From: Naegleria gruberi
Lineage: Eukaryota
Assembly: GCA_000004985.1 (NCBI GenBank)
Contig: GG738845.1
Reading direction: 5' to 3' (one strand)
Length of the DNA stretch: 64,000 nucleotides
Below are positions 1 through 64,000 of this stretch, one piece after another. Numbering within the stretch: position 1 is the stretch's first letter; each line of letters opens with the position of its first letter. The position numbers were made by a program, and so were the translations under genes. Below the pieces are notes generated by a model. It saw nothing but the letters and a program-made list of their open reading frames with translations. It had not been told where the DNA came from and made no database searches.

Positions 1-594
1 GTTTCAGCAAAGATTCGTCTATTAGATACTTCTTCTCTCAAAGCAGCCACCAAAGTGTTTGAATTGGGAATATCTGATAGTGGTAATAATATCATTGTAC
101 AAAATAGCCAGTCTATTGCAACTTTGACCATCGAAAGAGTACCCAATGGAAGAAGATCTGTTATGGCTTCTGTACGAAAATGCTTCTCATTGCAAAATAA
201 TGATTATGTACAAGATAGTACTTGTAGTATTTCTTCAGAAACCAATTCGAATATTGTCATTTCAGTCCAAAGCACTGGATCATATGTAGTTGTAGAACAA
301 CCAGCTCCAACCAGTAGTTCAGTTCAGCCAACACCTTCTGTATCAGTTGTATCTCCAGCTCATTCAACTACAACTCCGCAAACCTCAACCACCACCACAA
401 CTCCACAAACTTCTAAAGGCAGTACCAAGGTTCCAACAACAAGTGGACCAAATCTTGATTATATTGCTCTTATATTATTAATTATTCCAGTGGTACTTGT
501 TGTAGTTGGTATTATTGGATTAACTGTTTGGTTAATGAAGAAGAAGAAGAACTCAAATAAGGATACTAACTTGGTTGAATTGAGAAGTGTTTAA
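1..594 (+). CDS. 5'-partial (truncated by the window start) type I membrane protein with Ser/Thr/Pro-rich mucin-like stalk, C-terminal TM helix and short basic cytoplasmic tail
   Basis: The reading frame is open from nt 1 (no stop upstream of listed start 55). It has a TTSSVQPTPSVSVVSPAHSTTTPQTSTTTTTPQTS stalk, a hydrophobic IALILLIIPVVLVVVGIIGLTVWL segment, then KKKKNSNKD and a stop at 592-594. Confidence 0.5.
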   Translation, partial: VSAKIRLLDTSSLKAATKVFELGISDSGNNIIVQNSQSIATLTIERVPNGRRSVMASVRKCFSLQNNDYVQDSTCSISSETNSNIVISVQSTGSYVVVEQPAPTSSSVQPTPSVSVVSPAHSTTTPQTSTTTTTPQTSKGSTKVPTTSGPNLDYIALILLIIPVVLVVVGIIGLTVWLMKKKKNSNKDTNLVELRSV

Positions 595-1006
595 TAACTG
601 TTTCAAGGCTTGGAAGATAATGTGATGATATTAGTGTTGATAATGTCCTTGGTTGGTGTTAATTTTTACACTTGGAAGTCTGACAATACGTTTACTCCAC
701 AGTTTTTTATTTACCGAATCTTAATTTAAAAATAAATTCGTTTCAATTTATTTATATAAACCCATATTCCCAAGAGAAAGAGTGTTTGCCTGTATGTTTT
801 TGCAAGATTTGGAAAATCTGTAGGTGGAATAGGATGAAGAGCGTTAACCATCACAGTGTTAGTTAGATATGATTCCATTGATTCATCTTTAATTTAAGAA
901 AGAACTAGTGACCATCTTTGGGGAATTTTGTAAATAATTACTTCAAGTTTTTTGTGAGGTAGATGAAGAATCTGGAAATTTACCAGAAATTGGGAGTTGT
1001 CTCACT

Positions 1007-3094
1007 CTAATAAACTTTTGTTACCTTTAGTTTTGCACCAACTACTTTAACAAAGTGTTCAGTGTCTCTGAATAATGAATTGTCATTACGTGCAAGCTCT
1101 AATTCGTCTGCAAACAACTCCTTCAATTGTGTCAAGCATTGATCTGGAGAATATCTCTTGCAGTGATCTTCCTGAAGCATACCAGTCATGATTTGTTTGA
1201 GATTTTCATTTTGGATAGATACAGCATTTAATGGATCTTCAGCAGTAACTGGTTGTTTTGACATCATTTCTAAAACAGTCATACCCAAAGAATATACATC
1301 TCCTGTTATGGAAATTAATTTTTCCTTTTGTTTTTCAGGAGCCAAATATCCCTTTGTGCCACTCTTATTCACTATCACATCGTCGCTTTGAAAACAACAT
1401 AGTCTATCTTCATTAACTTTATGAAACAAAATTGACAATTCATAATCAATTAAAAACCAACGATTTTCAATTCTTATAATATTTTGAGGTTTGATATCAT
1501 TGTGAACAATCTTCTTCGTGAACAGAATTGTCATTTGAATCAAAATATCGGATAAAAAATGGATAATATCACTCAACTCGAAGTTTGTTTTCATTCCAAT
1601 AACATCAGCAAGACAATCACCTGCCAAACTGAATAAACCACGGTGATCGTCATTCAAATAGGGCGTTAACATAGTGTTGCGCAATCTTAAAACCATGTTC
1701 CCTTCCTCAATAACTGTGTCTTTTGAGAATACTGTAACAGAATGTTTTGGTGTTTCCTTAAAGAAAATGTCACCTTTCACTAAATTATTTCGTTTTGAGA
1801 AGTATGTAAAAGAAGAGTCCTTATTGAAGCAAACATTTCCAAACGGTTCGATGGAAATAATGGAGTTGTCTGCATACCGGTATTGCTTTTGCTTTTTGGA
1901 AGAGTCACAAACGGATGAACTAGTATGGGATTTTAGGTATTCTTGCATTTTGTTGAATTCAACGTCATAAAAAATACATAATAGAAATGCAACAAGTTCT
2001 ACTCTTCCATAATATTTTTCATCTGCTGATTTTTCTTGAATGGGCTCGTGTTCGAGAGTAACGGACGAATCAATATCTGAAAATAATTCATTAGAGCCCG
2101 AAGTACTTGTCAAAAATTCGCCTTCGTCTGCTTTCGTTATATCTATTTTCGTGCAATCATTTGAAAATGAACCAACATAGTGCAGCACATAACTCAAATC
2201 AAAATCATTTTTTGCATCATTTTCATTTTTAGTTACTAACACGTTCATAACATAAACAAAAGATTTCTTACTGCTTGTGTTCACTCCTATTGTGAAAAGT
2301 TTGGAATGGCTATCAATGATTGTTGAATCACTGGTAATAAGGTTTCTTATTGCATAGGCCAAGCTCAATCTCATTTGTATTATTAACTTCAAAAAGTCTT
2401 TATGCATATAATGATGTGTAACTATGTCTGGTTTATCTTCTCTTATCAATTTGATAACATCAATACTATCTCTGTATTTTCTAATCAAAACATCGTCTGG
2501 TTTAACACCTAAATTTATATCCTCAAATACTTCATTGTCATGAAACAAGTCTTTAACCACTTGATTTCTTTACTCTTTAGTAAAATTAAATTGTTATGAT
2601 ACATACCCACACCTGAAATAATTTTGGAAACAAACAGCCAAATCAAAAAGAGGAGAAAAGTGAGAGCCAGTTTTGGTAAGCTCTGATGTGTCTTTCCAAC
2701 CAGGTAATTCGAATCTGCTCGGAAACAAGGCTTTGAATAACAAGCAATAATTTCGACCCAAGTCCTCTTCTTTTGCAAAATCAAAAACTTTAAACACTTC
2801 ATTTGCTGTTTCATTGTTTGGTGAGTAGACAAACTTGTTGATGGCCATCAAACAATTTGTATATAAATTACTCTTCACAATTTCATGTTCGGAAGACTCT
2901 GCCAATTTAATGTTCAAGTGATAAAAACAATCTCTGAACTGACTAACGTAGTTTTGGTTTGTAGACCAATTTGATGGAATTTTGAATTCAATATTTCTAT
3001 CCTGGACACCATTTAGTGCTTGTTTCACTTTCTCTTTTACTATGGCATCAGAAAATTTACTAAATTCGTGAGTACAATAAACAAAATGCAACAT
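1007..3094 (-). CDS. Protein kinase-like domain protein (about 680 aa) with an N-terminal domain of unknown function; two exons complement(join(1007..2567,2607..3094))
   Basis: C-terminal kinase motifs are VHNDIKPQNI (catalytic loop, HND in place of HRD), DYE in the DFG position, and GTKGYLAPE. ORFs 2594..3094 and 1007..2560 join in frame across a 39-nt GTATGT...TAAAG intron (2568..2606) giving ...NYFRCG-G-NQVVKDLF. An alternative GTGTGG donor is also in frame. Other ORFs listed inside this span are nested antisense or overlapping-frame artefacts. Confidence 0.6.
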
Positions 3095-3612
3095 ACACTT
3101 TGCCTGATCCAGAGTTTGAACGTTTACGGCCAGCCATTTTGTTAATTTTTTTTTGTTATTTTTAAAAAATATTCAGGCGGGAAAAATTCGATTTGCAAAT
3201 CCCATTTATTATTTTTGGCTATCCTTACCAACTTTATCATTCGGAAATTTGTTTAATGGAATGAATTTTGTCTTTTGAATCTTTATTAAGATTGGTGCAA
3301 GACTATTTTCAATTTACATGTGCATATCTGATGAAATTAGTTGAATATTTAAATCTTCTATCTCAGTCAACAATAAGTGACAATATTTTTGATAATTATG
3401 TGAAATAATGTAGTATCTAACTCAAAGTCTTTGAAAAATTTAACGATGCCAATGAAATAACAGTTGGCCTTTATTACGCATTTGAACGTTCACAACACTA
3501 GTTTAACAAACCCAATTAGTAGAAAAATATTCCATTGTAACAACAAAGTTCACTACCAGTCAACTCGCAACTTTAAAAAAATAGCATCACTCCACAGCGC
3601 AAAAAGTTCAAA

Positions 3613-5181
3613 ATGTCACAAACAATAGATAAGGCAACAGCCTTAGAAAAAATCCCTCGCGATTATTCAACCTATTCCAAACTCTCTGCTGAATTAAAGT
3701 TGGACGTTGATGTTGTCAGAATTACCTTGCAAAAGACTGGCAGTTATTGTATTGGTCAAATACCAATGGTAGTGTTTGAAAATGATCGCTCATTGGCCTT
3801 CCTTGCCCTCTCAAAAGGTTTTTCTCTTGATAAATTACCAGCCATCTATAAAAGTGATAAGGAAATGGTCTTGATGGATTATAAGAAAAGATATTATGGT
3901 CCAATTCATGCTAACATGGACCTTTGGAATGATAAGGATTTTCTTGATCAATTACTTGTTTTAAATCCGAGCCTTGAATGATTTATCCAGATAAAAATCC
4001 ACTGGCAGTCGACGGAATCCACTCACATCTGACAAAATCCTTTCAATCCAGCGTTGGCTGGATAACACGGATACATATTACCCTCCCTTGAATATTTCCC
4101 CGAATCATTAAGGGATGACAAGGACGTTGTCACGAAACTTATTTCAAAGAATGGAAGAAAAATTGAATTTGCTTCCGATCGATTGAAGAATGATGATGAA
4201 TTGATTTTGTTGGCTTCATCAAATTCTTCAATCTTTGATTATACAAAACCTAGAGAATTATCAAAGGAACTTTGTTTGGAAATTATTCACAGACAAGGTA
4301 AGGCAAATAGAGATATTCCACCTTATTTAAAGATGGATAGAGATATTGTAAAGGCTCATTTAACTTACTTTACTAATTATTCCTATTTTACTAATGTTGA
4401 TAGGTGTTTCACTGCTGATGAAGAGATGGTTACACTTGTTCTTTCCAGAGATGTTGAACAATGGAAATACATTGATGAGTCATTGAAGAATAATGAAAAA
4501 TTCTTGGCTAAGATTTTGACTATTATTCCTTCCATTTACAAGTTTTTCCCTTTGAGCAAGCGATGCATTAAGGAAGTTGCCTTAAAAGCAATGAAATATG
4601 GTAAAAACTTATGCTTGGCAAGTGAAGCGCTCAAGAATGATAAGGATGTTGTGATGGAAGCTGTTTCAAATTCAGGCCAGTCTATTAGATATGCATCGAA
4701 GGAACTGAGACAAGATAAAAAAGTGATTGAAGCAGCTTTGAAGAATGACCCTTATGGAGTATCATACATCCTTTCAAAACTAACTGAAGAAGAAAGATTG
4801 ATTGGAACATGGAGATTCCAATTCAAGGTCGGTGAACATTCCCAATACAATCACGATCTCATGATTTTTGATTTAGTTTTGAATGCTGATTATTCATACC
4901 TTTTATTCAATCAAGATATCTCTGAAGATTACGATGCTGGGTATCCAAGAACAAGAGACAGAAAAACCACTGGTAAATGGAAAATTGGAATCTATAACAG
5001 TGTTGATGCTCTCTATTTGGATGAAAATGCTTTAATGTCCATTGCCATGTTAAATGAGTGTGCTAATTATCACAACAGAAATTGTGAACAGTTTAATGAA
5101 GAGGCTGAGAGGCATACGTACTCTCATGATAGAAAGACTTTCTCATTTGCAGATGGTGTTTGGTCTGAAAGACTTTTTTAG
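3613..5181 (+). CDS. DUF4116-repeat protein(s): ORF 3613..3981 plus open frame 4066..5181, either one gene with an unresolved junction or two adjacent paralogous genes
   Basis: Repeated ASEALKNDKDVVMEAVSNSGQSIRYASKELRQDKKVIEAALKND-type units match the DUF4116 consensus. The second frame is open from 4066 with no ATG; the listed start at 4183 is TTG. The first ORF ends NPSLE* and the second frame begins ...LPSLEYFPESLRDDKDVV, repeating the same motif, with no GT..AG intron candidate between them. Confidence 0.55.
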
Positions 5182-5391
5182 TTGTGTTTACTACATAACC
5201 GACATGTTATAAAAACTAACAATTGTTTCTGAAATATATTTCACAATCCAATACAATTCTGTAGCTTGATCGTTAACAATATAGATGGCCATATCAATGC
5301 ATATCTACTTATGAAGGAATCAGAACTTATATCCTGAATATGTTTCGACATTGTTATCATGGCTCTAAAACAATAATAATTATCAAAAAAA

Positions 5392-6207
5392 ATGAGTCAA
5401 TATAACTTTTATGCTGGACCACCCCAACAACAAAATGTTGATACAAGTAATTTGACTGGATTATTGTCGAGTATTAATAATCTTCCATCATCACAACAAA
5501 CCTTTACAAAATTCGTTAATTATGATCCGAGCCAAGATGGAACGAGTGTTGGTTCGGAAGGAGCAGAATCTATGGGACCACCAACAACAAAGAAAGGAAC
5601 TACAAGGAAGAGGACATCTAAAGGAGGCTCTTCTTCATCACAGCCTAAAAAGAAAAAAAAGACAACTACAAAATCAAAAAAGAAGCAAGCAGCTGCCGAT
5701 GTGGACGATGACGACGATGACGACGATATGCCAGAAGTAAATACAAAGAAAAAACAAGATGTTGACGATGATGATGATATGCCGGAATCAAATCCGAATG
5801 GTGATGAATTTTCTGGAGAGGACGATAATGATGATGACAATGATGAGGACGATGATAATGACGATGAGGATGATGATACACCAAAAAAGAAATCAAAGAG
5901 GAAATCAAAAGGAGAGCCAAAAGAAGGCTCAGGAAGAAAAAAGACTGAATTGGCTCCACATATTAGACAAATGATGTATGGATTTGGTGATGTGAGGAAT
6001 CCTCTCCCAGAGACAGTGACACTCATGGAAGAATTAGTGCGCGAATATGTTCATGAAATTGTTTCGGAAGCTCTTAAAATCTCAAAGAAGGGTAGATTAA
6101 ATCCAGAAGATTTAGTCTTCCTGATTAGACACGATTCTAAGAAATATCTCAGAGTGGACGAATTATTGAGAAAATATCAAGAAATTAAGAAAGCTAGGGA
6201 TTTGTAA
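5392..6207 (+). CDS. TAF13: Transcription initiation factor TFIID subunit 13 (histone-fold, TAF13/SPT3 family) with a long acidic poly-Asp N-terminal extension
   Basis: The C-terminal ~90 aa (MMYGFGDVRNPLPETVTLMEELVREYVHEIVSEALKISKKGRLNPEDLVFLIRHDSKKYLRVDELL) matches the TAF13 histone fold. The N-terminal part is basic then poly-D/E. Confidence 0.85.
   Translation: MSQYNFYAGPPQQQNVDTSNLTGLLSSINNLPSSQQTFTKFVNYDPSQDGTSVGSEGAESMGPPTTKKGTTRKRTSKGGSSSSQPKKKKKTTTKSKKKQAAADVDDDDDDDDMPEVNTKKKQDVDDDDDMPESNPNGDEFSGEDDNDDDNDEDDDNDDEDDDTPKKKSKRKSKGEPKEGSGRKKTELAPHIRQMMYGFGDVRNPLPETVTLMEELVREYVHEIVSEALKISKKGRLNPEDLVFLIRHDSKKYLRVDELLRKYQEIKKARDL
5697..5885. repeat. (GAY)n simple coding repeat encoding poly-Asp tracts inside TAF13
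   Basis: gatgacgacgatgacgacgat... runs. They generate spurious antisense ORFs (5520..6026, 5666..5959, 5759..5974). Confidence 0.6.
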
Positions 6208-6344
6208 TTATTTGTAAATTTTTGTAAATATAATCATTATTAATGTTTCGAATAATATTATCCTTTATTTTCAATTTATTAATTTGTTGCTGTATTCCAA
6301 GTGCATAGTTTACAACAAAGAGGAGAATTAAAAAAATAGAAAAA

Positions 6345-7038
6345 ATGTCACGACTTGCAAAGCCATCTTGGCTCACAAAAGATTTTTCAAAAACATTTTA
6401 TGATTCACAAGGATTGATTGAAGAGGATGTCTCACTATTACTCGGAAATTATTGGCTGAATGATAATATTATCAATTTTTATTACTTGTTTTTGGAGAAT
6501 GAAAAATTCAGAGAATATTGTTTTGTTGCACCATCTGTTTCTTTCATTATTTCCATGGTTGATGATGATGAAATTAAAAATACATTACATTCACTAAATG
6601 CAAAGGATAAAAAACTTGTATTTTTCCCAGTGACTGACAATACAGACATTTCATCTTCAGGAGGAACACATTGGAGCTTATTAGTTTTTGAAAGTAATTC
6701 TGGAAAATTCTATTATTTTGATTCAATGGGATCCATGAACAAGTCAGCTGCCAAATATCTTGCCTCAAAGGTGGCTCCATATTTTGGTGTGAAAGCTTCC
6801 AATTTACATATTGCTAAAGCTCCTCAACAAAAAAAGTAAGTGCAACAATTGAGTTATATTGGATAAATATTCTACCAGTGGATATGATTGTGGAATTTAT
6901 GTATTGGCAATGAGTGAATATATTGCAGAGCATGGTCTTTCAGATGCTCAAATCGAATCAGAAATTACACCTTCAAAAGCTACCCAATTGAGAAAGGTTA
7001 TTTTGGATTTAATTGAAAAGAAATCCCAAGAAGAATAA
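6345..7038 (+). CDS. SENP8: Deneddylase / sentrin-specific protease 8 (Ulp1 C48 family, SENP8/DEN1-like); two exons join(6345..6835,6879..7038)
   Basis: LNDNIINFYYLFL, VFFPVTDNTDISSSGGTHWSLLVF (catalytic His) and YFDSMG align with human SENP8. The catalytic Cys motif NGYDCGIYVLAMSEYI appears only after removing a 43-nt GTAAGT...ACCAG intron (6836..6878) in phase 2. The stop is TAA at 7036-7038. Confidence 0.85.
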
Positions 7039-7317
7039 AGTTATCAAGTTAACCATTGTAATTTTTAAAACGGTATAAATCTGTACTTTGAACAAGTTCC
7101 ACCAACATGAACATCAAAATAGACACCATTTGAAACGTGTGCCCAACAAGGATTGGTCTACTTGTGTGTGGCATCCAATAAGGAAGGTGGCTGAAGAGAA
7201 TAGTGACACAGTACAGGGTTGGCGCGCACTTTTTAAAAAAAATAACTTGAAGATTGGGGTCAGAAGTTACTGCAGCTGTTAAACCTGTTTGTTAATTTAT
7301 CTGATCACAAAATAGAG

Positions 7318-8961
7318 ATGAAAATTCAAAATTTTGCGATCATTGTGTTGACAACATTGTTGTTGTGTTGTTTTGTGTTTATTTGTTTCTTGATAAATGG
7401 ATATTCGAAATGTTTGAATCACCAGACAGGCATAATTAATCATGATGTGCACAAGTTGGCACTGATTGATTCCGATAGGGTGAGAGAAATTCCTCTCATC
7501 AACAAGAAGGTACCTCCTTCAGCTGTTATTCTCCCCAGAAATTTGCATCAACAGCTCCAACCAGTTCTTTCTATACCTCCCACAAAAATGACAAAGGAAC
7601 TCGAAATTGAACAAGAGGAAAAAACAATGGATGATTCGGAAAATATCATTGTTGCAAATCCAAATAAGTTTCCACCCAAACCATTACCAGACGAACCAAC
7701 ATTGCAAGGTAATCCCAACGAAACCAGTAATCCATTATGTGTAGATAAACGAAAGAGAGATTACAAACAGGTACCAATCAGAGTATCAGGACTTTTTAAT
7801 GGGGAATTTAGAGATTGTAGCATTAGGTGTGTTGGAGATGGCTATCCAAATCAACCAAGTTTACCTGATGTGTATGTGGGACGAGATGCTCCTCCTGATG
7901 GCTGTCCAAACTCTTTTTCCTTCATTTCTACAATGGAAAATCAACCAATGTTCAAGACCAATATCCACAGTTTAGTAGGTACGACTAATTTAAAAACTGA
8001 CGTTCCAGTTCAATATTTTAGTTGGGCTGAATATAGTTACATGAGCAAACCAAAACCAAAAACAGCAACTGCAATGATGGCGGTTTTCATTTCAAATTGT
8101 GGACCACCAAAACGATTGGAAATCATCAAGGAATTGGAGGAACACGGAGTTACAATCCATTCATATGGTAAATGTTTGCACAACACACAAATGCCAGATA
8201 CAAGAGATGGTGACTATTTGGGAATTAAAACTCGGATTACCTCCACTTACAAATTCGTATTTGCAGCTGAAAATTCAGAAACTGACGATTATGTCACTGA
8301 GAAACTTTTTGGAACATTTGATTCTGGAAGTGTTCCAGTTTATTTGGGAGCTCCAAATGTTAAAAAGTTTGCCCCAAGTGAAAAATCCGTCATTTCAGTT
8401 TCTGATTTTGCGACCATTAAGGAATTAGCAGAATATTTGAAAATGTTAGATAAGGATGATGTAAAATACAATGAATATTTGAAATGGAAGGAAGAAGGAC
8501 CATCACATGATTTTATTGCCATGATGGATATGGCTATTATACACTCTTCATGCAGATTGTGCATCAAAGTTGCAGATCACTACAGAAAGATTTACAACAA
8601 CCAGGTTGGAAATCAAATAATTCCAAAAGATAAACTTGGAAAGGACAGCATTATTGTGAGCGTTAGACCAAGAGGAGAATTCTACATGAAACAAGTTGAA
8701 CTATTACCAAATGAAATGAGTCTCAAACATCTCAAGAGAAAGATACAGAAATTGTATGCTGATAATCCTCTTCCTGTCGGATCTATTCACTCCATTTACA
8801 GATTATGGGACAATAACAAGATACCAATCAAGGATGAAGACTTTAGAAATGGTATTATTCACAATAGTATTGAGTTGGAGGTTATATTCCTTTATCCTTA
8901 TCATCCAGGAAGAGGAAAATTCAATGAGTGGCAACAAACTCACAAATTCTACCTTCATTAA
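7318..8961 (+). CDS. GT10-family alpha-1,3-fucosyltransferase, type II membrane topology, paralog A
   Basis: N-terminal TM anchor IIVLTTLLLCCFVFICFLI. Catalytic region has FISNCGPPKRLEIIKELEEHGVTIHSYGKC, YKFVFAAENSETDDYVTEKLF (GT10 motif), then a ~150-aa C-terminal extension. Confidence 0.8.
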   Translation: MKIQNFAIIVLTTLLLCCFVFICFLINGYSKCLNHQTGIINHDVHKLALIDSDRVREIPLINKKVPPSAVILPRNLHQQLQPVLSIPPTKMTKELEIEQEEKTMDDSENIIVANPNKFPPKPLPDEPTLQGNPNETSNPLCVDKRKRDYKQVPIRVSGLFNGEFRDCSIRCVGDGYPNQPSLPDVYVGRDAPPDGCPNSFSFISTMENQPMFKTNIHSLVGTTNLKTDVPVQYFSWAEYSYMSKPKPKTATAMMAVFISNCGPPKRLEIIKELEEHGVTIHSYGKCLHNTQMPDTRDGDYLGIKTRITSTYKFVFAAENSETDDYVTEKLFGTFDSGSVPVYLGAPNVKKFAPSEKSVISVSDFATIKELAEYLKMLDKDDVKYNEYLKWKEEGPSHDFIAMMDMAIIHSSCRLCIKVADHYRKIYNNQVGNQIIPKDKLGKDSIIVSVRPRGEFYMKQVELLPNEMSLKHLKRKIQKLYADNPLPVGSIHSIYRLWDNNKIPIKDEDFRNGIIHNSIELEVIFLYPYHPGRGKFNEWQQTHKFYLH

Positions 8962-9088
8962 CTTGTGGTAAAGTTTGGAAAACCACACTTGATATAGATG
9001 TAGGTTCAGCTCAGTGTAATAATTTTAAAAAGTGCAACAACACCAAAAATTCATCCCTGCATTTTCCTCTAAAAATTATTCTGCTCCT

Positions 9089-10795
9089 ATGAAAACTCTA
9101 CAAATTATAACAATAGTACAGACGGCCCTGTTATTGTGCTGCTTTGTTGTTATAACCATCCTAATTAACAAATATTCTCTCCTTGTAAAGGAAATTAATA
9201 GTTCAAAATTACATCAATATTCTTCCCTAAATCTAAATTTGATTAAGCTTACATCACCACCCGAGACAACAATAACATCTTCCATTGTGATAAAACCACA
9301 AAAAACCTCATCACAACAACCTCCGATTAGAGAGCAATCGCCCATTGCACCATCGTCACCTGTACTCACACCTACAACAAAAGTTAATGATAAGGAGGAT
9401 CCAATAGACAAGACTCGAACCAAACTTACGACTTTGAACCTCAGTAGGAGGGAAAAACTATTGAGGGATAAGCAAAATGGATCAAACAAATCGGTCAGTC
9501 ACAACACTGAAGTGACATCCATTGAAAATCAAGACAAGCAGGTATATCAGATACCTCTTAACGGTGGAAGGGAATTAGCCAATTGCCCAGATAACGAGAA
9601 TAGAGATTATAACGAAAATCCAATTAAGGTCAGAGGTAAATTTACAGGCGAGTTGACCAATTGTCCAATAAGATGTGTTGGAGAGGCAAACCCACCAGAT
9701 GTGTTTTCTGGGAGAGATTCACCTAGTGGTGGTTGTCCACACGCATTTTCGTATCAATTTACCATGGAAAATATTAAATTGAGAAAGGCATCCACCCATA
9801 GTTTAATAGGTACAACTGATTTATCTTCAGATGTTCCAGTTCAATATTTTAGCTGGGCTGAATATAGTTATATGGACCCACCAAAGAATAAGACAGCAAC
9901 TGCAATGATGGCGGTTTTCATTTCAAATTGTGGACCACCAAAACGATTGAATATCATCAAGGAATTGGAGGAACATGGAGTTACAATCCATTCATATGGT
10001 AAATGTTTGCACAACACACAAATGCCAGATACAAGAGATGGTGACTATTTGGGCATCAAGACAAGATTAACTTCGACATACAAATTCGTATTTGCAGCTG
10101 AAAATTCAGAAACTGACGATTATGTCACTGAAAAATTGTTCGGAACATTTGACTCTGGAAGTGTTCCAGTTTATTTGGGAGCTCCAAATGTTAAAAAATT
10201 CTTACCACACGAGAAGTCAATTATTTCAGTTTCTGATTTTGCAACCATTAAGGAATTAGCAGAATATTTGAAAATGTTAGATAAGGATGATGAAAAATAC
10301 AATGAATATTTGAAATGGAAGGAAGAAGGACCATCACATGATTTTATTGCCATGATGGATCTGTCAATTTTGCACTCTTCATGCAGATTGTGCATAAAGG
10401 TGGCTGACTATCACAGAAAGATTTACAACAACCAAATCGGTCACCAGCTCATTCCTAAGGAAGACCTCAAAGAAGGTAGTATAGTGGTGAATGTTAGACC
10501 AAGAGGAGAATTCTACATGAGACAGATCGAATTATTACCAAATGAAATGAGTCTAAGACAGCTCAAAAAAAAGATACAAACACTCTATGCCAAAGAAGAA
10601 GCAACACTGGGATCTATTTACTCCATTTACAGATTATGGGATAAGAACAAGACACCAATTCAGGACAAGGATATGAGAAATGGTGTAATTTACAACAATG
10701 TAGATCTGGAAATCATCTTCCTCTATCCATATCACAAAGGTAGAGGAAAATTCAATGAGTGGCAACAAACTCACAACACCTTTAACCTACATTAA
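9089..10795 (+). CDS. GT10-family alpha-1,3-fucosyltransferase, paralog B (tandem duplicate of 7318..8961) with Ser/Thr/Pro-rich stem
   Basis: Same motifs as paralog A. The listed start at 9032 is GTG; the first ATG (MKTLQIITIVQTALLLCCFVV TM anchor) is at 9089. Catalytic-core nucleotides 9833..10360 are about 93-95% identical to 8002..8530, while the flanks are diverged. Confidence 0.8.
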   Translation: MKTLQIITIVQTALLLCCFVVITILINKYSLLVKEINSSKLHQYSSLNLNLIKLTSPPETTITSSIVIKPQKTSSQQPPIREQSPIAPSSPVLTPTTKVNDKEDPIDKTRTKLTTLNLSRREKLLRDKQNGSNKSVSHNTEVTSIENQDKQVYQIPLNGGRELANCPDNENRDYNENPIKVRGKFTGELTNCPIRCVGEANPPDVFSGRDSPSGGCPHAFSYQFTMENIKLRKASTHSLIGTTDLSSDVPVQYFSWAEYSYMDPPKNKTATAMMAVFISNCGPPKRLNIIKELEEHGVTIHSYGKCLHNTQMPDTRDGDYLGIKTRLTSTYKFVFAAENSETDDYVTEKLFGTFDSGSVPVYLGAPNVKKFLPHEKSIISVSDFATIKELAEYLKMLDKDDEKYNEYLKWKEEGPSHDFIAMMDLSILHSSCRLCIKVADYHRKIYNNQIGHQLIPKEDLKEGSIVVNVRPRGEFYMRQIELLPNEMSLRQLKKKIQTLYAKEEATLGSIYSIYRLWDKNKTPIQDKDMRNGVIYNNVDLEIIFLYPYHKGRGKFNEWQQTHNTFNLH

Positions 10796-10890
10796 AATAA
10801 TCTTCAATCTAGATCAATAGTCTTTCGATTAGTAATCCAAATATTATTTTCAATAAAACAGAAAGAAGCGGAAAAGTCAATCAAAAAAAA

Positions 10891-11379
10891 ATGCTTGCTC
10901 GTCAACGTCTTATTCTCTCATCAGCCATTCGTACCAACAAGGTTGCTGCTTCTTGTTTGGTTCGTAATTTCTCCACCTCCCAAAGAGTATTTGGAGATGA
11001 AAGTGGATTCCATGATGACTTTAAAACTGTCCGTAAACCACCACAAGTTAATATTAATGAATTGATGGAAAAGAAGAAGGAAGAAATACAAAAGATTATC
11101 GAATCTAACAATATTGTTTTATTTATGAAAGGAACACCACAAAGACCTGAATGCGGATTTTCTGGTGCTGTTGTTCAAGTTTTGAAACTCTACGATGTTG
11201 AATATCATTCCGAAAATATGAATAAGGATACCATGATGAAGGAAGCTTTGAAGGAATATTCCGATTGGCCAACAATTCCTCAATTATATGTTAATGGTAA
11301 ATTTATTGGTGGAAGTGATATTGTTTTGAATTATCATAAGAATCACGAATTCCAAGATGTTTTGGATGGTAAATTGTAA
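10891..11379 (+). CDS. GRX5: Mitochondrial monothiol glutaredoxin (Grx5 type, CGFS active site)
   Basis: N-terminal presequence-like MLARQRLILSSAIRTNKVAAS. KGTPQRPECGFSGAVVQVL and WPTIPQLYVNGKFIGGSDIV match Grx5. Confidence 0.9.
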   Translation: MLARQRLILSSAIRTNKVAASCLVRNFSTSQRVFGDESGFHDDFKTVRKPPQVNINELMEKKKEEIQKIIESNNIVLFMKGTPQRPECGFSGAVVQVLKLYDVEYHSENMNKDTMMKEALKEYSDWPTIPQLYVNGKFIGGSDIVLNYHKNHEFQDVLDGKL

Positions 11380-11716
11380 TAATTTGAATAAATTATTTAA
11401 TTGTACTTGAGTAACACCACTTACAATCTAAATATTGTAACATCTGAGCCAACTTCTGATTCAGGCAACCAAGTGAGAGAATCCATAATTAGTAGTTCAA
11501 CATACTCTCTTTATAAATTATTGAGTGATGAAATCAAATTATTCAACACAAGATCCAACAAGCTCAGAAAAATGGCTAAATCAAGCAGTGGTCATTTTGC
11601 TTTTTACCTTAAAACTCATTTAAAACTCATGGAATAATTGATGGTTAATAGTATAATTTATTTGGGTTTGTTATTTTGGGTAGTAGTTGAGTTTTAGAGA
11701 TCTATCAGCAAATTGT

Positions 11717-14700
11717 TTAAATTCTGTTATTTCTCATGAGGGATTGGTAATTGAAAGAGGTTGGGGATGGAGATTCAGTATTATTGACATCAGAGTGTAA
11801 GGAAACCAAAGATAAATCCAATGGAAGAGCAGCTTTTGGATCTCTTTCCAAGTTTTGTGGAATTTTGTGGAAACCAAACTTTTTAGCCAAATCAGTTGGG
11901 TGTTGAGGAGGATTTAAGAAACCACACTTGCACAAGAAGCAATAGTAAGTGGTCATCAATTCAATAACCTTTGGACAAGTAACATTGGAATTTTCCAAAC
12001 CTTCCAAAGTGTGAGTGTTATCATACCATGGACGCTTGGCAGTCATCTTCAAGTCATAATCATCAGTGAAATAGGTTACCAATGGATACAATACATTTTC
12101 TTCAACAACCTTTCCAGTTTCAGTTTCAGCACTTTTATCTCTATTAACAGTAGCTTGATATAACTTTTCCTTCCATTCCTTGAATGGCAATGGCTTGATA
12201 CTGTAACCAAGCTTGTTACCACATTCGAATAATGAATTGAAGAAGAATTCGTGAGGATTGACCAAGTGATAAGCTTGATGTTTAACAACAGAGTCCATAG
12301 TTCTTGACAAGTGAACAATGGCACCAGAAATGAAATCAACAGGAGACATATCCAACTTGGAGAGTGGCATATCTGGATAGTAACCCATTTGGATACAACC
12401 CTTAATCATACGACACAAGAAGTCATCTGGATTCCAGACACCAGTCTTGGCGTGACCTGTAATATAACCTGGTCTGTAGATACAAACTGGTAAACCTCTC
12501 ATACGAGCATTCATGCACAACTTTTCAGCAACATACTTGGATTGTGGATAACCAGTCAAATCTTCGTGATATGGAAGTGTGGAATCTTCATAGACATCAG
12601 TGAATTCCTTATATTGTTCAGAGTCAAAAACAGATGTTGTGGAAACATAGTGAACTGGAGTCAACTTTTGACCAGCACAAGCCATCTTTAAAATTTCACG
12701 AGTACCATTAACGTTGGAGGCCTTCAACTTGTCATAACTGTAGAGCCAATGGACAGCGGCACCATTGTGAACAATGATATCAATAATGTTGGTCATTTCT
12801 TCAAACTTGTTTTCATTCAAACCCAACAATGGTTTAGTCAAATCTCCCAAAACTGGAATAATTCTCATTTCAACAACTTGAGCCAAGTTATTTCTGTTAA
12901 TAGAGTTGACAGAGTCCATTTCTTCTTCTTGATCCATTTCCTTAGAAGTCCACAAGAAGTGATATGACAAGAGGGATTCCAAAATACGTTTTCTGGCCTT
13001 TTCTTCATTTTCAGCTCTAACCAAACAGTAAATCTTGGCAGTTGACTTCTTCAAAAAGTCAGCCAACAAGAATGTACCCAAGAAACCAGTACATCCAGTA
13101 ATCAAAATGTTCTTTGGATTTTGCCAAACCTTGGAATAGGAAATGAAATCGTTAAAGTTCAATTGATGTTGAGGTCTGATAAATGCTTCCAAGTGAGTAT
13201 CCATAGAAACATCTTGAATCAAGTGTTGATTTTTGGTTTGACCACTTCTCAATTGTTCAATAGCAACAGCGAGAGCAGAGATGGTTGGAGCTCTGAACAA
13301 TAATTCAACTGGGAGTTTTTGAGCACCTTCAACTTGATTTCTGATCAACAAGGTCAATGTTGTAGCATTGATAGAGTGACCACCCAAATCAAAGAAGTTA
13401 TCATGGATACCAATGTTATCAGTGTTACCACGTGATAAAACATCAGCCCAAATTTGTTGTAATTGCTTTTCCAAATCATTTCTTGGAGCAACATATCCTT
13501 CTTCATCACCAGAATCCAAAGATGGCATGTGAATTGGATTTGGTAAATCTTGTTTTTTGATTTTACCGTTTGGAGTCAATGGAATCTTTTCCAATGGAAC
13601 AAAGTATGAAGGAATCATATAATCTGGTAATCTGGTTCTGATGTGTTGTCTCAAATCCTTAATGATGGTCTTGATTATACTAGATTCCATATAATTTCCA
13701 TTCTTGGCGTTGAGGGTAGAATTCTTTTCTAATTCAACCTTATCCAAAACAAAGTATGTAACAATACGCTTTTCATTTTGAATGCAATCTTCTCTGACAA
13801 TGGTAACACTTTCCTTAACAAATTCGTGAGAGTTCAGACAGGTGTTAATTTCACCCAATTCAATTCTGAAACCTCTAATCTTAATTTGGTCATCAGCTCT
13901 ACCACTGCATTCAGCATCACCACTAATTAAATATCTACCCAAGTCACCAGTTCTGTACATTCTATCCACATAACCACTGGTCATGAATGGATTTGGAATG
14001 AACTTTTCACGAGTATCCTTTTCCTTACCCTTATAACCTTGAGAAAGATGAGGAGATCTCATGTAAATTTCACCCATTTCACCAATACCTGACAACATGA
14101 ATTTGTTATCACGAGAAGTGAATCTGCTCAATGTCAATGCTTGAACATCTTGCATACCTCTACCGATTGGTAAAATATCCTTCAATTGTTCGAAAGGAAT
14201 ACCAGTTTCAATACACTTTTCACCTGGACGTGGGACCATATAGTAGGTAACAGAACGTTGAGTTTCAGTTGATCCATACAAGTTGATAACCTTAACGATT
14301 GGTGCAATGTCACACAATCTCTTAACGAATTTCTTAGACAAGACATCACCAACAAAGAATGCATATCTCAAATGATTCAATTGGAACAATTGAGATGATG
14401 TGTTAATGACAGATGCAGCAGTAGCCAACAATTGACCCATTGGTGGAGTCAAACAACAAACTGTAATCTTCTTTTCTTCGAACCATTCAGCAAGACGACC
14501 TGGATTGACAATATCTTCATTAGATGGAATATACATGGTACATCCCAAGAACCATGGAGTAAAAATGTCACGTTGCAAAGGATCGTGAGAAATACCAGAT
14601 TGCATTGAGAATCTGTCATTTTCACTAAAGCCAAAATATTGTTTCATCCATGGATAATAGTGAGTGAGAGGACCGTGTCTTCCCAAAACACCCTTTGGAA

Positions 14701-16126
14701 TACCAGTACTTCCTGATGTATAGGTGCAAACAGCAAAGTCATCTTGTGTAATTTTAACATTCAAAGTTGGATCTTCACTCAAATTGGAATCGTTATAATC
14801 AGAGTAGACATTCTCATTAAGAATATCAGTCATGGATTTCAATACTGTTACAAACTTGGTCTTTTCATTGATAAAATCAATGACAGACTTTGGTAATTGA
14901 CCAGCAGCTTCAATTAAAATAACTGCAGATGGTGTTGAAACTTCCAAACAAGTGATAATTCTGTCGGCTGGATAAGCAGGATCTAACATGTTAAAAATTG
15001 CACCACATTTCAATGTAGACAAGATGGCCAACACAACTGGACAAGATCTGTGACCAAAGATTGTCACAACCTCCTGTCTCTTCAATCCCTTATGAAGTAA
15101 GTGTCTTGATAACTGATTGGAAACTCGATTCAATTGTTCAAAGGTAACACTTTCATGATTATCAACCATGGTAATTCTATCTGGTGTTTGTTTAGCCTGT
15201 TCTTGGAAAATTTCATGAATTGGACCAATGAAATCGTTATTCAAAGCTTTATCAGGGTGTGGTAAAACCTTCTTGGCATATTCAGTCACCAAACTGATAT
15301 CATAAATAGAGACATTGCAATTACTCGACAATACTTGTTCAGAAACTAATTTCAATTGATTCAATAATTCAGCCATTCTCAATTCTGTGAACAAGTTATT
15401 TTGATAAATGATACTGAGTTCGTTAGATTGAGTATTGTAGTGTAAATTTAAATCAACATTAGAAATAGGGAATGGTTTGTCCACCTTAGTGAATGGACCG
15501 GCATAGGAACTATAAGAAACTTGAACGAGTAAATTTGTATCAATATTACCAGCATTAGCATTGTTAGACAAAAATTGTTCGAGAATATTCTTTACATTAT
15601 TGAAATATGATAAATGATTCAATGAATCATTGTATGATTGTTGAATATTGGAAAGTAACTTTTTAAAACTATACTTTTCAGTAGCATCACTTTGTGAAAT
15701 ACCTTCAAATGTATCTTCTTCATTGGAAGGCATTGGAATATTGGCTGACAAGATGAATGAATCCTTTTCTTCATTACAATCTTGCAATACACCAATTAAA
15801 AAGGTTTCTTCATATGTATATCTACATAATAATACAACAAATAAGGAGAGAATGAATGAATTCTTAGTAAATAATTGTTGTGCCTCTGAATCTCCATTCT
15901 TGATAAACAGTTCTCTAAATTTGCTACTATTCAACACTTGTTCCATTGAAATGGTATATTCTAATGGTTTATACTCAACTTGGGTAGTAGAGGTAGTAGA
16001 AGTTGATGAAGCTGCTTCATCATTTAACATAACTCTAGGATAATCAGTTGGCAATTTCAAACTTTGATTTTGACTCAACAATTGTGACCAAAACGACAAT
16101 TGTTTTTCCTTCAACAATGAGGCCAT
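11717..16126 (-). CDS. LYS2: L-2-aminoadipate reductase (Lys2): NRPS-like adenylation-thiolation-NAD(P)H reductase domain protein, about 1470 aa
   Basis: Long collinear matches to S. cerevisiae Lys2: TYTSGSTGIPKGVLGRH, HDPLQRDIFTP, PGRLAEW, YRTGDLGRY, GRADDQIKIRGFRIELGEI, NGKIKK, FFDLGGHSINAT (phosphopantetheine Ser), ITGCTGFLGTFLLADFL (Rossmann) and YPQSKYVAEKL. The listed start at 16192 is GTG; the first ATG (MASLLKEKQ) is at 16126. Confidence 0.9.
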   Translation of the reverse strand: MASLLKEKQLSFWSQLLSQNQSLKLPTDYPRVMLNDEAASSTSTTSTTQVEYKPLEYTISMEQVLNSSKFRELFIKNGDSEAQQLFTKNSFILSLFVVLLCRYTYEETFLIGVLQDCNEEKDSFILSANIPMPSNEEDTFEGISQSDATEKYSFKKLLSNIQQSYNDSLNHLSYFNNVKNILEQFLSNNANAGNIDTNLLVQVSYSSYAGPFTKVDKPFPISNVDLNLHYNTQSNELSIIYQNNLFTELRMAELLNQLKLVSEQVLSSNCNVSIYDISLVTEYAKKVLPHPDKALNNDFIGPIHEIFQEQAKQTPDRITMVDNHESVTFEQLNRVSNQLSRHLLHKGLKRQEVVTIFGHRSCPVVLAILSTLKCGAIFNMLDPAYPADRIITCLEVSTPSAVILIEAAGQLPKSVIDFINEKTKFVTVLKSMTDILNENVYSDYNDSNLSEDPTLNVKITQDDFAVCTYTSGSTGIPKGVLGRHGPLTHYYPWMKQYFGFSENDRFSMQSGISHDPLQRDIFTPWFLGCTMYIPSNEDIVNPGRLAEWFEEKKITVCCLTPPMGQLLATAASVINTSSQLFQLNHLRYAFFVGDVLSKKFVKRLCDIAPIVKVINLYGSTETQRSVTYYMVPRPGEKCIETGIPFEQLKDILPIGRGMQDVQALTLSRFTSRDNKFMLSGIGEMGEIYMRSPHLSQGYKGKEKDTREKFIPNPFMTSGYVDRMYRTGDLGRYLISGDAECSGRADDQIKIRGFRIELGEINTCLNSHEFVKESVTIVREDCIQNEKRIVTYFVLDKVELEKNSTLNAKNGNYMESSIIKTIIKDLRQHIRTRLPDYMIPSYFVPLEKIPLTPNGKIKKQDLPNPIHMPSLDSGDEEGYVAPRNDLEKQLQQIWADVLSRGNTDNIGIHDNFFDLGGHSINATTLTLLIRNQVEGAQKLPVELLFRAPTISALAVAIEQLRSGQTKNQHLIQDVSMDTHLEAFIRPQHQLNFNDFISYSKVWQNPKNILITGCTGFLGTFLLADFLKKSTAKIYCLVRAENEEKARKRILESLLSYHFLWTSKEMDQEEEMDSVNSINRNNLAQVVEMRIIPVLGDLTKPLLGLNENKFEEMTNIIDIIVHNGAAVHWLYSYDKLKASNVNGTREILKMACAGQKLTPVHYVSTTSVFDSEQYKEFTDVYEDSTLPYHEDLTGYPQSKYVAEKLCMNARMRGLPVCIYRPGYITGHAKTGVWNPDDFLCRMIKGCIQMGYYPDMPLSKLDMSPVDFISGAIVHLSRTMDSVVKHQAYHLVNPHEFFFNSLFECGNKLGYSIKPLPFKEWKEKLYQATVNRDKSAETETGKVVEENVLYPLVTYFTDDYDLKMTAKRPWYDNTHTLEGLENSNVTCPKVIELMTTYYCFLCKCGFLNPPQHPTDLAKKFGFHKIPQNLERDPKAALPLDLSLVSLHSDVNNTESPSPTSFNYQSLMRNNRI

Positions 16127-17770
16127 GATGCAATTAAAGTGATGATGATTTGAAAAATGTAAATTTACAATGATACTCGAAAGTAGTAACACACTAGTTA
16201 ACTAGTAGTAGGGGAAGGGGAATATGTGTGCAAGTAGCAGAGCAGCAGCAGCAACAGAGAGAACAATTGAATGAATAGAAACAACACAGTCTTGTTGTAG
16301 AGTTGTTTTTTTCGCTCTTTTTCGTGGTGCATCTCCACAGAGACCAAAAGTAAAACGCGAGAGGTGAATCCACATTTTAAATATCAAGCCATTTGAATTT
16401 ATTTGGCGATTTTTCCTCTAGGGATTTTGGGTCATTTCAATTAAAATTCAGCGAATATGTTTAAATTTTCCACTGTGTTGCACTACAATTTACAATGGTG
16501 ATGATGTGTTTGTTGAGGAGAAATTTATAGAAGTTTAAAAGTTGTTTTAAAATTATTGAAAATACATGTATTTCATAGTATTCAATGAATGAAGGCACAG
16601 AGGAAGGATGGGAGAAATGAGGAGTAACAACATTTATGTGACCTCAAATTTACAACACACTTCAAATAACCAAGGGGGGACATAGTTATTTTTAGACAAG
16701 CTACTTGCACGGTAAAGTTTTGAAGCAACCATAGGGAGAAAGGCTTTGCTTTCTTTCTTGATATATACAATAAATGGTGAAATGAAGATTTCAGAATAGA
16801 CAGTCAACTCAATGGTATATCTAAAACTTTTTTCTGTTTTTTTGGTATTATTGTAGTTATTGTGTAATATTAGTGTAAAGTTCCCATAACATTTAAAGTA
16901 CCATACCATTGATATTTTCTCGCCACCATTTGAGAGATAGGTGAATAGTATCTATATAATTATACTCTAAAGAGCCGAGTCGTCAGAATCAGTATTGATC
17001 TTGGTGTATCCCACAGGAGGTAAGTAGTAGGAAATACTTCGTCAAAAAATGACTAGCGAAATTTTGTTGTAAAGAGATGAGTATTATGTCTATATATAAA
17101 CAACCTCAGCCAATAAAAATTCATGGATTCGTTATAATAGATATATATTATCAGTGGTAAAATATTTGTCTGTCAATATGACTTATTAGAGTAATGTAAA
17201 CTTGATGAAAGTTGTTCGTCATTTTATCATTATTTTATAATAAGGAAAAAAATTAGTTGGTAAACTATACTTATTTTTGGAGTAAATAATTGATTTCAAT
17301 CAACTATTATTTCTATAACCGTTTCTGCTAATGTCTATAAACGACTGGAAAAATATGAGAACAAACAAGCATAAATTTATTTATTAAATTAGCACAGGAT
17401 AATAGAATAGTGAAAATCCAGTTGTTTATTCAATTTTGATGGAAACTGATTTTCTTTTCAAAAAATTGTCATCTTATGCATTCATTGAAGCTCAAAAATA
17501 AATTTTTTTATTTATTTTAATTGAAAATAATGAGTTTCTTGTACCATAATATTTTTTAAAAAATGTATGACTTCAACAAATTCTTCACTATGTCCCCCCT
17601 TGCAAATAACTCCGTAAAATTATAATTGTTTGTTTTTAGAATACTTTACATTTGTGTTTGGCCGTATTACTCTCCTTTTAAATCATGTTGTAACGGTCGT
17701 CTCAATTTCATTTATGACATTTTAACCTTATTTAAGATTTACATTACTCCTGTGGAGGGATTTTGGTTTA

Positions 17771-18373
17771 TTATCTATTTAGAATATTGTAAAACCTCCA
17801 CTTCCATTCAGATTTCAAGTAGAACGAAGAAAGAGATGCAAGCTCAATGTGTTCATTGTAAAACCTTTCAGAAATTTTAGAATAATCAATAATAGTGAAG
17901 AGTTCAGAAAATATCAATTCCGAGTTGAGATTACTATTCAACAATTTCAAAATATCCTTTCCATAATTTTGTAAGATATATTCACACATTAATTTTGAAT
18001 ATTCATTATCAAATATTTTAGTATTCAATAAATCAGTAATTTGTTCAACATTATCGAGAGGATAATTTTGATTTTTTAATTGTATTAATTCATCTATTAT
18101 TGATTTTGATACTTTCATACTAAATTTATATACATCATACGGAATGTTTAATTCTACAGTCTTATTATAATCTCTAATGACACTCAGATATGATGTCAGC
18201 ATACTGAGAATAGAAATCGGTAAAAGTATTCGGAATGGTAGTGAATTTTTAATTATTTGATGGTATTTAATCCGAATAAAATTAATAGTGATTTGTTTAA
18301 TATTACTATTGGATGATTGTTGGCTGAGGTGATGAAGGAATTTTGACGATTTGAGTGAGGAGAAGAATTTCAT
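17771..18373 (-). CDS. Hypothetical K/N/S-rich 200-aa ORF; alternatively a 3' exon of the upstream AAA gene
   Basis: ATG in A-rich context (agaaaaaaATGAAATTC) only 45 nt downstream of the stop of the same-strand gene 18418..20217. A GTAATT...TTTAG interval would fuse the two in frame. No recognisable domain. Confidence 0.3.
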   Translation of the reverse strand: MKFFSSLKSSKFLHHLSQQSSNSNIKQITINFIRIKYHQIIKNSLPFRILLPISILSMLTSYLSVIRDYNKTVELNIPYDVYKFSMKVSKSIIDELIQLKNQNYPLDNVEQITDLLNTKIFDNEYSKLMCEYILQNYGKDILKLLNSNLNSELIFSELFTIIDYSKISERFYNEHIELASLSSFYLKSEWKWRFYNILNR

Positions 18374-18417
18374 TTTTTTCTAAATTGATTTTAAATTATT
18401 TTGAATTCATGGAATGT

Positions 18418-20217
18418 TTATAATTTAGATTGAATTACATTCAAACTTCTTCTTAGTTGAATATCATCTCTTCTATTCAAAACAACAACACTAACCCTAT
18501 CCAGCTCAGGAGACACCTCCAAATGGATATGATCATTCTCCGCAAACAAGTGATCAGAAGCTGCCAGTGGCGTAAGAATATGATTTTCTAACACACCTGT
18601 AACAGTAAGGGAAGGTCTATATCTCTTCATGAGCCATATCACAACATCCTCACTCCATGTCATTTTGAATCTTTTTTGAGTAAAGGCAAATGTTGAAAAG
18701 ACATTCAATTGTGTCACAATTTGATTACAAAGCTCAATATCTGAGAAGGCAAAGAATGGTATAATAGCATTAAATTGATGGAGGAATGCATCAAAGCATT
18801 TTGGTTGTTTGCTTTCTTCTGTCGATTTGTTAGAATTATTCAAATGATCGACCAGTATTGGTGTGATTTGATGTCTAAATTCAATCACTCTATCTAAGGC
18901 ATCAATGGTTGAGTATGAAGAAGTAACTTGGTCAACAAACTTTGAAGAAGGTGGAGGAGGTGCAACCTTTGTACGATTCATTCTTCGTTTAAAATCATAA
19001 TCATAGGCATCCTCATTCTCGTAACCTTCAAATCCATTATCCCAATTACCTATTGTCTTTTTCTCCTTTTCGTATTTCTCTATTAAATTATTTGGTCCAC
19101 TCTCCAGAATATTCTTTTTCACAACTTGGTCACTTATTACAGAAATGCAAATAAATATGGCCTGGCTGGCATCTATTATTTTCACCAAATCATCCTCGTT
19201 ATCTTTCTTCTTTTCTTTTTTCCCAGGTTCTAGTGAGGATGATTGCTTTCTCGTTTTTTGCTCTAGAATAATGCCAGATCTGAAGAGTTGATGTAAAAAT
19301 CTGAATACAGATGGATGGGCACTCTCCATATTATTGAATACAATTACAGCATTTGGAGTGGTCTCTAGAATGACATTTAATTGACCTAGCATGTAATTGA
19401 AAGGTTCAGAATATCTATACTCATCAGAAAATTGTACAAGATTTGATAAATCTTCCTCCTCGGTAAAATAGCTCATATCTAAGAGTACAAATGGTCTGCT
19501 TTGTGATTGGGCAATGAGTTTTGACAGATAAATTTTTCCACATCCAACAGGTCCAATTAAGAACAAAGAGAGTGGTATCTTTGTTTGCTTCCTTATCTGA
19601 TGATTATCTTCCATATTTGAAATGAATTGATTTTCATTCGTGAGTTGATGATAAGAGTAGGACCATATTGTAGACTGACGAAGTAAGCAGAAACAAACTG
19701 TCTTGATGGCAATTTCCTGATTCACCAAACACTTATTTAAATAATTTTCCAACTGTAAGAGTGGAACAGTCTTTCTCTGCACACCCTTCTTTCCGCCGCT
19801 CATAATTGGTCTATCAAATCTTTCAATAATAAAAGGTGGTCTTATTTGGTGGTTATTGTCTCCCAAATAATCAAATTTGTTAGAGGCTTCGACTGGAACT
19901 GAATTCGATGCTGCCGAAGAAAATAAATTCCAATATTGATGTTGGAATAACATGTTGGTAGCCTTGTCCTTTAATTCTTGAAAAACTCGCATAAATCCAC
20001 CATTTGAATGTGTTGTTTCCTCTTGTTGATCAATGATGAGATTTTCATTCCGATATTTATCAGTTGTGTTTTCTAATGATGCCTTCACATTGGCTGCTGA
20101 TGATGAGGAATTAATTAATTTACTCTGTGTTGTTGTCATATTGTTTTGGTTTGATTGTCCTTGTGAAGGAAGATTTGATGATGAGGGTTGTTTATTTCCT
20201 ATCGTTAAATTGGACAT
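18418..20217 (-). CDS. AAA+ protein of the ClpA/B D2 (AAA_2) type with degenerate Walker A (GPVGCGKI) and Walker B (VIVFNNME) motifs, probable non-catalytic ATPase-fold protein
   Basis: [18 protein letters not shown] parallels ClpB [41 protein letters not shown] parallels [47 protein letters not shown] parallels [29 protein letters not shown]. A D2-small-like C-terminus follows. No signal peptide, so it is not a torsin. Confidence 0.7.
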   Translation of the reverse strand: [599 protein letters not shown]

Positions 20218-20385
20218 TTTTTAGGCGGGAATTTTCAAGTTAAAGTTTAAACAATGCAATTAATTGTTAATAAATAATTAAAAGGGTTTTGTTACCATTA
20301 AATGTCGATCTTTTAATTTAACATTGAATAAATTGTACTCAACCGTTCATAAATTTGTAATGCAAAAGAATTTAAATATTAAAAA
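20218..20385. promoter_or_regulatory. Putative bidirectional promoter region between divergently transcribed AAA_2-like gene and Sec10
   Basis: 168-bp A/T-rich spacer between two start codons on opposite strands. This is inferred from gene arrangement only. Confidence 0.3.
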
Positions 20386-23300
20386 ATGAAATCTTCAACC
20401 AGTAGAAATGAGTTGGGGAAATCTGGAGCCTCGTCATCATTAACTTCTGGAGAAGGTACACCTACAAAACCTATCAGAAGAAGAGCAGGAAGTACTAATC
20501 AAGGATCATCATCCACAACATCATCATCCGATAAAACCAAATCATCTCGTTCATCAACTGTAAGAGGCAACAATGAAAAGGATACTCCAACACCAACTAC
20601 TACATCATCAAAGGAAAATACCAAGTCAAAAGAAAATTCAAAAGAAAAGGAACCAAAATCCGAATCAAAATCGGAAAGAGGATCAAGCACACCTCTTATG
20701 CCTCCACCACCTAATACAGAAAAATGTACTCCTTTCTATCCTATTACCATGTTCCAAGAAAAATCAGCATTCGGAGCAAACTATAATGAAGGAGAATTTA
20801 TCGAAACACTCACTTATAAATTATTAAATGAAGTTAATAGAATTAATTCCAATAATTCGTCAAATGGATTTGGATCAAACAGTGCGAATCAAGAATTAGA
20901 GGACAAACAAGCTGATTATTTGGAAGTTTTTCAACAATTATTTCACAGAAGTATTGTTGATATGGAAAGATTAATGAAAGATGTAAATATTACTGTGGAA
21001 AAGTTGGTAAAAGAAACTGAAGCTGCATCTCAGAAACATCAGTCCAAATTACAAACATTTCATCAAGAGTTAGAGGTAGGTAATCTTTTTAAATTAATTA
21101 CTAATTAGCCATCAAGACAATATCAGAAAAATTCAAAAATATCGAAGATGTCATTAATCAAGTTGGTAATACTACTGTACAAATTGGTAATACTCTCGAC
21201 ACTGTAGATAAACAAAAGAGTAGAGCTATTGAAGCTAAACAATTGATGAAATTCTTTAATGAATTCAACAGCTATACCCCAGAACAATTCAAACACGAAA
21301 TTTTACCAAAGAAAAAGTTCAACCATGCCATCTTTAAGAAGAAGGGATCACAACATCGCGCTGCCAAAATTGTGCAAGAATTGTCCCTCATTGCTGCTGA
21401 TTTGACAAAGGTAGATTCATGTAAAAATGCTATTGCCAATATCAAATTATATAATGACGACCTTTTACAAAATTTATTGGAAGATTTTGCTCAATCTGTC
21501 AAGTTGAGTGAGGATCAAAGAAAACAAGGTATTAGCGAAATGAAGAAAAAGGCCAGAATTTTGCTTGATATTAAGAATGAATCAAAATGCATTGATCTCT
21601 ATGTAAAGATGAGATTTGAAAAATTCATTACCTTTACAACGGAGGCTGTTGAAAAACAATTGAAGGAAAATTTTGGAACACTCCTAAAAGATATAAAAGA
21701 ATTAGAGACTAAATTGGAATCTAAAAAACCTACCAAATCAGTTGTTGAAGAAGAAAATGAGGATGATGAAGATCAAGACGAAGAAAGAGGCACATCTACA
21801 GAAGTCTCTCAAAATAATACGAATAATACTGGTACAGATAAGTCTACGGATAGTAATGCAGAAAAAGAGGATATCGAATCTCTAGAAAATACTCTCGATA
21901 CATATAGACAACAACTTGATGAAGCTCGGTCTAACACTCGAGAAATTGTATATCAGGAATGTATCAATGCTGTCATTAAGAGTGTAAATGATGTTGAAGC
22001 ATACACAAACTTTTTAACAAGAGTTGAAAAGGCAACCTCATCAGAATATTCTATCATTTCTGAAGTATTTTCCAACTCTTCTAGAGATGTACTTTTACTC
22101 TTCCTTCAAAAGATTGTTGATGAAATTCTGGAAGAAATTGTGAGTTCACTCCTCAAAGAACCAGAAGAAGATAGATTGGAATCATACCTCAAAAATTTCG
22201 AAAAGATTTATAATACCACCATTAATTTTGTGGATAGACTGGTGACAGAACACTCTAACATTCCAACTTTGAAATCCAACTTGACAAGAAGCATTGAGAA
22301 TATCTTCTTTGTCAAAAAGAAGGGTTATGGAAGTGTAGAACAAAAATATGTCGATGGAAAGTATGAGGAGATTGTTCAACCAATTGAAGAAATGGAATCA
22401 CCAATATTACAACTCTTAGCTACCTCTCAAAAAACTCTTCTTTCTGGCTCCAACTTGCTACAAATTTTCAGCAACGCTATGCAAGTACCTGAACAAGTTG
22501 AAATGCTCAAAGATTATCCTCGATTACAATTGGATGTTATTGTAAACTTTATTCACACTAACACTGAATCATTGTTGAGATGCAAGAAACTGTCTCTAAA
22601 GAATGAAATCCCAAAGAATATGTACACTATTTTTGAATTGCTGAAAAATGCTGTTTGTAATTATGTAAAGAAGGGACTCGAATTTTCTGTGGCAACTATT
22701 TCATATGGAGCCAAGAAGGAACCATCCACAGATCTCTACTTGGCAATTCACTTGACAAATTCTGTACTCCAAAAAGTACAGAGACACTTGGAACAAAACG
22801 TACTGCCAAGCATTGTGTCTGTATCCTTGCCAATGCAATTACAATGTATCAAGCTGAAAGATGATTTATTTTCTACCCTCGAGTCATATGTTGTGAAAGG
22901 ATTGGAAATTATGTTAAAATCTATTGTAGAGTATTGTAAATTCATTTTGGAGAAGGAACAAAAGAATATTGCAGCAGACTATAAACCAAAAGAAAATGAT
23001 TCAAGGTTTGTCTTTGTAGAACATCAACCAACCCAGGGCTGCACAAAATGTTGTTCCTTCCTGACAACACACTGCGAACAGATTCAAACCTGTCTATTTG
23101 GTAAGAATAGAGAATACTTTTTGACGAAATTGGGTATGCATTTTTTCCAATTATTGACCAATACCCTTAAAGATATGTCAGTAAGCAATTTGGGAGCCAT
23201 TAAATTGATGAGAGATTTGTCAGAGTATCAGAAATGTATGAGACAATTCCAAGTAACAGTTATTGAAGATCAATTCGATACTCTCAGAGAAGTTTCCAAC

Positions 23301-23459
23301 GTTTTACTTGTCTTACCACAGAATCTTCCAGAAGTTGTCTCTCAATTAGAAAAGAATCCATCCGTGAAACATGAAGATGTTATTGCATTCATCAGAATGA
23401 GAAGTGACTATAGCAAGAATAAGACCATGTTTAAAGAGAAAATCCCTGATTTCCACTAG
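20386..23459 (+). CDS. SEC10: Exocyst complex component Sec10/EXOC5; two exons join(20386..21075,21117..23459)
   Basis: Exon 2 (AKQLMKFFNEF, IVQELSLIAADL, ISEMKKKARILL, CIDLYVKM ... LLVLPQNLPEVVSQLEKN) is collinear with human EXOC5 (AQKLMKYFNEF, IIQKLHLIAQEL, ISRMREVAAVLL, CVDVYIKQ). A 41-nt GTAGGT...TCAAG intron (21076..21116) joins it in frame to a low-complexity, coiled-coil N-terminal exon. An alternative in-frame GTAATC/TTAG pair (21080..21108) also exists. Confidence 0.85.
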
Positions 23460-23829
23460 ATCAATTTTCTTTTATAAACTCCACCAATTATTCTTGCTTT
23501 GCAACTTTGCCTCATATCTCCTGAGTGTTGTTGCGGATATTCTGTTAACAACCGTAATTGACTGTATCGCTGAATTTTTTGCGCTCTCCTCTTCCCACCT
23601 ATTAATCCTACCATCATCAATAAGGCAAATCACCTTCCAAACATATTTCAGTTCCACGTAAATGTTGCACAGGTTCTTCCTTTTGACCCAAACAATTGGA
23701 ATGCCTAGATATTGTTCCTTTTGGATAAAAGAACCTTTTTTCAAGTCCAACTCACTTCTACGTTGAAACTGTATATCAAGAAATATATTAAGGTAGTAAG
23801 GTACCATCCATTCTTTTTAAAACAAAAAA

Positions 23830-26800
23830 ATGCAAACACTACCAAGAGATAACACTCCTGAAAGTGCAATGAATCACATTATGCAGGTTGGTAATGCATC
23901 ATCAAGATTACTTGGTTGTTCCACCTCAAAGAGGATCTCCTCCACACTAGCCGCATCACTCTGTATGATTGTTGCAGTGGTATGCTTTAGTTCAATCATG
24001 ATGATCTCATCTAGCTTTAGCTTTGTAGAGGGACAACAACAACCACAACTCAAAGTCTGTATCAATCAAACATCTACATGGAAGCAAGACATCTGTAGTA
24101 CCAATATTACAATGACCTATCCTAGTTATTGTCATTATCAAAATCCGTACATTGTTCCCTATCCTCTAGGTTACAAATTATTCAATGATTCCACTATTGA
24201 TTTGCAAACATGTTTAGATAAGAATGGAAATCCACAAGATGAATGGTCTGATGAATGCTACTTCCTCAATTCTTTAAATATCATAGAGTTGGAGGGTTTC
24301 TCCACAGGTAATCAATCCTCTCGTTACATTCTATTTGCTACTAATAGAGGCCAATTATTTGGATCCAATTTCAATGATGGAAACGTGTTGCTTCCTCTCA
24401 TGGGAGATAACAATCACTTTGAACCAATTACAAAGGTTGTGAGCGTTCCTTTCAAGGAAGGAAAGGGTGTTTACGTCATTGGTAAAGCAAAACAACACTC
24501 TATCATGTATTATTATTCGCAATTGGATGTAACTTTTCGTCCATGCACCAATTTTAATTTACTAACCAATGCAGATATTGTTTATAGTGAAATTTTATAT
24601 ATGGAAGATCAGGGAGAAATATTCTTACTTTTAATTGGTGAGGAAACAATCTTCTTTTCAAAACTTGGAGCATTGTGCAATATTGTAGAAAAGATTTATA
24701 CTTATCAATTCACTAGTGAAAAGATTGTTAATGTTCAAGTTCATACTCAATATTATAACATTTCTAAACCGACAGCATCCATCTATATTAAGGATGATCA
24801 TCCATACAGAAATTTAATTAGTATTCAAACTAGCAAGTCTCTCTATTTGATTCCTTTCGAGAGAGGTGATAAGGTTATAAGTGGTAATTCTGCTGGATAC
24901 AATCTAATTTATAGAGTTGGATCTTTGGATGAAAAAACTACCATAAGTGGATATACTTTATTCAAGGAGGAAATTATTAAGGCAACTGGTGGAGAATGTT
25001 CTTCATCGGCTCCAGAATATTATCAAGCTCTCTATATTGGAGTTGCTACTTTTAACTCTCAAACTGGATCTTCCAAGATGACTTTGAGAAATTTGAACAG
25101 TTGGGGTTATGAAAGAAGTGATAATACTGTATGTGACGTGACCATTGGTGAATATCCAATCGATGGAAAGTGTGTCAAAGCATTTGAACATGTGCAAACA
25201 CTTCCATACAAGGTCACTCATATCAAATCAACATTTGTTGATCTTCCAGTTGAAGTAAGGGATCAAATTATGGGAATTACAGCTCAATATGTTACCAATA
25301 CCCAAGCAGCTATTCAATCAGTTGGCCCCATGTGTGAACAAATGGCTGGTGTTTCAACTCTCCTAAATAAGGGATCTGATTACATGACCAATTACAAGGC
25401 TTGTTTAGCAACTTTCCAAGCAGTAATTGAAGGAGCTGGACAATGTTCAACCCTTCTGGATATTATTCCACCAGATACTGTGAGAGAAATGATGCTTTAC
25501 CACTGGGTTCACAACATTTTCATCACCATGGAAGATAATTCTCTCATTATTTTTGGTGCTCAAGCTCGTGCATGTCAATCATCTGTTGAAAGAAGTCTAG
25601 TTGTCCGTGAGTACAATCAATTCAAACTTGTTGGAAGACCTTTGGAGTTGGGTATTTCACCAAATGGTCAACACATCTTCCTTACCTTAACAAGAAAGAA
25701 GTGGGAAATTGACGCCTTAATTCGTTATCATGCCATTTGTGAAACTCTGAAAAAGGATGAGAAAAATATATTCTTTAGTTCATTTGCTGATACATGTAAG
25801 GAAAATCCACCAACTGAACCAAATATTGGTTTATTTGGTTTCTCACTTAGTTATTGTATGCCTGGTTTATACTGTCCTAATGTTAAGGAAACAGTCATTA
25901 CAAAACTAGATAATGGTTACTATACTGAAAGACCTAATTATGCCATGCTTTGTCCAAAAGGCAATTTTTGTAAGTTTCTTCTAATAGCTTTTGTTTTACT
26001 CTTTTGATGTTAATAGGTACAAACGGTGTCAAGATGCTTTGTCCACCAGGATTCTATTGTGATGAAGAGGGGTTGGAAGCTCCAAAACGTTGTACTGATA
26101 ATAATTACAATTGTTTCAAGAGTGGTTTACAACAAGAAAATAACGTGCCAGACAAGGGAACTTTAACATTGACTCCTTACTATCCAACCATTCCAATTTC
26201 AGATGGTTTATTCATTATGAGAAGGGATGCCATCCATTATTCAGTTGCAGAATGTAAGAAAGGTGAATACTGTCCATTAGCAAGAGAACTTCAATTTAAC
26301 TCAACTGAGGATTTTAACACTACCAGAAAGAGTTTGAATTGTCCTGATAATACTTTTTGTACAGATTCCCGCATCATTACTCCAACTATTTGTAAATGCA
26401 ATTTTAGTTATTGTAGTTATTGTGTTGATGGAGCAAGTCAGGAAATTGCCTGTCCAGCAGGTTTTTACTGCACCTCTCCAGCAACAAAGAAAGCATGTAC
26501 AAGTGGTCAATATTGCCCTGAAGGAAGTGTCATTCCTCAAGTGTGTCCTGCTGGATATTATTGTGCAAATCCTTCTTCTTTGTCAACTTGTCCTTCTGGA
26601 CATTATTGTCCAACAGGAAGCATTATTCCAAGAGCATGTAGTTTCCTTTCAATTTGTTCAACCAATCAAGAACATGAGGCTTTCAACATTTTGGGATTCC
26701 TCTTTGTTTTTATTTGTTCTTTAATTGTCATTGTAATCTTTTATGCTATCAGACTTGGAAGAAAGTTATGGAATAATTATATTGATAAGAAGAGATCAAT

Positions 26801-28885
26801 TATTCAAACACCAACTTCTCAAAGAGAATTGATGGAACCAGGTGACAAAAAGCCTGCAGGTGTTTCCATTGTCTTTGATAAGCTTTGTTATCATGTGAAT
26901 GGCAAATCAATCCTTAATGATGTGACAGGTGTAATTCCTCCATCTAGATTGACTGCAATCATGGGACCTAGTGGTTGTGGTAAGACAACATTACTTTCCA
27001 TTTTGGCAGGAAGAGTTTATGAAGGTTCAATCAATGGTACCATTAAGATTAATAATACTATTGATTCATTCGCAAATTTGAAAAAGATTACAGGATTTGT
27101 TCCACAAAATGATATCATGCATCCAAATTTAACAGTTAAGGAAACTATTCATTTTGCAGCCAAGACTAAATTGGACTTTAGATTGGCCGCTAAACAAGTA
27201 ACTTCAATTATTAGTAATGTTATTGAAACTCTTGGTCTTGGTCATATTAAACACTCAATTATTGGTGATGAAAAGCAGAGAGGTATTTCAGGAGGTCAAA
27301 AGAAACGTGTTAACATTGGTATTGAATTGGCAGCTGATCCAAAAGTTTTGTTTTTGGATGAACCTACTTCTGGTTTAGATTCAGTCTCAAGTAAGGAAGT
27401 TATGTTTGCCCTTAATAGAATTGCTACTGAACAAAATGTTACCGTTGCAGCAGTTATTCACCAGCCTAGAACTGAAATATTCGAAATGTTCCATAATGTA
27501 ATTTTATTGGAAACTGGTGGTAGATTAGTTTATAATGGACCAAGCGCAAATGCATTGCCATATTTTGAAAAGTTAGGTTACAAAGCAGATGCAAAAGTTA
27601 ATCCAGCTGATTTCATTCTCGATGTTACCTCTGGTCAAGTTCATAATGATAACAAATATATTGCCTCAAGTTTATCTCAAGTTTGGGAGAAACATAGTTC
27701 TACAAGTTATTTCAAAGTCAATCAGAAAGAACTCTTGGAATGTTCTGATTATGAAGAAATTAAGAGGGAAAATTCAAGAAGAACAACTCTTATCACAAGT
27801 CAATTATGGTTATGTTTGAGAAGAACTTTGATTCAATTCACAAGAAGTGTTTTTGATTTCTTATTGGGTGTCTCTTTGGTGTATATTGGTGGTCTTGCAT
27901 GTGGTATAATCTTTGTAGATGGTTTGCATTACAGAGGACCTCCACACGAAGAAATTATCAAATTATGTCCAGAACCATTAAGATTGAAATGTTCAATGCC
28001 CCTCGATGATCCAATCATTTCTATGGCACAAATCATTCCATTGGGTATGGCATTGTGTGGTGTGATGAGTTCTTTGAGTATTTTCGGTGATGAATTGGTT
28101 GTTTTCAAGAGAGAATATGCAAGTGGATTGTCAACCTTAATGTACTTTATTGCAAAGAATATTGTTCACATTCCTTATATTTTGATTTATCCAGCCATTT
28201 ATACGTCCATCTTTTATATTCTTGCCAATCCATTAGGATCTTTCTGGGAATAGTAAGTAGTACAATTAGTGATCTTGTAATTAATATTGAAAATGATAGT
28301 TATGGATATTTAATTTTAGTTTATAATGTTGCTGTTGGTTTTGGTTATTTGCTTTCCATTCTATTGCGACCATCTGTCAGTAAATTGGCAGGTGTAGTTG
28401 TTGTAATTATCATGACCATGTTAGCAGGCCTTAGACCAACAATTCCTCAAATGAATGACATGTTCTTCCCAATGAATATTCTCCACTGGATTTCCTTCTT
28501 GAGATATTCACAAGAAATTGTTTATCTAATTGAACTTGAAAAGTTTACTCAAATTTTCAATGTTCAAACAAGTTTAGACATTTTTGGATACCAGTTTGGA
28601 AATTGGTGGTCAGGTGTAGCATTGATTTGTTATGCAATTGCTTTGAGAATTCTCGCCTATTTGGCTTTATTATATGTTCCAGATACTGTTTTCATAAAGA
28701 GAGGATTCAGATGGCTCATTAATAGAAGAGTTATTATCAAGAATTGGATTGCTCAAAAGAAGGCAAACAGAAAACCAAAGGAATTTCTTGTTGACTCCTC
28801 ACCTTCAACACCTGTTAACCTAAGTAACGAGAATCTATTAGGAGGAGAAGAACAATCACCATATTATAGAGTTTCAGACATTTAA
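23830..28885 (+). CDS. ABCG-type (NBD-TMD) ABC half-transporter fused to a ~900-aa N-terminal Cys-rich ectodomain; three exons join(23830..25969,26017..28252,28300..28885)
   Basis: Signal-anchor MIVAVVCFSSIMMISSSFSF, then a large domain with CPxGxYC repeats (CPAGFYC, CPEGS, CPAGYYC, CPSGHYC, CPTGS), TM ILGFLFVFICSLIVIVIFYAI, Walker A GPSGCGKTTLLSILAGR, signature ISGGQKKRVNIGIELAADPKVLFLDEPTSGLD and an ABC2-type membrane domain. Two 47-nt introns (GTAAGT...TAATAG at 25970..26016; GTAAGT...GATAG at 28253..28299) restore a single frame across the three listed ORFs. Confidence 0.85.
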
Positions 28886-29010
28886 ATAAAATCAAAAGCA
28901 AATTTGCTGCAAAAACAAAAGTGCAATTCTAGTATTCCATGTAAATTTTAAAAAAAACGAAAAACGTTAAAGTTTGCCTATTATCATCAGACTAGTAATA
29001 TTTATTAACA

Positions 29011-29877
29011 ATGGCATCTAATGGCGTAATTTTTACAGAATTAAACACTTGTATGAAGTGGAATGATAAATATATTCCTGAAAATCAATTAATTTACGTT
29101 CGGGATGGAACTACAAGTTGTGATGGAGGCTTTCTTGTTCATCACTTTTTGAATTCTTTTATTAATCATGGAAAGAAAGTAACGCTGTGTTCTTTTAATC
29201 AATCCTTCTTTCACTACAATACAGTTGAATTAAAATTAAATATTAATTTGGAAAAGGAATCACAGGAAGGAAAATTTACATTTATTGATGCTCAACAATC
29301 TTTTGTAGATTCATCGGTGGAGACTGGAGATGACTTACTTTTATTTTCATCACCATTGTTAATTACAAAGACTACACCTGCCACAAGACCAACTTGTATT
29401 GTCAATTTAAAGCATAATAATAGTTTGGATGAATATTTGGCTAATTTATTTGAAATTTTAACTTGTGAGAAACAACAATCATCATGCATCATTTTGGATC
29501 ATGTTAATCCTCTATTACAATATTATTTTGATCAAGATGTCAATAGGAAATTGTTGAAATTTATTACCAAATTGAAGAAATTCTATTCGAATAATATTTC
29601 AATTATTGTCTTGATGCATAATCATCCAGCAGATGATGAAAATACTCAATTGACTAACATGTTTGAACACATGAGTGATATTGTTTATAGAGTGGGTCCA
29701 CTTCCAACAGGCTATTCAAAGGATGTTCACGGAAAAGTTGAATGCATTTCATATATTAATGACGGTACATTGGCAAGCTCAAAGAAAGCTTCTCTTCATT
29801 TCAAAACATTTGAATCAAAGGTTTCATTGTTTGCACCAGGTTCTGTTTCGGCTTCTCACGACACTTTCTTATTTTAA
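29011..29877 (+). CDS. ELP6: Elongator complex protein 6 (ELP6, RecA-like fold)
   Basis: DGGFLVHHFLNSFINHGKKVTLCSFNQSFFHY parallels human DGSFLVHHFLSFYLKANCKVCFVALIQSFSHY. YSKDVHGKVECI...SLHFKTFESKVSLFAPGS parallels CRDVHGQLRIL...FTYQYKIQDKSVSFFAKGMS. Confidence 0.8.
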   Translation: MASNGVIFTELNTCMKWNDKYIPENQLIYVRDGTTSCDGGFLVHHFLNSFINHGKKVTLCSFNQSFFHYNTVELKLNINLEKESQEGKFTFIDAQQSFVDSSVETGDDLLLFSSPLLITKTTPATRPTCIVNLKHNNSLDEYLANLFEILTCEKQQSSCIILDHVNPLLQYYFDQDVNRKLLKFITKLKKFYSNNISIIVLMHNHPADDENTQLTNMFEHMSDIVYRVGPLPTGYSKDVHGKVECISYINDGTLASSKKASLHFKTFESKVSLFAPGSVSASHDTFLF

Positions 29878-29965
29878 CTAAACATTATCTTTATTTTTCT
29901 GTTATTATTCCTTTCATTGAATTTAATTAGCGAAAAATTAACACAAATTACAAAGAAATCATGAT

Positions 29966-30847
29966 TTATCTTCTCTTCCCAAGAGTTGCTAAAGGTGTAT
30001 TCTTATACTCAACTGGTTGCCTTAATCCAGACTTTAAATGATCTTGGGTTAGAGAATGGGTAAAATCACCCCACATTTTGTTGTTCTTTGGTTGAGTTTC
30101 TTGTGGAACTGGGCTTGCAGCTTTGAGAGCGTCTGACCAACCTCCTGATTGTGTCATTGTACGAACTGCTGATTGCTTATCTGGAATGATAGCCTTAGAT
30201 GTTGTGAACATTTCTGAAGGAATGTGTGTACTGGTGGTAGAAGTTTCCGAAAGTTTTTGCTTTTCTGCAATCTCAGCAGCATAGGTTGTCTTGAAAGTGC
30301 TCATTAAATTCTTTTCATTTTCCTTCTCAATCATCCACTGTTGTTTCTTTTGTTCCACGAGACGAGATGGAGCATGATTTTCTTGGAGTCCTGGTTTGAT
30401 TGTTCTAATGGCCTGAATTGCTGAATCAGTTTTTAATGCTTGTTGTGGAGGTGCATAGGTGAGATTTGTCATGGAAACGTGACTTTGTTCATATCTATCA
30501 TCACCATGAACAAAGAGTATTTCCTTCTCAGTCTCTTTAGGAAGAATTGGTTCTTCTACTCTGTAGGCATCCTTCTTGAGATTTGTTGGGTGTTGGTACA
30601 TTATTTGATTAAGTGTGGCTGGAGTTTTTAAGAGATTTTCATAACCAGTATCATTTCTCAATTTATCTTGATAGTCGGAAGCATTTCTTTCTTCAATCCA
30701 ATTTTCAATTAATGTTCCATTATTGTAGAGGTTTTTATGACTGCTTAAACCAATTTGTTCCGATCTTAAGACTCTTTCCTTAGGTGGAAGATATTCTGTA
30801 ACAGACTTTAAAGTACCAGTTTGTTGATGTTGTCTTGTTTGTTCCAT
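29966..30847 (-). CDS. Hypothetical hydrophilic protein, 293 aa
   Basis: Long ORF with ATG. Low-complexity Q/T/K-rich sequence with no recognisable domain. Confidence 0.5.
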   Translation of the reverse strand: MEQTRQHQQTGTLKSVTEYLPPKERVLRSEQIGLSSHKNLYNNGTLIENWIEERNASDYQDKLRNDTGYENLLKTPATLNQIMYQHPTNLKKDAYRVEEPILPKETEKEILFVHGDDRYEQSHVSMTNLTYAPPQQALKTDSAIQAIRTIKPGLQENHAPSRLVEQKKQQWMIEKENEKNLMSTFKTTYAAEIAEKQKLSETSTTSTHIPSEMFTTSKAIIPDKQSAVRTMTQSGGWSDALKAASPVPQETQPKNNKMWGDFTHSLTQDHLKSGLRQPVEYKNTPLATLGKRR

Positions 30848-31188
30848 TTTCTATATTGATGCTGATGATTCAGTGTTGTATTGTTATTGGGAGGTAAATT
30901 TACAAAATATTGGGGTGTTGTTTGTTCGTACTATTTTAAAACAAGAAAGAGAGATTTACTCAATACACTCTGATTGTTCTAATAATTATTATTCCGATAA
31001 TGATACTTCTCTATTTAAGATTTGAGAGAAGGTGTCTTGCTATTTTTTTTTAAATTTTGTTTCAATCCCTTTGAAAGCGTTTGAAAAACCTCCTTAACGT
31101 CTAGAACCGTAAATTTTGGCGCCAAACCGAAAGTACAGGTATCTTCATTATTATCAATAACAAATAATTAATTGGATGTCATATGTGT

Positions 31189-32838
31189 TTACATCTTTAC
31201 ATTGGAATGAAATGGTTTGATGTAAATATTTTCATCAATTCTCAAAATCATTTCACTAAATTCCAAAGCTCTATCCATTATTGAAACAATGAGATGACAT
31301 GGCTCAATAACACCACTCTTTAGTTGATTGGAGACTTGTTCATCCATTGAGACTCCAAAATATTGTTCATTTTTGATACTTCTCAATTTTGAAAGGACAA
31401 TTGAGGCATCGTAACCCATATTTGTTGATAATACTTTTGGAATAACTTCGAGAGCATTAGAGAATGCTTCCAGAATAAATTGTAATTGATTAGGATAATT
31501 CAATGTTCTAATATACTTGGAAATATCCATAAATGTAGCACCTCCACCAGGACACACTTGTTCTGTATGATTTAATATTCCCATACAGTCCTGAATACTT
31601 CGTTGGATTTCATTGGATATTTCAGAATTAGGGCTTGAAATTTTGATAGTATTCCAAATATACTTGGCATGATTCTGAGAATTCGATAAAATCTCCAAAT
31701 GGTAGTTTCCATTGTCGACACTGGTTAGGTTAATTTCATCCAAATAGCCACAATTATTGTATCCACTCGAAATGATACTATTACCAATGATTGAAAGAAC
31801 CTCTGCCGATTTGAAATCAACAAATCCAACACAGAGAACATTCTTGTGTTTTAAATATTCTTGAACAATTTTGTGAATTCCAATACCAACATTGAATATC
31901 ACGTTGATATTCAATTCATTAATTAAATAGTCACAAAGTTCTGTCAGTTTTTTGTACTCGTTTTCTAAATTTGATTGACTAACTCTAAATATTTTAGAAA
32001 CAAAGTTGCCATTCAATTCCTCTGCTTTGCACATTAATATTTTTACATTTTTCATGTTGAATTGGTTCACATTAAAATGCTTCAAGTTTGTAAATTTATA
32101 TCCACTGTATTGGCATGTTGTAGACATGTCATTTCCAATCTCATTAAAGTAGAATAATTTAAAATTCTTATTAGGATATATAACTCGCAAATTCAATTTG
32201 TGATTATGCACATTCCTTATCAAATTTACAAAATATTCTTCATATTGTGAAATTATCTTTGATTGCATACAAGTCCTAATCAAACTCTCAATGTCCTTCT
32301 CATTACTATTCACAGCATAGCTATTCAAATATAATTTAGATTTTAAAACAGCCAATTGAAATCCTCTCACAATCAATGAAGGATGTAAATTCCTATTCTT
32401 AATTAAATTTAAAGCCTGATTCAACAATTCACAAGTCAATATCACAACTGATGAAGTGCCATCACCAATTAATCTATCCTGCAACAAACTAGCCCTTGAC
32501 AATAACTGACAACTCGGATGTTCAATATTTAAATATTTAATTATCGTACTTCCATCATTTGTAATTATAAAATTATTACTCTTCATCATTTCATTATTTC
32601 CTTCCTCCGATATCGACATTGAATCCCTCTCCTGAAGGCTTTGATTCTCCATGTAAGGTAAATACTGTGATGATGAATCCATAACCTTGTGATTATTATT
32701 ACTTTCAAAAATTGAAATATCCATTCCCATCGGACCAAGTGTATGTTCAATAATTTCCCTACTCAATGATAGACATGATTGAATATTATTTTCAATGGTC
32801 GTTACATTGGAACCTCCTGATGATGAATTAAATTGCAT
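31189..32838 (-). CDS. Divergent group II chaperonin (TCP-1/Cpn60 family) protein, CCT-like or BBS-type chaperonin-like
   Basis: Degenerate chaperonin hallmarks are present in order: GPMGMD (GPxGxDKM), ITNDGSTIIKYL...EHP, GDGTSSVVIL (GDGTT), VCPGGGA (VPGGGA). A ~45-aa low-complexity insertion sits between the first two motifs. Length is 549 aa. Confidence 0.65.
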   Translation of the reverse strand: MQFNSSSGGSNVTTIENNIQSCLSLSREIIEHTLGPMGMDISIFESNNNHKVMDSSSQYLPYMENQSLQERDSMSISEEGNNEMMKSNNFIITNDGSTIIKYLNIEHPSCQLLSRASLLQDRLIGDGTSSVVILTCELLNQALNLIKNRNLHPSLIVRGFQLAVLKSKLYLNSYAVNSNEKDIESLIRTCMQSKIISQYEEYFVNLIRNVHNHKLNLRVIYPNKNFKLFYFNEIGNDMSTTCQYSGYKFTNLKHFNVNQFNMKNVKILMCKAEELNGNFVSKIFRVSQSNLENEYKKLTELCDYLINELNINVIFNVGIGIHKIVQEYLKHKNVLCVGFVDFKSAEVLSIIGNSIISSGYNNCGYLDEINLTSVDNGNYHLEILSNSQNHAKYIWNTIKISSPNSEISNEIQRSIQDCMGILNHTEQVCPGGGATFMDISKYIRTLNYPNQLQFILEAFSNALEVIPKVLSTNMGYDASIVLSKLRSIKNEQYFGVSMDEQVSNQLKSGVIEPCHLIVSIMDRALEFSEMILRIDENIYIKPFHSNVKM

Positions 32839-33008
32839 TTTTTTTAAAATTGAATTTTCCCAAATATTTTCAAAATTTTTTATTATTTGAATTTTTATTT
32901 GAATATTTGGAAAGAATGAAGAATGAAACCCAATAATGTGAAATTAATATGGCGCCAAATATTCTTGACATTTTCATTGATGTTTGATTGATAACACTTC
33001 ATAAAAAA
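32839..33008. promoter_or_regulatory. Putative bidirectional promoter region between chaperonin-like gene (minus) and RhoGEF (plus)
   Basis: 170-bp A/T-rich spacer between divergent start codons. This is inferred from gene arrangement only. Confidence 0.3.
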
Positions 33009-36000
33009 ATGACACAAAAACGAACGCCACTCAACGATCTATTCCCAGAACTTTCTCCCAATCACAGTTCACCTCACGATTATTCAACACCTCCTAAAAA
33101 ACAAAAGAAACAACAAAATCCATCATCTAATGGTGTTGATCAACAAGAACAAAATACGAAAGTGGAAACTTTATTGGAAACTAGTAATTGTACAACAACA
33201 ACACCTCACAACCATCACACACTTTCTGCTGATGACATTTTTCTTGAAGAAAGTGTTGATGGAGGAGTGGATAAAGAATCTTGTTCATTCGATAGTTTAG
33301 TTTCTAATAATGAAGGTAGCGAAAATGGAGGACTGACAAGTCCTTCTTTTTCCTCTGTAGATACAAATAACATTCCTAGTAGTTTAGTTTCTCCCTATGT
33401 TTCAAATGACACTCTAGATATTCGAAACAAGGAAGAAACACTTTTACAAGAATTAGATAAGTTTGTGGGTGAAAGTACACACGCACAACAAGCTCTGAAA
33501 ACAATACAACGCTGTTTTCTTAACAAGGTGGTCAGAAAAAACTTGAAAAGTAAGTTTTTTGTATTTACAAACTAATTTTAAACTAATTTCAATCAATTTA
33601 AATAACAATTTCCTTGAAATTCACTAAAATAGAATTGTCCACAATGTGTAAAAAACGTAAACACGTAATTAATGAAATAATTTCAACTGAAAAATCATAT
33701 GTCACTGATTTGAAAACAATTATGGATGTTTTCTATACTCCAATTGTTAAAAAAGGAATTGAAGCAAGTGAAAATATGGCTAGTATTTTTGTAAATGTAG
33801 AAATGATTTACAATTTGAATGAAAAATTGTATCAACGATTGGTCATTGCTCAAGATCATCAAGAAAAATGTGAACAGAAACAAAACGAAATGATCAAACA
33901 ATTAGTTTCTGTTATTAGATTATCTGCTTCTTCTGGTAATTTGCAAAGTATTGGAAGTGTTGGTAATATTGCTAGTAATCATACAGATGCTGCAGAATTT
34001 AGAATGTCAGCAGTTCCAATTGGTTCTTCACTTGACAGCTCAAGAAGAGCTACAATTACATCACCAACTGAACATTCTGCAAGTGCACAAAGTTTAAAAA
34101 ACAATGTAACAACTACTAACAATATATTCAATGAGACAGCATCAACAAATTCCAATCAAAAATCAAAAAATAGCAAGAATAAGAAGGATAAGAAAAAGTC
34201 AGGTGGAACAATCAAATCTTTGAAAGATTTTAAAAACAAAATTACACGTGGTAAACTTACCAATTTGGATATTCCAAATGGAGAGGCTCCAAATAGTTCG
34301 AGATCAACAACGAATGGAAGTTTGACTCCAACAGGTCAAATGAAATCGTTTGGTGGAGCTTTTGCTGAAATGGCCCCTTTTATGAGATTGTACACTGATT
34401 ATATCAATAACTTTTCACAAGCATCAAGTATTTTGAAGGATAGAAGAAAGAAGAATCAACAGTTACAAATCTATTTAAACGTAAGTTTTTATTTTATGTT
34501 TCGAATTCTAACCAAGTCATTATTTTAAATAGAAATGTAAGGAAACAAGAGAAGAATGTAGAGGATTGGATGTTTCTTCATTCTTAATCTTACCAGTTCA
34601 AAGAATTCCAAAGTATCAACTCTTATTGAGAGAATTACTGAAATACACACCAAAAGGACACTCTGATTACATGTACCTTTCCACAGCTCATGACACCATG
34701 ATTCAAGTTGCTAATCATTTGAATGAAATGAGAAGACAGAAACTTGCCTTTACCAGAGTGATGGATATCAAACAGAGATTAACTGAATTGAGTTTCCAAT
34801 TGGTTACAGCCATGAAAAATGCTCTCGTTGAAAGTCCAATTGTGAAACATAATTTCAATTCTATTGAACAAGTTAAGAATTCAATTATCAAACCGCACAG
34901 ACACTTTGTGAATGAAGTATTGGTCAATGTAATAAGAGATAAAGTCTCCCCTCTCAAATTACAATGGATCGATAAAGCAATCAATACAGACATGCCACAA
35001 TCTGAACCAATTCCATTCGAAAGTTACCTATTCAATGACTATTACTTGTTAATCATTAAGGGAATCAAGAATGAAGACAGATCAGAGGATTCAGCCGTGA
35101 TGACTCTTCCAAGTGCTTCCTTACAAACAATGGCAACTGATCGTTCTAATTATACTATTTTTGCAAGAACTCCTAGGGATACAGTTGTAGATATTAATCA
35201 AATGGATGAAATACTTGGTCAAAAAGAATTGACTGCACCATTCATTGTTCAACCGTTCTACTTGTCAATTAGTGATTTCTCCATCGTTGATAAGGATCCA
35301 TTGGCAATGAGATGCAAGGATTATATCAGTGGAGCTGAATTTAGAGTTTTCTTTGAAACAGAAGACATCAGAAATGAGTGGTACAATAATATTACTGATA
35401 AGAAGAGGCAAGAAATTCAAAAACTCATCAAGCAAATGACTGAAAAACATACCAAGGCCAAGTTTAGTAATTTACCTGAATATCATGGAAGTGAAACAGC
35501 TAGAGCCAGAGATGTTGAGGAGACTGAACTGCACGCAAGAAACTTGTCCATTGAAAAGTTTAGCAAAATTTCTGAGTTTATTCAAGAAAAGATTAGTATT
35601 CAAAACAGATTTATCAAGATGAGAATGGACTTTGATAAGATTAAGAAAACCTTTGATAAGGACTTTGAAAAGTATCAAACTCTCAAGATGATCCTAAGTA
35701 GATTGAAAGACACTCCAGATCTGTACGAAAAAAAACAAAAACAAGTCATTGAATATGAAAATGAAATGGTTAAAACAAGAACCAGATTGAAGGATGCAAG
35801 TGAACGTCTCCAGAAGGGTGAAGGTGTCTTTAATCAAATGATTGAAAGAACCAAAGAATGCGATGAAGTTATTCTCATGTGTTTGAGAAATGATATCGAG
35901 TCATTGACTGCATTCTTTGGAGATTCTCAAATTTTAGATCAACCTGAAATTGTTGATCTGAGAGACATTGTAATGAAGATGCAATCCATTGATAATGATG

Positions 36001-37412
36001 TTTTCTATTTGGAAATTGAACACAAATTCCCAAAGCCATCCACTCAACCATTATCTGTATCGAGTAACAATATTATTATCAATTCTAGTTTCCACAAGAT
36101 GATTCCAAGTAGTGCTGAATCATCAATGGATGATGATACAACCAGTGAAACTGGTTCAACAATGAGCAATGCTCAAACTATTGAAGATGAAGAAGATTTG
36201 ATGAATACACCAAGTAAATCAAATAGCACACTAAGACCTGCCAACGTTCCAAAACTTCAAATTTCTGCTGAACCACCAGTCAACTCTCCACAAGATTCTC
36301 TGCAACAGTTGAAAAAGATTGAAGAACTTGAATTACTCATCAAGACAATCACTGAAGATAGAGATGAGTGGAAGAACAAGTTTGAATCACTCTCGCAGGA
36401 ATTCGACACTCAAAAACAAAGTGTAACCTCATTGAGTGAGGAAAATACCGATTTGAAGGAGGCCAATGCAATGCTTTCATCCAAGATTGAAACTCTAAAT
36501 GATGAGATGGAACAATTGAGAGCACAAACCAGAAAGCAAGACTTTGACATCAATAAGAGAAGATCCAATAGTGTACCTATCAAGTACTTGGGTGATTCTC
36601 TCTCCCTTGATGACGAAGAGGATGAAAATGAAACTAATCACTCCCACGACAAGTTGACTTCACCTCGTTCAAGTACCTCCTCTGAGACTCAAAAGATTGA
36701 TCTTGCTGTCGTTCCAACTGTTAATCAAATTGTTGAACAGTATGAAAAGCAAATTTTAGAAATCAAGACTGAAAATGACAAACTCATTGAAGAAATCGAT
36801 CAAACCAAGTATCTTTTGGAGCAACTCAAGAATGAAGCCACAGAAGAAAAGCTAACTTTCACACAACAAATTCAAAACTTGAGGGCAACCATTGAGAATA
36901 TGACTAATAATGGTTATATTCCATATGTTGATTCTGATTTTGAAACTGATGAGGAATCAGCTCACTCACCAAGCTCTTCTCTATCATCTGAGAGATCCAA
37001 TTCAATTCCAAGATTGGACACTTCATCAACCAATAGCACTAAAGTTAAATCTTCAGGAATGTCACAAGGAGCACTCACCACTCAACGTTCCCGCATTCAG
37101 GAACATGTCGAAAAGTATGAACAATTATCTAGAAGTAATCTTGACTCTTCTCGTATTGCCAGGAACAAATCCAAGTTTGGACATGACATGTTGGACGACT
37201 CTGAAACACAAAGTATTGATAACAAGATTCTCAAAATTACCATTCAAACTGTACAATATCAATTACAAACAGAGAGACAACAACACGAGCTTAGCAAAAA
37301 GGCACAATCCTCTCTGAAGGATGAAGTTAACATTTTAAAGAAGAGACTTGATGAAGCTAATAAGGTGATTGAAGATATGAAAAAGATTGTCTTTACACAT
37401 TTTAAAGTTTAA
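33009..37412 (+). CDS. Dbl-homology (DH) domain Rho guanine-nucleotide exchange factor with long C-terminal coiled coil; three exons join(33009..33549,33633..34480,34533..37412)
   Basis: DH domain RKHVINEIISTEKSYVTDLKTIMDVFYTPIV ... LILPVQRIPKYQLLLRELLKYTP spans exons 2 and 3. Introns GTAAGT...AAATAG (33550..33632, 83 nt, phase 1) and GTAAGT...AAATAG (34481..34532, 52 nt, phase 0) fuse the three listed ORFs. The listed start at 32988 is TTG; the first ATG (A-rich context) is at 33009. The C-terminal ~600 aa is heptad-rich. Confidence 0.8.
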
Positions 37413-37413
37413 T

Positions 37414-38712
37414 TTACAAGTTGAAATTTGATTTCTTTTGATACAAACTTCTTGGGCCATAATCTTCCCAATCTTCGTATGTCACAACAGCGTCTTCAAA
37501 GGTTGGTAAACTAGCAATAACAGATCCACCCATCCAAGCACTGAATTGTCTCATTGGATCAGCCAAAACTTTGAAAGGTTTGAAACTCTTTTCATTATTT
37601 TCCAATTCCAATTTAATTCTTTCCTTAAAACCATTGAAGAGAGTATTACCACCTGACAAGACAATTGAATTATAAAAATCTTTTCTGACATCAATAGGAC
37701 TTGCTTTGAATGTATCAAAAACAAGCTCTGCTAATCCAGGAGCATCCTTTCCCATCAAAGATGGATTGAATAATAATTCTGTACAAGCAAATAATTCCTC
37801 ATCAAGAGTAATAATTTGCCCGTCTGGTAATTCATAATCCTTCTTAATCTCTGAATAGGGTTTCTTCTTTTCCTTTTCAAAGTTTTGAGAAACGTAGGCA
37901 AATGATTCCTTAATTTCTCTTACAAAGTGATGTTCTGAAGAGCTAGCAAATCTATAACCCTTTGAGTAGAGCATTCTTTGCAAGTAATGTGTTACATCTC
38001 TTCCTCCAAAATCCAAGTGATTCATAGCATGATCAATGATAAATCCTTCAAATACAGGAACAGTGTGTGAAACACAATCACCAGAATCAATTACCAAACC
38101 AGTTGTTTTACCAACACTGTAGAGGGATAATAATGGTTGTGGCATGTAACACAAACCAGGAATTAAAAACAATTCAAACAAACATTCAGCCATCTTTTCC
38201 TTTTCCTTCTTTGTACTCATTGGATTATCAGTGATGAGTAATAATGTGTCCTCTGGTTCAACATCCAAAACATCCAACAAGGCATACTCAATAAGAAATT
38301 CAATTTGTTCCCAATCTTCAACTTGTCCTTTATCCATCGGATAGAACAATTGATGAGAGTGTCGTTGATCTAAAGCCTTATCACCAACTAGAAATTCCTC
38401 ATTCAAATATTCATCTTCCTCACTGGTTTCTGTAGCTGTCTTTTCATCACCATTTTCATCAACAGTGATTCTACTCTTTCCTAATCTTCTTAATCTCTTT
38501 AAATGAAGTTTTCTATATCGTTCCCGAATAGCACTTTCATCGTCCAGATGTGGCAAACCGACAACATTCTGAAAACAACATGATGGAATTTCTTCACCAG
38601 CAATACCAGCCTTAAACACACCACTTCCAAAATCAATCACAACTGGTGGTGGATTATCATATTCAGATCCTTCATCTGACGATCCTCCGAGTACGTTGTC
38701 ACTAAGTGGCAT
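37414..38712 (-). CDS. ARP6: Actin-related protein 6 (Arp6)
   Basis: Actin fold VVIDFGSGVFKAGIAGEEIP. The C-terminus SGGNTLFNGFKERI ... VVTYEDWEDYGPRSLYQKK matches human ACTR6 TGGNSLFPGFRDRV ... VVTREDYEENGHS. The LFNPSLMG and YVSQNF motifs are also collinear. The 3' end converges on the RhoGEF stop one base away. Confidence 0.8.
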   Translation of the reverse strand: MPLSDNVLGGSSDEGSEYDNPPPVVIDFGSGVFKAGIAGEEIPSCCFQNVVGLPHLDDESAIRERYRKLHLKRLRRLGKSRITVDENGDEKTATETSEEDEYLNEEFLVGDKALDQRHSHQLFYPMDKGQVEDWEQIEFLIEYALLDVLDVEPEDTLLLITDNPMSTKKEKEKMAECLFELFLIPGLCYMPQPLLSLYSVGKTTGLVIDSGDCVSHTVPVFEGFIIDHAMNHLDFGGRDVTHYLQRMLYSKGYRFASSSEHHFVREIKESFAYVSQNFEKEKKKPYSEIKKDYELPDGQIITLDEELFACTELLFNPSLMGKDAPGLAELVFDTFKASPIDVRKDFYNSIVLSGGNTLFNGFKERIKLELENNEKSFKPFKVLADPMRQFSAWMGGSVIASLPTFEDAVVTYEDWEDYGPRSLYQKKSNFNL

Positions 38713-38869
38713 TGGCTAAAATTCCTGAATGTGATGATTGGTTAATTTTTTAATGATAAAGAAAAAAAATTACATAAGTTATTGTTACGTTGCCTTAATG
38801 GGTGACAAAGCCAAGAGAAAAACCTATTGGTTTCTCTTTGAGAACAGAGTCTAATAAAGTAAGTTATAT

Positions 38870-41814
38870 TTATTGGTTTTCTACCTTATAATACATGGAG
38901 TTAGCACCGTCTTGTTGGGCTTCATGATCAAATCTCTTAAATCCAGCAGCATCCTTCTTCTTCTTTCTAACCATAAAGATAGCACCGACAATAACCAACA
39001 CTACAATGATCAAAACTACTGCACCACCAACAGAGCTTCCAATAATGATACCTAGATTGTTGTTGTTGTTAGTGACTGGAGGAGCAGTGTATCTGAATTC
39101 AATGGAGAACAAAGAGCTCTTTCCAGCCTCCTTACCCAAAACTGATACAAACACAGCTTTGTCAACAACAAGCCTTTCCTTTTTGAGGGTTATAACTCTG
39201 TCAACTTCGCCGTTAGTTGTAGATTTCCACGTGTAATTCTTTGGTGATGGATCATTGAACATATCTTGATTGATAAAAACATCAACCTTTCCTTCCAATT
39301 CCTTAATGTGGAGGTAAACATCCTTAGCCTTAGCAGATTCAGTAAATGGAAGCCAGAAGCTATAAACCAATGAATCCATATTTCCGTCTGGGGCAGTTCT
39401 ACCAAGAGTTGGGACATTTTCCAAAACAGTTGCACCAATGTTACTAGCCAATGACATGTGATAAACAGAGTCTTCAATAGCATGAACAGCAATATACCAA
39501 ACTCCACGTTTAAATCCAAGATCAGTTTGCTTAAGCAAAATACTGTTACCATAAGTGTTTTGGTCAGACCAAACATAGTTAGTAGAGTTGGCCTTTTGTC
39601 CATTTGTTGAAATGTACATAACAGTCTTTCCAGAAACAAGTGAGGCAGAAGCAGTGATGATTCTCAAAGCATTAGAAATGTCAACTCTGAAATGAGTAGT
39701 GCTATTCTTTGTGGCGTTGATGAGAATAGAGTCACCATTAGGGAACAAGTTCAAATAATCAGTGGCAACTGAGAGAGTGAATGGAATAGCTCTGGTGCTT
39801 GTATCAGTTGAAACAACACCATAAACAGAAATATAAATTTCTCCTGGAATGGCATCTTCAATGGTCAAAACATCATTACCAATGTTAATGGATCTTCCTT
39901 CATAATCATATCTGTTTGGTGTCTTGACGGAAGTACTGTAGAATATATCAGCTTCATCACCGTCCTTCAGCAAGTGAAGGTTAATATAGACCTTTCCTGA
40001 AGTCTTGATATTAAGAGTATAGTAGGTATAAGCACTTTCCAAAACCGAGCTTGATGTACGCATTCCTTCAGACAGAGTAGAAATAGCTCCAACTTGAGAT
40101 GCTGAAATAGAAAAGTATGAATCAGAATCATAGGCATAGACACCAATGTAGAATGTCTTTCCAGAAGCTTTAGCATCATTAGCTGGGATGTAAACAGTGT
40201 CAACACCAACAATATCAGCATACCACTGATTGCTTTCAACTGATGGATATTGGAGAGTAGTTGAAACATAGATATCAACGTCACCGCTGGATGGCTTGGT
40301 AGTAATGGAGATGGCATTGGATGGATATTTATCAGCAACAAAGGAGAAATATCTGTATGATCCCTTTGGAACCCAATTCAAATAAACTTCTTCACCATCA
40401 TTGAGGGCCATGATTGGTTGGGAAGTGGTGACTTCAATGGAGAACTCACCAGAATCAGCAGTAACAGTAAAGTAAATGAAAGGATGTGGAGATGGAGCAT
40501 CGAACTTTAAGACGCCATTGGTACCAGTAACTGCAACAGCCTTAGAATGGTACTTTGTGGCACTAGGTCTAGAGAATTGAGCTTCATAAACATTAATTGA
40601 GGATCCAGAAACAAGCTTCACAGTGGCAACAATGGTCTTGGTGAGATCGTTATTAGCATACTTGAAAGTATAAGACTTTGTTGTTGCAGTGAATGCCTTT
40701 TGGACAGGTTGGCTGGATGAAAGAACAACTTGATTTGGGTTTTCACCGAATGCCCAAACCTTATAGTTGGTACCATTCATCAAGCCATAAACACCAATGT
40801 AATAATCACCAGCTTCAGCACTTTTAAGAGTATAGGAATCGTCTCCTGACAATGAAACAACAACATCAAATTCAGATGAAGTTGGTTTAGAACCCTTACG
40901 GATATAAACCTTGGTTTCACCTTCACCATTTCTAACTTCGATGGCTTCAATGACAATGTCTTGAACTGATTCAAGACTTCTGAATACAAATGTGTCCAAT
41001 TCATTTTCATTGACAATATCTCTGATAAAGACACCTTCTGGCAAACGCATAGATTCATCATTAACATTAACAATAACACTGTAGACTGATTCAGAGAATG
41101 CAACAACGGTAATGTTCAATTGGGTCAATCCTGGAACAACCTTAATTTTCAAAGCATCGAATCCATAATCTTCAGAAGTCCATGAAACACCATTAGAACC
41201 AGTAACATAAAGATCTGGATCACCAAAAAGACCGTTGACAGAGATTGTTACCAAAGTAGCTTCGCTTGGCAAATTAAAATAGAAGGTATTCTTCTTTCCT
41301 CTTGGAGATTCAGCAAAGATGACTTCATTCTTGTTAATATTAATAATTTCTGTGATCAAAGTGCAACTTTAAGAATTTCATAAAAGAATTGATATTACAT
41401 ACCATTAGATCCCCAAGCAATAAAAGAAAAATCAGCAGATCTTTCTTGAGCAATAATACCAACATAGAATACACCTTGAGCAAATTCAGTGGTATTGTAG
41501 TAAACAATTCTAACATCACCAAAACCATTGGCATCACGATCAAGGCAATCAGCACAAGCAGTTTTTGGATAGTCAACGGTACTGATCCACATATCACAAT
41601 CACCCGAGAGTGAGTTCAAACTAAGGGACACAAAATCTCCTTCAGTCATACCCCAGGTAGTAGTATTAACGAGATAATATTGAATTTCTCCCTTTGAAAG
41701 AGTCTTTGGAAGATTCTTGCCGGCAACGTCATAATTAACAACGACGTTTTGACCAAAAACCAGAGAGCAAAGTAAAAATGTGGTAATTGCAATGATAGCT
41801 AAAGGTACTCTCAT
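38870..41814 (-). CDS. Secreted, receptor-like type I membrane glycoprotein built from repeated beta-sandwich (pre-peptidase C-terminal / GDxDLYV-motif) domains; two exons complement(join(38870..41349,41403..41814))
   Basis: Signal peptide MRVPLAIIAITTFLLCSLVFG. Recurrent GDCDMWIST, GDPDLYVTGSNG, SGDVDIYVSTT motifs and many N-glycosylation sequons. C-terminal TM LGIIIGSSVGGAVVLIIVVLVIVGAIFMV plus KKKKD tail. A 53-nt GTATGT...CACAG intron (41350..41402, phase 1) joins ORF 41395..41904 to ORF 38870..41359 in frame (...WGSNG-E-IININKNEV). Confidence 0.7.
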
Positions 41815-42188
41815 TTTTTTTAAGGCTGATATTTTCTTTCTTGCGCTGTGTGTTGATTTAGGGGCGCGTCTTTTGTTAAGGATTGTTGAACAAACAATAA
41901 GCAATCCTGTAAACCAAATATTTTTAGTGGACGACAGAGCTATGGTGCCCTACACTATTATTTTGGTTAGTTGACAATTTCTATTGCCTATCGACCTATG
42001 AAGGTGGTGCCAAATGAGCTAACTTTGTACAGATTTAATTGTTATCAAGTCTTGAAAGTGCACAATGAGAAGACAAGAAGGAGAAGCAACAATAAGAAAC
42101 TCCTCAAAGTGGAATCTTCACTTTTTTGTAACTCTAGGAACATTGAACAAATGGAAGAATTAATTTTCAAAGTCCTGTTCCAAATGTT

Positions 42189-44468
42189 TTATTTGAAATA
42201 CCAAACTTCAACCTTCAAAACAGAGAAGGTTGTTTTTGAACCAACTAGTGGCTCATTGTCAAATGTTGTGCATCTATTACTTGTACCAATACAGAGCTGA
42301 TCATCGATTTGTAAGGCAGGACCATCACCACCAGCACCAAATACCAATCTGTCCTTTCTACCCATTACGAAAAAGTCATTCTTCCTTGACCATTTGTATC
42401 TGGCTTCCACGGGATACATTGAGAATAAGAAGGTATCTGTCGTACCTTCAAAACGATAGGTCTTATCATAGGACTCACCACAGTAAGCTCCAAAAACACA
42501 AACATCTGCTGTCTTTTTCTTCTTTTCTACTGGTGCTTCCTTTTTAGCATTAGGGTCCTTCTTTAAAGACTTTCTTAATGATGTACCTTGCTCCTTATGT
42601 TTTCTAATCATTTCAATGACTTTCATGGCATCTTCTTCATTTTCAGAAATTTGTAATTCTTGTGTGTGAGGTTGATTTTTTTCTTCCTTTTGTTGCTTCT
42701 TGATATCGTCAATGTCACCATCTAATGAGATAGGAACGGCTGATATCAGAAGGATATTAGGGCCAATATCATTACAAATACTATACAATTGTGACAAACT
42801 ATAACCATCTCTAGAGGTGGTGAATCTCAGTGCAAGAGTTCTCAACTTTTGCTTATATGAAAGCCAAGAAAAGAGTAACTCCCATTGAGAGATATCCTTA
42901 ATGATTTCTGATTGTGAGGAAATCTTTGGCTTGACAAAGGTGGACATTTTACCAGTTAATTTGGCAGGATTAATTTCTGCTCTATTCTTTTCATCCAGCT
43001 GTGTAAGATATTTTCTTGAAATACCAAATTTGAAGGCTGTCTTGAAAAATTCATCTTCATCAATACTCAGAGAGGTATTTGTTGTGAGAATTTCTTCCAT
43101 AAAGTTTGGTGAGAGAATCTTCAATAATTTTGGTTCCATAGTTTTCAATACTGCAAATGCTACTCTGTATAAAATCTTGGCACCTTCATTAATGAATGAA
43201 TCCATAGTTCTCAAAACAAAGTTGAATGGTAAATATGGAACAAAGAGTCTAGAGAACCACTTATAGGTAACAGTACTGATATCAAAACCAATCTTTTCAA
43301 AATGACTTCCCAAGTTTGGAATATTCTTCTTAATGATATCACTAAATGATTCAATAAATAAAGCATGTTGCATCTTGTTAGTTCTAAAGTACCATTTGGA
43401 TTCTCTGGACTTTTCAAGCATACAGTGGGCAGTTGCATAAGCTTGTTTTTCATTCATAATGATCAATAATAATTGAACAAGATCTGGTAATGGTGGGCAA
43501 TAATCAATGTCCAAGTGATGATCAGCAAGAACACACAGAATTCTCTTTGCTGATTTGATACCATCAACATTGAGTAAACAAAAATCTCTATCAACTTCCT
43601 TCTTCTTAGTTACAACCTTTGGCTCACCAGTCTCTTCATCAAATTCTTCCTCTTCCTTCTTTGGTTCTTCTTTAACAGCTCCAGTTGGATTATCTACATT
43701 ATAACCTGGTAACTTTGAACCAAATTCAGCAACAATTCTTGGATCTACAGATTCAATAAATTCCTTCTTGTTCTTGTGAACCTCGTTAGTGGTATAGTGA
43801 CCGTATGTCTTTTCGAAGTGATTTTCATAGAAATATGGACTCTGTTTCAAAAGAGATTTTGAGCCAGAAATTCCAGTCCATAATAAACATCTCTTTGACT
43901 GAGGAATTCCAGATCTTATCAACCCTTTTGTGGATTTGGAAACTTCAGAGTGGCTGAGAGGGAATTTTTGAACATCCTTCCAAGCACCTTCCCTTTGTCT
44001 TTTATCGTCAGTGAGTAATGAATCAATTGGTATCTTTTGAATATCTACATAACGTGAAAGATGTAAATCCTCCAATCCATCAGTTTTTTCAATAAAAACA
44101 AAATCATCAGAATTGTCCTTTCTTTCATCATCAAGATCAATGTATGGTCCTTTTTCATCCACTTCATCCCAATTAAACCCACTTCCAACAGCAGAGTCAT
44201 CATCATCAATAAATCCACCAGTCTCCTTTTTACTTTCCACAGAATTTAAAATTGAGTCTTGTTTTTCAATGGCACTTGGTAAAATGTTTTCAATTAAAAG
44301 TTTAACCATAGATTTACCTGTTCTTCCAGGTGGAATTTTCTCACCCTTGTATAATCTTGTATATCCGTTATGGAAAACATCATAGTATCTAATGGTTACA
44401 TTTCTATTCAGTCTTAAAAAGGCTGTTTCTAACCAAGTCTCAGCACCACCAATAGACGAGAATGTCAT
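42189..44468 (-). CDS. TBC-domain RabGAP with C-terminal TLDc domain (TBC1D24-like architecture)
   Basis: TBC N-terminal motif SGIPQSKRCLLWTGISGS, and a TBC core ending DYCPPLPDLVQLLLI...RTMDSFINEGAKILYRVAFAVLK that lacks the canonical YxQ finger as in TBC1D24. C-terminal TLDc: DGYSLSQLYSICNDIGPNILLISAV ... VFGAGGDGPALQIDDQLCIGTS. Confidence 0.8.
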   Translation of the reverse strand: MTFSSIGGAETWLETAFLRLNRNVTIRYYDVFHNGYTRLYKGEKIPPGRTGKSMVKLLIENILPSAIEKQDSILNSVESKKETGGFIDDDDSAVGSGFNWDEVDEKGPYIDLDDERKDNSDDFVFIEKTDGLEDLHLSRYVDIQKIPIDSLLTDDKRQREGAWKDVQKFPLSHSEVSKSTKGLIRSGIPQSKRCLLWTGISGSKSLLKQSPYFYENHFEKTYGHYTTNEVHKNKKEFIESVDPRIVAEFGSKLPGYNVDNPTGAVKEEPKKEEEEFDEETGEPKVVTKKKEVDRDFCLLNVDGIKSAKRILCVLADHHLDIDYCPPLPDLVQLLLIIMNEKQAYATAHCMLEKSRESKWYFRTNKMQHALFIESFSDIIKKNIPNLGSHFEKIGFDISTVTYKWFSRLFVPYLPFNFVLRTMDSFINEGAKILYRVAFAVLKTMEPKLLKILSPNFMEEILTTNTSLSIDEDEFFKTAFKFGISRKYLTQLDEKNRAEINPAKLTGKMSTFVKPKISSQSEIIKDISQWELLFSWLSYKQKLRTLALRFTTSRDGYSLSQLYSICNDIGPNILLISAVPISLDGDIDDIKKQQKEEKNQPHTQELQISENEEDAMKVIEMIRKHKEQGTSLRKSLKKDPNAKKEAPVEKKKKTADVCVFGAYCGESYDKTYRFEGTTDTFLFSMYPVEARYKWSRKNDFFVMGRKDRLVFGAGGDGPALQIDDQLCIGTSNRCTTFDNEPLVGSKTTFSVLKVEVWYFK

Positions 44469-45106
44469 TGTACTGTATGTTCGTTCATGTTGTTGTTATT
44501 GTTGTACATTTGATGAGGAATTGTTGTTATTATATTTGATGATGAGTTAAAGTTTGATAATGATTTGATGAAAATAGAATTAGGGTTGAAGATGAGAGAA
44601 AACACAAACCTCTGAGCTAAACATTGTTGAACTTTTCTCTTTACGTGGAATGTATAGACATTCTCTTGTTCATTACAATCAAGTTCTGCATTCTCCGTAA
44701 CAATTTCAAATCTACATTCATCAACAAAAGTTATAATTGTATATTCTTCTTCTAATAATAATAATAATACATACTTGTTCAGTTTATCATTATAACTCAT
44801 GATAGAAGTGATTGGATCGTAGGTAGCAAACCAATCGGATTGATCTCTTGATATTGATCCCATTAAATCGTGTCCATAAACTTTAGTCATATTTTCAGCA
44901 TCCTCTTTTGATGGTGCTTTGAATGCCTTTCCTGTTTGAGCGGATTCATTTTCCAATCTTCTTCTTAAAATATGAAATGCTGGCCTTGGAATAATCTTGG
45001 CATATTTATCAGTATCTTCAAAGTATTTAACTACAATCATTTTCATTGGTTTTCTCTTCGGAATTTTACTTCCTTGAGCAGATGATGATGTCACTTCTTC
45101 TGTCAT
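44465..45106 (-). CDS. Hypothetical 213-aa protein with poly-N tail; stop overlaps the ATG of the TBC/TLDc gene (ATGA)
   Basis: ORF with ATG. The globular part MIVVKYFEDTDKYAKIIPRPAFHIL...YVLLLLLEEEYTIITFVDECRFEIV has no assignable family. There is a 4-nt overlap with the downstream same-strand gene. Confidence 0.45.
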   Translation of the reverse strand: MTEEVTSSSAQGSKIPKRKPMKMIVVKYFEDTDKYAKIIPRPAFHILRRRLENESAQTGKAFKAPSKEDAENMTKVYGHDLMGSISRDQSDWFATYDPITSIMSYNDKLNKYVLLLLLEEEYTIITFVDECRFEIVTENAELDCNEQENVYTFHVKRKVQQCLAQRFVFSLIFNPNSIFIKSLSNFNSSSNIITTIPHQMYNNNNNMNEHTVQ

Positions 45107-45673
45107 TCTTTTTGGTTATTAATAACAATACTCTTGGCAGCGATTATGCAGACAACGAAATACAAGAGAAGTGTTGTGATCAGAGAGATATTTTTTTTCG
45201 CTTTTGTTTATAGTCAGGTCTATTTTTGTGTTTGGTTTTAGATTTGATAATTATCGCACAGGTGCAATGAGACAGTTTATTTAATCTTCGGGCAAGTCTC
45301 TTTACACGATGTTGTTCTAATGTGCTCACTGTGTCATTGAGGTGTTAAGCTTCTAAAATCAATATCAATCAGATCAGGGATGTTCAGCGTGCTAAATGTC
45401 AAGCAGAACAGGACCAAATATTTCAATCCTTCAATCGAATGTGTAAGGATACATCCTCCTTCAACCATTTCTTATTTCAAATCAATATTGATTATTTCTA
45501 TTTATACAGTATTTGATTCTTTACGTACACTATGTTGAACATAGTGCAACAATAGCACTGGATTTTGACTGAACCAATTGACTTGTTTTTGAGAATCCTA
45601 ATTTCGCTCTACATTGGAGAAAATAATTCAAAATCTTGCAATACAGCTTCAAAACTTTTAAAAACGCAAAAAA

Positions 45674-47158
45674 ATGACGACAAATAATTCATGGAATCCA
45701 TTTCAATCCTCGGTGACCTTTTCCTCTATGGCACCTTCCATGATGAATACCATCTGTAATAATATTAATAATAATAATAATAATAGGAGAGAGATGGATG
45801 ACAATGGATCGAATCAATCATCTTCGTGTTATTATCAAGGAGAAAATTCGACGACAATTTTGGGAATGAATAACAAGACACATACTAAAATGTTTCTTCG
45901 GAATATTGGTGGAGGAGCCTTGCTCAGTAATAATGATAATAATAATACTTGTTCATCTGATATTCAGCATCGACATGATGAGGGAGTGCTAGTTTGTTCT
46001 CCTCTTCCTCCAAAGAATATTCAACAACCACAAATTAATTCTACTAATAATATTGAAAATTCTAATATTTCGGAGAGTCAACAACAAGCAATTTTACAAT
46101 CTGATCCACAATCAGATAAACCAACGAGTTCTCAACTTCTCTACATGAAACTTTCAAAGAATTTACTTGCTGGAGGCTTGGCAAGATGTGGTGCAGCTAT
46201 GATTATGTTTCCTATTGATGTTGTGAAAACAAGGTTACAATTTCAAAGAGAAGATGCCTTCATGCAAGGAAAATTACGTCATCACTACAAGCACGGAATT
46301 GATGCCTTTACTACAATTTTAAAAGAAGAAGGTTTCAGAGGTCTGTACAAGGGTCTTTCAGTTCGTCTTATTTACATTACACCAGCCGCAGCTGTTAGTT
46401 TCACAGTATATGAACAATTTATGCAATCTATCCAAGGCAGACTCTCCACTATTTCATCAAAAGATAATTCCTCCGAGGAAAAGTCAAGCCAATTTTCATG
46501 GACTACTCCTCTTTTAACACTCTCTGCTGGTCTTTTGGCCAGAATTTTTGGTACTGCCTGCAGAACACCTTTCGATATTGTGAAACAACAATTACAAGTT
46601 GAGGGACAATTGAAATTGAATAAGACTGAAAGAAATTTAAGAAATGGAATTATTGGAACAGCAAAGAATATTGTAAAACAAGATGGTTTTTCTGGATTCT
46701 TCTCTGGATATTATGTAACTTTATTGAGAGATGCTCCGTTTGCCGCCATCTATTTTACATCTTATGAAACTATTAAGAGAATGCTTAGTATTAAGCAACA
46801 AAAGCATGAAATTTCAACAGATGAATTGGCCAAGAAGAGACCAGGAAAATCCATTCATCACTTGTTTGCTGGAGCATTGGCAGGAGCTATTGGCACAACA
46901 TGTACAATTCCAGTTGATGTTGTCAAGACCAGATTACAAACTCAAAGCAAGACTGGCCTTAGGGAATATGATGGAGTAGTTGACGCATTCCGAAAGATTT
47001 ACAAACAAGAGGGTCTGAAGGCATTTTCTAAAGGTTTGGGTCCAAGATTAATCTACATTATGCCTGCATCTGCTCTCACTTTCACACTCTACGAAAAATT
47101 GAAAGTATTTTTCAAAATTGAAAACAGCAACTCAACTGAATCCACTAACAGTGCTTAA
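45674..47158 (+). CDS. Mitochondrial carrier family (SLC25) protein with poly-N-rich N-terminal extension
   Basis: Three carrier repeats: FPIDVVKTRLQ, PFDIVKQQLQ, PVDVVKTRLQ, each followed by a G-x-x-x-G-L-x-x-R-L pattern. Substrate class not assignable. Confidence 0.85.
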   Translation: MTTNNSWNPFQSSVTFSSMAPSMMNTICNNINNNNNNRREMDDNGSNQSSSCYYQGENSTTILGMNNKTHTKMFLRNIGGGALLSNNDNNNTCSSDIQHRHDEGVLVCSPLPPKNIQQPQINSTNNIENSNISESQQQAILQSDPQSDKPTSSQLLYMKLSKNLLAGGLARCGAAMIMFPIDVVKTRLQFQREDAFMQGKLRHHYKHGIDAFTTILKEEGFRGLYKGLSVRLIYITPAAAVSFTVYEQFMQSIQGRLSTISSKDNSSEEKSSQFSWTTPLLTLSAGLLARIFGTACRTPFDIVKQQLQVEGQLKLNKTERNLRNGIIGTAKNIVKQDGFSGFFSGYYVTLLRDAPFAAIYFTSYETIKRMLSIKQQKHEISTDELAKKRPGKSIHHLFAGALAGAIGTTCTIPVDVVKTRLQTQSKTGLREYDGVVDAFRKIYKQEGLKAFSKGLGPRLIYIMPASALTFTLYEKLKVFFKIENSNSTESTNSA

Positions 47159-47250
47159 TGTAACTTGAAAATAATGTTGACGAGGGCTATTTTGTCAAAC
47201 CTTAATTTCATTAAAGTTGAAAGTTTTGGAAAAGTGGAACATGGTATTTA

Positions 47251-47733
47251 TTAAAAACTACCAAAAAATGTCATGTAAATAGGTTCAATTATTTCAAATC
47301 CTCGACCATCCATCTTTTTAATATAACTCAGGGCATCCTTACTTAATTTATCATCACCATAATGTTGTCTAATAAGATTTACCAACTTTTTAACATACTT
47401 CAAATGAAGTCTCTGATCATGCATCCTGCACACCAGATCCAAATCATCAACAGGTACTCCATTAAATTTCCAAGTAAAAGGACCACCATATTTTCCATAC
47501 CAAAAGGCAACTTTGGTGTTTGATTTTGGGCAGGTTCCGAGAATTGCCAAACATTCCTTCTCACTCTCCAAAAGAGCTGGAGAGCCCTGCTTTATAATTG
47601 AAATGAATTGTTCCTTGTATGTTTGCTCATCTTCCAAAAGGTGTGATATTGAGGAATGATGGATTGAGGGTTGTGGGCTTGCAGATGATGGTTGTTGTTT
47701 TGCAAGCACAATATTTGAATCAGATGATGACAT
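47251..47733 (-). CDS. Hypothetical 160-aa protein
   Basis: ORF with ATG. Globular C-terminal half (AFWYGKYGGPFTWKFNGVPVDDLDLVCRMHDQRL...) without confident family assignment. Confidence 0.45.
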   Translation of the reverse strand: MSSSDSNIVLAKQQPSSASPQPSIHHSSISHLLEDEQTYKEQFISIIKQGSPALLESEKECLAILGTCPKSNTKVAFWYGKYGGPFTWKFNGVPVDDLDLVCRMHDQRLHLKYVKKLVNLIRQHYGDDKLSKDALSYIKKMDGRGFEIIEPIYMTFFGSF

Positions 47734-48515
47734 TATATAGTAGTGATTATGTTCCGACTGGGGCTGATGAATGTGATGATATTGTTTTCAGTGCAATTTT
47801 TACCGAAGGTGGTAAGGGTTTAAATATATTGACTATATTAATAATAACAATGTTTGGCAAATTACGTACCGAACAATTTTCATTTATTAAGCAAAGAAAC
47901 GCTTTTACGCATAATCAGCGAGGGCATTCCATCGAGAATTTATGAGGATTGGGATCTTCAAAAATTAGAGAAATATATTCTGAAATTGTTTCCAAATGAT
48001 GATTCAGTTCATGGAGAATTTCAAGTCGATCAACATGGCCATAAATATAAATATGCCTTCTTGTCCTCTCTTTAGCAGAAATACGTCTCAATATATTTGA
48101 TTTGGATATGGACTGGATTCAAAGAAACACTGAGAAAAAACCTTATTAAATTCTTGGATATTGAAACTGGTAAATAAACAATTTGTTGTGATCATAAATT
48201 GTTCAAGTTTTTCACTCAACTACACTTGAATTACGAGCGCATTACAGTTCAGAGCTAGTGATCATGTGCTTAATTTAATTTCGTTTGTGCTTTGCATTTT
48301 TCAAACCTAATTTCACTCTTGCCAACTTTTATTTAACGGGTGGCACCAATTGCTTGGAACTTCAGATTATGGTGCTATTGTACACTATTGGGAATTAGTT
48401 GCTTATGGGTTTTGTTGTTTTCCAAGAATTGCTTATTTGCCCAACTTTTACTAAACTTCATATTTATTTTCAATCAACCAATAAATCACAAGAAAAGAAC
48501 ACAGCTGATGTTTTC

Positions 48516-49316
48516 TTAAGGTCTTGCTGAAGTACCTGTACGATTTGGAGTGTCAGATGTCCATTCATTAACCTTTTCCACAACCTTATCTTTCATTTCT
48601 TTTGCTTTTTGTCCAGCAATACTTGCAGCTTCCTTAACTGTCTCTGTAACAGCCTCACCCATAGTTGTTGCCTTCTCTTTGCCTCTTTCCATGGCATCTG
48701 ACATGGTATCTTTTACATCTTCCATCTTGTCTTTGGCTTCTTCCTTATATTGAATAGTCTTGTCTCTGACTTTAGTGGTCATATCTTGTGTCTTGTCCAT
48801 TGCCTCATCTTTCATTTCCTTGGCCTTATTCATGGTTTGTTTGACATTCTTATTCATGTCAGATGCCTTTTCTTTAACATTTTCCTTGATATTCTCCTTG
48901 ACATTTCTACCCGTCTTTTTCAAATCAGCAACTCCTTCTTGTGCCTTTCTCATTGCATCACCAGTTTCTTGAGAGGCATTGAACATGTTGGCTCCTGGAC
49001 TTCTAGGAGTAACATTTTCCGACTTGTCCTTTAAAATCCCACCTGCATCATAAATTCCAGGGTTTGCAGATCCAACTTTTTCACTAGTGTTCAAGCCAGA
49101 GTTTGGTTTGTTAAAATAGGATTCTCTGGACATTTCCTCTTCATCGATGGAAACTGGCTTGATAGTTACCTGAGGTTTCTTGGAGGTATTCAATTTAGAT
49201 TCATTCTTCTCCAATGTTGAATCAATGTTGGTGTTCTTATTGATGAGACATGTGGAAAAGGAGCATCTATTGTAACGAGCCAAATACTTGGTGTTTTGTA
49301 AAACTATTCTTTTCAT
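48516..49316 (-). CDS. LEA-like (late-embryogenesis-abundant group 3-type) protein with amphipathic 11-mer K/E/D/M repeats and mitochondrial-presequence-like N-terminus
   Basis: The C-terminal 150 aa consist of KEKASDMNKNVKQTMNKAKEMKDEAMDKTQDMTTKVRDKT...KAKEMKDKVVEKV repeats. The N-terminus is MKRIVLQNTKYLARYNRCSF. Antisense ORFs 48550..49034 are repeat artefacts. Confidence 0.6.
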   Translation of the reverse strand: MKRIVLQNTKYLARYNRCSFSTCLINKNTNIDSTLEKNESKLNTSKKPQVTIKPVSIDEEEMSRESYFNKPNSGLNTSEKVGSANPGIYDAGGILKDKSENVTPRSPGANMFNASQETGDAMRKAQEGVADLKKTGRNVKENIKENVKEKASDMNKNVKQTMNKAKEMKDEAMDKTQDMTTKVRDKTIQYKEEAKDKMEDVKDTMSDAMERGKEKATTMGEAVTETVKEAASIAGQKAKEMKDKVVEKVNEWTSDTPNRTGTSARP

Positions 49317-49502
49317 TTTCTTTCTGACTGTATAATAAATATATTCAAATCATGATTATCTTTTTAAATCTAATTTGGTTTCTTTCTATTAATCACTTAT
49401 CCTTTTTAGTTTAGCTTGAAACCAATAGAATCTACTTCTGTACAGTTAACAAATTTATCAATACTAATTTGTTAATTTGACAAATATGGCCGAGTTTCCC
49501 AA

Positions 49503-50357
49503 TTAAATATCAGCATTGAGTCCTCCAAACATTTTCTCTTCCATCTTTTTCAACTTTTTCAATTCCTTTCTTTCCTTCTTTTCTTCCTTCTTTCTTTTCT
49601 TTTCCTCTTTTGAAAGTTTCTTCTTTGGTTCTTCATTTTCCTTCTTTTCAAGTTGAGTTGGTGATTTCACAACAGCTGAGCCTTCATCCTCTCCATCCTC
49701 TTCTTCATCACTAGAATCGTGTCTTCCATTTGATGGTGATCCCTCAAACATGGTCATCATTAGATACTTGTGAAGCCAATTAGGATCTCTCTTTTTCATG
49801 GCATCATGATACAAAGTCCACTCAAAATCATCATTAGCCTTCTTTACTTTCTTATAAATCATTCCATCCTTTTCCATAGTTTCATATTTCGGAACATTTT
49901 CCTTCTTATCTTGTTGATATCTGTTATTGAACCGACCAGTAGTAGATGATGAATTTCTTCCTCCATTCCTGCCAGAATTTTGTTGTTCTTCCGGATCTTC
50001 GACAATCTTCTTATAATAATTAGGAGCATGATCGACACATATTATTCTTCCACCCAATTCAATGCCATTCAAATTATCAATGGCCAATATTGTCGAGCGA
50101 ACATCTTCATAGGCAATAAAACAAAATCCCTTACTGGTCAATTCCTGTTCCTCACGAACCAAATCAATATCAACAATTTCTCCATATTGAGAGAAAACTG
50201 AGAGTAAATCACCTTCCGTCAATCGGAAATCCAAGCCTCCAATGTAGATGTAGGCTGTTCGATTTTTTTCCTGATGATGCCATGAAGATGGAGTGTTTGT
50301 ATAGCCCAGAGAAAGTTCCTTCTGATTCAACTCGTTGATTTGTTTTGCTCTTTTCAT
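49503..50357 (-). CDS. RBMX2: RRM protein RBMX2 / Ist3-Snu17 (U2 snRNP / RES complex component)
   Basis: MKRAKQINELNQKELSLG...AYIYIGGLDFRLTEGDLLSVFSQYGEIVDIDLVRE...SKGFCFIAYEDVRSTILAIDNLNGIELGGRIICVDH is collinear with human RBMX2. It has a K/E-rich C-terminal tail. Confidence 0.85.
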   Translation of the reverse strand: MKRAKQINELNQKELSLGYTNTPSSWHHQEKNRTAYIYIGGLDFRLTEGDLLSVFSQYGEIVDIDLVREEQELTSKGFCFIAYEDVRSTILAIDNLNGIELGGRIICVDHAPNYYKKIVEDPEEQQNSGRNGGRNSSSTTGRFNNRYQQDKKENVPKYETMEKDGMIYKKVKKANDDFEWTLYHDAMKKRDPNWLHKYLMMTMFEGSPSNGRHDSSDEEEDGEDEGSAVVKSPTQLEKKENEEPKKKLSKEEKKRKKEEKKERKELKKLKKMEEKMFGGLNADI

Positions 50358-50678
50358 TTTTTTTCTAAAGAATAAAAGAATATAATTCTTGTTGAATATG
50401 ACATGAAAACCTCTATTTACTCTGACTTGTAAATATGATGTTTCAAAAGTTATTACAAGGCATCGACACTACAATTCAACAAGTATATTCCTGATACTAA
50501 TTTTGACATCTTCTACTAGTCCTCTCAATTCAGAAAATTTAGTATTAATCTTAAAATCATTAAAGTTCTCTGACTTAGTATAGAGTTTATATATTATACA
50601 AAGGTTGATTAATGATATCCTCAATCATTATTTATTATTATTATTCTTGCTAATTAATCTACGCATGTAGTAGAATAA

Positions 50679-51346
50679 ACTCAGTATTTCAGAAACGACA
50701 ATTTATGTCGTTGTCAAAACGCATCCGGGCTCCCTTTAAACAATCCTAATACCAATCAATTAACACCTGAGAATGATAAACCTACTTGGGAGGAAGATTT
50801 TAATAATCATTTCGAACCATGGTCACCTACTAGATTCGAAGGTGGTGAAATTCAATTCCAATTTAAAGGAACAGAGTCTGCACTTTATTCTAGAATTAGT
50901 AATGATGAGACAAATCTCTATCAATTAAATGATCTTCCAAAGTTCGAACAATTTTGCAAACGAACATACTCTAGAATCAGAACACAACTCATGTCCAATT
51001 GTCAGGCCCATATTTCCATCACAGGCATGGTAAGAAGTGGAAAAACCACAATAGCCAGAGAAATATTTCCTTTTTTCTACACTAGAGAAACTAAATATAC
51101 CTCCTATAAAATATATATAAATTAACGATAATTAATTGGATTTACAATGGTAATACTAAGCCAATAGTTGAATTTTTAAACAAAAACCCTTCAACCATGC
51201 ACTACATTATATTTAACGAAATACAGCTATGTGATACAGATGTTTTATCAATCCTTAAAAAGATTTTCAAAATACCTCAATTGATAGGGAGAAACTTATT
51301 AAGTATTTGGATAGGAAATACACAAGCAGTGTTATTGAAAAGTTGA
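50679..51346 (+). pseudogene. Frameshift-decayed AAA+/P-loop ATPase relic (Walker A GMVRSGKTTIAREIF; Walker B-like YIIFNEIQ)
   Basis: The frame opening at 50679 (no ATG) reads ...FEPWSPTRFEGGEIQFQFKG...QAHISITGMVRSGKTTIAREIFPFFYTRETKYTSYKIYIN* (stop 51123-51125). The +1 frame from 51110 continues ...KPIVEFLNKNPSTMHYIIFNEIQLCDTDVLSILKKIFKIPQLIGRNLLSIWIGNTQAVLLKS* (stop 51344-51346). The frames swap inside a TATAAAATATATATAAAT tract. Walker A to Walker B spacing is about 50-60 aa. Confidence 0.5.
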
Positions 51347-53160
51347 AAATGATTCCTTCGAATGCCTATTCTTTTAATGATAACTGTTTTACTATAACAT
51401 ATTATAGGATGGAAGTTTAAAAATTTAAAAGAATTAAAAGTATATTGCAACTACAGAGAAAAAAAGATTATAAATATAGTGAAGATTTTTGATAGAGATT
51501 TTGCTAAAACTAGATCTCAGTAGATTAATTAAAGAACCAACTTAAAACCAAGTTTTATCAATACCTTAGTCGATAATGAAATTAATTGAAAATTAAGAAG
51601 CTAAATAAATTTTCAAAAGGTTATATATTTGAAATTTAGAAAAGCTTAACAAAGTAATATAAAATACAAAGACCATTAATTTTTAAAAATCTTCTTAAGT
51701 TGGTTTATCATTTTTAAGAATCTAAAGAAAATGAATTTAAAGAAAGAACAAACTTTGTAAAAATATAACAAAAACATTGTTATTGGGTCATACTATTCCA
51801 CCATTCTTTTTTAATATCAATTAGGTCTACCTTAGAGATTCATAATTCATATCGAGATTGATATGAAATATTCATTTTTTGTAAATGGAAAGTGAATCCC
51901 TTATAATATTATTATATACACCAAGCTATTTTGGGAGACTTTTGAAACCTTTTTTGTTGAAGTTTGTTGTATTGGGAAAAACAAACTCACCAAATTGTTA
52001 AAAAAAGTCAAACAGAACACAAAAAAACATTAATTACAATATTCATAATTTTATTAGCAAAAAAAGGAAATTTATTGTATCCTACAGGACTTTCATTTTA
52101 GGTTTTTGTTTGGATTATTGGTACATAATTTGAACACTTGATGTATTTTGGAGTTTATAATATCTCCTTGATATTGAATGTAATGTCATTATGATCAATT
52201 AAAAATCAATATTCTTCCAAAAAAATTCTGAAATACTAAGTTTATTCTACTATACGCGTGTACATTAATTGCTATTAGCTTAAAAAACCATCTGATCAAT
52301 TCAATAAACCATAAAACCAAATCTGAAATATCTATTCTAACAATTTATTATATGATTTGTGTGTTTAGTTAATTTTTAAATTTAATGCAGAGAATAAATT
52401 ATAGAGTTTTCGTCTTGTTCTTGATATCCACCACCCAACAATTTCTTTAGATAATTGGATATCCAAATAAAAATAACATTTTACTAGATCTGAAATTTCT
52501 ATAGAAGTCTTGTTTTGTATTGTTATTTTGTGTTAAGGTGATAAGTAAATTTTTCAATAATGACAGACCTAATAAACACCTTCAAATTTTACATTATTTT
52601 TCATCAAGAAAACATCTTGAAAAAATGATTTAAGAAAGAAAAATCCAATCCATCATTAATGGTTGGAATATTCAAAACAATCTGATAAGTTGTAGCTATC
52701 ATTGAAACATCTTAATGGTATAAATGGTCCGCATTGAATTTAATAAAGTGCTTTTTATTAAGGTTTGAAAGTTACTAAGATCAAATAAATTATCTGGCAC
52801 CATAAAGTAAAAAAAATGAAACTACCCTCACAACCACACAAAATATTCAATAGGATTTATAATAATAATGAAAGAAATAATTTAATAGATGGCACAGAAA
52901 TACAAGTCCATTATTTTACTAAATTATTTTATAACAATACAAATATTAATTTACCACTAAACAAAACAACATTATTAGGAAAAAAAGGAAATATAGTTAA
53001 CTCCTTTGTTAAATTAATTCATCAATACTTTATTCGGAACCTAATTGAAGATTCTAAGTTGTATTGTTTTCTAGTAATTGTTATATATTGTACTTTGAAT
53101 ATCGTTGTTCAATTCATCGATAATCAATTTCAATTCATTTCTACAAACAACAACTTCTGA

Positions 53161-53750
53161 TGAATTGACAGATAATCCATCATAACCATGAATGCATTTG
53201 CCCTTGTAAACTTCATTCAATTCTAACGTCTTGTTTAGCATTACAAATTTCTTATTTTTGTAATCTAAAATCTTATCCTTGTAAAAAAGTCATGAAATGT
53301 TTTGGACTTCTTCTTCCAAAATTCAAATAACAAAGATTAGAATATTTCTGCATTCCTATACAAGTTATGTTTTCCCAAATAAATAGGTGTGTTCTCTAGA
53401 TAACGAAAATTCATTCCAATTTCCAACTCTCAATGCATAATAATAACCTCTAAGGGCTGGTAAAATTGTCTCAAACTTCTGTTGAATTGATATATAATTC
53501 ATCATAGCCGTGAATGTATTTTCCTTTGTATACTTCATTCAACTCTAATGTTTTGTTTAACATAATAAACTTCTTATTTTTGTAATCAATTAATCTTTTG
53601 TGTTTTTTAGAATTCTCCAAATACAATTTCTCCAATTTCTTCGAAGAACATTATAAAATTTTCTGTAAAAACATCATGAAATGTTTTAGACTTTTTCTTC
53701 CAAAAATTCAAATAATAAAGATTAACGATCACAGAAACCCAAAAAAATCA
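53161..53750. repeat. Two diverged direct copies (about 53161..53350 and 53476..53750) of a pseudo-coding fragment, the second carrying a ~75-bp insertion
   Basis: Shared blocks: catcataRccRtgaatgYatttKccYttgtaWacttcattcaaYtctaaYgtYttgtttaRcatWaYaaaYttcttatttttgtaatc and gtcatgaaatgttttRgacttYttcttccaaaattcaaataaYaaagatta. Minus-strand translations of both give ...DYKNKKF(V/I)MLNKTLELNEVYKGK(C/Y)IHGYD... interrupted by stops. Confidence 0.5.
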
Positions 53751-53934
53751 ACCAGTATTTTATAAATCAAAACACACTAACAAGAACCACTGATCCAACC
53801 ATAACAACACATTTAATGAAACCGAAGTACTTTAATACAATATTATACTAAGAAAACTCCAACACACCACTCTCAAAATTAAAAACTCAATCTTCCTTAT
53901 TGCAGCCATATGATTTGAAACCACGAATAAAATT

Positions 53935-54025
53935 TGATGAGTGTGGGATTTGAACCCACGCCCTTGCGGAACACGGTATTAATCATACCTTAACGTGTCG
54001 TCTTAGACCACTCGACCAACTCACC
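53935..54025 (-). tRNA. tRNA-Leu (anticodon AAG) with 11-nt intron at the canonical 37/38 position
   Basis: Minus-strand sequence GGTGAGTTGGTCGAGTGGTCTAAGACGACACGTTAAGG[TATGATTAATA]CCGTGTTCCGCAAGGGCGTGGGTTCAAATCCCACACTCATCA. Acceptor GGTGAGT/ACTCATC (one G-U pair), discriminator A73, GGTCTAAG D-loop, anticodon stem ACACG/CGTGT with loop T-T-AAG-G-C, an 11-nt type II variable arm, T-arm GTGGG-TTCAAAT-CCCAC, and a downstream T-run terminator. Confidence 0.8.
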
Positions 54026-54281
54026 ATCTCTTAAATTTTTTAATATTACTATTATGTTGATTTTTGAGGAAATACTTCCAAATTATTTAATCCCTTGTGT
54101 CATGACGTTTTTGATTAACATTTAATCCATTCCATTGCTATCAGAAATACCTTTAAAATATCTGTCGTATTTAAACGTGTTGAAGCTCTTCTAGTTTAAA
54201 GCCAAACATACTTGAAACAGACCACACTCATTTTAATTATTCGTGCTTCGCACTTTCGAATTCATTTTTAAAAAAATAACC

Positions 54282-55234
54282 ATGTCCACAAATAAGACCA
54301 CATCATCATCTGATGGAGAAGAACAGAGGAACAAGCCTGTTGCACGTTTCAGCAAGGAGGATTTACCAATACTTAAGACCTTCATGGAATCTGCGTTGAA
54401 AATCTACAAGACAGAAAGAGAATGTTACAAAGCATTTGGGAAAAAGTACGGCTATTCCGAAAGTCAAGTTAAACGTAACTACACTGAAAAAATTCGGCCA
54501 TTACTTACTTACTGATAAAGATGATTTGAAAGAAAAATTTAAAAAACGAGCAGCCAATGATGACGACGTTGAAATGGAACGGATTTTTGATGAGAAAGAA
54601 AAGAAGAAACAAAAAATTGAACAACAAGTTGAACGTGCTAAAGAAATTGATGCTGAAATTGAGTATCAATCCGATTCATCTGAAGATTCTTTATTTTGCA
54701 CTCCTTCAAAAACACATATTACAAAAGCGTTGAATCACAAGAATGAATCAGATGTTTACTTTTCATCATTTTGAGAGTAGAACACATCATGTTTTTGCTG
54801 TAAGATATCCAAATCATTTTCTGTTCGAATTTAAAGGTGTAAGTCGTAAAGAAAAGGAAATTTTGATTGATGTGAGTGTTTCTACTTCTTTAAAAGCAAG
54901 TGATATTCAATCAATTTTTGATTCAAACAACGTTAATATTGAAAAGTTAGAAGAAAAGACTGACATATCTACTTCAGTTTACACTTTGAAACAAAAGTTG
55001 CCTAAAAGTGCAGACGCACAGCTCATCAAACAAGGGATTGGATTGCTGCCAGATTCTGAAGACAGAGTGTTCCTACTTTATTGTGAGAAGAAAGTGGATA
55101 TTTTAAAACCATCAAGTGCGAACTCTTTCGCGTTCTTTGCCTCTCCTAAACCAAAAAAACCTCAACTCGAAAGCACTCAGCAAACTCAAGATGCAAGTAC
55201 AGACAATCAAAGTACGAGAGATGCAGATGAATAA
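54282..55234 (+). pseudogene. Frameshift-interrupted ORF cluster (three successive frames: 54282..54515, ~54500..54774, 54743..55234) with an N-terminal helix-turn-helix-like (CENP-B/psq-like) segment; pseudogene or gene with unresolved indels
   Basis: Frame 1 (MSTNKTTSSSDGEEQRNKPVARFSKEDLPILKTFMESALKIYKTERECYKAFGKKYGYSESQVKRNYTEK) ends inside a TTACTTACTTACTG slippage-prone tract where frame 2 continues (LLTDKDDLKEKFKKRAANDDD...). Frame 2 ends at 54774 while frame 3 is already open from 54743. There is no convincing GT..AG pair at either junction, though a GTAAGT at ~54838 with an AG at ~54895 offers one in-frame alternative inside frame 3. Confidence 0.35.
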
Positions 55235-55444
55235 ATTTGCTATCCCACTAGGTGTCAATTACTAAGTTAACTTTTGTACCAAAACATTACTTCAATTAAT
55301 GAAAAAGAACAAATTGGAGCATGACACTTTTAGTTTACAAAATTTATTCTTTTTTGACCAAGGTCATTATTATGCTACAATAATTGATATTTCGATAGCA
55401 AATCCGCAAATATACTATATTATCACTCAACTTTACACAAAAAA

Positions 55445-56674
55445 TTAGAATCTCATTGCAGGGTTGTATCCTGGTTGTGGATATCCTCTACCCATCATTG
55501 GTGGTCCATTCATTCCCATACCATTGTTGAGTGGTGGAGGTCCATTCATACCCATTCCCATTCCATTATTAAGTGGTGGTGGACCATTCATCATTCCCAT
55601 TCCATTATTAAATCCTTGTGGTGGATATCCTCTACCCATCATTGGTGGAGGCCCATTCATTCCCATTCCATTATTAAGTGGTGGAGGTCCGTTCATACCC
55701 ATTCCCATTCCATTGTTGAGTGGTGGAGGATATCCCATACCTCTTCCCATTCCATTGTTAAGTGGTGGTGGACCATTCATTCCCATTCCATTATTAAGTG
55801 GTGGAGGATAATTCATTCCTCTTCCCATTCCGTTGTTGTTGAGTGGAGGAGGACCACCTGGAATTGTGAATGGTTGTTGTTGTTGTTGTTGTTGTGGAGG
55901 TTGATTACTTCTGGCAGTAGGTTGGAGAGGAGAATCAAATAAATTCAAAACGCTATCCTTGCTAGATACTTGTGTTCTTTGTCCTGTTTGAGTGTTATCC
56001 ATAATAATGAATTCGGATAAATCATTTTGTTTTGGAGTATCTTCAAAAGTAATCAATGATGGAGTATTAGATTGTTGAACTGGTGGTTGCTTGACTTGTT
56101 GAACTGGTCTTGTTTGCTTTTGTGGAGGAGGATTAGCAATGTCATCTTGAGATGATACTGAACGTAAATTTTGTTGTCTGTTTTGTTGGAAATTTTGTGT
56201 AGAGATTGATTGTTTGAGTGGAGTGGTTGGTGTAGTGGCAGGTGATGAATCCTCACTATTCAAATCCAAATTTCCGTATTCTCTAGCATATGCATCATTA
56301 TCAATCCAAAGTTTTCTCTCATATTTTGCTCTGATAAACTTTTCCACTGTTGCAGTATCGGTATCTGCTGTTGGTTTTTCTCTGTCCAATTTGGCTTCGA
56401 AAATGGTATTAGCCTTCTCATTACCAAATAATTCAACCATTCTTCTTTGTTCGTCATTCCATGAATCAAGACCAACACTTCTCACCTTGGAAATATGTGT
56501 ACCTAATTTTCTATGCAAACCAGCACATCTTATACAAAAGAATACACCTTGAGTAGTACTTGCCCATTGTGGTCCTCTTGCGTTACAATCAGCACAAACC
56601 TTGTTTGATGGTATCTTTAAAAGATCATTGACAAGTTTCTTATTCCTTGAATTTTGTTCTTGTTTGCTGGACAT
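55445..56674 (-). CDS. ArfGAP-domain protein with long Pro/Gly/Met/Asn-rich C-terminal tandem repeats (AGFG/SMAP-like architecture)
   Basis: N-terminal ArfGAP zinc finger VCADCNARGPQWASTTQGVFFCIRCAGLHRKLGTHISKVRSVGLDSW (CxxC-x16-CxxC). The C-terminal 170 aa are PPPLNNGMGMNG / GRGMGYPPPLNNGMG repeats ending in poly-Q. Confidence 0.85.
   Translation of the reverse strand: MSSKQEQNSRNKKLVNDLLKIPSNKVCADCNARGPQWASTTQGVFFCIRCAGLHRKLGTHISKVRSVGLDSWNDEQRRMVELFGNEKANTIFEAKLDREKPTADTDTATVEKFIRAKYERKLWIDNDAYAREYGNLDLNSEDSSPATTPTTPLKQSISTQNFQQNRQQNLRSVSSQDDIANPPPQKQTRPVQQVKQPPVQQSNTPSLITFEDTPKQNDLSEFIIMDNTQTGQRTQVSSKDSVLNLFDSPLQPTARSNQPPQQQQQQQPFTIPGGPPPLNNNGMGRGMNYPPPLNNGMGMNGPPPLNNGMGRGMGYPPPLNNGMGMGMNGPPPLNNGMGMNGPPPMMGRGYPPQGFNNGMGMMNGPPPLNNGMGMGMNGPPPLNNGMGMNGPPMMGRGYPQPGYNPAMRF
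55470..55870. repeat. In-frame coding tandem repeat (about 21 to 63-nt periodicity) encoding the PPPLNNGMGMNG repeats of the ArfGAP gene
   Basis: Repeated ccattgttgagtggtggaggtccattcatwcccattcc units. This produces spurious plus-strand ORFs 55464..55811 and 55475..55942. Confidence 0.6.
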
Positions 56675-57282
56675 TTTCCTCTCTTTATATAAACTGAAGA
56701 TGATAAAATGACTAGAGTTTGATGAGTGATGATGAACAACAAACGGTACTTTTTTTTTAAAAAATAAAATTAATTTGAATTTTAATTATCAAATTTCATA
56801 GAGGAGGATTGGTCACAACGGTCAACGTTTATCGATTCTCATCATGGCAAAAACGATGACGACACATGATTACGCGGCAAAGAGAAGAGAGAACTTTTGG
56901 ATAACAACTTGTATGAGACATTGTCAACAAAGACCGACTACAAGTGGATAATGAAAATTACTTGAAACAATTTCCAAATGAATCAATAATATTTTGAGTA
57001 TATGAAAATCCTGATATTGGTTGACTGAATCAGTCATTACAACACTATTGGAATTTTAGATTGAAATACCAAAAGCAATCAATGGAGTTTAATTTGGTAT
57101 TTACAAAAAATCAAAAAAGTTTAGTGATTAAAAAAATTGCAACAATATTACACTTCCGAATAGCTTGCCTTCCTTCTAATTGATCATCTTCATCATCAGG
57201 ATATTATTTAATTAGATAGATTAATAATTTAGTGATTTTTGGATGAAAGAAAACATCAAATTCTAGAAACTCTAATTTTCAT

Positions 57283-59472
57283 ATGAATAATTCAACAGGA
57301 GAAAAGACACGATCATCATCATCGACTTCCTATACACCCATTCTACAAAATCAACAACAACAACAACAACAAGAAGGTTATTATAGTATTAATAATACAG
57401 AAGATTATATGAGTTTTGATCCTCGTAGACAAAATTATCAGAGAGGAAGTACCAACTATCCATTCACTCCACCATCATTAGCCTACACATCCCGATCGGT
57501 TTCATCCCCTAGAATTTCAATACCATCAAATAATGATTATTACGTAAGAGGAGGTACATCATCGTTTCAACAACCTTCAGCATTTTCACCGAGAGCTACT
57601 TCAAATGTACCAAATAGTTTTAATTCTAATTATTTACAAGTTTATGGCGTTCCTAAAAGCAGTAGAATACAGGATATGCCAATGGGATCATTGTATACCA
57701 GCTCTTTTGAGGATAATTATGGTAGAACTAGTGTAGGAGAGGATTATTATGAGGATGTGGAAGAGGAAGATTCTGATTTCACAAATGGAGAAGATAATTA
57801 TCACATTGTTACAGGAGATGGAGGGGATTTTTATGCTGATGTCAATAATCAAAATAATGATGTTTATTATACTGACAATGAAAGAGAGGAAAACCCAGAA
57901 CAAACATTATTGAATGAAAGAGAATCTAAAGAAACACAATATGAATCTTCGACGATGAAAAATTGGATCAGTAGATTATGTTCTTGTTGTTGTTCATCAT
58001 CAACATCTCGTCACCACGAAAATGAAACCTATAGAAAGGATACACCAACATGGAGATTATTCTTTGCTACCATGTGTTTTTGTGCCATGCAATTGTGTTG
58101 GAGTTTGCAAATTTCTCAGCTTACACCTCACATTTTGGAAATGAATTTTCCAAAAATTTGGATCACCCTAGTTTGGTTGTGTGGACCATTGTCTGGAATT
58201 ATTGTCCAGCCAATTGTTGGAGTTTGGTCAGATAGGTGTAAGAGTTCACTAGGTAGAAGAAGACCATTCATTCTTGTTGGGTCAATATTTATGGTGCTAT
58301 CTCTTTGTTTCATTGTCAACTGTTTGGATTTGGGGTATTTATTAGGAGACACTATAGATAACACAACCTGGTCTCTCACATTTACAATTATTGGATTTTG
58401 GATTCTTGACATTTCTCTCAACACACTACAAGGACCAGCCAGAGCTCTTGTAGCTGATATTGCTGTGCAGAGAAAGCAGGATAGTGCCAATGCCTTTTTC
58501 ACATTCTGGGTTGGACTTGGTAATGTAATTGGGTATGGTAGTAGCTTTATAGATTTTTCAGAATACATTCCAATGTATGCCACTCCACTGTGTAACAAGA
58601 CATGTGTCAATATGAAAGTCTCCTTCTACTTTTCCTCCATTGTAATTATTATTTCATGTATTGGTACTTTGATATTTGCAAAGGAGCAGAGTTTGGATGT
58701 TTTGAAAAATACTCTCTTCGACCAAGGAAAGAAACCAGACCGATTACAAGAGGATGACATGAATTTGAGGAATAGATTGAAGAAGTGGTTCTGCAATCCA
58801 AATCCAATTGTGAGACTTGCAAAGTACATTTACAAACTTCCAAGAACTATGAAAGTTTTGTGTATTTATCAGTTTTTCTCTTGGATTGGTTGGTTCTCCT
58901 TCTTGGTGTATATTACAGATTGGGTGGGAGAATCAGTTTTTAGAGGAAATCCTGATCCGCAACATCCTGCTTACCAACTCTACGAGACTGGAGTCAGATT
59001 TGGCTCTTTTGGATTGGCTGGGTTCAGTATTGTATCAATGATTTTCTCTCCTTTCATTCCAAGAATTTCCAAACGATATGGCAGCAAGGTACTTTTATTT
59101 ATTGCTCAAGTGATACTGAGCTTGTTATTATTAATGACCTTTTTCGTCAAGAACAAATACTGGGCAATTGTATTGATTAGTTGTTTTGGTGTTCCGTACT
59201 CTATTTCCAATACTCTTCCTTTCACTCTTTGCTCCACTTCGGCTGATGACTTTAATAAGGGTACCTATATGGGTATTCTCAATGTTTTTATAGTTGTTCC
59301 TCAGTTAATCATGTCAGTATTTAATCCAGTGATAGTCTATGTATTTGATGGTAATACTGTAGCTACACTAGTAGGTGGATCTATAGCAAGTTTATTCTCT
59401 TCAGTAATTGTTTGGTTCGTTAGAATTCCAAAAATTAGAAAAAAGAAGAGGAGAAATAACAACACGAATTAG
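57283..59472 (+). CDS. MFS permease of the SLC45 / plant sucrose-H+ symporter (GPH) family with ~240-aa low-complexity N-terminal extension
   Basis: Twelve predicted TM segments and the family signature LCGPLSGIIVQPIVGVWSDRCKSSLGRRRPFILVGS (PxxGxxSDR...GRRRPF) after TM2. A poly-Q stretch is encoded by (CAA)n at 57355..57372. Confidence 0.8.
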   Translation: MNNSTGEKTRSSSSTSYTPILQNQQQQQQQEGYYSINNTEDYMSFDPRRQNYQRGSTNYPFTPPSLAYTSRSVSSPRISIPSNNDYYVRGGTSSFQQPSAFSPRATSNVPNSFNSNYLQVYGVPKSSRIQDMPMGSLYTSSFEDNYGRTSVGEDYYEDVEEEDSDFTNGEDNYHIVTGDGGDFYADVNNQNNDVYYTDNEREENPEQTLLNERESKETQYESSTMKNWISRLCSCCCSSSTSRHHENETYRKDTPTWRLFFATMCFCAMQLCWSLQISQLTPHILEMNFPKIWITLVWLCGPLSGIIVQPIVGVWSDRCKSSLGRRRPFILVGSIFMVLSLCFIVNCLDLGYLLGDTIDNTTWSLTFTIIGFWILDISLNTLQGPARALVADIAVQRKQDSANAFFTFWVGLGNVIGYGSSFIDFSEYIPMYATPLCNKTCVNMKVSFYFSSIVIIISCIGTLIFAKEQSLDVLKNTLFDQGKKPDRLQEDDMNLRNRLKKWFCNPNPIVRLAKYIYKLPRTMKVLCIYQFFSWIGWFSFLVYITDWVGESVFRGNPDPQHPAYQLYETGVRFGSFGLAGFSIVSMIFSPFIPRISKRYGSKVLLFIAQVILSLLLLMTFFVKNKYWAIVLISCFGVPYSISNTLPFTLCSTSADDFNKGTYMGILNVFIVVPQLIMSVFNPVIVYVFDGNTVATLVGGSIASLFSSVIVWFVRIPKIRKKKRRNNNTN

Positions 59473-59687
59473 TATCAATAGGATTGAGTTTACTTGATTC
59501 AATTGAGATTTAATTTTCCAATTTGTTGGCAATTAGGATGAAGGTTATATTGCTTTTAGGCTGAGAGAATAACCTTAAATTTACCGCATAAATTATTTTC
59601 TTTCATTTATCCTCCTCTATAAAGAAAGGTTGGATTCTAAACTATGGATTTTCAATATTGTGCTATTTACATAATCATCTTAAACAA

Positions 59688-60137
59688 TTAATTCAACATT
59701 CCATTTTCAATAACTAGAAAATCAGATTCTGATATTTCCTTAAATCCAAATCTAAAAGCCATGCCCCAATTCTTCTTATTTGTAATAAATTCCAATTGAT
59801 CCAATACTGAATGAACAGAAAGTTCCTTCACATTCTTTTCAAATTCTACGTTCACTCTCCACGGTTTAAAATCTTCACTCATCACCACCTGATAGGGTTT
59901 ATCATCACTCTTTACAGTTCCAATTGCTGTAAACATTTGGCATGAATTTGCCTTTCCACTTTCTTCCATTTTAATTTTTGATGAATAGTAAACAACACGG
60001 TCGCCTGCCTTCATCCTCTTCAAGGGAGCAACCTTTCCGTGACAAGCTTGAGCAATAGAGAGCTCAATCCCTTTCCGAACATGATCTTTACTAGCAACGA
60101 TGAGAAAATACTTGATGGCACGAGTTGTTGTTTTCAT
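59688..60137 (-). CDS. Small EVE (PUA-like) domain protein, 149 aa
   Basis: KYFLIVASKDHVRKGIELSIAQ...LKRMKAGDRVVYYSSK...FTAIGTVKSDDKPYQ follows the EVE-domain pattern (kyWlm...mkvGDlvlfYhs...ivGiaev). It is a single-domain protein. Confidence 0.6.
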   Translation of the reverse strand: MKTTTRAIKYFLIVASKDHVRKGIELSIAQACHGKVAPLKRMKAGDRVVYYSSKIKMEESGKANSCQMFTAIGTVKSDDKPYQVVMSEDFKPWRVNVEFEKNVKELSVHSVLDQLEFITNKKNWGMAFRFGFKEISESDFLVIENGMLN

Positions 60138-60585
60138 ATTTTTTTAATGTTTTGAATTTGAGTGGATAACAGTTCAAGCGGGCAATAGAAATAGATTTTC
60201 AAAAATGTCCTCAGAGGACACTTTCTCATCTGCTGATTCAAGACACATTTTCAAAATTGAAACTTCTTTTGTTGAATTATTCTTGAAAATTCGAACTTCG
60301 TGAAAATCTTGAATATTAAAACGGAGATTTGAAAAGTAGTGTTTCTATGAAGATGGTTTAATAATTTAGATTAGTTTGGAAATGAGAAAGGTAAATTTAA
60401 CAAATTACTGACACTCGATAAAAGGGAAGTCTGTAAGTTTAATATATTGTTTTATGTAATTTCGCATTCCTGAAAATCAGTTCTGATTCAACATTGCTTT
60501 ATTGAGTTTTAATGTTACTAACTTCCAAGAAACTCTGTATATTAAATATTATTTACGTAAGTAGTAGTACTGAAATATTTACAAA

Positions 60586-61017
60586 TTAATTGTTCACTCT
60601 TTCCTTAAATCCACACTTTAGACATTCATAAAATACAGTTTGACCTTCGTCAGCCGAACGTAACTGCATTGTAAAGAATTTTCTTTGAGGATGATGACAT
60701 TTTGGACATGGTTCGTTGATGATAGAAAATTCATTACCCGAAGACTTTTCTTCCTTTAATCTTTCTTCTAATTCTGCAATCTTTGATTTTCTCGGGATGG
60801 ACATTTTGAAAGAAAATTGAACATCATTATAGTCAGTAATATTAAATCTAGCACCACAACATGAACAAGCCCATGTTGTTACTGTCGGAGCTGTTGGAAA
60901 AGACAATAATGTACCACATTCGTGGCAAAACATTTTTGAAGCATAGAAATGAATGTCGGAAGATTTAGTTGCTGTTATGCCAGTGGCAGTGGTGGTAGCG
61001 GTTTCGTTGTTACTCAT
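60586..61017 (-). CDS. RPA12: DNA-directed RNA polymerase I subunit RPA12 (A12.2), two zinc ribbons with TFIIS-type C-terminal ribbon
   Basis: N-terminal ribbon FCHECGTLL...CSCCG. C-terminal CPKCHHPQRKFFTMQLRSADEGQTVFYECLKCGFKERVNN matches yeast A12.2 CPKCGNKEMNYHTLQLRSADEGATVFYTCTSCGYKFRTNN. Confidence 0.85.
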   Translation of the reverse strand: MSNNETATTTATGITATKSSDIHFYASKMFCHECGTLLSFPTAPTVTTWACSCCGARFNITDYNDVQFSFKMSIPRKSKIAELEERLKEEKSSGNEFSIINEPCPKCHHPQRKFFTMQLRSADEGQTVFYECLKCGFKERVNN

Positions 61018-61182
61018 TTTTTTTGAATTTCAATTTAAAAATGAAAAATGTTAAATTGATGAGAATTTTGCAACTTTCTTGTGAGGTTAATTAGAAAATA
61101 CGAAATCTAAGTCATACCATGTACTTGAATAGATTAATTGTTTCCACACCACTTCTAACATGATAAGGTAAGCAACAAAATT

Positions 61183-61273
61183 TGATGAGTGTGGGATTTG
61201 AACCCACGCCCTTGCGGAACACGGTATTAATCATACCTTAACGTGTCGTCTTAGACCACTCGACCAACTCACC
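61183..61273 (-). tRNA. tRNA-Leu (anticodon AAG) with 11-nt intron, identical copy of 53935..54025
   Basis: 91/91 nt identical to the first copy. About 50 bp of 5' flank (atctNtaaattttttaatattacYattatgttgatttttgaRgaaat) and the 3' T-run are also conserved. Confidence 0.8.
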
Positions 61274-61607
61274 ATCTGTAAATTTTTTAATATTACCATT
61301 ATGTTGATTTTTGAAGAAATTTTAAATTAAGCATTAATTGAAATTTGTAAAGTGAGAGAAGGAAATTTAGTAAAAGATACAATTTATTAGTTATTAACAC
61401 AATTCCTTGAGTAAATTTTCTTGGAATCATTTGATAATGGTTCACGATTATCATGTTGGTTGGATTAGAGTTTCTTCTTCTTTTCGTACTGAAATCTTTT
61501 CACCTAATGACCTTTCGCGTTTAAGAGTGCCATTAACATGTTATTCTAGTTTCCAAACAGAGCTATCGGTATTTCTATAGTAAACTACGGGTTTTTCCAT
61601 TGAGGTA

Positions 61608-62634
61608 TTATTGAATATGATTTGTTTCTTCTTGAAATATATCGTTTTCAATTGATCTCAAATCAAGAATGGTTTGATTTTCATACTTTTGATTGAAATT
61701 TCTCCAATGAGAATTCATCATTGTTGATAAATATTTGGAACTCGAAAAATTATTTGAAATGGTAAAGTCTTTCTCTTCAAATCGAATGATAACTTGCTCT
61801 ATTAGTGGTATTTCATTTTCATTTGTTGTCAAATTATTGACATCGCAAGTCTTGAATGGTTCAATTCCAAATTCATCATATGGTTCAATAAATTCAAAAT
61901 CATTCACTACTTTTGACAGCCAATATAGTGCTAATTTCAAATCCATTTCAACACCCTCTCCTTTTTTGTAACAACAACCAAGATTAAATTGACCATCCTT
62001 GCACCCTTTTTCAGCAGCTTTGAAATACCACTCAAATGCTTTAACATCGTCTTGTTCTACTCCTATACCATCATCAAAGCAAACGCCAATATTTAATTGA
62101 GCTCTTGCATAACCCTTTTCAGCAGCTCTTAAATACCATTCAAATGCTTTAACATCGTCTTGCTCAACTCCTGCACCTTTTCTATAAATACATCCAATCA
62201 CAAACTGTGCATCTGTATCACCCTTTTCAGCAGCTTTTAAATACCATTCAAATGCTTTAACATAGTCTTGTTGAACGCCTTTCCCCTCCTCAAAAAATGC
62301 TCCAACATTAAATTGAGCAGTTGTATCACCCTTTTCAGCAGCTTTTAAAGTCCATCGTTCTACACAAGTGAAAAGACAAACTGCATAATATCGATACCAA
62401 CACAGCAACACAGGACCACTGATGGAGGAATTTATACAATTTTTTATTAGAAGAATAGGAAATCAATGCTGTTTGTTGATTTCTCTTCCAACCTTGATTG
62501 TATGGTGCATCTAAAATGACATAAATATTGGTTAAACCACAAAGTTCAAGACTGTCATTAATCGGATCTCTGGATGTGTAAGCGAGGATGAAGATAATCT
62601 TCTGATCATTTCCAGAAGGTATTGTTAACATCAT
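61608..62634 (-). CDS. Sel1-like repeat (SLR/TPR-like) protein; two exons complement(join(61608..62359,62398..62634))
   Basis: At least four consecutive Sel1 units (KAFEWYLKAAEKGDTDAQFVIGCIYRKGAGVEQDDV and relatives). A 38-nt GTATCG...TGTAG intron (62360..62397, phase 1) joins ORF 62335..62649 to ORF 61608..62411, creating a fifth canonical unit SCVAVL-E-RWTLKAAEKG. The listed start is GTG; the first ATG is at 62634. Confidence 0.6.
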
Positions 62635-63293
62635 GTTGTGGTGTAGCACATTGTAGGTTGTTGGCTTGTTTTTTTTTGTTGGAAAATTAAATTGTTATAA
62701 TAATTCTAACGGTTAATTTCAGCGGTAAAACACAAGAATGATCCTTTTTGCTTTCATTTTTGGACGCTCCGAACTTCTTCAACCAATTTTCAAAAAATCG
62801 AGCTGTGGTTAATTATTAGAAAAGGTAGATCACTAGGAACGAAATCTCACCATAAGAATATGTTATTTGATGTTGGCTTTCAGAATATATTCAAATCTTT
62901 GTCCTAGAACCTTTCATTCAAAAATAAGAAGAACTTTTTACAAAAAATCAAGGTTTTCCACTGTATTCTTCCTGAAAGTGACTTGAGAGAACCATAGCAC
63001 CTAGGAAAAGGATTTCAACGCCCTTATACATTAAACAGGGTCTATATTACAAAAATGTTATTATCTTGATCCTAGAACCTCTTCATTATATCAAACCAAC
63101 CATGCATACATGATTTTCAAAATAACTAGAGCAGAAGAAACAAATCTGAGAACGTATTCGTGTAGATCAGCCTCGATCTATATGAAAACCAAATAACAAT
63201 TCATCCTAGATATTATATTTATTTGGAGATTAGCTTGAGACAATAGTTACGCTTTGCGTTAACAGGACATTCCGCCCCCTTGCAAGAAATTGT

Positions 63294-64000
63294 TTATTCT
63301 GCTGGTTTGATGAGAATACCTTCAAAGAAAGAATTGGAAAGGATTTGCTTGGCACTTGGTCTCTTACTGGCATCCTTCTCCAGCAAAGATAAACAAATAT
63401 TAATCAATGTTGATGAATAATTTCCTGATTTTTCCATTTCCTTTGTTAATTTATCAATGGCTTCTTCCTCTCTATTCGAAATAAACATGTGACTGACAGC
63501 TGTGGTTGTGTCTTTGGTCATGATTTGATAGATAGCCACTCCCAATGAATAGATATCGGTGTTGAAACTGTACTTTCCTCCAGTTGCGAGTTCTAAAGAC
63601 ATGTATAAAGGAGTGCCAGCATAAGATCTGTCAACTGAACCCATACTTGCTTTGGCTAGACCAAAATCGGCTAATACAACATGAATATTATCGGAATCAA
63701 GGTCTCTAATAAAAATATTAGATGGTTTGACATCTCTGTGAATAACTTTCAGTTTTGTGTGAACAAAATTCAAAGCATCACAAATCTGATAAATAATCTG
63801 CTTTACCTTTCTTTCACTACACCATTCCGTATCGTTCATTAGCTTGAGTAAATCACCATTCGAATAGAAATCCATATCAATACACAATAATTGAGAATTA
63901 TCCACAAAAAAGTCATTAACTTTGATAATATTTTCATGATCAATGTTCATCAATTGAGAACCTTCTTTCATCATTCCATTCAATTCCTCAGCAGAAGAGT
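63294..64000 (-). CDS. Ser/Thr protein kinase, catalytic domain C-terminal part; 5' end lies beyond the window
   Basis: HENIIKVNDFF, VIHRDVKPSNIFI (catalytic loop), LADFGLAKA (DFG), GTPLYMSLE, DIYSLGVAIYQIMT. The frame is open to nt 64000; the listed start is TTG. Confidence 0.8.
   Translation of the reverse strand, partial: SSAEELNGMMKEGSQLMNIDHENIIKVNDFFVDNSQLLCIDMDFYSNGDLLKLMNDTEWCSERKVKQIIYQICDALNFVHTKLKVIHRDVKPSNIFIRDLDSDNIHVVLADFGLAKASMGSVDRSYAGTPLYMSLELATGGKYSFNTDIYSLGVAIYQIMTKDTTTAVSHMFISNREEEAIDKLTKEMEKSGNYSSTLINICLSLLEKDASKRPSAKQILSNSFFEGILIKPAE

Follow-up and report, generated by a model that had tools for sequence, protein, structure and literature searches.

Arabidopsis FUT11 (FucTA, glycoprotein 3-α-L-fucosyltransferase A; PDB 9S6A), a member of the GT10 family, is built from an N-terminal acceptor subdomain, a donor Rossmann domain and a second Rossmann subdomain, and roles have been assigned to its catalytic base (Glu158), to residues contacting the N-glycan (Tyr192 and Glu197) and to residues contacting the donor (Ser218, Lys256 and Glu280) (PMC12929593). 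The tandem genes analysed here, A and B, belong to the same family and share this three-part architecture, although they are only ~33% identical to the plant enzyme and have longer stems. GT10 also includes animal FUT10 and FUT11 (POFUT3 and POFUT4), ER protein O-fucosyltransferases that act on EMI domains and have a conserved GDP-fucose pocket and an extra C-terminal region contacting the substrate (PMC11949838). These animal enzymes were absent from the list of PDB matches of the pair. GT10 enzymes with a C-terminal extension can, as animal FUT10 and FUT11 illustrate, be protein O-fucosyltransferases, which counts against taking acceptor specificity as assured.

Gene conversion among clustered fucosyltransferase paralogs is a general phenomenon. 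It has been described for the mammalian paralogs FUT1, FUT2 and Sec1, for example in leporids, where the same process that we consider here, non-allelic conversion of neighbouring fucosyltransferase genes, produced mosaic genes (PMC4398370). The mammalian genes differ from the present pair in belonging to GT11 rather than GT10 and to another kingdom, and a link to pathogen-driven polymorphism is known for none of the genes studied here.

Closer relatives are the GT10 proteins of other Heterolobosea and of Amoebozoa, including N. lovaniensis C9374_003455, a N. fowleri protein, the proteins encoded by a metagenomic contig from an uncultured relative (L001), and those of Planoprotostelium and Dictyostelium. 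All belong to the same subfamily and all retain the C-terminal subdomain. In the trees A and B group apart from all of these, as a clade sister to them, and the loci are not syntenic. L001 carries a comparable tandem array, with at least three GT10 genes head to tail, but its tandem pair lacks the homogenised core described below.

Source lineage and gene organization

Sequence comparison assigned the window, the whole 64-kb stretch of DNA that was analysed, to a Naegleria (Heterolobosea) genome and ruled out a fungus. The Lys2-type protein encoded near the pair was 74-77% identical to its N. fowleri and N. lovaniensis counterparts, 66% identical to that of Willaertia and 50% to that of Acrasis, but only ~33-35% identical to fungal proteins, and the best named GT10 matches of the pair were likewise from N. 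lovaniensis and N. fowleri. Because the nearest relatives of both are from Naegleria, the window is heterolobosean, with the GT10 subfamily present and tandemly expanded in this lineage. The initial annotation had inferred a fungal source from the Lys2-type gene and, on condition that this inference held, had regarded GT10 as uncommon in such a genome and its horizontal origin as worth testing. None of this holds for a Naegleria genome with a native GT10 subfamily, since members of this subfamily are also found in further species of Naegleria, in uncultured relatives, and in Planoprotostelium and Dictyostelium. GT10 is thus widespread in the source lineage, the very outcome that the initial annotation had named as refuting it. 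Horizontal transfer of the pair was rejected, as its closest relatives are from the host's own genus and its composition is native (GC content of 0.35-0.37 in A and B, like that of the window).

The two genes were confirmed as tandem, head-to-tail GT10 paralogs on the + strand (Table 1); both reading frames are intact, and both matched PF00852 far above the cut-off of 23.9 bits (A, 131.3 bits, E = 4e-38; B, 129.9 bits, E = 1e-37). The mechanical ORF of B starts at a GTG (9032), and the ATG at 9089 matches the start of A. Overall protein identity was 61%. DNA similarity extended from 7863..8961 in A and 9694..10795 in B (82.5% over 1106 nt) at a constant offset of 1831, ending at the stop codons, and no third GT10 copy was found within the 64-kb window.

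Table 1. Features of the tandem GT10 locus (positions in the window)
Feature	Coordinates	Strand	Basis or remark
Gene A, predicted FUT11-type GT10 fucosyltransferase and type II membrane protein, 547 aa	7318..8961	+	intact ORF
Signal-anchor (transmembrane) segment of A, AIIVLTTLLLCCFVFICFLIN	7336..7398	+	hydrophobic run in translation
Stem of A	7408..7749	+	no alignment to B stem
N-terminal acceptor subdomain of A (AtFUT11 residues 104-200)	7753..8040	+	HMMER alignment to 9s6a; domain limits from PMC12929593
Homogenised block in A	8002..8562	+	maximum chi-square scan
Island 1 inside A block (counterpart in B, 10052..10080)	8221..8249	+	synonymous codon differences
Island 2 inside A block (counterpart in B, 10196..10224)	8365..8393	+	saturated divergence
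Main part of second acceptor (Rossmann) subdomain of A, which starts at ~nt 8503	8563..8958	+	alignment to AtFUT11
A-B spacer, 127 nt	8962..9088	+	no similarity to sequence 5' of A or 3' of B
Gene B, paralog of A, 568 aa	9089..10795	+	intact ORF, counted from the ATG aligned with the A start
Signal-anchor segment of B	9104..9169	+	hydrophobic run in translation
Stem of B	9179..~9595	+	longer than A stem; Pro/Ser/Thr-rich
Homogenised block in B (partner of A block, offset 1831)	9833..10393	+	maximum chi-square scan, DNA comparison

Neighbour-joining trees built separately for the N-terminal acceptor subdomain, the core and the C-terminal part, each with 12 relatives, placed A and B as sisters in all three regions (bootstrap 91, 100 and 98), so that the duplication is lineage-specific, within Naegleria. 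These trees showed no incongruence between the block and its flanks and, with A and B sisters everywhere, were uninformative about conversion. Synteny gave no date for the duplication: in N. fowleri and N. lovaniensis the GT10 gene lies at a separate locus, and different genes surround these loci as well as the Lys2 locus of N. fowleri. The flanks of the L001 array had no homology to those of the window, the downstream ORF in L001 being its third GT10 gene, and an orthologous A/B pair was not present among the relatives found. A JGI metagenome search yielded a single distant locus (31% identity).

Predicted fold and activity

Both proteins matched the Arabidopsis FUT11 chain 9s6a_A (A, E = 2.8e-57; B, E = 3.8e-53). 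The sequence alignment of A covered chain residues 17-343 and reached residue 476 of A, and an AlphaFold model of A residues 130-547 (pLDDT 94.3) extended the comparison, with 9s6a_A the top Foldseek match (TM 0.77, 33% identity) in a structural alignment of 412 columns between a model of 418 residues and a chain of 410. All Foldseek matches with E <1e-7 were GT10 structures (9s6a, 7yro, 8d0o/8d0w, 2nzw/2nzx/2nzy and 5zoi), identifying a GT-B fold. A has the FUT11-type architecture, in which an N-terminal acceptor subdomain carries the catalytic base and a second Rossmann subdomain follows the donor domain. Judged from the alignment and the model, what had initially been described as a diverged C-terminal extension corresponds to this second acceptor subdomain, an integral part of the FUT11 fold; it has indeed diverged beyond the level of the core, but it is not an extension.

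The residues that matter in the plant enzyme are largely retained. The α1,3-fucosyltransferase donor motif (FxxxFENSxxxDYVTEK) reads KFVFAAENSETDDYVTEKLF in both copies, and equivalents of AtFUT11 Glu158, Tyr192, Glu197, Ser218, Lys256 and Glu280 are kept in A and B. The catalytic-base equivalent is Glu207 in A (nt 7936) and Glu227 in B, within a TME motif opposite the plant SME, and the YFSWAEY motif supplies the Tyr192 and Glu197 equivalents (Y233 and E238 in A, Y253 and E258 in B). Eight luminal cysteines are common to A and B. AtFUT11 has three disulfides between its subdomains, and of the cysteines involved, equivalents of Cys124, Cys128, Cys364 and Cys367 are present. The pair differs from AtFUT11 in having His for Arg248 in both copies and in having Asp (A) or Glu (B) for the plant Cys at position 391, which rules out a Cys91-Cys391 bond of the plant kind; what A and B have instead is one Cys located upstream of the RDY motif (A141, B166) and another that is amoeba-specific (A196, B216).

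These features identify A and B as predicted type II membrane, GDP-fucose-dependent GT10 enzymes of the plant FUT11/FucTA type. Both copies are probably active because the catalytic and donor-binding residues are kept, and their predicted activity, located in the Golgi, is most likely the transfer of α1,3-fucose onto the innermost GlcNAc of N-glycans. Retention of the N-glycan-binding residues of AtFUT11 favours this core-fucosyltransferase reading over protein O-fucosyltransferase activity. The two enzymes possibly differ in acceptor preference or location. A literature search on Naegleria fucosyltransferases and N-glycan fucosylation returned nothing relevant.

Synonymous divergence along the pair

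Synonymous divergence along the pair was heterogeneous, with a dip confined to the block that a maximum chi-square scan of third positions, run with two breakpoints, delimited. Third positions differed at 31 of 187 sites inside the block and 99 of 211 outside it; the resulting chi-square of 41.5 was matched in none of 500 shuffles (highest shuffled value, 18.1), and a runs test found the observed clustering in none of 20000 shuffles. The left boundary (8002) coincided exactly with that of the initial annotation, which had given the core about 93-95% identity over 8002..8530 and had proposed conversion as one of two explanations. Measured over that interval, identity was 91.3% (~91% for the block as delimited here), and identities near the proposed level occurred in sub-tracts only (93.0% at 8020-8220, 95.6% at 8250-8364 and 95.8% at 8394-8562). 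The block corresponds approximately to the GDP-fucose donor Rossmann domain (AtFUT11 residues 201-347, nt 8041..8502), with a margin of 13-20 codons at either end.

Within the block dS was 0.33 and dN 0.05, with dS falling to 0.09-0.18 in the clean tracts, whereas the flanking catalytic parts gave dS values of 1.22 (N-terminal acceptor subdomain; dN 0.34, 57% protein identity) and 1.65 (C-terminal part; dN 0.17, 70% protein and 75% DNA identity, including two short identical patches at 8662-8689 and 8911-8945). Likewise, codons for the same amino acid differed at 23 of 160 positions in the core compared with 51 of 136 in the two flanks (Fisher p = 6.7e-6). The ratio dN/dS fell from ~0.28 (N-terminal acceptor subdomain) through 0.15 (core) to 0.10 (C-terminal part), and both copies are thus under purifying selection. 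The homogenisation looks patchy, as each of the two ~30-nt islands within the block shows saturation: in island 1, A and B differ at 8 of 9 same-amino-acid codons and at all 5 four-fold sites, and in island 2 at 5 of 7 same-amino-acid codons, along with 3 replacements.

Further upstream, the stems of A and B were only 23% identical in protein and 43% in DNA, with synonymous divergence at saturation, and allowed no alignment. The membrane anchors are nevertheless homologous, the first 30 codons being 60% identical in protein with saturated synonymous sites (13 of 17 same-amino-acid codons, or 76%, differ). The initial view of unrelated N-terminal regions is therefore right for the stems but not for the anchors. 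The accompanying suggestion of a very recent duplication with stem swapping fails on both counts: flank dS above 1 argues for an old duplication, and homologous anchors argue that the whole gene was duplicated and that the stems then drifted, with no swap.

Neither control, the N. lovaniensis and N. fowleri orthologs or the tandem pair of L001, showed a synonymous dip in the core; the fractions of silent sites differing there resembled those in the rest of the gene (0.24-0.57 and 0.34-0.65), so the core has no intrinsic synonymous constraint. The low-dS block, together with the absence of a dip in the controls, makes interlocus gene conversion the best explanation, the basis for it being uneven synonymous rates along a single pair of genes. 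GC3 in the block (0.29-0.31, compared with 0.24-0.41 in the flanks) was not raised and gave no signature of GC-biased conversion.

We consider it likely that an old whole-gene tandem duplication in the Naegleria lineage was followed by conversion of the donor domain in this FUT11-type pair. Under this model, repeated short interlocus (non-allelic) conversions would have re-homogenised ~560 bp of the GDP-fucose donor Rossmann domain, the two islands would have escaped, and purifying selection would have accompanied the divergence of the anchor, the stem and the two acceptor-binding subdomains. No part of the protein is more conserved than the donor domain, which would therefore retain enough DNA identity to keep recombining, making homogenisation self-reinforcing. 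Gene structure, family and fold, residue conservation, the synonymous-site mosaic and taxonomy are direct observations on which this model draws.

Alternative explanations

A recent whole-gene duplication without conversion, in which the core stayed similar through the strongest purifying selection while the flanks evolved quickly under relaxed or positive selection, would fit both the sister relationship of A and B in every region and the greater conservation of the core between heterolobosean species (66-71% protein identity, compared with 42-50% in the flanks). However, selection on protein does not shield silent sites, and the share of same-amino-acid codons that differed was 14% for the core against 36-38% for the flanks, with four-fold sites differing at 7 of 59 and 20 of 45, respectively. 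Since, in addition, the flank dN/dS values (0.10-0.28) indicate purifying rather than relaxed selection, and orthologs and the other tandem pair lack the dip, we regard this explanation as very improbable. Constraint at the DNA or RNA level could in principle keep silent sites identical, whether by way of codon usage, of mRNA structure or of an element that overlaps the core on the opposite strand, and in both copies mechanical ORFs of 74-109 aa do run across the core, in alternative frames as well as on the opposite strand; such ORFs are, however, expected in AT-rich DNA and would simply have been duplicated along with it. The control pairs, the unremarkable GC3 of the block and the two saturated islands in its middle all speak against such a constraint, which we find scarcely credible.

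Consensus errors are well known to arise where tandem repeats are nearly identical, and the two cores could have been partly collapsed or cross-corrected during assembly or polishing. Yet the block holds ~50 differences between A and B in a structured mosaic with a longest identical run of only 77 nt, both reading frames are intact, and an independent assembly of the same species (L005, below) reproduces both the 3' 500 nt of B and an A-type core, leaving an artefact with very little probability. The islands themselves require some explanation, and the homogenisation could be real with a different origin, either a third GT10 paralog elsewhere as donor or a single segmental replacement with local hypermutation creating the islands. 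The several GT10 genes of relatives, in tandem in L001 and at a separate locus in N. fowleri and N. lovaniensis, make a third donor conceivable, but the window holds no such copy. The island differences are mostly silent and at saturation, resembling old divergence left untouched by conversion rather than new mutation, and both islands are A-type in L005. A third donor or hypermutation is accordingly unlikely, and direct exchange between A and B remains the preferred reading.

A same-species hybrid contig

An exact-product look-up with the glutaredoxin retrieved one same-species metagenome contig, L005 (Lys2 dS of 0.023 relative to the window), whereas look-ups with A, the Ulp1-like ORF and TAF13 gave no further same-species alleles. 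The L005 gene was A-type at all 32 discriminating sites of the core (99.7% identity to the A-type core), including both islands, and then B-type at 105 sites (99.2% identity to the 3' 500 nt of B). The switch from A to B fell inside a 67-nt identical run and the contig started inside a 57-nt identical run; the longest run identical between A and B is shorter than the final assembly k of 127. The hybrid could be a recent conversion, an unequal crossover or a metagenome-assembly chimera, and its pattern is compatible with continuing exchange between A and B. We raise only tentatively, and with some doubt, the possibility that exchange is ongoing and polymorphic in the species, L005 being a real allele in which A overwrote the donor domain of B, or an A-B fusion by unequal crossover, after the strains split.

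Implications

As an instance of gene conversion the pair is genuine but unexceptional, and it is not a new kind of system. The main value of the analysis is the correction of its source to Naegleria rather than a fungus, with which the supposed taxonomic oddity of GT10 vanishes. Beyond this, the locus offers a clean example, with solid statistics, of conversion restricted to one domain of tandem glycosyltransferase paralogs, in which the donor domain is converted and the acceptor-binding subdomains diverge; the mechanism of conversion, the specificity of the enzymes and any division of labour between them are what we infer from it. Were exchange ongoing, the locus would provide direct evidence of active homologous recombination at a glycosylation locus of a free-living amoeba, an organism whose sexual cycle, to our knowledge, has never been observed, and one shared donor module would be maintained while two acceptor modules diverged, giving two core-fucosylating enzymes with distinct specificities. 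The locus may also serve as a recombination marker in Naegleria populations. As annotation, the presence of two FUT11-type enzymes leads to the prediction that Naegleria makes core α1,3-fucosylated N-glycans; we know of no description of such glycans in Heterolobosea, and in plants and invertebrates they are immunogenic epitopes.

Silent divergence between the two GT10 genes

Analysis of the head-to-tail GT10 genes A and B revealed paralogs with 61% protein identity and a strikingly uneven pattern of nucleotide divergence. Each scores ~130 bits against the Pfam profile for GT10 fucosyltransferases (PF00852; cut-off 23.9 bits), and 127 nt separate the two when B is counted from ATG 9089, which aligns with the start codon of A (the mechanical ORF of B begins at GTG 9032). 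DNA similarity detectable by BLAST joins 7863..8961 to 9694..10795 (82.5% over 1106 nt, at a constant offset of 1831) and stops at the stop codons; the intergenic and flanking DNA is unrelated, and no third GT10 copy was found within the 64-kb window. Upstream of A, an Ulp1/C48 protease-like ORF seemingly resumes, following a brief interruption, in a different reading frame, encoding ...YDCGIYVLAMSEYI... around 6860-7040, which suggests a small intron and a true gene end near 7040 instead of 6839.

Codon alignment of A and B showed that silent divergence is not uniform along the pair, with a dS of 0.33 in the core versus 1.22 and 1.65 on its two sides; codons specifying the same amino acid in both copies differ in 23 of 160 cases in the core versus 51 of 136 in the flanks taken together (Fisher p = 6.7e-6). 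Scanning third positions for the pair of breakpoints with the maximum chi-square delimited a homogenised block with 31 differences at 187 positions, compared with 99 at 211 outside it, and the maximum of 41.5, against a highest value of 18.1 among 500 shuffles, places this unevenness far from chance. The left boundary is the one proposed in the initial annotation and the right boundary lies ~30 nt beyond it. The 93-95% identity assigned there to all of 8002..8530 is too high for that interval (91.3%) but describes the sub-tracts 8020-8220 (93.0%), 8250-8364 (95.6%) and 8394-8562 (95.8%).

Differences are also clustered within the block (in a runs test, none of 20000 shuffles reached the observed clustering). 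Identical runs of 77, 67, 57, 53, 49 and 44 nt are interspersed with two islands of ~30 nt in which almost all codons differ; island 1 has differences at 8 of its 9 same-amino-acid codons and at all 5 four-fold sites. The dS in the block tracts outside the islands is 0.09-0.18. Such a mosaic is what would be left by several short conversion tracts or by patchy heteroduplex repair.

Features of the window and divergence along the GT10 pair (subregions in A coordinates, from the A/B codon alignment; dS by NG86; "codons", same-amino-acid codons that differ)
Feature	Coordinates	Strand	Description
Ulp1/C48 protease-like	6345..7040	+	ORF 6345..6839 plus continuation
Gene A	7318..8961	+	intact ORF, 547 aa
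Membrane anchor	first 30 codons		protein 60%, nucleotide 61%; dS saturated; codons 13/17
Stem	7408-7749		protein 23%, nucleotide 43%; dS not meaningful (unalignable); codons 15/25
N-terminal catalytic part	7750-8019		protein 56%, nucleotide 66%; dS 1.22; codons 17/47
Homogenised block	A 8002..8562, B 9833..10393		chi-square boundaries
Core	8020-8562		protein 93%, nucleotide 91%; dS 0.33; codons 23/160
Island 1	8221-8249		inside block; saturated, mostly silent divergence
Island 2	8365-8393		inside block; saturated, mostly silent divergence
C-terminal part	8563-8958		protein 70%, nucleotide 75%; dS 1.65; codons 34/89
Short identical patches	8662-8689, 8911-8945		in C-terminal part
Gene B	9089..10795	+	intact ORF, 568 aa
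Lys2-type α-aminoadipate reductase	11717..16192	-	adenylation, carrier and reductase domains
GC trough	51001..53000		GC 0.24-0.25
Direct repeat, 114 nt	53152-53265, 53474-53587		85% identical
Repeats, 115 nt	53926..54040, 61174..61288	-	97% identical, 7248 nt apart
Coding tandem repeat family	55499..55850	-	85-nt reference copy, in ORF 55445..56674
Coding tandem repeat	61948..62355	-	108-nt period, in ORF 61608..62411

Origin of the homogenised core

Purifying selection on a protein sequence leaves silent sites free to drift, so relatives were examined for constraint on the silent sites themselves. The N. lovaniensis and N. fowleri orthologs differ at 0.24-0.59 of same-amino-acid codons along the whole gene, with no silent-site dip in the core, and the first two GT10 genes of L001, a metagenome contig carrying a tandem array, differ at 0.34-0.70 throughout, with no homogenised core between them. 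The low silent divergence thus belongs to the A/B pair and not to the domain, and interlocus gene conversion, already proposed in the initial annotation, is the best explanation of the core similarity and probably the correct one. The block shows no rise in GC3, which gives no sign of biased conversion and is no evidence against conversion either. The competing proposal, that the genes duplicated very recently and exchanged stems, conflicts with a flank dS above 1, which makes the duplication old, and with the homology of the N-terminal anchors, which indicates that the whole gene was duplicated. Within the N-termini, failure to align is confined to the stems. A and B are sisters in trees of three gene regions (bootstrap 91, 100 and 98), so the duplication is specific to their lineage; the grouping holds in every region, and no orthologous pair from other species was found for an incongruence comparison. 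Conversion among tandem paralogs is textbook. It has been documented in the clustered mammalian fucosyltransferase genes FUT1/FUT2/Sec1 (PMC4398370).

An exact protein match to the glutaredoxin encoded downstream of B identified L005, an ENA metagenome contig of 5720 nt (MEGAHIT k127) that aligns to 9910..15610. Over the Lys2 coding sequence the contig shares 99.5% identity with the window (dS 0.023), and it therefore comes from the same species. The GT10 fragment (L005 1..886, aligning to 8079..8961 and 9910..10795) is A-type at 32 of 32 discriminating sites in its first ~384 nt (B 9910-10293), both islands included, and, starting with the next such site, B-type at 105 sites, with the switch falling in the 67-nt identical run 8463-8529. 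This arrangement could reflect a B allele into which A sequence was lately copied, fusion of A and B into one hybrid gene by unequal crossover, or an assembly chimera at the repeat, since the contig starts inside the block. Other product look-ups and a JGI metagenome scan returned no further alleles of the A/B locus. We consider it rather unlikely that exchange between the copies is ongoing and polymorphic in Naegleria while the two genes encode core-fucosyltransferases of distinct specificity. The possible within-species polymorphism would be a modest novelty, as is the neat coincidence of a conversion block with a structural domain.

Structure and probable function

Among solved structures, A (E 2.8e-57) and B (E 3.8e-53) are closest in sequence to Arabidopsis FUT11 (PDB 9S6A, 'glycoprotein 3-α-L-fucosyltransferase A'), with mango FUT13, human FUT9 and H. 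pylori FucT following. Residues 130-547 of A were modelled with AlphaFold (mean pLDDT 94.3, pTM 0.91), and the model has 9s6a_A as its top Foldseek match (E 2e-31, TM 0.77/0.78, 412 aligned columns, 33% identity). AtFUT11 consists of an N-terminal acceptor subdomain (residues 88-200), which provides the catalytic base Glu158, a donor domain of the Rossmann type (201-347) and, after it, another Rossmann subdomain (348-501) (PMC12929593). The donor domain corresponds to A 8041..8502, and the homogenised block is therefore essentially the GDP-fucose donor module. A/B protein identity is 94% in this domain and 57% and 72-75% in the two acceptor subdomains, the second of which, previously taken for a C-terminal extension, is integral to the FUT11 fold. 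Constraint on the protein would keep donor-module DNA similar enough for recombination, probably confining conversion there, and homogenisation of the module would then be self-reinforcing.

Mapping of AtFUT11 residues through the alignment showed that A and B keep Glu158 (E207 in A, E227 in B), the N-glycan contacts Tyr192 and Glu197 (Y233 and E238; Y253 and E258), Ser218 (S259; S279), Lys256 (K304; K324) and Glu280 (E328; E348). The exceptions are Arg248, which is His in both (H288; H308), and Cys391, which is absent from both (Asp D438 in A, Glu E458 in B). Eight luminal cysteines are common to the two proteins. A hydrophobic N-terminal anchor and a long stem, typical of type II Golgi glycosyltransferases, can be read from both sequences, and we infer that A and B are type II, Golgi-localised proteins.

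Intact ORFs, retained catalytic residues and a dN/dS of 0.10-0.28 indicate that both genes probably encode active enzymes. The enzymes would use GDP-fucose, and there is about an even chance that they attach α1,3-linked fucose to the innermost N-glycan GlcNAc, the likeliest reaction and a specificity favoured by homology and the retained N-glycan-contact residues. Plant FUT11-type GT10 enzymes are well characterised, and the uncharacterised members in Heterolobosea are a modest addition. Caution on specificity is warranted because animal FUT10/FUT11, also GT10 proteins with a C-terminal extension, were shown to act as protein O-fucosyltransferases (PMC11949838). With their diverged acceptor subdomains, stems and anchors, A and B may differ in acceptor preference or location.

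Host lineage and GT10 distribution

The Lys2-type gene had pointed the initial annotation toward a fungal host. Its product is 77% identical to a protein cluster that includes N. lovaniensis and N. fowleri, 74% to N. fowleri (which has more than one copy), 66% to Willaertia magna and 50% to Acrasis kona, versus ~33-35% to fungi; this fungal-type lysine-pathway enzyme is thus native to Heterolobosea. The best named GT10 matches are likewise from Naegleria (N. lovaniensis, 56%; N. fowleri, 51%).

The idea of a rare and perhaps horizontally acquired GT10 pair fails as well, since the subfamily is native and widespread there, occurring in other Naegleria, uncultured relatives, Planoprotostelium and Dictyostelium. 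Contig L001 (42% GC), uncultured and heterolobosean-like, bears at least three head-to-tail GT10 genes (311..3899), the third cut off and matching one protein, P0008, at its N-terminus. The composition of A and B is also native. The GC content of the window (33%) and its long intron-free ORFs suit a Naegleria species outside the fowleri/lovaniensis pair, probably one resembling the N. gruberi group.

Other repeats in the window

Within each of the 115-nt repeats lies a tRNA gene of 93 nt (Rfam tRNA, 47.4 bits) for which ARAGORN gave no anticodon name; these are probably intron-containing duplicates. The 114-nt direct repeat lies just downstream of a trough in GC content relative to the ~0.33 of the window, and the two tandem repeats are coding.

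Follow-up and report, generated by a model that had tools for sequence, protein, structure and literature searches.

The 599-residue reading frame at 18418..20217 of the window (the whole analysed stretch of 64,000 nt from Naegleria gruberi; all features described here lie on its minus strand) encodes a single ClpB-NBD2-type AAA+ module behind a disordered N-terminus. As judged from sequence comparison, the nearest relatives of this module are Skd3/CLPB-type domains rather than generic ClpB, and every residue expected to coordinate Mg2+ or to activate water is replaced. With evenly balanced confidence, the locus as a whole is read here as one intronless gene for a stand-alone Skd3/CLPB-type NBD that would be a pseudo-ATPase addressed to the peroxisome, with the 200-residue frame at 17771..18373 belonging to a separate, lineage-specific gene.

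Domain architecture and relatives

The coding sequence (599 aa plus stop) is complete and intronless, with an in-frame TAA two codons 5′ of its ATG, and its product is 100 % identical to the N. gruberi 'predicted protein' XP_002683585.1 (NAEGRDRAFT_45254, D2UYT2). Residues 217–364 match the Pfam family AAA_2 at 37.2 bits (cut-off 27, E 3.8e-9), a model also matched by 12 of the 17 members of the family defined here, which comprises three Naegleria proteins together with representatives from Willaertia, Acrasis (P0013, A. kona) and environmental protists, the latter derived from metagenomes or from assembly GCA_006365135.1. The original prediction of a stand-alone ClpB-NBD2-type AAA_2 module with a D2-small-like subdomain is thus upheld by Pfam and by alignment to Skd3, and its statement that N-terminal, NBD1 and middle-domain families are missing agrees with a Pfam scan at E ≤ 1, which returned AAA-type families only. 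The same type of scan gave no Ank match in any of the 17 members, and no Pfam domain within residues 1–126 (19840..20217), a low-complexity and mostly disordered region in which pLDDT falls below 50 over residues 1–75 and 88–126.

The structural model, which rests on 17 sequences and has a mean pLDDT of 65, contains both a large alpha/beta and a helical small (D2-small) subdomain. The core of the former (residues about 150–372; 19102..19770) is confidently modelled by AF2, and the latter, which together with a C-terminal beta element occupies 18463..18906, reaches pLDDT values of 75–90. Between sensor-1 and the Arg-finger helix lies a long, variable insertion (residues about 365–437; 18907..19125), with pLDDT below 50 over residues 374–380 and 393–437. 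The best Foldseek matches to the model are the Skd3 structures 7xbk and 8zrs (E 9e-19 to 1e-17). Within the family alignment the small subdomain is the best-conserved part, with IPFFxF, ENHxLTxLA, DHIHL and an 18-residue segment falling in invariant or near-invariant columns.

Support for an affinity to Skd3 comes from profile scores and from an approximate NJ tree built on representatives, short of a rigorous phylogeny. The family profile aligns with the whole Skd3 NBD, small subdomain included, from an LExxL..Q..AI motif onwards (152 bits, E 2e-43), and with the large subdomain only of Thermus thermophilus ClpB NBD2 (87 bits). Among 1.84 billion proteins, the 10 top-scoring single-domain outgroup sequences include nine that combine ankyrin repeats with AAA_2. 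The tree recovers the family as monophyletic in 100/100 bootstraps, with the same value for a bipartition of Clp-type NBD2 versus the family plus Skd3-type domains. The spacing from sensor-1 to the Arg finger, an interval whose insertion is reported to be unique to Skd3 (bioRxiv 10.1101/2022.02.17.480866), is 121 aa in N. gruberi and 54–150 aa across the family, compared with 58–71 aa (and one example of 106) in Skd3-type proteins and 37–46 aa in Clp-type NBD2. Skd3 is said to appear first in choanoflagellates (PMC7343390); the present family suggests that NBDs of this type, including an insertion regarded as apomorphic, arose earlier and occur more broadly than in the choanoflagellates and animals of the published record.

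Skd3/CLPB itself, the human mitochondrial intermembrane-space disaggregase, resembles the N. gruberi protein in its single HCLR-clade NBD homologous to ClpB/Hsp104 NBD2, its D2-small-like subdomain and its extended segment between sensor-1 and Arg finger. The two differ in several respects: the N. gruberi protein harbours neither a mitochondrial presequence nor ankyrin repeats, the latter being required for Skd3 disaggregase activity (PMC7343390); the residues at the Walker A Thr, Walker B Asp-Glu and sensor-1 Asn positions have changed, as has, in Naegleria, the Arg finger; the sensor-2 GAR is left unaligned; the protein ends in -SKL; and the family occurs in Heterolobosea, whilst Skd3 is described from choanoflagellates on. 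The NBD2 domains of ClpB, Hsp104, Hsp78, ClpA and ClpC (AAA_2 plus ClpB_D2-small) share the fold and Pfam family, along with an LExxL..Q..A start motif and a PFF-type strand past the Arg finger. Unlike these, the N. gruberi module stands alone, without N-domain, NBD1 or middle domain; the profile score is lower than for Skd3, with an alignment that ends before the small subdomain; the catalytic motifs are lost; and where the GYVG pore loop would be, the Naegleria clade has EYRY, whilst the other members lack the loop.

The C-terminal tripeptide

The N. gruberi protein terminates in Ser-Lys-Leu (18421..18429), followed directly by the TAA stop (18418..18420). This candidate PTS1 fits the pattern [SAC]-[KRH]-[LM], which ends only 2 of the 42 long ORFs in the window. 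All family members have Ser at position -3, and 16/17 have Leu at -1; the latter end in SKL (13) or in SRL, SNL or SSL (one each), with SKK in the remaining member. The original prediction had overlooked this tripeptide, as well as the affinity to Skd3/CLPB and the loss of sensor-1 and Arg finger. At the other end of the molecule, the Naegleria proteins show no presequence or TM segment, and that of N. gruberi has no MTS-like or ankyrin feature, with one basic residue in its first 30 and a maximum KD19 hydropathy of 0.02. In two environmental members, P0005 and P0016, the N-terminus contains a hydrophobic segment, an unusual feature for a PTS1 protein of the matrix. Naegleria has the PTS1 receptor Pex5, and the predicted PTS1s of N. 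gruberi are mainly -SKL (PMC7549135). Given its motif loss, purifying selection and -SKL end, the protein is probably non-catalytic and peroxisome-targeted, the targeting being predicted from its terminal residues, and the gene is probably neither broken nor misannotated.

An alternative, which we consider unlikely, is that S-x-L is no working PTS1 and that the protein resides in the cytosol, at a membrane to which an amphipathic or hydrophobic stretch of its N-terminus would attach it, or, as Skd3 does, in the mitochondrial intermembrane space, its conserved end serving as a PDZ-type or structural C-terminus. S-x-L-COOH is indeed compatible with the class-I PDZ-ligand pattern, and SNL and SSL, borne by P0014 and P0018, are weak PTS1s yet fit S/T-x-hydrophobic. 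The hydrophobic N-termini of P0005 and P0016 point in the same direction, as does mitochondrial Skd3 with its own hydrophobic stretch (PMC7343390); furthermore, PTS1 prediction and fractionation data are in conflict for several N. gruberi proteins (PMC8134430). Against this stand the optimal SKL of 13 members and the SRL of another, the presence of Pex5 in an organism whose predicted PTS1 proteins mostly end in -SKL, the lack of a presequence-like or TM N-terminus in the Naegleria proteins, and a final helix (residues 586–598) that is modelled to the extreme C-terminus.

With regard to published inventories, XP_002683585.1 is not among the entries listed in the part of the N. gruberi mitochondrial/peroxisomal proteome table covered here (supplement of PMC8134430), and the protein was not found in the PTS1 inventory of the PMC9512073 supplements. 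Identity with one of the 'Gcp' proteins, which co-occur with the miT2SS and are linked to peroxisomes in N. gruberi, was considered and rejected: no AAA+ family is named among Gcp1–16 (PMC8134430), and the entries listed in that study's supplements match the protein by neither accession nor locus number. No paper mentioning the N. gruberi protein was found in the literature, and a full-text search by accession numbers was empty.

Catalytic positions

Residue-level alignment places GPVGCGKI (residues 222–229; 19531..19554) against the Walker A motif GSSGIGKT of Skd3, with the Lys kept and the Thr/Ser represented by Ile, and VIVFNNME (residues 291–298; 19324..19347) against the Walker B motif VVLFDEVE, with Asn-Asn in place of Asp-Glu; the same alignment pairs a 12-residue segment of the N. 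gruberi protein with Skd3 VVLFDEVEKAHP. Both substitutions are as originally predicted, and no canonical GKT or DE lies elsewhere. The loss extends to two further elements. In the family profile alignment the sensor-1 region AIFIMTSN of Skd3 corresponds to aifilvtd; the position of N496 is Val360 in N. gruberi (19138..19140) and mostly Asp across the family. The Arg finger (R561 of Skd3) is Gln481 (18775..18777), with FLHQFNAII aligned to FLGRINEIV.

That the motif loss might be lineage-wide had been raised as a question for orthologues, and they bear it out. Walker A is degenerate in all 12 members that span it, conforming to G[PS]xxxG[KR][ILV] with Lys in 11 and Arg in one, and Walker B reads [NH][NHQ] in all 15, whilst DE is intact in every Skd3-type and Clp-type outgroup. 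The Arg finger is more variable, being Arg in 9/17 members and Gln in Naegleria and Willaertia. Skd3 loses both its ATPase and its disaggregase activity with E455Q or K387A (PMC7343390), and N496K and R561G are loss-of-function (PMC7343390; bioRxiv 10.1101/2022.02.17.480866). Due to the loss of these motifs, and the inactivity of Skd3 E455Q and K387A, we infer a pseudo-ATPase for which neither ATP hydrolysis nor disaggregase activity is predicted.

It is improbable, in our estimation, that the protein is instead an active, non-canonical ATPase or unfoldase, using substitute residues (E298, or the pore-loop-like DEYRY) or a hetero-oligomer partner that supplies catalytic groups. Such activity would account for the Gly-rich Walker A loop, with its almost constant Lys, for the Arg finger retained in about half of the family and for the acidic residue that most members have two positions past the lost Glu. 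E298, at Walker B +3, is no compensatory novelty, however, because canonical Skd3 and Clp proteins possess it as well (DEVE/DEIE). Moreover, DEYRY occurs near the GYVG pore loop in Naegleria and Willaertia only, within residues modelled at pLDDT < 50 (271–275), the region being deleted or non-aromatic in the other members; the pore-loop Tyr is missing from most of the family. Finally, four catalytic elements are lost together in N. gruberi, although any one of the four Skd3 substitutions above is enough to inactivate that enzyme.

Non-canonical and inactive AAA+ domains are known from several systems. Torsins, which form single rings and are related to ClpB NBD2, have a non-canonical Walker A motif (GKN), and their regulatory partners LAP1 and LULL1 have an AAA+-like fold, bind no nucleotide and donate an Arg finger to them. 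A non-canonical Walker A and an inactive AAA+-like partner are thus points of likeness, but the Pfam Torsin model does not match the N. gruberi protein (only two of the 17 members are hit, at E ≥ 6e-4), sequence identity is 11–15 % (5j1s being among the structures compared), and there is no signal peptide or ER context and, in Naegleria, no Arg to donate. The D1 domains of Pex1/Pex6 and D2 of NSF are non-hydrolysing, often nucleotide-binding AAA+ domains that serve as assembly platforms. These likewise keep the fold without hydrolysis, but form part of active motors that have two rings and belong to the classical AAA clade, at the cytosolic side of the peroxisome in the case of Pex1/Pex6, whilst in N. 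gruberi the dead domain is the entire protein, belongs to the HCLR clade and carries a putative matrix import signal. Peroxisomal Lon (LONP2/Pln) differs in being an active ATPase with a fused protease, neither of which is predicted for the N. gruberi protein.

Gene boundaries, selection and proposed role

Both reading frames exist exactly as originally described, and that interpretation is supported in part; its suggestion of a larger protein, extended by a 3′ exon, does not hold. In that proposal the AAA+ frame and the 200-aa frame would be two exons of one protein, joined by removal of a 59-nt GTAATT...TTTAG intron (18438..18380). The arithmetic is correct: GT at 18438 lies on a codon boundary, the AG ends at 18380, and the junction AAA AAA ATG is in frame. 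The two frames also share a strand, and the 44 nt from the stop to the next ATG leave little room for a promoter. The biological reading as an intron nevertheless fails, and we regard the fusion as very improbable. Splicing would delete VIQSKL, and with it the SKL end, despite S-x-L being terminal in nearly the entire family. The orthologues of N. fowleri, N. lovaniensis and Willaertia are single, intronless ORFs (of 1995, 1911 and 1623 nt) that stop at the same place, after QSKL. Their downstream genes are unrelated, being a convergent acetyl-CoA synthetase 77–116 nt away in two species or a different 747-aa gene, and none of these three loci contains a homologue of the 200-aa ORF. The reference annotation also terminates the protein at SKL. 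The hypothetical GT..AG interval at 18380..18438 is hence most likely the last six codons, the stop and intergenic spacer, and the existing AAA+ gene model is correct, with no extension warranted.

The 200-aa ORF is probably a separate, lineage-specific orphan gene outside the AAA+ protein, and a small neighbouring gene is probably missing from the annotation. Its exact sequence is not in the protein collection, and its sole homologue is a 99 %-identical copy on an N. gruberi-like metagenome contig. The codon-usage score is positive in that frame only, and the product displays a hydrophobic stretch at residues 48–66 followed by a helical domain at residues about 80–170 (pLDDT 80–92 in a single-sequence AF2 model). 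A weak, sub-threshold match to Pfam Saposin (E 3.4e-4) was obtained; a Foldseek search of the PDB yielded no significant match, AOAH (E 0.87) being the top saposin-like one, and 'saposin-like' thus stays a weak hint.

The AAA+ gene is under strong purifying selection. That it is a decaying, functionless relic of a ClpB/Skd3 paralogue, as the loss of all catalytic motifs and the long, low-complexity N-terminus and insertion could imply, is barely credible and is effectively refuted by a dN/dS of 0.126 between N. fowleri and N. lovaniensis (0.08 in the NBD), by conservation of the replacement residues and of several family-specific small-subdomain motifs, and by an ORF that has stayed intact across some dozen environmental lineages and no fewer than five species of Heterolobosea.

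Returning to the proposal of a peroxisome-addressed pseudo-ATPase, its -SKL would be recognised by Pex5, and the protein imported already folded into the peroxisomal matrix; peroxisomes take in folded proteins. Hydrolysis of ATP should be impossible for it, whilst the conserved GxxxxGK loop may still hold nucleotide phosphate without Mg2+, which would make it a natural analogue of a Walker-B 'trap' mutant. It is presumably not a threading unfoldase, as the pore-loop Tyr is unconserved across the family. More likely, it would be static and possibly oligomeric, acting through its conserved small subdomain as a client-holding protein (holdase) or as a scaffolding or adaptor subunit. That nine members keep the Arg finger, and that the Walker A Lys persists, hints at some nucleotide-related role, which a purely static scaffold leaves unexplained. 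Were it a regulatory or adaptor pseudo-subunit, possible partners would include peroxisomal Lon, or it may assist piggy-back import. On a wider scale, and with less than even confidence, we tentatively propose an undescribed eukaryotic family of Skd3-type domains that lost hydrolysis early, before the divergence of Naegleria, Acrasis and the environmental protists, and was retargeted by a PTS1 to the peroxisomal matrix as an ATP-independent holdase or pseudo-subunit; the N. gruberi protein would be its founding member.

A further search for homologues, the third, with the family alignment as query was dominated by ClpB-type candidates and added no new members. The family as it stands represents a natural experiment, in which an HCLR-clade domain without both Mg2+ ligands, the catalytic Glu and sensor-1 is maintained by strong purifying selection, and is therefore a tractable case for asking why a dead AAA+ fold is retained. 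To our knowledge, almost no lumenal chaperone machinery is known from peroxisomes, Lon excepted. A conserved, PTS1-bearing Hsp100/Skd3-type module would be a new candidate factor in peroxisomal proteostasis or in aiding import, in a lineage to which the brain pathogen N. fowleri belongs. If the proposal is true, no earlier Hsp100-type protein would be known from the peroxisome lumen, and the 'Skd3-specific' NBD architecture would predate animals and choanoflagellates.

Gene model and genomic setting

The AAA+ gene lies at 18418..20217 on the minus strand, within DNA that is AT-rich and eukaryotic in character (GC 0.26–0.38). Its 599-aa product is 100 % identical to an N. gruberi 'predicted protein' (XP_002683585.1, EFC50841.1, NAEGRDRAFT_45254; UniProt D2UYT2), which identifies the window as N. 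gruberi nuclear DNA. The annotation models the gene as precisely this one ORF, with an in-frame TAA two codons 5′ of its ATG, and the feature is real rather than an annotation artefact.

In N. gruberi, the gene is flanked by a plus-strand Sec10 exocyst-subunit gene (20386..21108 and 21243..23459; Sec10_HB, E 5e-81), for which a 240-aa low-complexity ORF immediately upstream is probably the first exon (short intron at approximately 21080..21150), and, on the other side, by an orphan ORF and a Lys2-like gene. The latter is a large NRPS-like reductase (11717..16192, minus strand) with AMP-binding, PP-binding and NAD_binding_4 domains in a Lys2/alpha-aminoadipate-reductase-type architecture. The N. 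fowleri and N. lovaniensis loci share a different neighbourhood, comprising CobW-TPR, rhodanese, BTB, AAA_2 and convergent acetyl-CoA synthetase genes, and this synteny is missing from N. gruberi. Facing the 5′ end of the reductase gene is a 932-bp insertion (16671..17602), present once in the window and absent from the otherwise ~99 %-identical metagenome contig ERZ929261, which comes from an N. gruberi-like strain. Its ends are perfect 16-nt terminal inverted repeats (CAAGGGGGGACATAGT and ACTATGTCCCCCCTTG), bordered by an 8-bp target-site duplication (GTTATTTG, minus strand), with GGAGTTATTTGAAGTG as the empty site, and it looks like a strain-polymorphic, non-autonomous DNA transposon (a MITE with a target-site duplication of hAT-like length).

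The original prediction suggested that the AAA+ gene could be joined to a 200-aa ORF (17771..18373) that begins on the same strand 44 nt beyond it, by removal of a GT..AG interval. The arithmetic is sound, in that a 59-nt interval runs from a GT at 18438–18437, which opens a codon, to an AG closing at 18380, and AAA AAA ATG then continues the frame into the second ORF, making an in-frame fusion possible on paper. The larger protein it would yield was nevertheless rejected, as splicing would remove VIQSKL, a C-terminus that is conserved in the family. Furthermore, the orthologous genes of N. fowleri, N. lovaniensis and Willaertia each consist of one unbroken ORF (1995, 1911 and 1623 nt, respectively) that ends in QSKL-stop; a convergent acetyl-CoA synthetase follows only 77–116 nt away in the two Naegleria species, and an unrelated 747-aa gene follows in Willaertia. 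A tblastn search with the 200-aa ORF found no trace of it at these three loci.

What the 200-aa ORF encodes is probably a separate, lineage-specific small orphan gene that lies outside the AAA+ protein. A search of 5.8 billion proteins yielded a single homologue, a 99 %-identical copy on the 1.9-kb ERZ929261 contig, and the exact sequence of the ORF product is absent from the protein collection, indicating that the ORF is unannotated in the reference. By our own estimate, a chance open frame of 200 codons is improbable in DNA of roughly 30 % GC, and this is the sole frame with a positive codon-usage score (+0.06; the other five are ≤ −0.49). The four SNPs that separate it from the metagenome strain (two synonymous and two non-synonymous) are uninformative. 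Single-sequence AlphaFold2 modelling returns a confident helical domain at residues 80–170 (pLDDT 80–92), with a hydrophobic stretch N-terminal to it (residues 48–66), and Foldseek retrieved no significant match to this model. Similarity to Pfam Saposin is sub-threshold (21 bits, cut-off 27; E 3.4e-4), and, with one Cys only, the product would not be a classical disulphide-bonded saposin.

Affinity to Skd3 and loss of catalytic motifs

A Pfam scan of the 599-aa protein places AAA_2 over residues 217–364 (E 3.8e-9, exceeding the curated cut-off) and detects only AAA-type domains. Amongst PDB sequences, the top match is the nucleotide-binding domain (NBD) of human CLPB/Skd3, a mitochondrial disaggregase (E 7e-11), followed by ClpB, ClpC and Hsp104 NBD2; residues 476–553 form a further aligned segment, which corresponds to the small subdomain. 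The predicted assignment to a ClpB-NBD2-like AAA_2 protein with a D2-small domain is thereby borne out. An AlphaFold2 model based on an alignment of 17 family members shows an AAA+ core predicted with high confidence (pLDDT 85–95), with disorder at residues 1–75 and 88–126 and in an internal insertion (393–437). Searched with Foldseek, it recovers Skd3 structures first (7xbk, 8zrs, 7ttr and 7us2; E 9e-19 to 1e-17) and then ClpB NBD2, over ~430–445 columns.

The family as a whole likewise appears to have Skd3-type proteins, and not generic ClpB, as its nearest relatives. Its profile scores 152 bits against Skd3 (E 2e-43), covering the whole NBD including the small subdomain, compared with 87 bits against Thermus thermophilus ClpB NBD2, where the alignment ends short of that subdomain. 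When fetched proteins are ranked by best single-domain score, nine of the best 10 from outside the family combine ankyrin repeats, AAA_2 and ClpB_D2-small, the architecture of Skd3. The multi-domain hits P0019–P0028 owe their higher rank to the summed scores of their tandem AAA_2 domains. In a rough neighbour-joining tree, the family is monophyletic in all 100 bootstraps, as many as support the separation of Clp-type NBD2 from the family plus Skd3-type sequences. Sensor-1 and the Arg finger are 54–150 residues apart in the family, 58–71 in Skd3-type proteins (one at 106) and 37–46 in Clp-type NBD2. This expanded segment in a heterolobosean family sits uneasily with statements that the Skd3 NBD insertion (L507–I534) is unique amongst AAA+ proteins (bioRxiv 10.1101/2022.02.17.480866) and that Skd3 first appeared in choanoflagellates (PMC7343390). 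That heteroloboseans share the architecture suggests that the Skd3-type NBD may be older than choanoflagellates. Skd3 additionally has ankyrin repeats and a presequence, whereas the family has neither; the isolated Skd3 NBD is not enough for disaggregation (PMC7343390).

Motif mapping upholds the reading of both Walker motifs as dead, with no alternative placement. In the PDB sequence alignment, GPVGCGKI lies opposite GSSGIGKT of Skd3, with Ile in place of Thr, and Walker B has Asn-Asn in place of Asp-Glu (Skd3 counterpart, VVLFDEVEKAHP). The loss is lineage-wide. A word-indexed search returned orthologues from N. fowleri, N. lovaniensis, Willaertia magna and one environmental contig, and about a dozen further members came from searching 1.84 billion representatives exhaustively with a profile; one of them is from Acrasis kona, also a heterolobosean, and the others are from metagenomes. 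In the resulting alignment and motif table, Walker A reads G[PS]xxxG[KR][ILV][YF] in 12 of 12, whereas Walker B is [NH][NHQ] in 15 of 15 and DE in none. The sensor-1 Asn is mostly Asp, and in the Naegleria and Willaertia proteins it is Val or Ala; the Arg finger is Arg in nine members, Lys in one and Gln in the Naegleria/Willaertia clade. The profile alignment treats the Skd3 sensor-2 GAR as an insertion, and a possible counterpart of the GYVG pore-loop Tyr (DEYRY) is limited to Naegleria and Willaertia. GKT, DE, TSN and Arg are intact in every Skd3-type and Clp-type outgroup sequence of that alignment.

The N. gruberi protein consequently carries the equivalents of four Skd3 loss-of-function lesions simultaneously. 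In Skd3, K387A and E455Q each alone eliminate ATPase and disaggregase activity (PMC7343390), and N496K and R561G are loss-of-function variants (bioRxiv 10.1101/2022.02.17.480866). Because these lesions coexist, ATP hydrolysis is, as predicted, very unlikely. With the Gly-rich loop and its Lys conserved, the protein might still bind phosphate or nucleotide without Mg2+. Taken as a whole, the observation in the original prediction is confirmed, and its interpretation is partly supported.

Conserved surface, C-terminus and proposed role

Between N. fowleri and N. lovaniensis, dN/dS (Nei–Gojobori) is 0.126 overall, 0.30 for the N-terminal region and 0.08 for the AAA+ domain, ruling out that the gene is a relic. 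Family conservation is strongest in the small subdomain and C-terminal element, including the motifs IPFFxF, ENHxLTxLA and DHIHL, which suggests that an interaction surface, and not a catalytic site, has been retained.

All 17 members terminate flush at a C-terminal tripeptide despite an overall identity of 27–64 %: SKL in 13, and SRL, SNL, SSL and SKK in one each, such that position −3 is always Ser and position −1 is Leu in 16 of 17. Only two of the 42 window ORFs of at least 150 codons end in [SAC][KRH][LM]. The other, a minus-strand frame ending at 58128 in -SKM (165 codons stop to stop), overlaps a long ORF on the plus strand (57246..59469) and, as an antisense frame, may be spurious. The C-terminus is thus a candidate conserved PTS1-type peroxisomal signal. 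Pex5 is encoded by Naegleria species, and most of the PTS1s predicted for N. gruberi peroxisomal enzymes are -SKL (PMC7549135); with no N-terminal targeting-like or hydrophobic segment found in the Naegleria family proteins, we infer that Pex5 imports the protein into the peroxisomal matrix. Two distant environmental members, P0005 and P0016, pair a C-terminal S[KR]L with a hydrophobic, TM-like segment at the N-terminus (KD19 1.76 and 1.61), which the Naegleria proteins lack. Import is the weakest link in the argument because of these hydrophobic N-termini, because an N. gruberi organelle proteome study (Horvathova et al. 2021, PMC8134430), whose peroxisomal cluster comprises 78 proteins, reports mismatches of PTS1 prediction with fractionation, and because XP_002683585.1 was not found amongst the listed rows of its supplement.

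We found no literature on this AAA+ protein. The family combines a selected Skd3-type AAA+ fold with the loss of hydrolytic residues and an unconserved pore-loop aromatic, and the N. gruberi member is predicted to be an HCLR/Skd3-type AAA+ domain that has become a pseudo-ATPase with a peroxisomal tag. It would fold, and perhaps oligomerise, in the cytosol, be imported folded by Pex5, and act in the peroxisomal matrix without ATP turnover. There it might serve as a holdase, as though permanently fixed in a Walker-B 'trap' state, or else as a scaffold or adaptor pseudo-subunit, akin to LAP1 and LULL1, the pseudo-subunits for torsins, and to the degenerate D1/D2 rings of Pex1/6 and NSF. Retention of the Arg finger in most non-Naegleria members hints, more speculatively, that the ancestral protein may have donated this residue to an active partner, a role that would later have been lost in Naegleria.

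What the first reader, a model, noticed from the sequence alone, without database searches (positions are those of the whole stretch)
23830..28885. ABCG half-transporter fused to a ~900-aa Cys-rich extracellular domain
After intron removal the three listed ORFs form one protein: a signal-anchor, a large N-glycosylated ectodomain ending in tandem CPxGxYC mini-repeats, a TM helix, then a complete ABCG NBD-TMD module. ABCG/White transporters normally start directly with the NBD. An N-terminal receptor-like ectodomain suggests a ligand- or adhesion-coupled transporter.
Basis: partly seen in the sequence, partly recalled or inferred. Interest (0 to 1): 0.6.

Follow-up and report, generated by a model that had tools for sequence, protein, structure and literature searches.

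The report
ABCG transporter with propeller ectodomain
This Naegleria gruberi gene really does encode one 1653-residue protein that joins a large extracellular beta-propeller and cysteine-rich stalk to a complete ABCG half-transporter; the fusion is not a one-off but belongs to a conserved protist family that I could not find described in the searchable literature, and whose function is unknown.

Summary
Window 23830-28885 (+) in Naegleria gruberi is one gene with three exons and two 47-nt GTAAGT..TAG introns, encoding 1653 aa. The fusion does not depend on splicing: exon 2 is a single ORF that carries 220 aa of stalk, a TM helix, the NBD and half of the TMD. Both junctions align without gaps to homologues. 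Intron 2 sits in the same codon and phase in N. fowleri.

The architecture is not unique. 36 of the best 150 ectodomain homologues also carry the ABCG module. They include Naegleria, Willaertia, Anaeramoeba, Barthelona, Rigifila and Telonema; the last two are transcripts.

The "signal-anchor" is more likely a cleaved signal peptide. N-glycosylation sequons are at chance level.

The idea of a ligand- or adhesion-coupled transporter is untested. I found no paper describing this architecture. A link to the long plant ABCG24/28 proteins is a lead only.

Verdict: a real gene and a new variant of a known kind, of moderate interest.

The parts
23830..25969 (+). Exon 1: residues 1-713 plus the first base of codon 714
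   Evidence: ATG at 23830 after an A-rich leader. The ORF is open up to the GTAAGT donor at 25970.
23950..24006 (+). N-terminal hydrophobic segment (residues 41-59), followed by SSSFSFVEG/QQQ. Probably a signal peptide h-region; the true start may be a downstream Met such as M46.
   Evidence: Hydropathy 2.44. Homologues start with classical signal peptides followed by the conserved C..PS[WY]C..NP motif.
24253..25689 (+). Seven-bladed beta-propeller (residues ~142-620) with an alpha-helical insertion (~474-557)
25970..26016 (+). Intron 1: 47 nt, GTAAGT..TAG, phase 1, splitting the invariant Cys714 codon (t|gt)
   Evidence: The junction aligns without gaps to 7 homologues and restores an invariant Cys. 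Retaining the intron gives a frameshift and a stop at 26005-26007. N. fowleri has continuous coding sequence here.
25699..26687 (+). Cysteine-rich stalk (residues ~624-937, interrupted by intron 1): 28 Cys and eight CxxGx[FYW]C motifs. It is the best-conserved ectodomain module of the family.
   Evidence: 32 invariant columns, 27 of them Cys, across 16 family members. Motif count 8 against 0.014 expected. AF2 pLDDT ~90 with short beta-hairpins. No Pfam family hits it in any of 16 members. The profile retrieves PF07699 (GCC2_GCC3)/MEGF6-like proteins.
26017..28252 (+). Exon 2: last two bases of codon 714, residues 715-1458 and two bases of codon 1459. One uninterrupted ORF carries stalk, TM0, NBD and the first half of the TMD.
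26688..26744 (+). TM0: extra single-pass helix (residues 938-956), followed by a basic cytosolic stretch RLGRKLWNNYIDKKR
   Evidence: Hydropathy 3.04, the highest in the protein. In the AF2 model of homologue P0123 the equivalent region is one long helix followed by a disordered linker to the NBD.
26913..27371 (+). Nucleotide-binding domain core (residues 1013-1165). Motif start positions: Walker A 1030, Q-loop 1075, signature SGGQKKR 1138, Walker B 1157, D-loop 1165, H-loop 1195.
   Evidence: Pfam ABC_tran E=2.1e-26. Motif scan. Best PDB matches are Pdr5/Cdr1, ABCG25 and ABCG2.
27801..28672 (+). ABC2-type transmembrane domain (residues 1309-1583, interrupted by intron 2)
   Evidence: PF19055 E=1e-35 and PF01061 E=1.6e-16. 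TM peaks from hydropathy. The family profile matches ABCG1 and ABCG5 through the TMD.
27918..28013 (+). First extracellular loop (residues 1348-1379) with the family-conserved two-Cys motif CPxxLxxxCxLPxxDPI
   Evidence: Consensus of alignments A4-A6. Alignments of the family profile to most canonical ABCG chains stop at the end of TM1. That this is a family-specific insertion is my inference.
28253..28299 (+). Intron 2: 47 nt, GTAAGT..TAG, phase 2, in the Tyr1459 codon (ta|t)
   Evidence: The junction aligns without gaps. N. fowleri has an intron in the same codon and phase (TGG CAG TA|GTAAGT..CAATAG|C).
28300..28885 (+). Exon 3: last base of codon 1459, residues 1460-1653 and the stop codon. 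It covers the last TM helices and a basic cytosolic C-terminal tail.

Best explanation
This is a genuine single Naegleria gruberi gene for a type-I-anchored 'ecto-ABCG' half-transporter.

Shown:
- The order of parts is N-terminal secretory signal, 7-bladed beta-propeller, rigid disulfide-rich stalk, one extra TM helix (TM0), disordered cytosolic linker, catalytically intact NBD, then an ABC2-type 6-helix TMD.
- It belongs to a conserved family with the same architecture in Heterolobosea, Metamonada, CRuMs and Telonemia.

Inferred from established ABCG biology:
- Like other ABCG half-transporters it should work as a dimer.
- It should use ATP to move a substrate from the cytosolic side or inner leaflet to the extracellular or luminal side.

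Inferred from topology:
- The positive-inside rule after TM0 and the cytosolic NBD place the two propeller-stalk ectodomains of a dimer on the exit side of the transporter.

Most likely role of the ectodomain (hypothesis only):
- It acts as a binding platform held above the exit face. It could accept or hand on the exported substrate, or it could tether or sort the pump to a particular surface or compartment through a bound partner.
- A family-specific Cys-containing first extracellular loop may be its docking site on the TMD.

The substrate and the binding partner are unknown.
For: Gene model:
- Two in-frame 47-nt GTAAGT..TAG introns.
- The stalk-TM0-NBD-TMD fusion lies inside one ORF.
- Both junctions align without gaps to homologues and restore an invariant Cys.
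- Intron 2 is conserved in codon and phase in N. fowleri.
- A similar short intron occurs in a neighbouring RhoGEF gene.

Organism: the neighbouring ORFs are identical to N. gruberi XP_002683282 and XP_002683586.

ABCG identity:
- Pfam domains above their cut-offs.
- All six NBD motifs intact.
- Best PDB sequence hits are ABCG proteins.
- The AF2 model of family member P0123 superposes on ABCG25, ABCG2, ABCG5/8 and ABCG1 with TM-score 0.81-0.86.

Family:
- 1611 ectodomain homologues in the exhaustive search. 36 of the best 150 carry the ABCG module C-terminal to the ectodomain match.
- Named members are listed, with lineages.
- The propeller region is homologous across members.

Topology: classical signal peptides in many homologues; a basic stretch follows TM0.
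Against: - There are no transcript data for N. gruberi itself.
- The N-terminal hydrophobic segment lies 40 residues from the first ATG. The start codon, and whether the signal is cleaved or an anchor, remain unsettled.
The ABCG fold was therefore shown on a homologue with about 40% identity.
- Nothing tests dimerisation, localisation, substrate, or any ectodomain function.
- The propeller matches only generic propellers at 7-12% identity, so it gives no functional clue.
Confidence: 0.85

Rival explanations
1. These are two separate genes: a secreted or anchored Cys-rich protein upstream and an ordinary ABCG gene downstream. On this view the joint reading frame is a coincidence of adjacent ORFs.
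For: In N. fowleri one public annotation splits the locus into 159-aa and 1549-aa models. ORF callers on metagenome contigs also report ectodomain-only fragments such as P0029 and P0030.
Against: Exon 2 alone is one ORF that contains 220 aa of the conserved stalk, TM0, the NBD and half of the TMD. The conserved stalk module itself spans intron 1. Full-length homologues, including Rigifila and Telonema transcripts, are continuous. The N. fowleri split sits far upstream at an A-run frameshift, not at the ectodomain/ABC boundary.
Confidence: 0.02
2. It is one gene whose product is cut after synthesis. The ectodomain is shed or works independently as an adhesin or surface coat protein, and the remaining TM0-ABCG works as an ordinary ABCG exporter. 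The fusion would then serve only co-expression or co-targeting.
For: The Cys-rich repeats resemble those of large surface and extracellular-matrix proteins. The profile retrieves PF07699/MEGF6-like proteins, and Foldseek matches the Chlamydomonas mastigoneme protein. The ectodomain is a self-contained folded unit.
Against: No conserved linker or recognisable cleavage site lies between the stalk and TM0; the last conserved Cys is about 10 residues from the membrane. The strict co-occurrence of the ectodomain, TM0 and a family-specific Cys-containing extracellular loop in the TMD suggests the parts work together.
Confidence: 0.1
3. It is an intracellular rather than a cell-surface transporter. 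The ectodomain would face the lumen of a secretory, endolysosomal or contractile-vacuole compartment and act as a sorting or luminal-binding domain, by analogy with plant ABCG28 on secretory vesicles.
For: An Anaeramoeba family member was automatically named 'ABC transporter G family member 28'. Arabidopsis ABCG28 is reported to act on secretory vesicles of pollen tubes (review PMC7419745). A beta-propeller plus Cys-rich module plus single TM is also the layout of sorting receptors of the sortilin/VPS10 type (my own knowledge, not tested).
Against: No localisation data exist. Homology of the plant N-terminal extension to this stalk was not tested here. This reading is compatible with the best explanation, differing only in which membrane is involved.
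Confidence: 0.3
4. It is a pseudogene or an assembly artefact.
For: The exact 1653-aa model is not in the protein collection. No near-identical N. gruberi protein appeared in either protein search, although both neighbours are present.
Against: The three exons are long and open with canonical splice sites. Every catalytic motif and every invariant Cys is intact. The downstream part of the gene and its downstream flank are present on an independent contig carrying the identical neighbouring ELP6 gene.
Confidence: 0.02

Closest known systems
Canonical ABCG half-transporters (human ABCG2, ABCG1, ABCG5/G8; Arabidopsis ABCG25/ABCG16; Drosophila White)
   Same: They share the reverse NBD-then-TMD order, intact Walker A/B, Q-loop, signature, D-loop and H-loop, and an ABC2-type TMD. 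The model of a family member superposes on them at TM-score 0.81-0.86. They are presumed to act as ATP-driven dimeric exporters.
   Different: Canonical members begin with the cytosolic NBD and have no signal peptide. This protein adds about 940 N-terminal residues (signal, beta-propeller, Cys-rich stalk, TM0), giving 7 TM helices per chain. Its first extracellular loop is longer and contains conserved Cys.
Uncharacterised protist 'ecto-ABCG' proteins: N. fowleri CAG4708565.1 (1726 aa), Willaertia magna KAL9658626 and KAL9645155, N. lovaniensis XP_044554665, Anaeramoeba flamelloides KAJ6245543, Barthelona KAL0232387, and Rigifila and Telonema transcripts
   Same: They have the same full architecture and homologous ectodomains. 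Identity is 36% to N. fowleri over the ectodomain and 49% over the stalk-to-C-terminus region. The stalk Cys pattern is invariant.
   Different: None in kind; the N. gruberi gene is simply another member. Intron content differs: N. gruberi has 2 introns and N. fowleri at least 5 in the ABC half, and only one position is shared.
Plant long half-size ABCG24/ABCG28 (about 1040-1112 aa)
   Same: They are half-size ABCGs about 400 aa longer than usual (maize lengths). An Anaeramoeba family member was automatically named after ABCG28. From memory, these plant proteins carry an N-terminal extension with an extra TM segment.
   Different: The plant extension is too short to hold a propeller. Whether it is homologous to the stalk was not testable here, because no plant sequence was reachable with the tools. 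This is a lead, not a finding.
ABCA transporters (ABCA1, ABCA3, ABCA4) with large extracellular domains
   Same: They are ABC exporters with a large folded domain on the exit side, which is thought to receive lipid substrates. This is a functional analogy only.
   Different: ABCA extracellular domains are loops inserted between TM1 and TM2 of each half and have a different fold. Here the ectodomain is N-terminal, tethered by its own TM helix, and is a propeller plus stalk.
Extracellular propeller plus Cys-rich-module receptors (semaphorin/plexin Sema-PSI, LGI1 EPTP), GCC2_GCC3 (PF07699) repeat proteins and the Chlamydomonas mastigoneme protein
   Same: They share a 7-bladed extracellular propeller fold and CxxGxYC-type disulfide-rich mini-repeats. 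The stalk profile retrieves PF07699-bearing proteins. Foldseek matches the mastigoneme filament at 17% identity over 321 columns.
   Different: Sequence identity to the propellers is only 7-12%. No Pfam model, PF07699 included, reaches E<=1 on this protein or on 15 relatives. None of these proteins is fused to a transporter.

Membership tests
ABCG subfamily of ABC transporters | Reverse domain order: the NBD is N-terminal to the TMD within the half-transporter | tested here: met
   ABC_tran at 1013-1165 precedes ABC2_membrane at 1309-1583.
ABCG subfamily of ABC transporters | Intact ATPase motifs: Walker A, Q-loop, ABC signature, Walker B with catalytic Glu, D-loop, H-loop | tested here: met
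   GPSGCGKT at 1030, VPQ at 1075, SGGQKKR at 1138, VLFLDEP at 1157, SGLD at 1165, HQP at 1195.
ABCG subfamily of ABC transporters | ABC2-type (type V) transmembrane domain | tested here: met
   PF19055 scores 123.9 bits against a cut-off of 22.7, and PF01061 scores 60.9 against 26.9. Hydropathy shows 5-6 peaks. The family profile aligns through the TMD of ABCG1 and ABCG5.
ABCG subfamily of ABC transporters | Closest solved relatives are ABCG/PDR proteins, with the ABCG fold | tested here: met
   By sequence: Pdr5 4e-68, ABCG25 6e-55, ABCG2 1e-54. By fold: tested on homologue P0123 only, TM-score 0.81-0.86.
ABCG subfamily of ABC transporters | Works as a homo- or heterodimer and exports a substrate | not testable with these tools
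   This needs biochemistry or a multimer prediction.
Protist ecto-ABCG family (defined here) | Conserved stalk module with the family's invariant Cys pattern directly before TM0 | tested here: met
   32 invariant columns (27 Cys) across 16 members, including this protein.
Protist ecto-ABCG family (defined here) | Homologous N-terminal propeller region | tested here: met
   jackhmmer from residues 68-600 recovers 37 held proteins, including N. fowleri, Willaertia, Anaeramoeba, Barthelona and Rigifila.
Protist ecto-ABCG family (defined here) | Cleavable N-terminal signal peptide | tested here: inconclusive
   Many homologues start with a classical signal peptide. In N. gruberi the h-region is at 41-59, so the start codon or the type of signal is uncertain. 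No signal-peptide predictor was available.
Plant ABCG24/ABCG28 clade | N-terminal extension and extra TM homologous to this stalk and TM0; NBD groups with ABCG24/28 in a tree | not tested
   No plant sequence was retrievable. The only indications are an automated name and protein lengths.
GCC2_GCC3 domain (Pfam PF07699) | Significant match to the Pfam model | tested here: not met
   No hit at E<=1 on this protein or on the 16 stalk sequences. The stalk profile does retrieve PF07699-bearing proteins, so a distant relationship is possible.
WD40 repeat family | WD40 sequence repeats | tested here: not met
   No Pfam WD40 hit. Only the 7-bladed propeller fold is shared.
ABCA-type extracellular domain | Large extracellular domain inserted between TM1 and TM2 of the TMD | tested here: not met
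   The ectodomain is N-terminal and is separated from the TMD by TM0 and the cytosolic NBD.

The most novel reading that the evidence does not exclude
The family may be an ancient, undescribed class of 'receptor-ABCG' transporters. It is present in Discoba, Metamonada, CRuMs and Telonemia, and may survive in reduced form as plant ABCG24/28. On this reading the extracellular propeller binds a specific ligand or surface, and the rigid stalk, TM0 and Cys-containing first extracellular loop pass that signal on to gate or direct ATP-driven export. That would be a ligand-coupled ABC exporter.
Probability: 0.15. Interest if true: 0.8.

Novelty: new variant of a known kind. Interest (0 to 1): 0.5.

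Why it matters
ABCG transporters are defined by starting with a cytosolic NBD and having almost no extracellular mass. A conserved subfamily with an ~870-residue folded ectodomain on its own TM helix breaks that rule, and it does so in at least four deep eukaryotic lineages. That raises testable questions: does an ABCG exporter use an external acceptor or receptor domain, as ABCA proteins do with their extracellular domains, or is it targeted by one? The stalk and propeller have no Pfam model, so a domain definition would improve annotation. The N. fowleri orthologue is mis-split in one annotation, and no near-identical N. gruberi protein for this locus appeared in either protein library. N. 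fowleri is a lethal human pathogen, so a surface-exposed family-specific domain on a transporter could interest people looking for markers or targets. If the plant ABCG24/28 extension proves homologous, the protist proteins would explain where it came from.

Tried and rejected
- **The search for homologous proteins, three searches.** I used the full protein, the ectodomain and the stalk profile. None returned the family. Every hit lay within about twice the query length, so the tool appears to band candidates by length. This cost all three searches. The exhaustive HMMER search found the family.
- **Exact look-up.** Neither my 1653-aa model nor ORF 1 is in the collection.
- **The look-up of encoding contigs on the ELP6 neighbour.** It returned only short metagenome contigs with prokaryote-style gene calls and no reference annotation.
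- **PDB sequence searches.** The ectodomain gave no hit, and neither did the TMD alone.
- **Pfam on the stalk of 16 members.** Nothing relevant was found.
- **AFDB fold search.** The library was not available, so the plant ABCG24/28 models could not be compared.
- **Short 'stalk-only' natural forms.** I looked at P0123, P0141 and P0148. They lack signal peptides and look like truncated ORF calls, so I rejected them as evidence of short forms.
- **Literature.** Ten searches and several papers turned up no description of an ABCG with an N-terminal ectodomain. Do et al. 2019 on ABCG28 and the Arabidopsis Book ABC chapter are not held.
- **Neighbouring genes.** Sec10, ELP6, a CCT subunit, RhoGEF and the rest show no functional link.


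Full report
**Origin of the window.** The two ORFs just downstream of the finding (29011-29874 + and 29969-30847 -) are identical to Naegleria gruberi XP_002683282 (an ELP6-family protein) and XP_002683586. The window is 30-37% G+C. Its other ORFs are ordinary eukaryotic genes: Sec10, a CCT chaperonin subunit, RhoGEF, actin, a mitochondrial carrier and others. Nothing around the locus suggests a functional cluster.

**Gene model.** ORFs 23830-26007, 26004-28253 and 28349-28885 lie on the + strand.
- The first is open up to a GTAAGT at 25970. The stretch 25970-26016 is 47 nt and ends in TAG.
- The second ends in a TAG that overlaps a GTAAGT at 28253. The stretch 28253-28299 is again 47 nt and ends in TAG.
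- Removing both gives a 4962-nt reading frame of 1653 codons plus a stop.
- Intron 1 is phase 1 and splits the codon for Cys714. Intron 2 is phase 2 and splits Tyr1459.

Four independent lines support the model.
1. Exon 2 alone is one uninterrupted ORF. It holds the last 220 residues of the cysteine-rich ectodomain, the TM helix, the whole NBD and the first half of the TMD. The fusion therefore does not rest on any splicing assumption.
2. Both junctions align without gaps to homologues from N. fowleri, Willaertia, Anaeramoeba, Barthelona, Rigifila and Telonema. Junction 1 restores a Cys that is invariant in the family.
3. In the N. fowleri locus (L003) an intron sits in the same Tyr codon and the same phase as intron 2 (TGG CAG TA|GTAAGT...CAATAG|C). 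The site of intron 1 is continuous coding sequence there.
4. Short GTAAGT..TAG introns occur elsewhere in the window, for example about 52 nt in the RhoGEF gene near 34481.

**The transporter half.**
- Pfam places ABC_tran at 1013-1165 and ABC2_membrane_7/ABC2_membrane at 1309-1583, all well above their cut-offs.
- Walker A, Q-loop, signature (SGGQKKR), Walker B, D-loop and H-loop are all intact.
- The best solved relatives by sequence are Pdr5/Cdr1, Arabidopsis ABCG25, human ABCG2, ABCG1 and ABCG5/8.
Instead I modelled the family member P0123, which is about 40% identical in this part. It gave pLDDT 82 and pTM 0.72.
- That model shows stalk, one long helix (TM0), a disordered linker, NBD and TMD. 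It superposes on ABCG25, ABCG2, ABCG5/8 and ABCG1 with target-normalised TM-scores of 0.81-0.86.

This is a complete ABCG half-transporter that appears catalytically competent.

**The ectodomain.**
- Residues 68-935 have no Pfam match and no PDB sequence match.
- With an alignment of 39 homologues, AlphaFold2 gives a confident model (pLDDT 84.1, pTM 0.78).
- A beta-rich domain spans residues ~142-620, with an alpha-helical insertion at ~474-557. It is followed by a ~310-residue stalk of short hairpins.
- Foldseek lists LGI1 EPTP, semaphorins and WD40 proteins. For the stalk it lists the Chlamydomonas mastigoneme protein.
- The ectodomain has 42 Cys, 28 of them in the last 300 residues. CxxGx[FYW]C occurs 8 times against 0.014 expected.
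- N-glycosylation sequons (8) are exactly at the shuffled expectation of 8.0, so the sequence gives no evidence for heavy glycosylation.

**Topology.**
- The strongest hydrophobic segment (938-956) is followed by RLGRKLWNNYIDKKR. With the cytosolic NBD, this places residues ~61-937 outside the cell or in a lumen.
- The N-terminal hydrophobic segment is at 41-59. Many homologues with complete N-termini begin with a classical short signal peptide, followed by a conserved C..PS[WY]C..NP motif.
- A cleaved signal and type-I orientation is therefore more likely than a signal-anchor. The N. gruberi start may be a downstream Met. This remains unsettled.

**Not unique: a conserved family.**
- An exhaustive HMMER search with the ectodomain found 1611 proteins at E<=1e-3.
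- Some are giant proteins that match only the CxxGxYC repeats. However, 36 of the best 150 also contain an ABCG module C-terminal to the ectodomain match.
- Named members are N. fowleri (CAG4708565.1, 1726 aa), N. lovaniensis (a paralogue), Willaertia magna (two), Anaeramoeba flamelloides (two, one auto-named 'ABC transporter G family member 28'), Barthelona, and assembled transcripts of Rigifila ramosa and Telonema subtile.
- These represent Heterolobosea (N. gruberi and its relatives), Metamonada, CRuMs and Telonemia.
- The stalk is the best-conserved ectodomain part, with 32 invariant columns in 16 sequences. The propeller region is also detectably homologous across members.
- The family also shares a two-Cys motif (CPxxLxxxCxLPxxDPI) in the first extracellular loop of the TMD. 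Alignments of the family profile to most canonical ABCGs end at the close of TM1, just before it. I read this as a family-specific loop that may contact the ectodomain. That is my inference.

**How it most likely works.**
- Shown: the parts and their order, the intact ATPase motifs, the family conservation.
- Inferred from ABCG biology: the protein dimerises and exports a substrate to the side where the ectodomains sit.
- Hypothesis: the propeller, held on a rigid disulfide-bonded stalk, binds something. That could be an acceptor for the substrate, or a surface or luminal partner that positions or sorts the pump.
- No result here discriminates between these options, or between plasma-membrane and vesicular location.
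- The only functional lead is the plant ABCG28 work on secretory vesicles of pollen tubes (review PMC7419745). Whether plant ABCG24/28, which are about 1040-1112 aa in maize, share this stalk could not be tested, because no plant sequence or AFDB library was reachable.

**Comparison with what is known, and novelty.**
- Membership of the ABCG subfamily is met on every testable criterion.
- The N-terminal addition is not a member of any curated domain family. PF07699 was tested and not met, although the stalk profile retrieves PF07699-bearing proteins.
- Ten full-text searches found no paper describing an ABCG with an extracellular N-terminal domain. The library covers only open-access papers.
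- Homologous sequences are public, but they are annotated only as ABC transporters or hypothetical proteins. One N. fowleri annotation splits the gene at an apparent A-run frameshift.
- No near-identical N. gruberi protein for this locus appeared in either protein library, although both neighbours are there. Either the reference annotation lacks or mis-models the gene, or the tools withhold it.

**Verdict.** Its functional reading is an open hypothesis. The feature is a new variant of a known kind (ABCG half-transporters), not a singular oddity. Interest is moderate, at 0.5.

Noticed in passing
L003 2469-8372 (N. fowleri VFQX01000012.1), especially 2899-2912: The N. fowleri orthologue is annotated as two adjacent models (159 aa and 1549 aa) in one assembly and as a single 1726-aa protein in another record. 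The reading frame shifts at an A-run (CTCAAAAAAGAT) with no intron signals, which suggests a homopolymer error or a strain indel. The ABC half has at least 5 introns of 95-186 nt, against one in N. gruberi.
   Followed up: partly
window 23830-28885: Neither protein library returned a near-identical N. gruberi protein for this locus; the best family hit is 37% identical. Both flanking genes are present as XP_ records. The reference annotation may lack or mis-model this gene, or the tools may withhold it.
   Followed up: partly
window 27918-28013 (residues 1348-1379): The first extracellular loop of the TMD is ~32 residues long and carries a family-conserved two-Cys motif (CPxxLxxxCxLPxxDPI). 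Alignments of the family profile to most canonical ABCG chains stop just before it. It may be a docking site for the ectodomain.
   Followed up: partly
window 53934-54026 (-) and 61182-61274 (-): These are two identical 93-nt tRNA genes, apparently intron-containing, each scoring 47.4 bits against Rfam. ARAGORN could not assign the anticodon; the loop reads like Leu-UAA. About 35 nt of the upstream flank is also nearly identical, and the downstream flanks diverge. They lie 7.2 kb apart.
   Followed up: partly
window 11720-16192 (-): This 1491-aa ORF has AMP-binding, PP-binding and NAD_binding_4 (terminal reductase) domains. It is an NRPS-like carboxylate reductase of the Lys2/alpha-aminoadipate reductase type.
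   Followed up: no
window 7318-8961 (+) and 9032-10795 (+): Two tandem paralogues carry GT10 fucosyltransferase domains.
   Followed up: no
window 33614-37412 (+), intron near 34481-34532: A RhoGEF domain is split across two ORFs by a ~52-nt GTAAGT..TAG intron. The pair is probably one gene of about 1250 aa.
   Followed up: no
window 38873-41359 (-): This 829-aa ORF has a PPC (pre-peptidase C-terminal) domain, a UPF0669/C6orf120-like domain and a C-terminal TM-like segment. It is another receptor-like type-I membrane protein.
   Followed up: no
window 50001-54000: This is the lowest G+C stretch of the window (26-29%), and it has strongly negative GC skew. No ORF of 200 aa or more lies between 50357 and 55445.
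   Followed up: no

What the first reader, a model, noticed from the sequence alone, without database searches (positions are those of the whole stretch)
50679..51346. Cryptic frameshift-decayed AAA+ ATPase relic invisible to the ORF track
Two adjacent frames without ATG starts encode a Walker A box (ITGMVRSGKTTIAREIF) and, about 55 aa later in the +1 frame, a Walker B-like box (HYIIFNEIQ, with a clamp-loader/initiator-like CDTDVLSILKKIF segment after it). The frames swap inside a (TA)n-rich tract at about 51105-51122, and further upstream the frame lacks any Met. The spacing and motif shapes fit an AAA+ ATPase of the clamp-loader, initiator, IstB or packaging type. A dead ATPase in an A/T-rich island next to tRNA genes is what a decayed transposon or integrated-virus helper gene would look like. 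Alternatively it is a recently pseudogenised host gene.
Basis: seen in the sequence. Interest (0 to 1): 0.6.

Follow-up and report, generated by a model that had tools for sequence, protein, structure and literature searches.

The report
Dead P-loop ATPase gene in Naegleria
This is a real but ordinary broken gene: an unannotated, frameshifted copy of a small nucleotide-binding protein known only from the amoeba Naegleria gruberi, sitting between two short inverted repeats that hint it may once have moved as mobile DNA.

Summary
The window is Naegleria gruberi NEG-M nuclear DNA. At 50705-51420 (+) a reading frame is broken into pieces. Frame A (50679-51125) carries a canonical Walker A (GMVRSGKTT). 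Frame B (51110-51346, -1/+2 relative to A) carries HYIIFNEIQ. A third frame (51259-51420) is a possible tail, and the only usable ATG (50705) lies in a fourth segment. No GT donor exists that could splice out the A-to-B break, so these are frameshifts and not introns. Frame A is homologous (31% identity, E=2e-8 against 1.84 billion proteins) to a single protein, N. gruberi NAEGRDRAFT_61937, on another scaffold. Joining A and B raises the Pfam AAA_14 score from 13 to 26.5 bits (cut-off 27). Nine controls (other frames, shuffles) reached at most 15.9 bits. The relic is therefore a pseudogene of a Naegleria-specific orphan P-loop NTPase. Membership of AAA+, IstB, clamp-loader or packaging-ATPase families is not shown. 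A new point: the relic lies inside a 1.62 kb segment bounded by a 43-45 nt inverted repeat (50652-50694 / 52226-52270). This is transposon-like, but there is no transposase, no clear target duplication and no further copies that I could reach. Interest is low.

The parts
50652..50694 (.). Left arm of the inverted repeat (AATTAATCT-ACGCATGTAGTAGAATAAACTCAGTATTTCAGAA). It ends 10 nt before the ATG of the relic.
   Evidence: the repeat finder I1 gives 34 nt at 91%. Local alignment extends it to 43/45 nt with one 2-nt indel. blastn gives 86.7% over 45 nt, E=7e-8. A 27-mer core with up to 3 mismatches is expected 0.00 times in shuffles.
50705..50746 (+). N-terminal segment with the only plausible start codon (MSLSKRIRAPFKQS*). 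It is out of frame with the main segment, which implies frameshift 1 near 50720-50745.
   Evidence: The length of the N-terminus matches that of the paralogue P0001 in the alignment. That this ATG was the original start is an inference.
50679..51125 (+). Frame A: a 149-codon open frame with no upstream ATG. It holds an N-terminal region of about 100 aa and the Walker A motif GMVRSGKTT (51024-51050), and ends in a TAA inside the (TA)n-rich tract.
   Evidence: Searches give the frame. The homology to N. gruberi NAEGRDRAFT_61937 rests on (E=2e-8, 31% identity; BLASTP 2e-16; tblastn 5e-14, window 50736-51116).
51105..51125 (+). Site of frameshift 2 (frame A to frame B, -1/+2) within TATAAAATATATATAAAT. 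The shift is compatible with gain of one TA unit by slippage or with loss of 1 nt.
   Evidence: Deleting two nt here joins A and B into one frame. There is no GT dinucleotide between 51037 and 51150, so no intron can bridge the break.
51110..51346 (+). Frame B: a 78-codon open frame (plus stop codon) carrying the Walker-B-like HYIIFNEIQ (51200-51226, with N where the canonical Asp would be) and CDTDVLSILKKIF.
   Evidence: Appending frame B to frame A raises the AAA_14 score from 12.9 to 26.0-26.5 bits, and the match extends to profile position 84/129. The other two frames and 7 shuffles give 0-15.9 bits.
51259..51420 (+). Frame C: a possible C-terminal tail (..REKLIKYLDRKYTSSVIEKLKMIPSNAYSFNDNCFTITYYRMEV*), which would imply frameshift 3 near 51260-51290. 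This is the weakest part.
   Evidence: It is open for 53 codons. It has no Pfam hit and no significant similarity to the C-terminus of P0001. It is included only as an inference.
51421..52225 (.). A/T-rich interior between the relic and the right repeat arm, with stops in all six frames and no recognisable coding remnant.
   Evidence: Six-frame translation. Pfam gives no hit at E<=1 in any frame. Rfam finds nothing.
52226..52270 (.). Right arm of the inverted repeat (TTCTGAAATACTAAGTTTATTCTACTATACGCGTGTACATTAATT).
   Evidence: Similarity is confined to the arms: sequence inward and outward of them aligns no better than shuffles (z from -0.9 to -2.1 inward).

Best explanation
The feature is an unannotated, non-functional pseudogene at about 50705-51420 on the + strand of a Naegleria gruberi NEG-M nuclear scaffold. 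Its ancestor was a protein of about 240 aa from a Naegleria-restricted orphan family. That protein had a family-specific N-terminal region of about 100 aa, followed by a P-loop NTPase core with a canonical Walker A (GxxxxGKT). About 50 residues further on it had a beta-strand-like hhhhNE(IQ) motif in the Walker B position. The core most resembles Pfam AAA_14 and STAND-type NTPases. The only detectable relative is a diverged paralogue in the same genome, NAEGRDRAFT_61937. The copy in the window was inactivated by at least two, probably three, frameshifts. One of them lies in a short (TA)n run and is compatible with dinucleotide slippage. The long stop-free segments in 29% GC DNA suggest that the gene was under selection until fairly recently. 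Shown here: the motifs, the frame breaks, the impossibility of splicing across the A/B break, the homology of frame A, and the specific contribution of frame B to an NTPase profile. Inferred: the original start codon, the frame C tail, NTP binding by the ancestor, and recent death. The pseudogene lies in a 1619-nt segment (50652-52270) bounded by 43-45 nt inverted repeats. This suggests, but does not prove, that the copy arrived on a cut-and-paste type mobile element or was later flanked by one. Today the locus most likely does nothing.
For: Organism: window ORFs are identical to N. gruberi EFC50841, 50843, 50846, 50849, 50850 and 50851 on a 1.555 Mb scaffold. Frames and motifs. Not an intron: no GT lies between 51037 and 51150, and the GTs at 51030 and 51037 sit inside the conserved P-loop codons. 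Homology: an exhaustive phmmer search of 1.84e9 representative proteins returned exactly one hit, P0001, at E=2.1e-8 over query residues 17-123. BLASTP gives 2e-16. P0001 is EFC50151.1 / XP_002682895.1 / NAEGRDRAFT_61937 on a different 1.0 Mb scaffold. NTPase core across the frameshift: AAA_14 scores 26.0-26.5 bits, E=7e-6 to 1e-5, residues 100-184 to profile 5-84/129, against 12.9 bits for frame A alone and 0-15.9 bits for nine controls. PADLOC PDC-S01 at E=6.6e-5 (residues 84-177) and TIGR01193 at E=0.002 (82-211) also span the junction. Unannotated: locus tags run 61589, then two genes, then 61592 across the region, and neither small ATG-ORF is in the 15-billion-protein collection. Assembly quality: the rest of the window has intact ORFs of up to 1491 aa. 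Inverted repeat.
Against: The AAA_14 score is 0.5 bit below Pfam's gathering cut-off, and every other family hit is P-loop-only. Homology to the paralogue is demonstrated only for frame A. The C-terminal halves show no BLASTP similarity, so frames B and C rest on profile evidence (B) or on open-frame length alone (C). The Walker-B-like motif has Asn instead of the catalytic-metal-binding Asp. The structure prediction failed (mean pLDDT 36), so the fold is unconfirmed. I could not read the paralogue's locus or the rest of the genome. Copy number is therefore unknown, as is whether NAEGRDRAFT_61937 is itself intact, because its 197-aa model may be truncated or spliced around defects. The frameshifts were not verified against raw reads.
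Confidence: 0.78

Rival explanations
1. The 1.62 kb segment 50652-52270 is a dead copy of a DNA transposon with terminal inverted repeats. The P-loop NTPase would be its own accessory or cargo gene, comparable in role to IstB, TnsC or MuB, which load or regulate a transposase. In that case NAEGRDRAFT_61937 would be another copy of the element. This overlaps with the best explanation and differs only on origin.
For: There are 43-45 nt inverted repeats at 87-91% identity, confined to the termini, with none expected by chance. The ORF starts 10 nt inside the left arm. The arms are flanked by the A/T-rich palindromic sequence AATTAAT, which allows TA, TTAA or AATT target duplications. The family is restricted to one species and has a paralogue on another scaffold. 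An independent metagenome contig of a near-identical strain ends 58 nt before the left arm, which is where assemblies tend to break at repeats. Kolobok elements with TTAA duplications are reported from Naegleria (PMC9587614).
Against: No transposase or any other coding remnant is present in the remaining 800 nt. The target-site duplication is ambiguous. The termini do not fit Kolobok (5'-RR) or piggyBac (5'-CCC). Only two copies of the arm are in the 64 kb window, and none are in JGI metagenome, viral or prokaryotic collections. The two protein copies are only 31% identical, unlike a recently active family. No cut-and-paste eukaryotic transposon superfamily that I know of carries an AAA_14-like NTPase.
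Confidence: 0.25
2. The gene is intact and functional. On this reading the apparent breaks are short introns, programmed ribosomal frameshifts or errors in the assembly.
For: N. gruberi genes do contain introns. The frames follow one another in order on one strand, with short overlaps. One break sits in a (TA)n run and others sit near homopolymers, which are error-prone sites.
Against: No GT donor is available for the A/B break without deleting the conserved P-loop. At least two and probably three independent shifts are needed within 700 nt. Neighbouring genes are intact over tens of kb. The genome annotation has no model here (inferred from the order of locus tags).
Confidence: 0.06
3. The feature is a remnant of an integrated virus, such as a giant virus or a polinton-like element, and encodes a packaging or replication ATPase.
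For: The region is an A/T-rich island without genes. It holds a P-loop protein with no cellular homologues outside one species.
Against: There is no hit to any viral protein family: PHROGs gave none for the relic. No relative was found in 2.9 million viral contigs. There is no FtsK/HerA, D5 or other viral ATPase Pfam hit at E<=10. No other virus-like genes are in the island. The island's composition is that of ordinary Naegleria intergenic DNA.
Confidence: 0.03
4. The Walker-like strings in A/T-rich non-coding DNA are a chance resemblance.
For: The Walker-B-like motif is non-canonical (NE instead of DE), and all profile hits are below curated thresholds.
Against: Frame A has a specific homologue that covers 107 residues, most of them outside the P-loop. 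The open frame of 149 codons has P of about 3e-6 per start position. The frame-B contribution is specific when tested against controls.
Confidence: 0.01

Closest known systems
NAEGRDRAFT_61937 (EFC50151.1 / XP_002682895.1 / UniProt D2UZH3), 'predicted protein' of Naegleria gruberi, 197 aa
   Same: It comes from the same organism. It shares the N-terminal region and the P-loop context (FV-TGLVRTGKTT-ARYLFPY against SI-TGMVRSGKTT-AREIFPF). Identity is 31% over about 110 residues, E=2e-8.
   Different: It lies on another scaffold and is annotated as a gene. It is shorter, and its C-terminal 60 residues show no significant similarity to frames B and C of the relic. It has no Pfam assignment either: only AAA_18 and AAA_22 P-loop hits at E of about 0.01-0.07.
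Pfam AAA_14 (PF13173), the P-loop NTPase domain typical of prokaryotic 'ATPase + DUF4143' proteins
   Same: Walker A comes first, followed about 20 residues later by a short beta strand (YKIYIN). The h-h-h-h-[D/N]-E-I-Q motif then comes at the spacing the profile expects. The match covers profile positions 5-84 of 129.
   Different: The score of 26.0-26.5 bits is just under the 27-bit cut-off. Asn replaces the Walker B Asp. No DUF4143-like C-terminal domain is present. There is a eukaryote-specific N-terminal extension. No prokaryotic homologue is detectable by direct sequence search.
STAND NTPases (Pfam NB-ARC PF00931, nSTAND3)
   Same: The residues around the P-loop (..hIsItGMvrsGKTTiAreif) resemble the NB-ARC P-loop. 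NB-ARC scores 18.5 bits, E=0.0013.
   Different: The match covers only profile positions 4-51 of 248 and is below the 23.5-bit cut-off. It does not grow when frame B is added. There are no ARC subdomains, no repeats and no effector domain.
Transposition-helper ATPases IstB (IS21), TnsC (Tn7) and MuB
   Same: Only the concept is shared: a small P-loop ATPase gene lying inside a segment bounded by inverted repeats.
   Different: There is no sequence hit to IstB_IS21 or related families at E<=10. No partner transposase is present. Those systems are prokaryotic or from phage.

Membership tests
P-loop NTPase (Walker-type) | Walker A motif GxxxxGK[ST] following a beta strand | tested here: met
   GMVRSGKTT lies at 51024-51050 and is preceded by the hydrophobic stretch HISIT. 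It is conserved in the paralogue as GLVRTGKTT.
P-loop NTPase (Walker-type) | Walker B motif hhhhD[DE], about 50-100 residues after Walker A | tested here: inconclusive
   YIIFNEIQ lies about 50 residues after the GKT, in the shifted frame. It has the hydrophobic strand and the Glu, but Asn replaces the Asp. Its position fits the DEIQ of AAA_14.
Pfam AAA_14 (PF13173) | Whole-sequence score at or above the curated gathering cut-off (27 bits) | tested here: not met
   The score is 26.0 bits and 26.5 bits on the conceptual A+B join. That is 0.5-1 bit short, but clearly above the nine controls (0-15.9 bits).
AAA+ ATPases in the strict sense (clamp loader, initiator, IstB type) | Sensor 1, arginine finger or box VII, and a C-terminal helical lid domain with sensor 2 | tested here: inconclusive
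   No Pfam AAA (PF00004), RFC, Cdc6/ORC, DnaA, Bac_DnaA or IstB_IS21 hit appeared at E<=10. The AlphaFold model is unusable (pLDDT 36), so the fold and lid could not be examined.
FtsK/HerA-type packaging ATPase (Polinton or virus) | Profile match to FtsK/HerA or A32-like ATPase families | tested here: not met
   No such hit appeared in Pfam or PHROGs. No relative was found in viral contigs.
STAND / NB-ARC | NB-ARC profile at or above 23.5 bits, covering the P-loop, RNBS-A, kinase 2 and ARC subdomains | tested here: not met
   The score is 17.7-18.5 bits and only profile positions 4-51 of 248 are matched.
Pseudogene (non-processed, of a paralogous family) | Disabling lesions in a sequence homologous to a protein-coding gene of the same genome | tested here: met
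   The start codon is out of frame. There is a stop at 51123-51125, a frame change from A to B that cannot be spliced, and a probable further change from B to C. The paralogue is P0001.
TIR (cut-and-paste) DNA transposon | Terminal inverted repeats confined to the ends | tested here: met
   Arms of 43/45 nt at 50652-50694 and 52226-52270, 87-91% identical, with no similarity beyond the arms.
TIR (cut-and-paste) DNA transposon | Target-site duplication of defined length directly outside the TIRs | tested here: inconclusive
   Read directly: GCT|AATTAAT...ATTAATT|GCT. Depending on where the TIR is taken to start, GCT, AATT, TTAA or TA could each be the duplication. One copy cannot decide.
TIR (cut-and-paste) DNA transposon | A transposase gene (autonomous copy), or multiple dispersed copies sharing the termini (non-autonomous copy) | tested here: not met
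   No transposase domain appears in any of the six frames of 51250-52270 or in the relic. No further copy of the arm is in the window or in the three public DNA collections. The rest of the N. gruberi genome could not be searched.

The most novel reading that the evidence does not exclude
The 1.62 kb unit bounded by inverted repeats could be a decayed member of an undescribed Naegleria DNA-transposon family whose signature gene is an AAA_14/STAND-like P-loop NTPase. That would make it a eukaryotic counterpart of the IstB, TnsC or MuB helper ATPases, or a mobile NTPase cargo. NAEGRDRAFT_61937 would then be a second, possibly still active or domesticated, copy.
Probability: 0.1. Interest if true: 0.55.

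Novelty: new member of a known kind. Interest (0 to 1): 0.2.

Why it matters
Its importance is modest. It adds one unannotated pseudogene to the N. gruberi genome. It also shows that the orphan gene NAEGRDRAFT_61937 belongs to a small species-restricted family of P-loop NTPases with at least one dead member. The only element of wider interest is the pair of inverted repeats around the relic. If whole-genome searches showed more copies with the same termini, this would define a new mobile element in Heterolobosea with an unusual ATPase gene. Without that, it is an ordinary case of gene death in an intergenic A/T-rich stretch.

Tried and rejected
- **Yeast origin:** I first suspected a yeast genome from the compact, 34% GC sequence. 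Exact protein look-ups showed it is Naegleria gruberi.
- **Word-indexed homology search:** the search of 5.8e9 clusters with the joined relic found nothing. Only the exhaustive HMMER search found the paralogue. Searching with the paralogue returned only itself.
- **Introns:** rejected, because there is no usable GT donor.
- **Inverted gene duplication as the source of the repeat:** rejected, because similarity stops at the 45-nt arms and tblastn finds no second copy in the window.
- **Structure prediction:** the model built from the two-sequence alignment had pLDDT 36 and is unusable, so I ran no fold search.
- **PDB searches:** only a P-loop-only match to Kti12 and noise.
- **PHROGs, NCBIfam and PADLOC:** only weak generic P-loop hits.
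- **Relatives elsewhere:** related loci in JGI metagenomes and viral contigs, none. Repeat-arm pattern in metagenome, viral and prokaryotic collections, none.
- **Fetching the paralogue's locus or the annotation of this locus:** the N. gruberi assembly is not in the gene-position index.
- **Literature:** no mention of NAEGRDRAFT_61937 and nothing on such an element in Naegleria. Kolobok termini do not fit.
- **Rest of the island:** no Pfam hits in 51250-52270. The duplicated ORF-like unit at 53.1-53.7 kb has no Pfam hit and no homologue.

Full report
**What the window is.** The 64 kb window is compact, 34% GC DNA with long ORFs. Exact look-ups show that six window ORFs are identical to Naegleria gruberi proteins. 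Examples are 18418-20217, 31189-32838, 47251-47733 and 55445-56674. The proteins are EFC50841, 50843, 50846, 50849, 50850 and 50851, on a 1,555,553-nt scaffold. The sequence is therefore nuclear DNA of the amoeboflagellate N. gruberi NEG-M. This matters because introns had to be considered.

**Checking the observation.**
- Frame A is open from 50679 to the TAA at 51123-51125. It contains ITGMVRSGKTTIAREIF at 51018-51068.
- Frame B is open from 51110 to 51346. It contains HYIIFNEIQ at 51200-51226 and CDTDVLSILKKIF at 51230-51268.
- The two frames overlap for 16 nt inside TATAAAATATATATAAAT.
- Frame B is offset by -1/+2 from frame A. A gain of one TA unit or a loss of one base would produce this offset, and removing two bases there fuses the frames.
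- Frame A has no ATG before 50991.
- The only sensible start is ATG 50705 (MSLSKRIRAPFKQS*), 10 nt after an inverted-repeat arm. It is in a different frame, so a further frameshift lies near 50720-50745.
- A third frame (51259-51420) may hold the C-terminal tail, but I found no independent support for it.

The region is the most A/T-rich in the window (GC 0.26-0.29). It also lies in the largest stretch of the window without an ORF of at least 120 aa (50358-54742). The nearest tRNA is at 53935-54025, so 'next to tRNA genes' is generous.

**Frameshifts, not introns.**
- No GT dinucleotide lies between 51037 and 51150.
- The GTs at 51030 and 51037 are inside the codons for the P-loop, which is conserved in the paralogue.
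- No GT-AG intron can therefore remove the stop that ends frame A.
- The neighbouring genes are intact over tens of kilobases, so a generally poor assembly is unlikely.
- I could not check the raw reads.

**Is it a real gene remnant?** Yes.
- A word-indexed search of 5.8 billion protein clusters found nothing.
- An exhaustive HMMER search of 1.84 billion representative proteins returned exactly one hit: P0001, E=2.1e-8, 31% identity over query residues 17-123.
- BLASTP between the two gives 2e-16. tblastn of P0001 against the window gives 5e-14 at 50736-51116.
- P0001 is EFC50151.1 / XP_002682895.1 / NAEGRDRAFT_61937, a 197-aa 'predicted protein' of N. gruberi on a different 1.0 Mb scaffold.
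- The similarity covers about 80 residues upstream of the P-loop as well as the P-loop itself (..VTGLVRTGKTTTARYLFPY.. against ..ITGMVRSGKTTIAREIFPF..). It is not a motif-only match.
- Searching with P0001 finds only itself.

The family is therefore, as far as these databases show, restricted to N. gruberi, with one annotated member and this relic.

**Does frame B really continue frame A?**
- Frame A alone gives weak P-loop-only Pfam hits: NB-ARC 18.5 bits, AAA_18 15.9 bits, AAA_14 12.9 bits.
- With frame B appended, AAA_14 rises to 26.0-26.5 bits (E=7e-6 to 1e-5). The match then runs from residue 100 to 184, profile positions 5-84 of 129, which is through HYIIFNEIQ and the following helix.
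- As controls I appended the other two frames of the same DNA and seven shuffles of frame B. AAA_14 was then absent or scored 12.6-15.9 bits, and the match stopped near the P-loop.
- Two independent libraries also give matches that span the junction: PADLOC PDC-S01 (E=6.6e-5, residues 84-177) and NCBIfam TIGR01193 (E=0.002, residues 82-211).

The Walker-B-like segment is thus very probably the true continuation.

**Caveats on frames B and C.**
- The AAA_14 score stays 0.5 bit under Pfam's cut-off.
- The motif has Asn where Walker B has Asp.
- The C-terminal third of P0001 shows no significant similarity to frames B or C.
- A MAFFT alignment places 'YVNRI' of P0001 under 'IFNEI', but that placement is not statistically supported.

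The paralogue P0001 gave only P-loop-only matches: AAA_22 at E=0.073 and a PHROG clamp-loader model at E=0.084. A two-sequence AlphaFold run gave pLDDT 36, so the fold could not be used. PDB profile searches gave only a P-loop match to Kti12. The defensible label is 'P-loop NTPase, closest to AAA_14 / STAND-like, family-specific N-terminal region'. AAA+ membership is unproven.

**New finding: inverted repeats.** The relic is bracketed by an inverted repeat. The arms are at 50652-50694 and 52226-52270 and match over 43/45 nt with one 2-nt indel. Identity is 87% over the full length and 91% over the 34-nt core. A 27-nt core allowing 3 mismatches occurs only at these two places, against 0.00 expected in shuffles.

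Similarity ends at the arms. The 500 nt inward and 200 nt outward align no better than shuffled sequence. tblastn finds no second gene copy. This is therefore not an inverted duplication of the gene but a terminal-inverted-repeat-like structure around a 1619-nt unit. The ORF occupies the left 45% of the unit. The remaining 800 nt have stops in all frames and no Pfam or Rfam match.

The outer flanks read GCT|AATTAAT...ATTAATT|GCT. Depending on where the repeat is taken to begin, GCT, AATT, TTAA or TA could be a target-site duplication, and one copy cannot decide. Kolobok elements (TTAA duplications, 5'-RR termini) are reported from Naegleria (PMC9587614), but the termini here do not fit. There is no transposase, no further copy of the arms in the window, and none in JGI metagenome, viral or prokaryotic contig collections.

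**Interpretation.** The best-supported reading (confidence about 0.78) is a non-processed pseudogene of a Naegleria-specific orphan P-loop NTPase, killed by two or three frameshifts. One of these is plausibly a TA slippage.

Frames of 149 and 78 codons remain free of stops although random sequence of this composition has a stop every 12 codons or so. The gene was therefore probably under selection until fairly recently, although its divergence from the paralogue (31% identity) is old.

The ancestral protein presumably bound a nucleotide through its P-loop. Whether it hydrolysed that nucleotide is unclear, given the Asn in the Walker B position.

The inverted repeats make a mobile-element origin a live secondary hypothesis (about 0.25, not exclusive of the first). 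An intact gene with unusual decoding, or assembly error (about 0.06), a viral remnant (about 0.03) and chance (about 0.01) are unlikely for the reasons given under each rival.

**Verdict.** The specific family suggestions are not supported. The transposon idea is strengthened by the inverted repeats but remains unproven. This is a new member of a known kind of feature and of low general interest. A whole-genome search with the 1.62 kb unit would settle the one interesting possibility.

Noticed in passing
window 53152-53339 and 53474-53724: A tandem duplication with a period of about 322-384 nt and 84-90% identity. It carries ORF-like frames on the minus strand (..DYKNKKF[IV]MLNKTLELNEVYKGK[CY]IHGYD..). 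It has no Pfam hit and no homologue in 5.8 billion protein clusters. It may be a second decayed orphan gene or a non-coding repeat in the same A/T-rich island.
   Followed up: partly
window 53935-54025 (-) and 61183-61273 (-): Two copies of an intron-containing tRNA with a long variable arm. ARAGORN could not name the anticodon. Read by eye, the loop is TT-AAG-G plus an 11-nt intron, which makes it tRNA-Leu(AAG). The copies share 148 nt, including flanks, at 96.6% identity and lie 7.2 kb apart.
   Followed up: partly
L001 (ENA ERZ929261, contig k127_98179) = window 48479-50594: An environmental metagenome contig is 99.2% identical to this Naegleria locus, so a very close N. gruberi-group strain is present in that sample. 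The contig ends 58 nt before the left inverted-repeat arm.
   Followed up: partly
window 54280-55234 (+): Upstream of the annotated 163-aa gene NAEGRDRAFT_61592 (54743-55234) there are two further long open frames in the other two phases. One is 54280-54514 (MSTNKTTSSSDGEEQRNKP...). The other is about 54490-54775 (..DKDDLKEKFKKRAANDDDVEMERIF..). The gene model may be truncated, with short introns or frameshifts linking three exons.
   Followed up: no
window 55451-55850 (-) and 61948-62355 (-): There are in-frame tandem repeats inside coding regions. Units of about 36-85 nt lie in the C-terminal part of the ArfGAP gene (a Gly/Pro/Met/Asn-rich repeat). Three 108-nt units lie in ORF 61608-62411.
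   Followed up: no
window 49503-50357 (-) and 48516-49316 (-): The RRM-domain ORF and the Lys/Glu-rich (apolipoprotein/LEA-like) ORF next to the island were not found as exact gene products in the gene-position index, apart from the RRM ORF on the metagenome contig L001. Their NCBI models may therefore differ from the plain ORFs, for example through introns or alternative starts.
   Followed up: no
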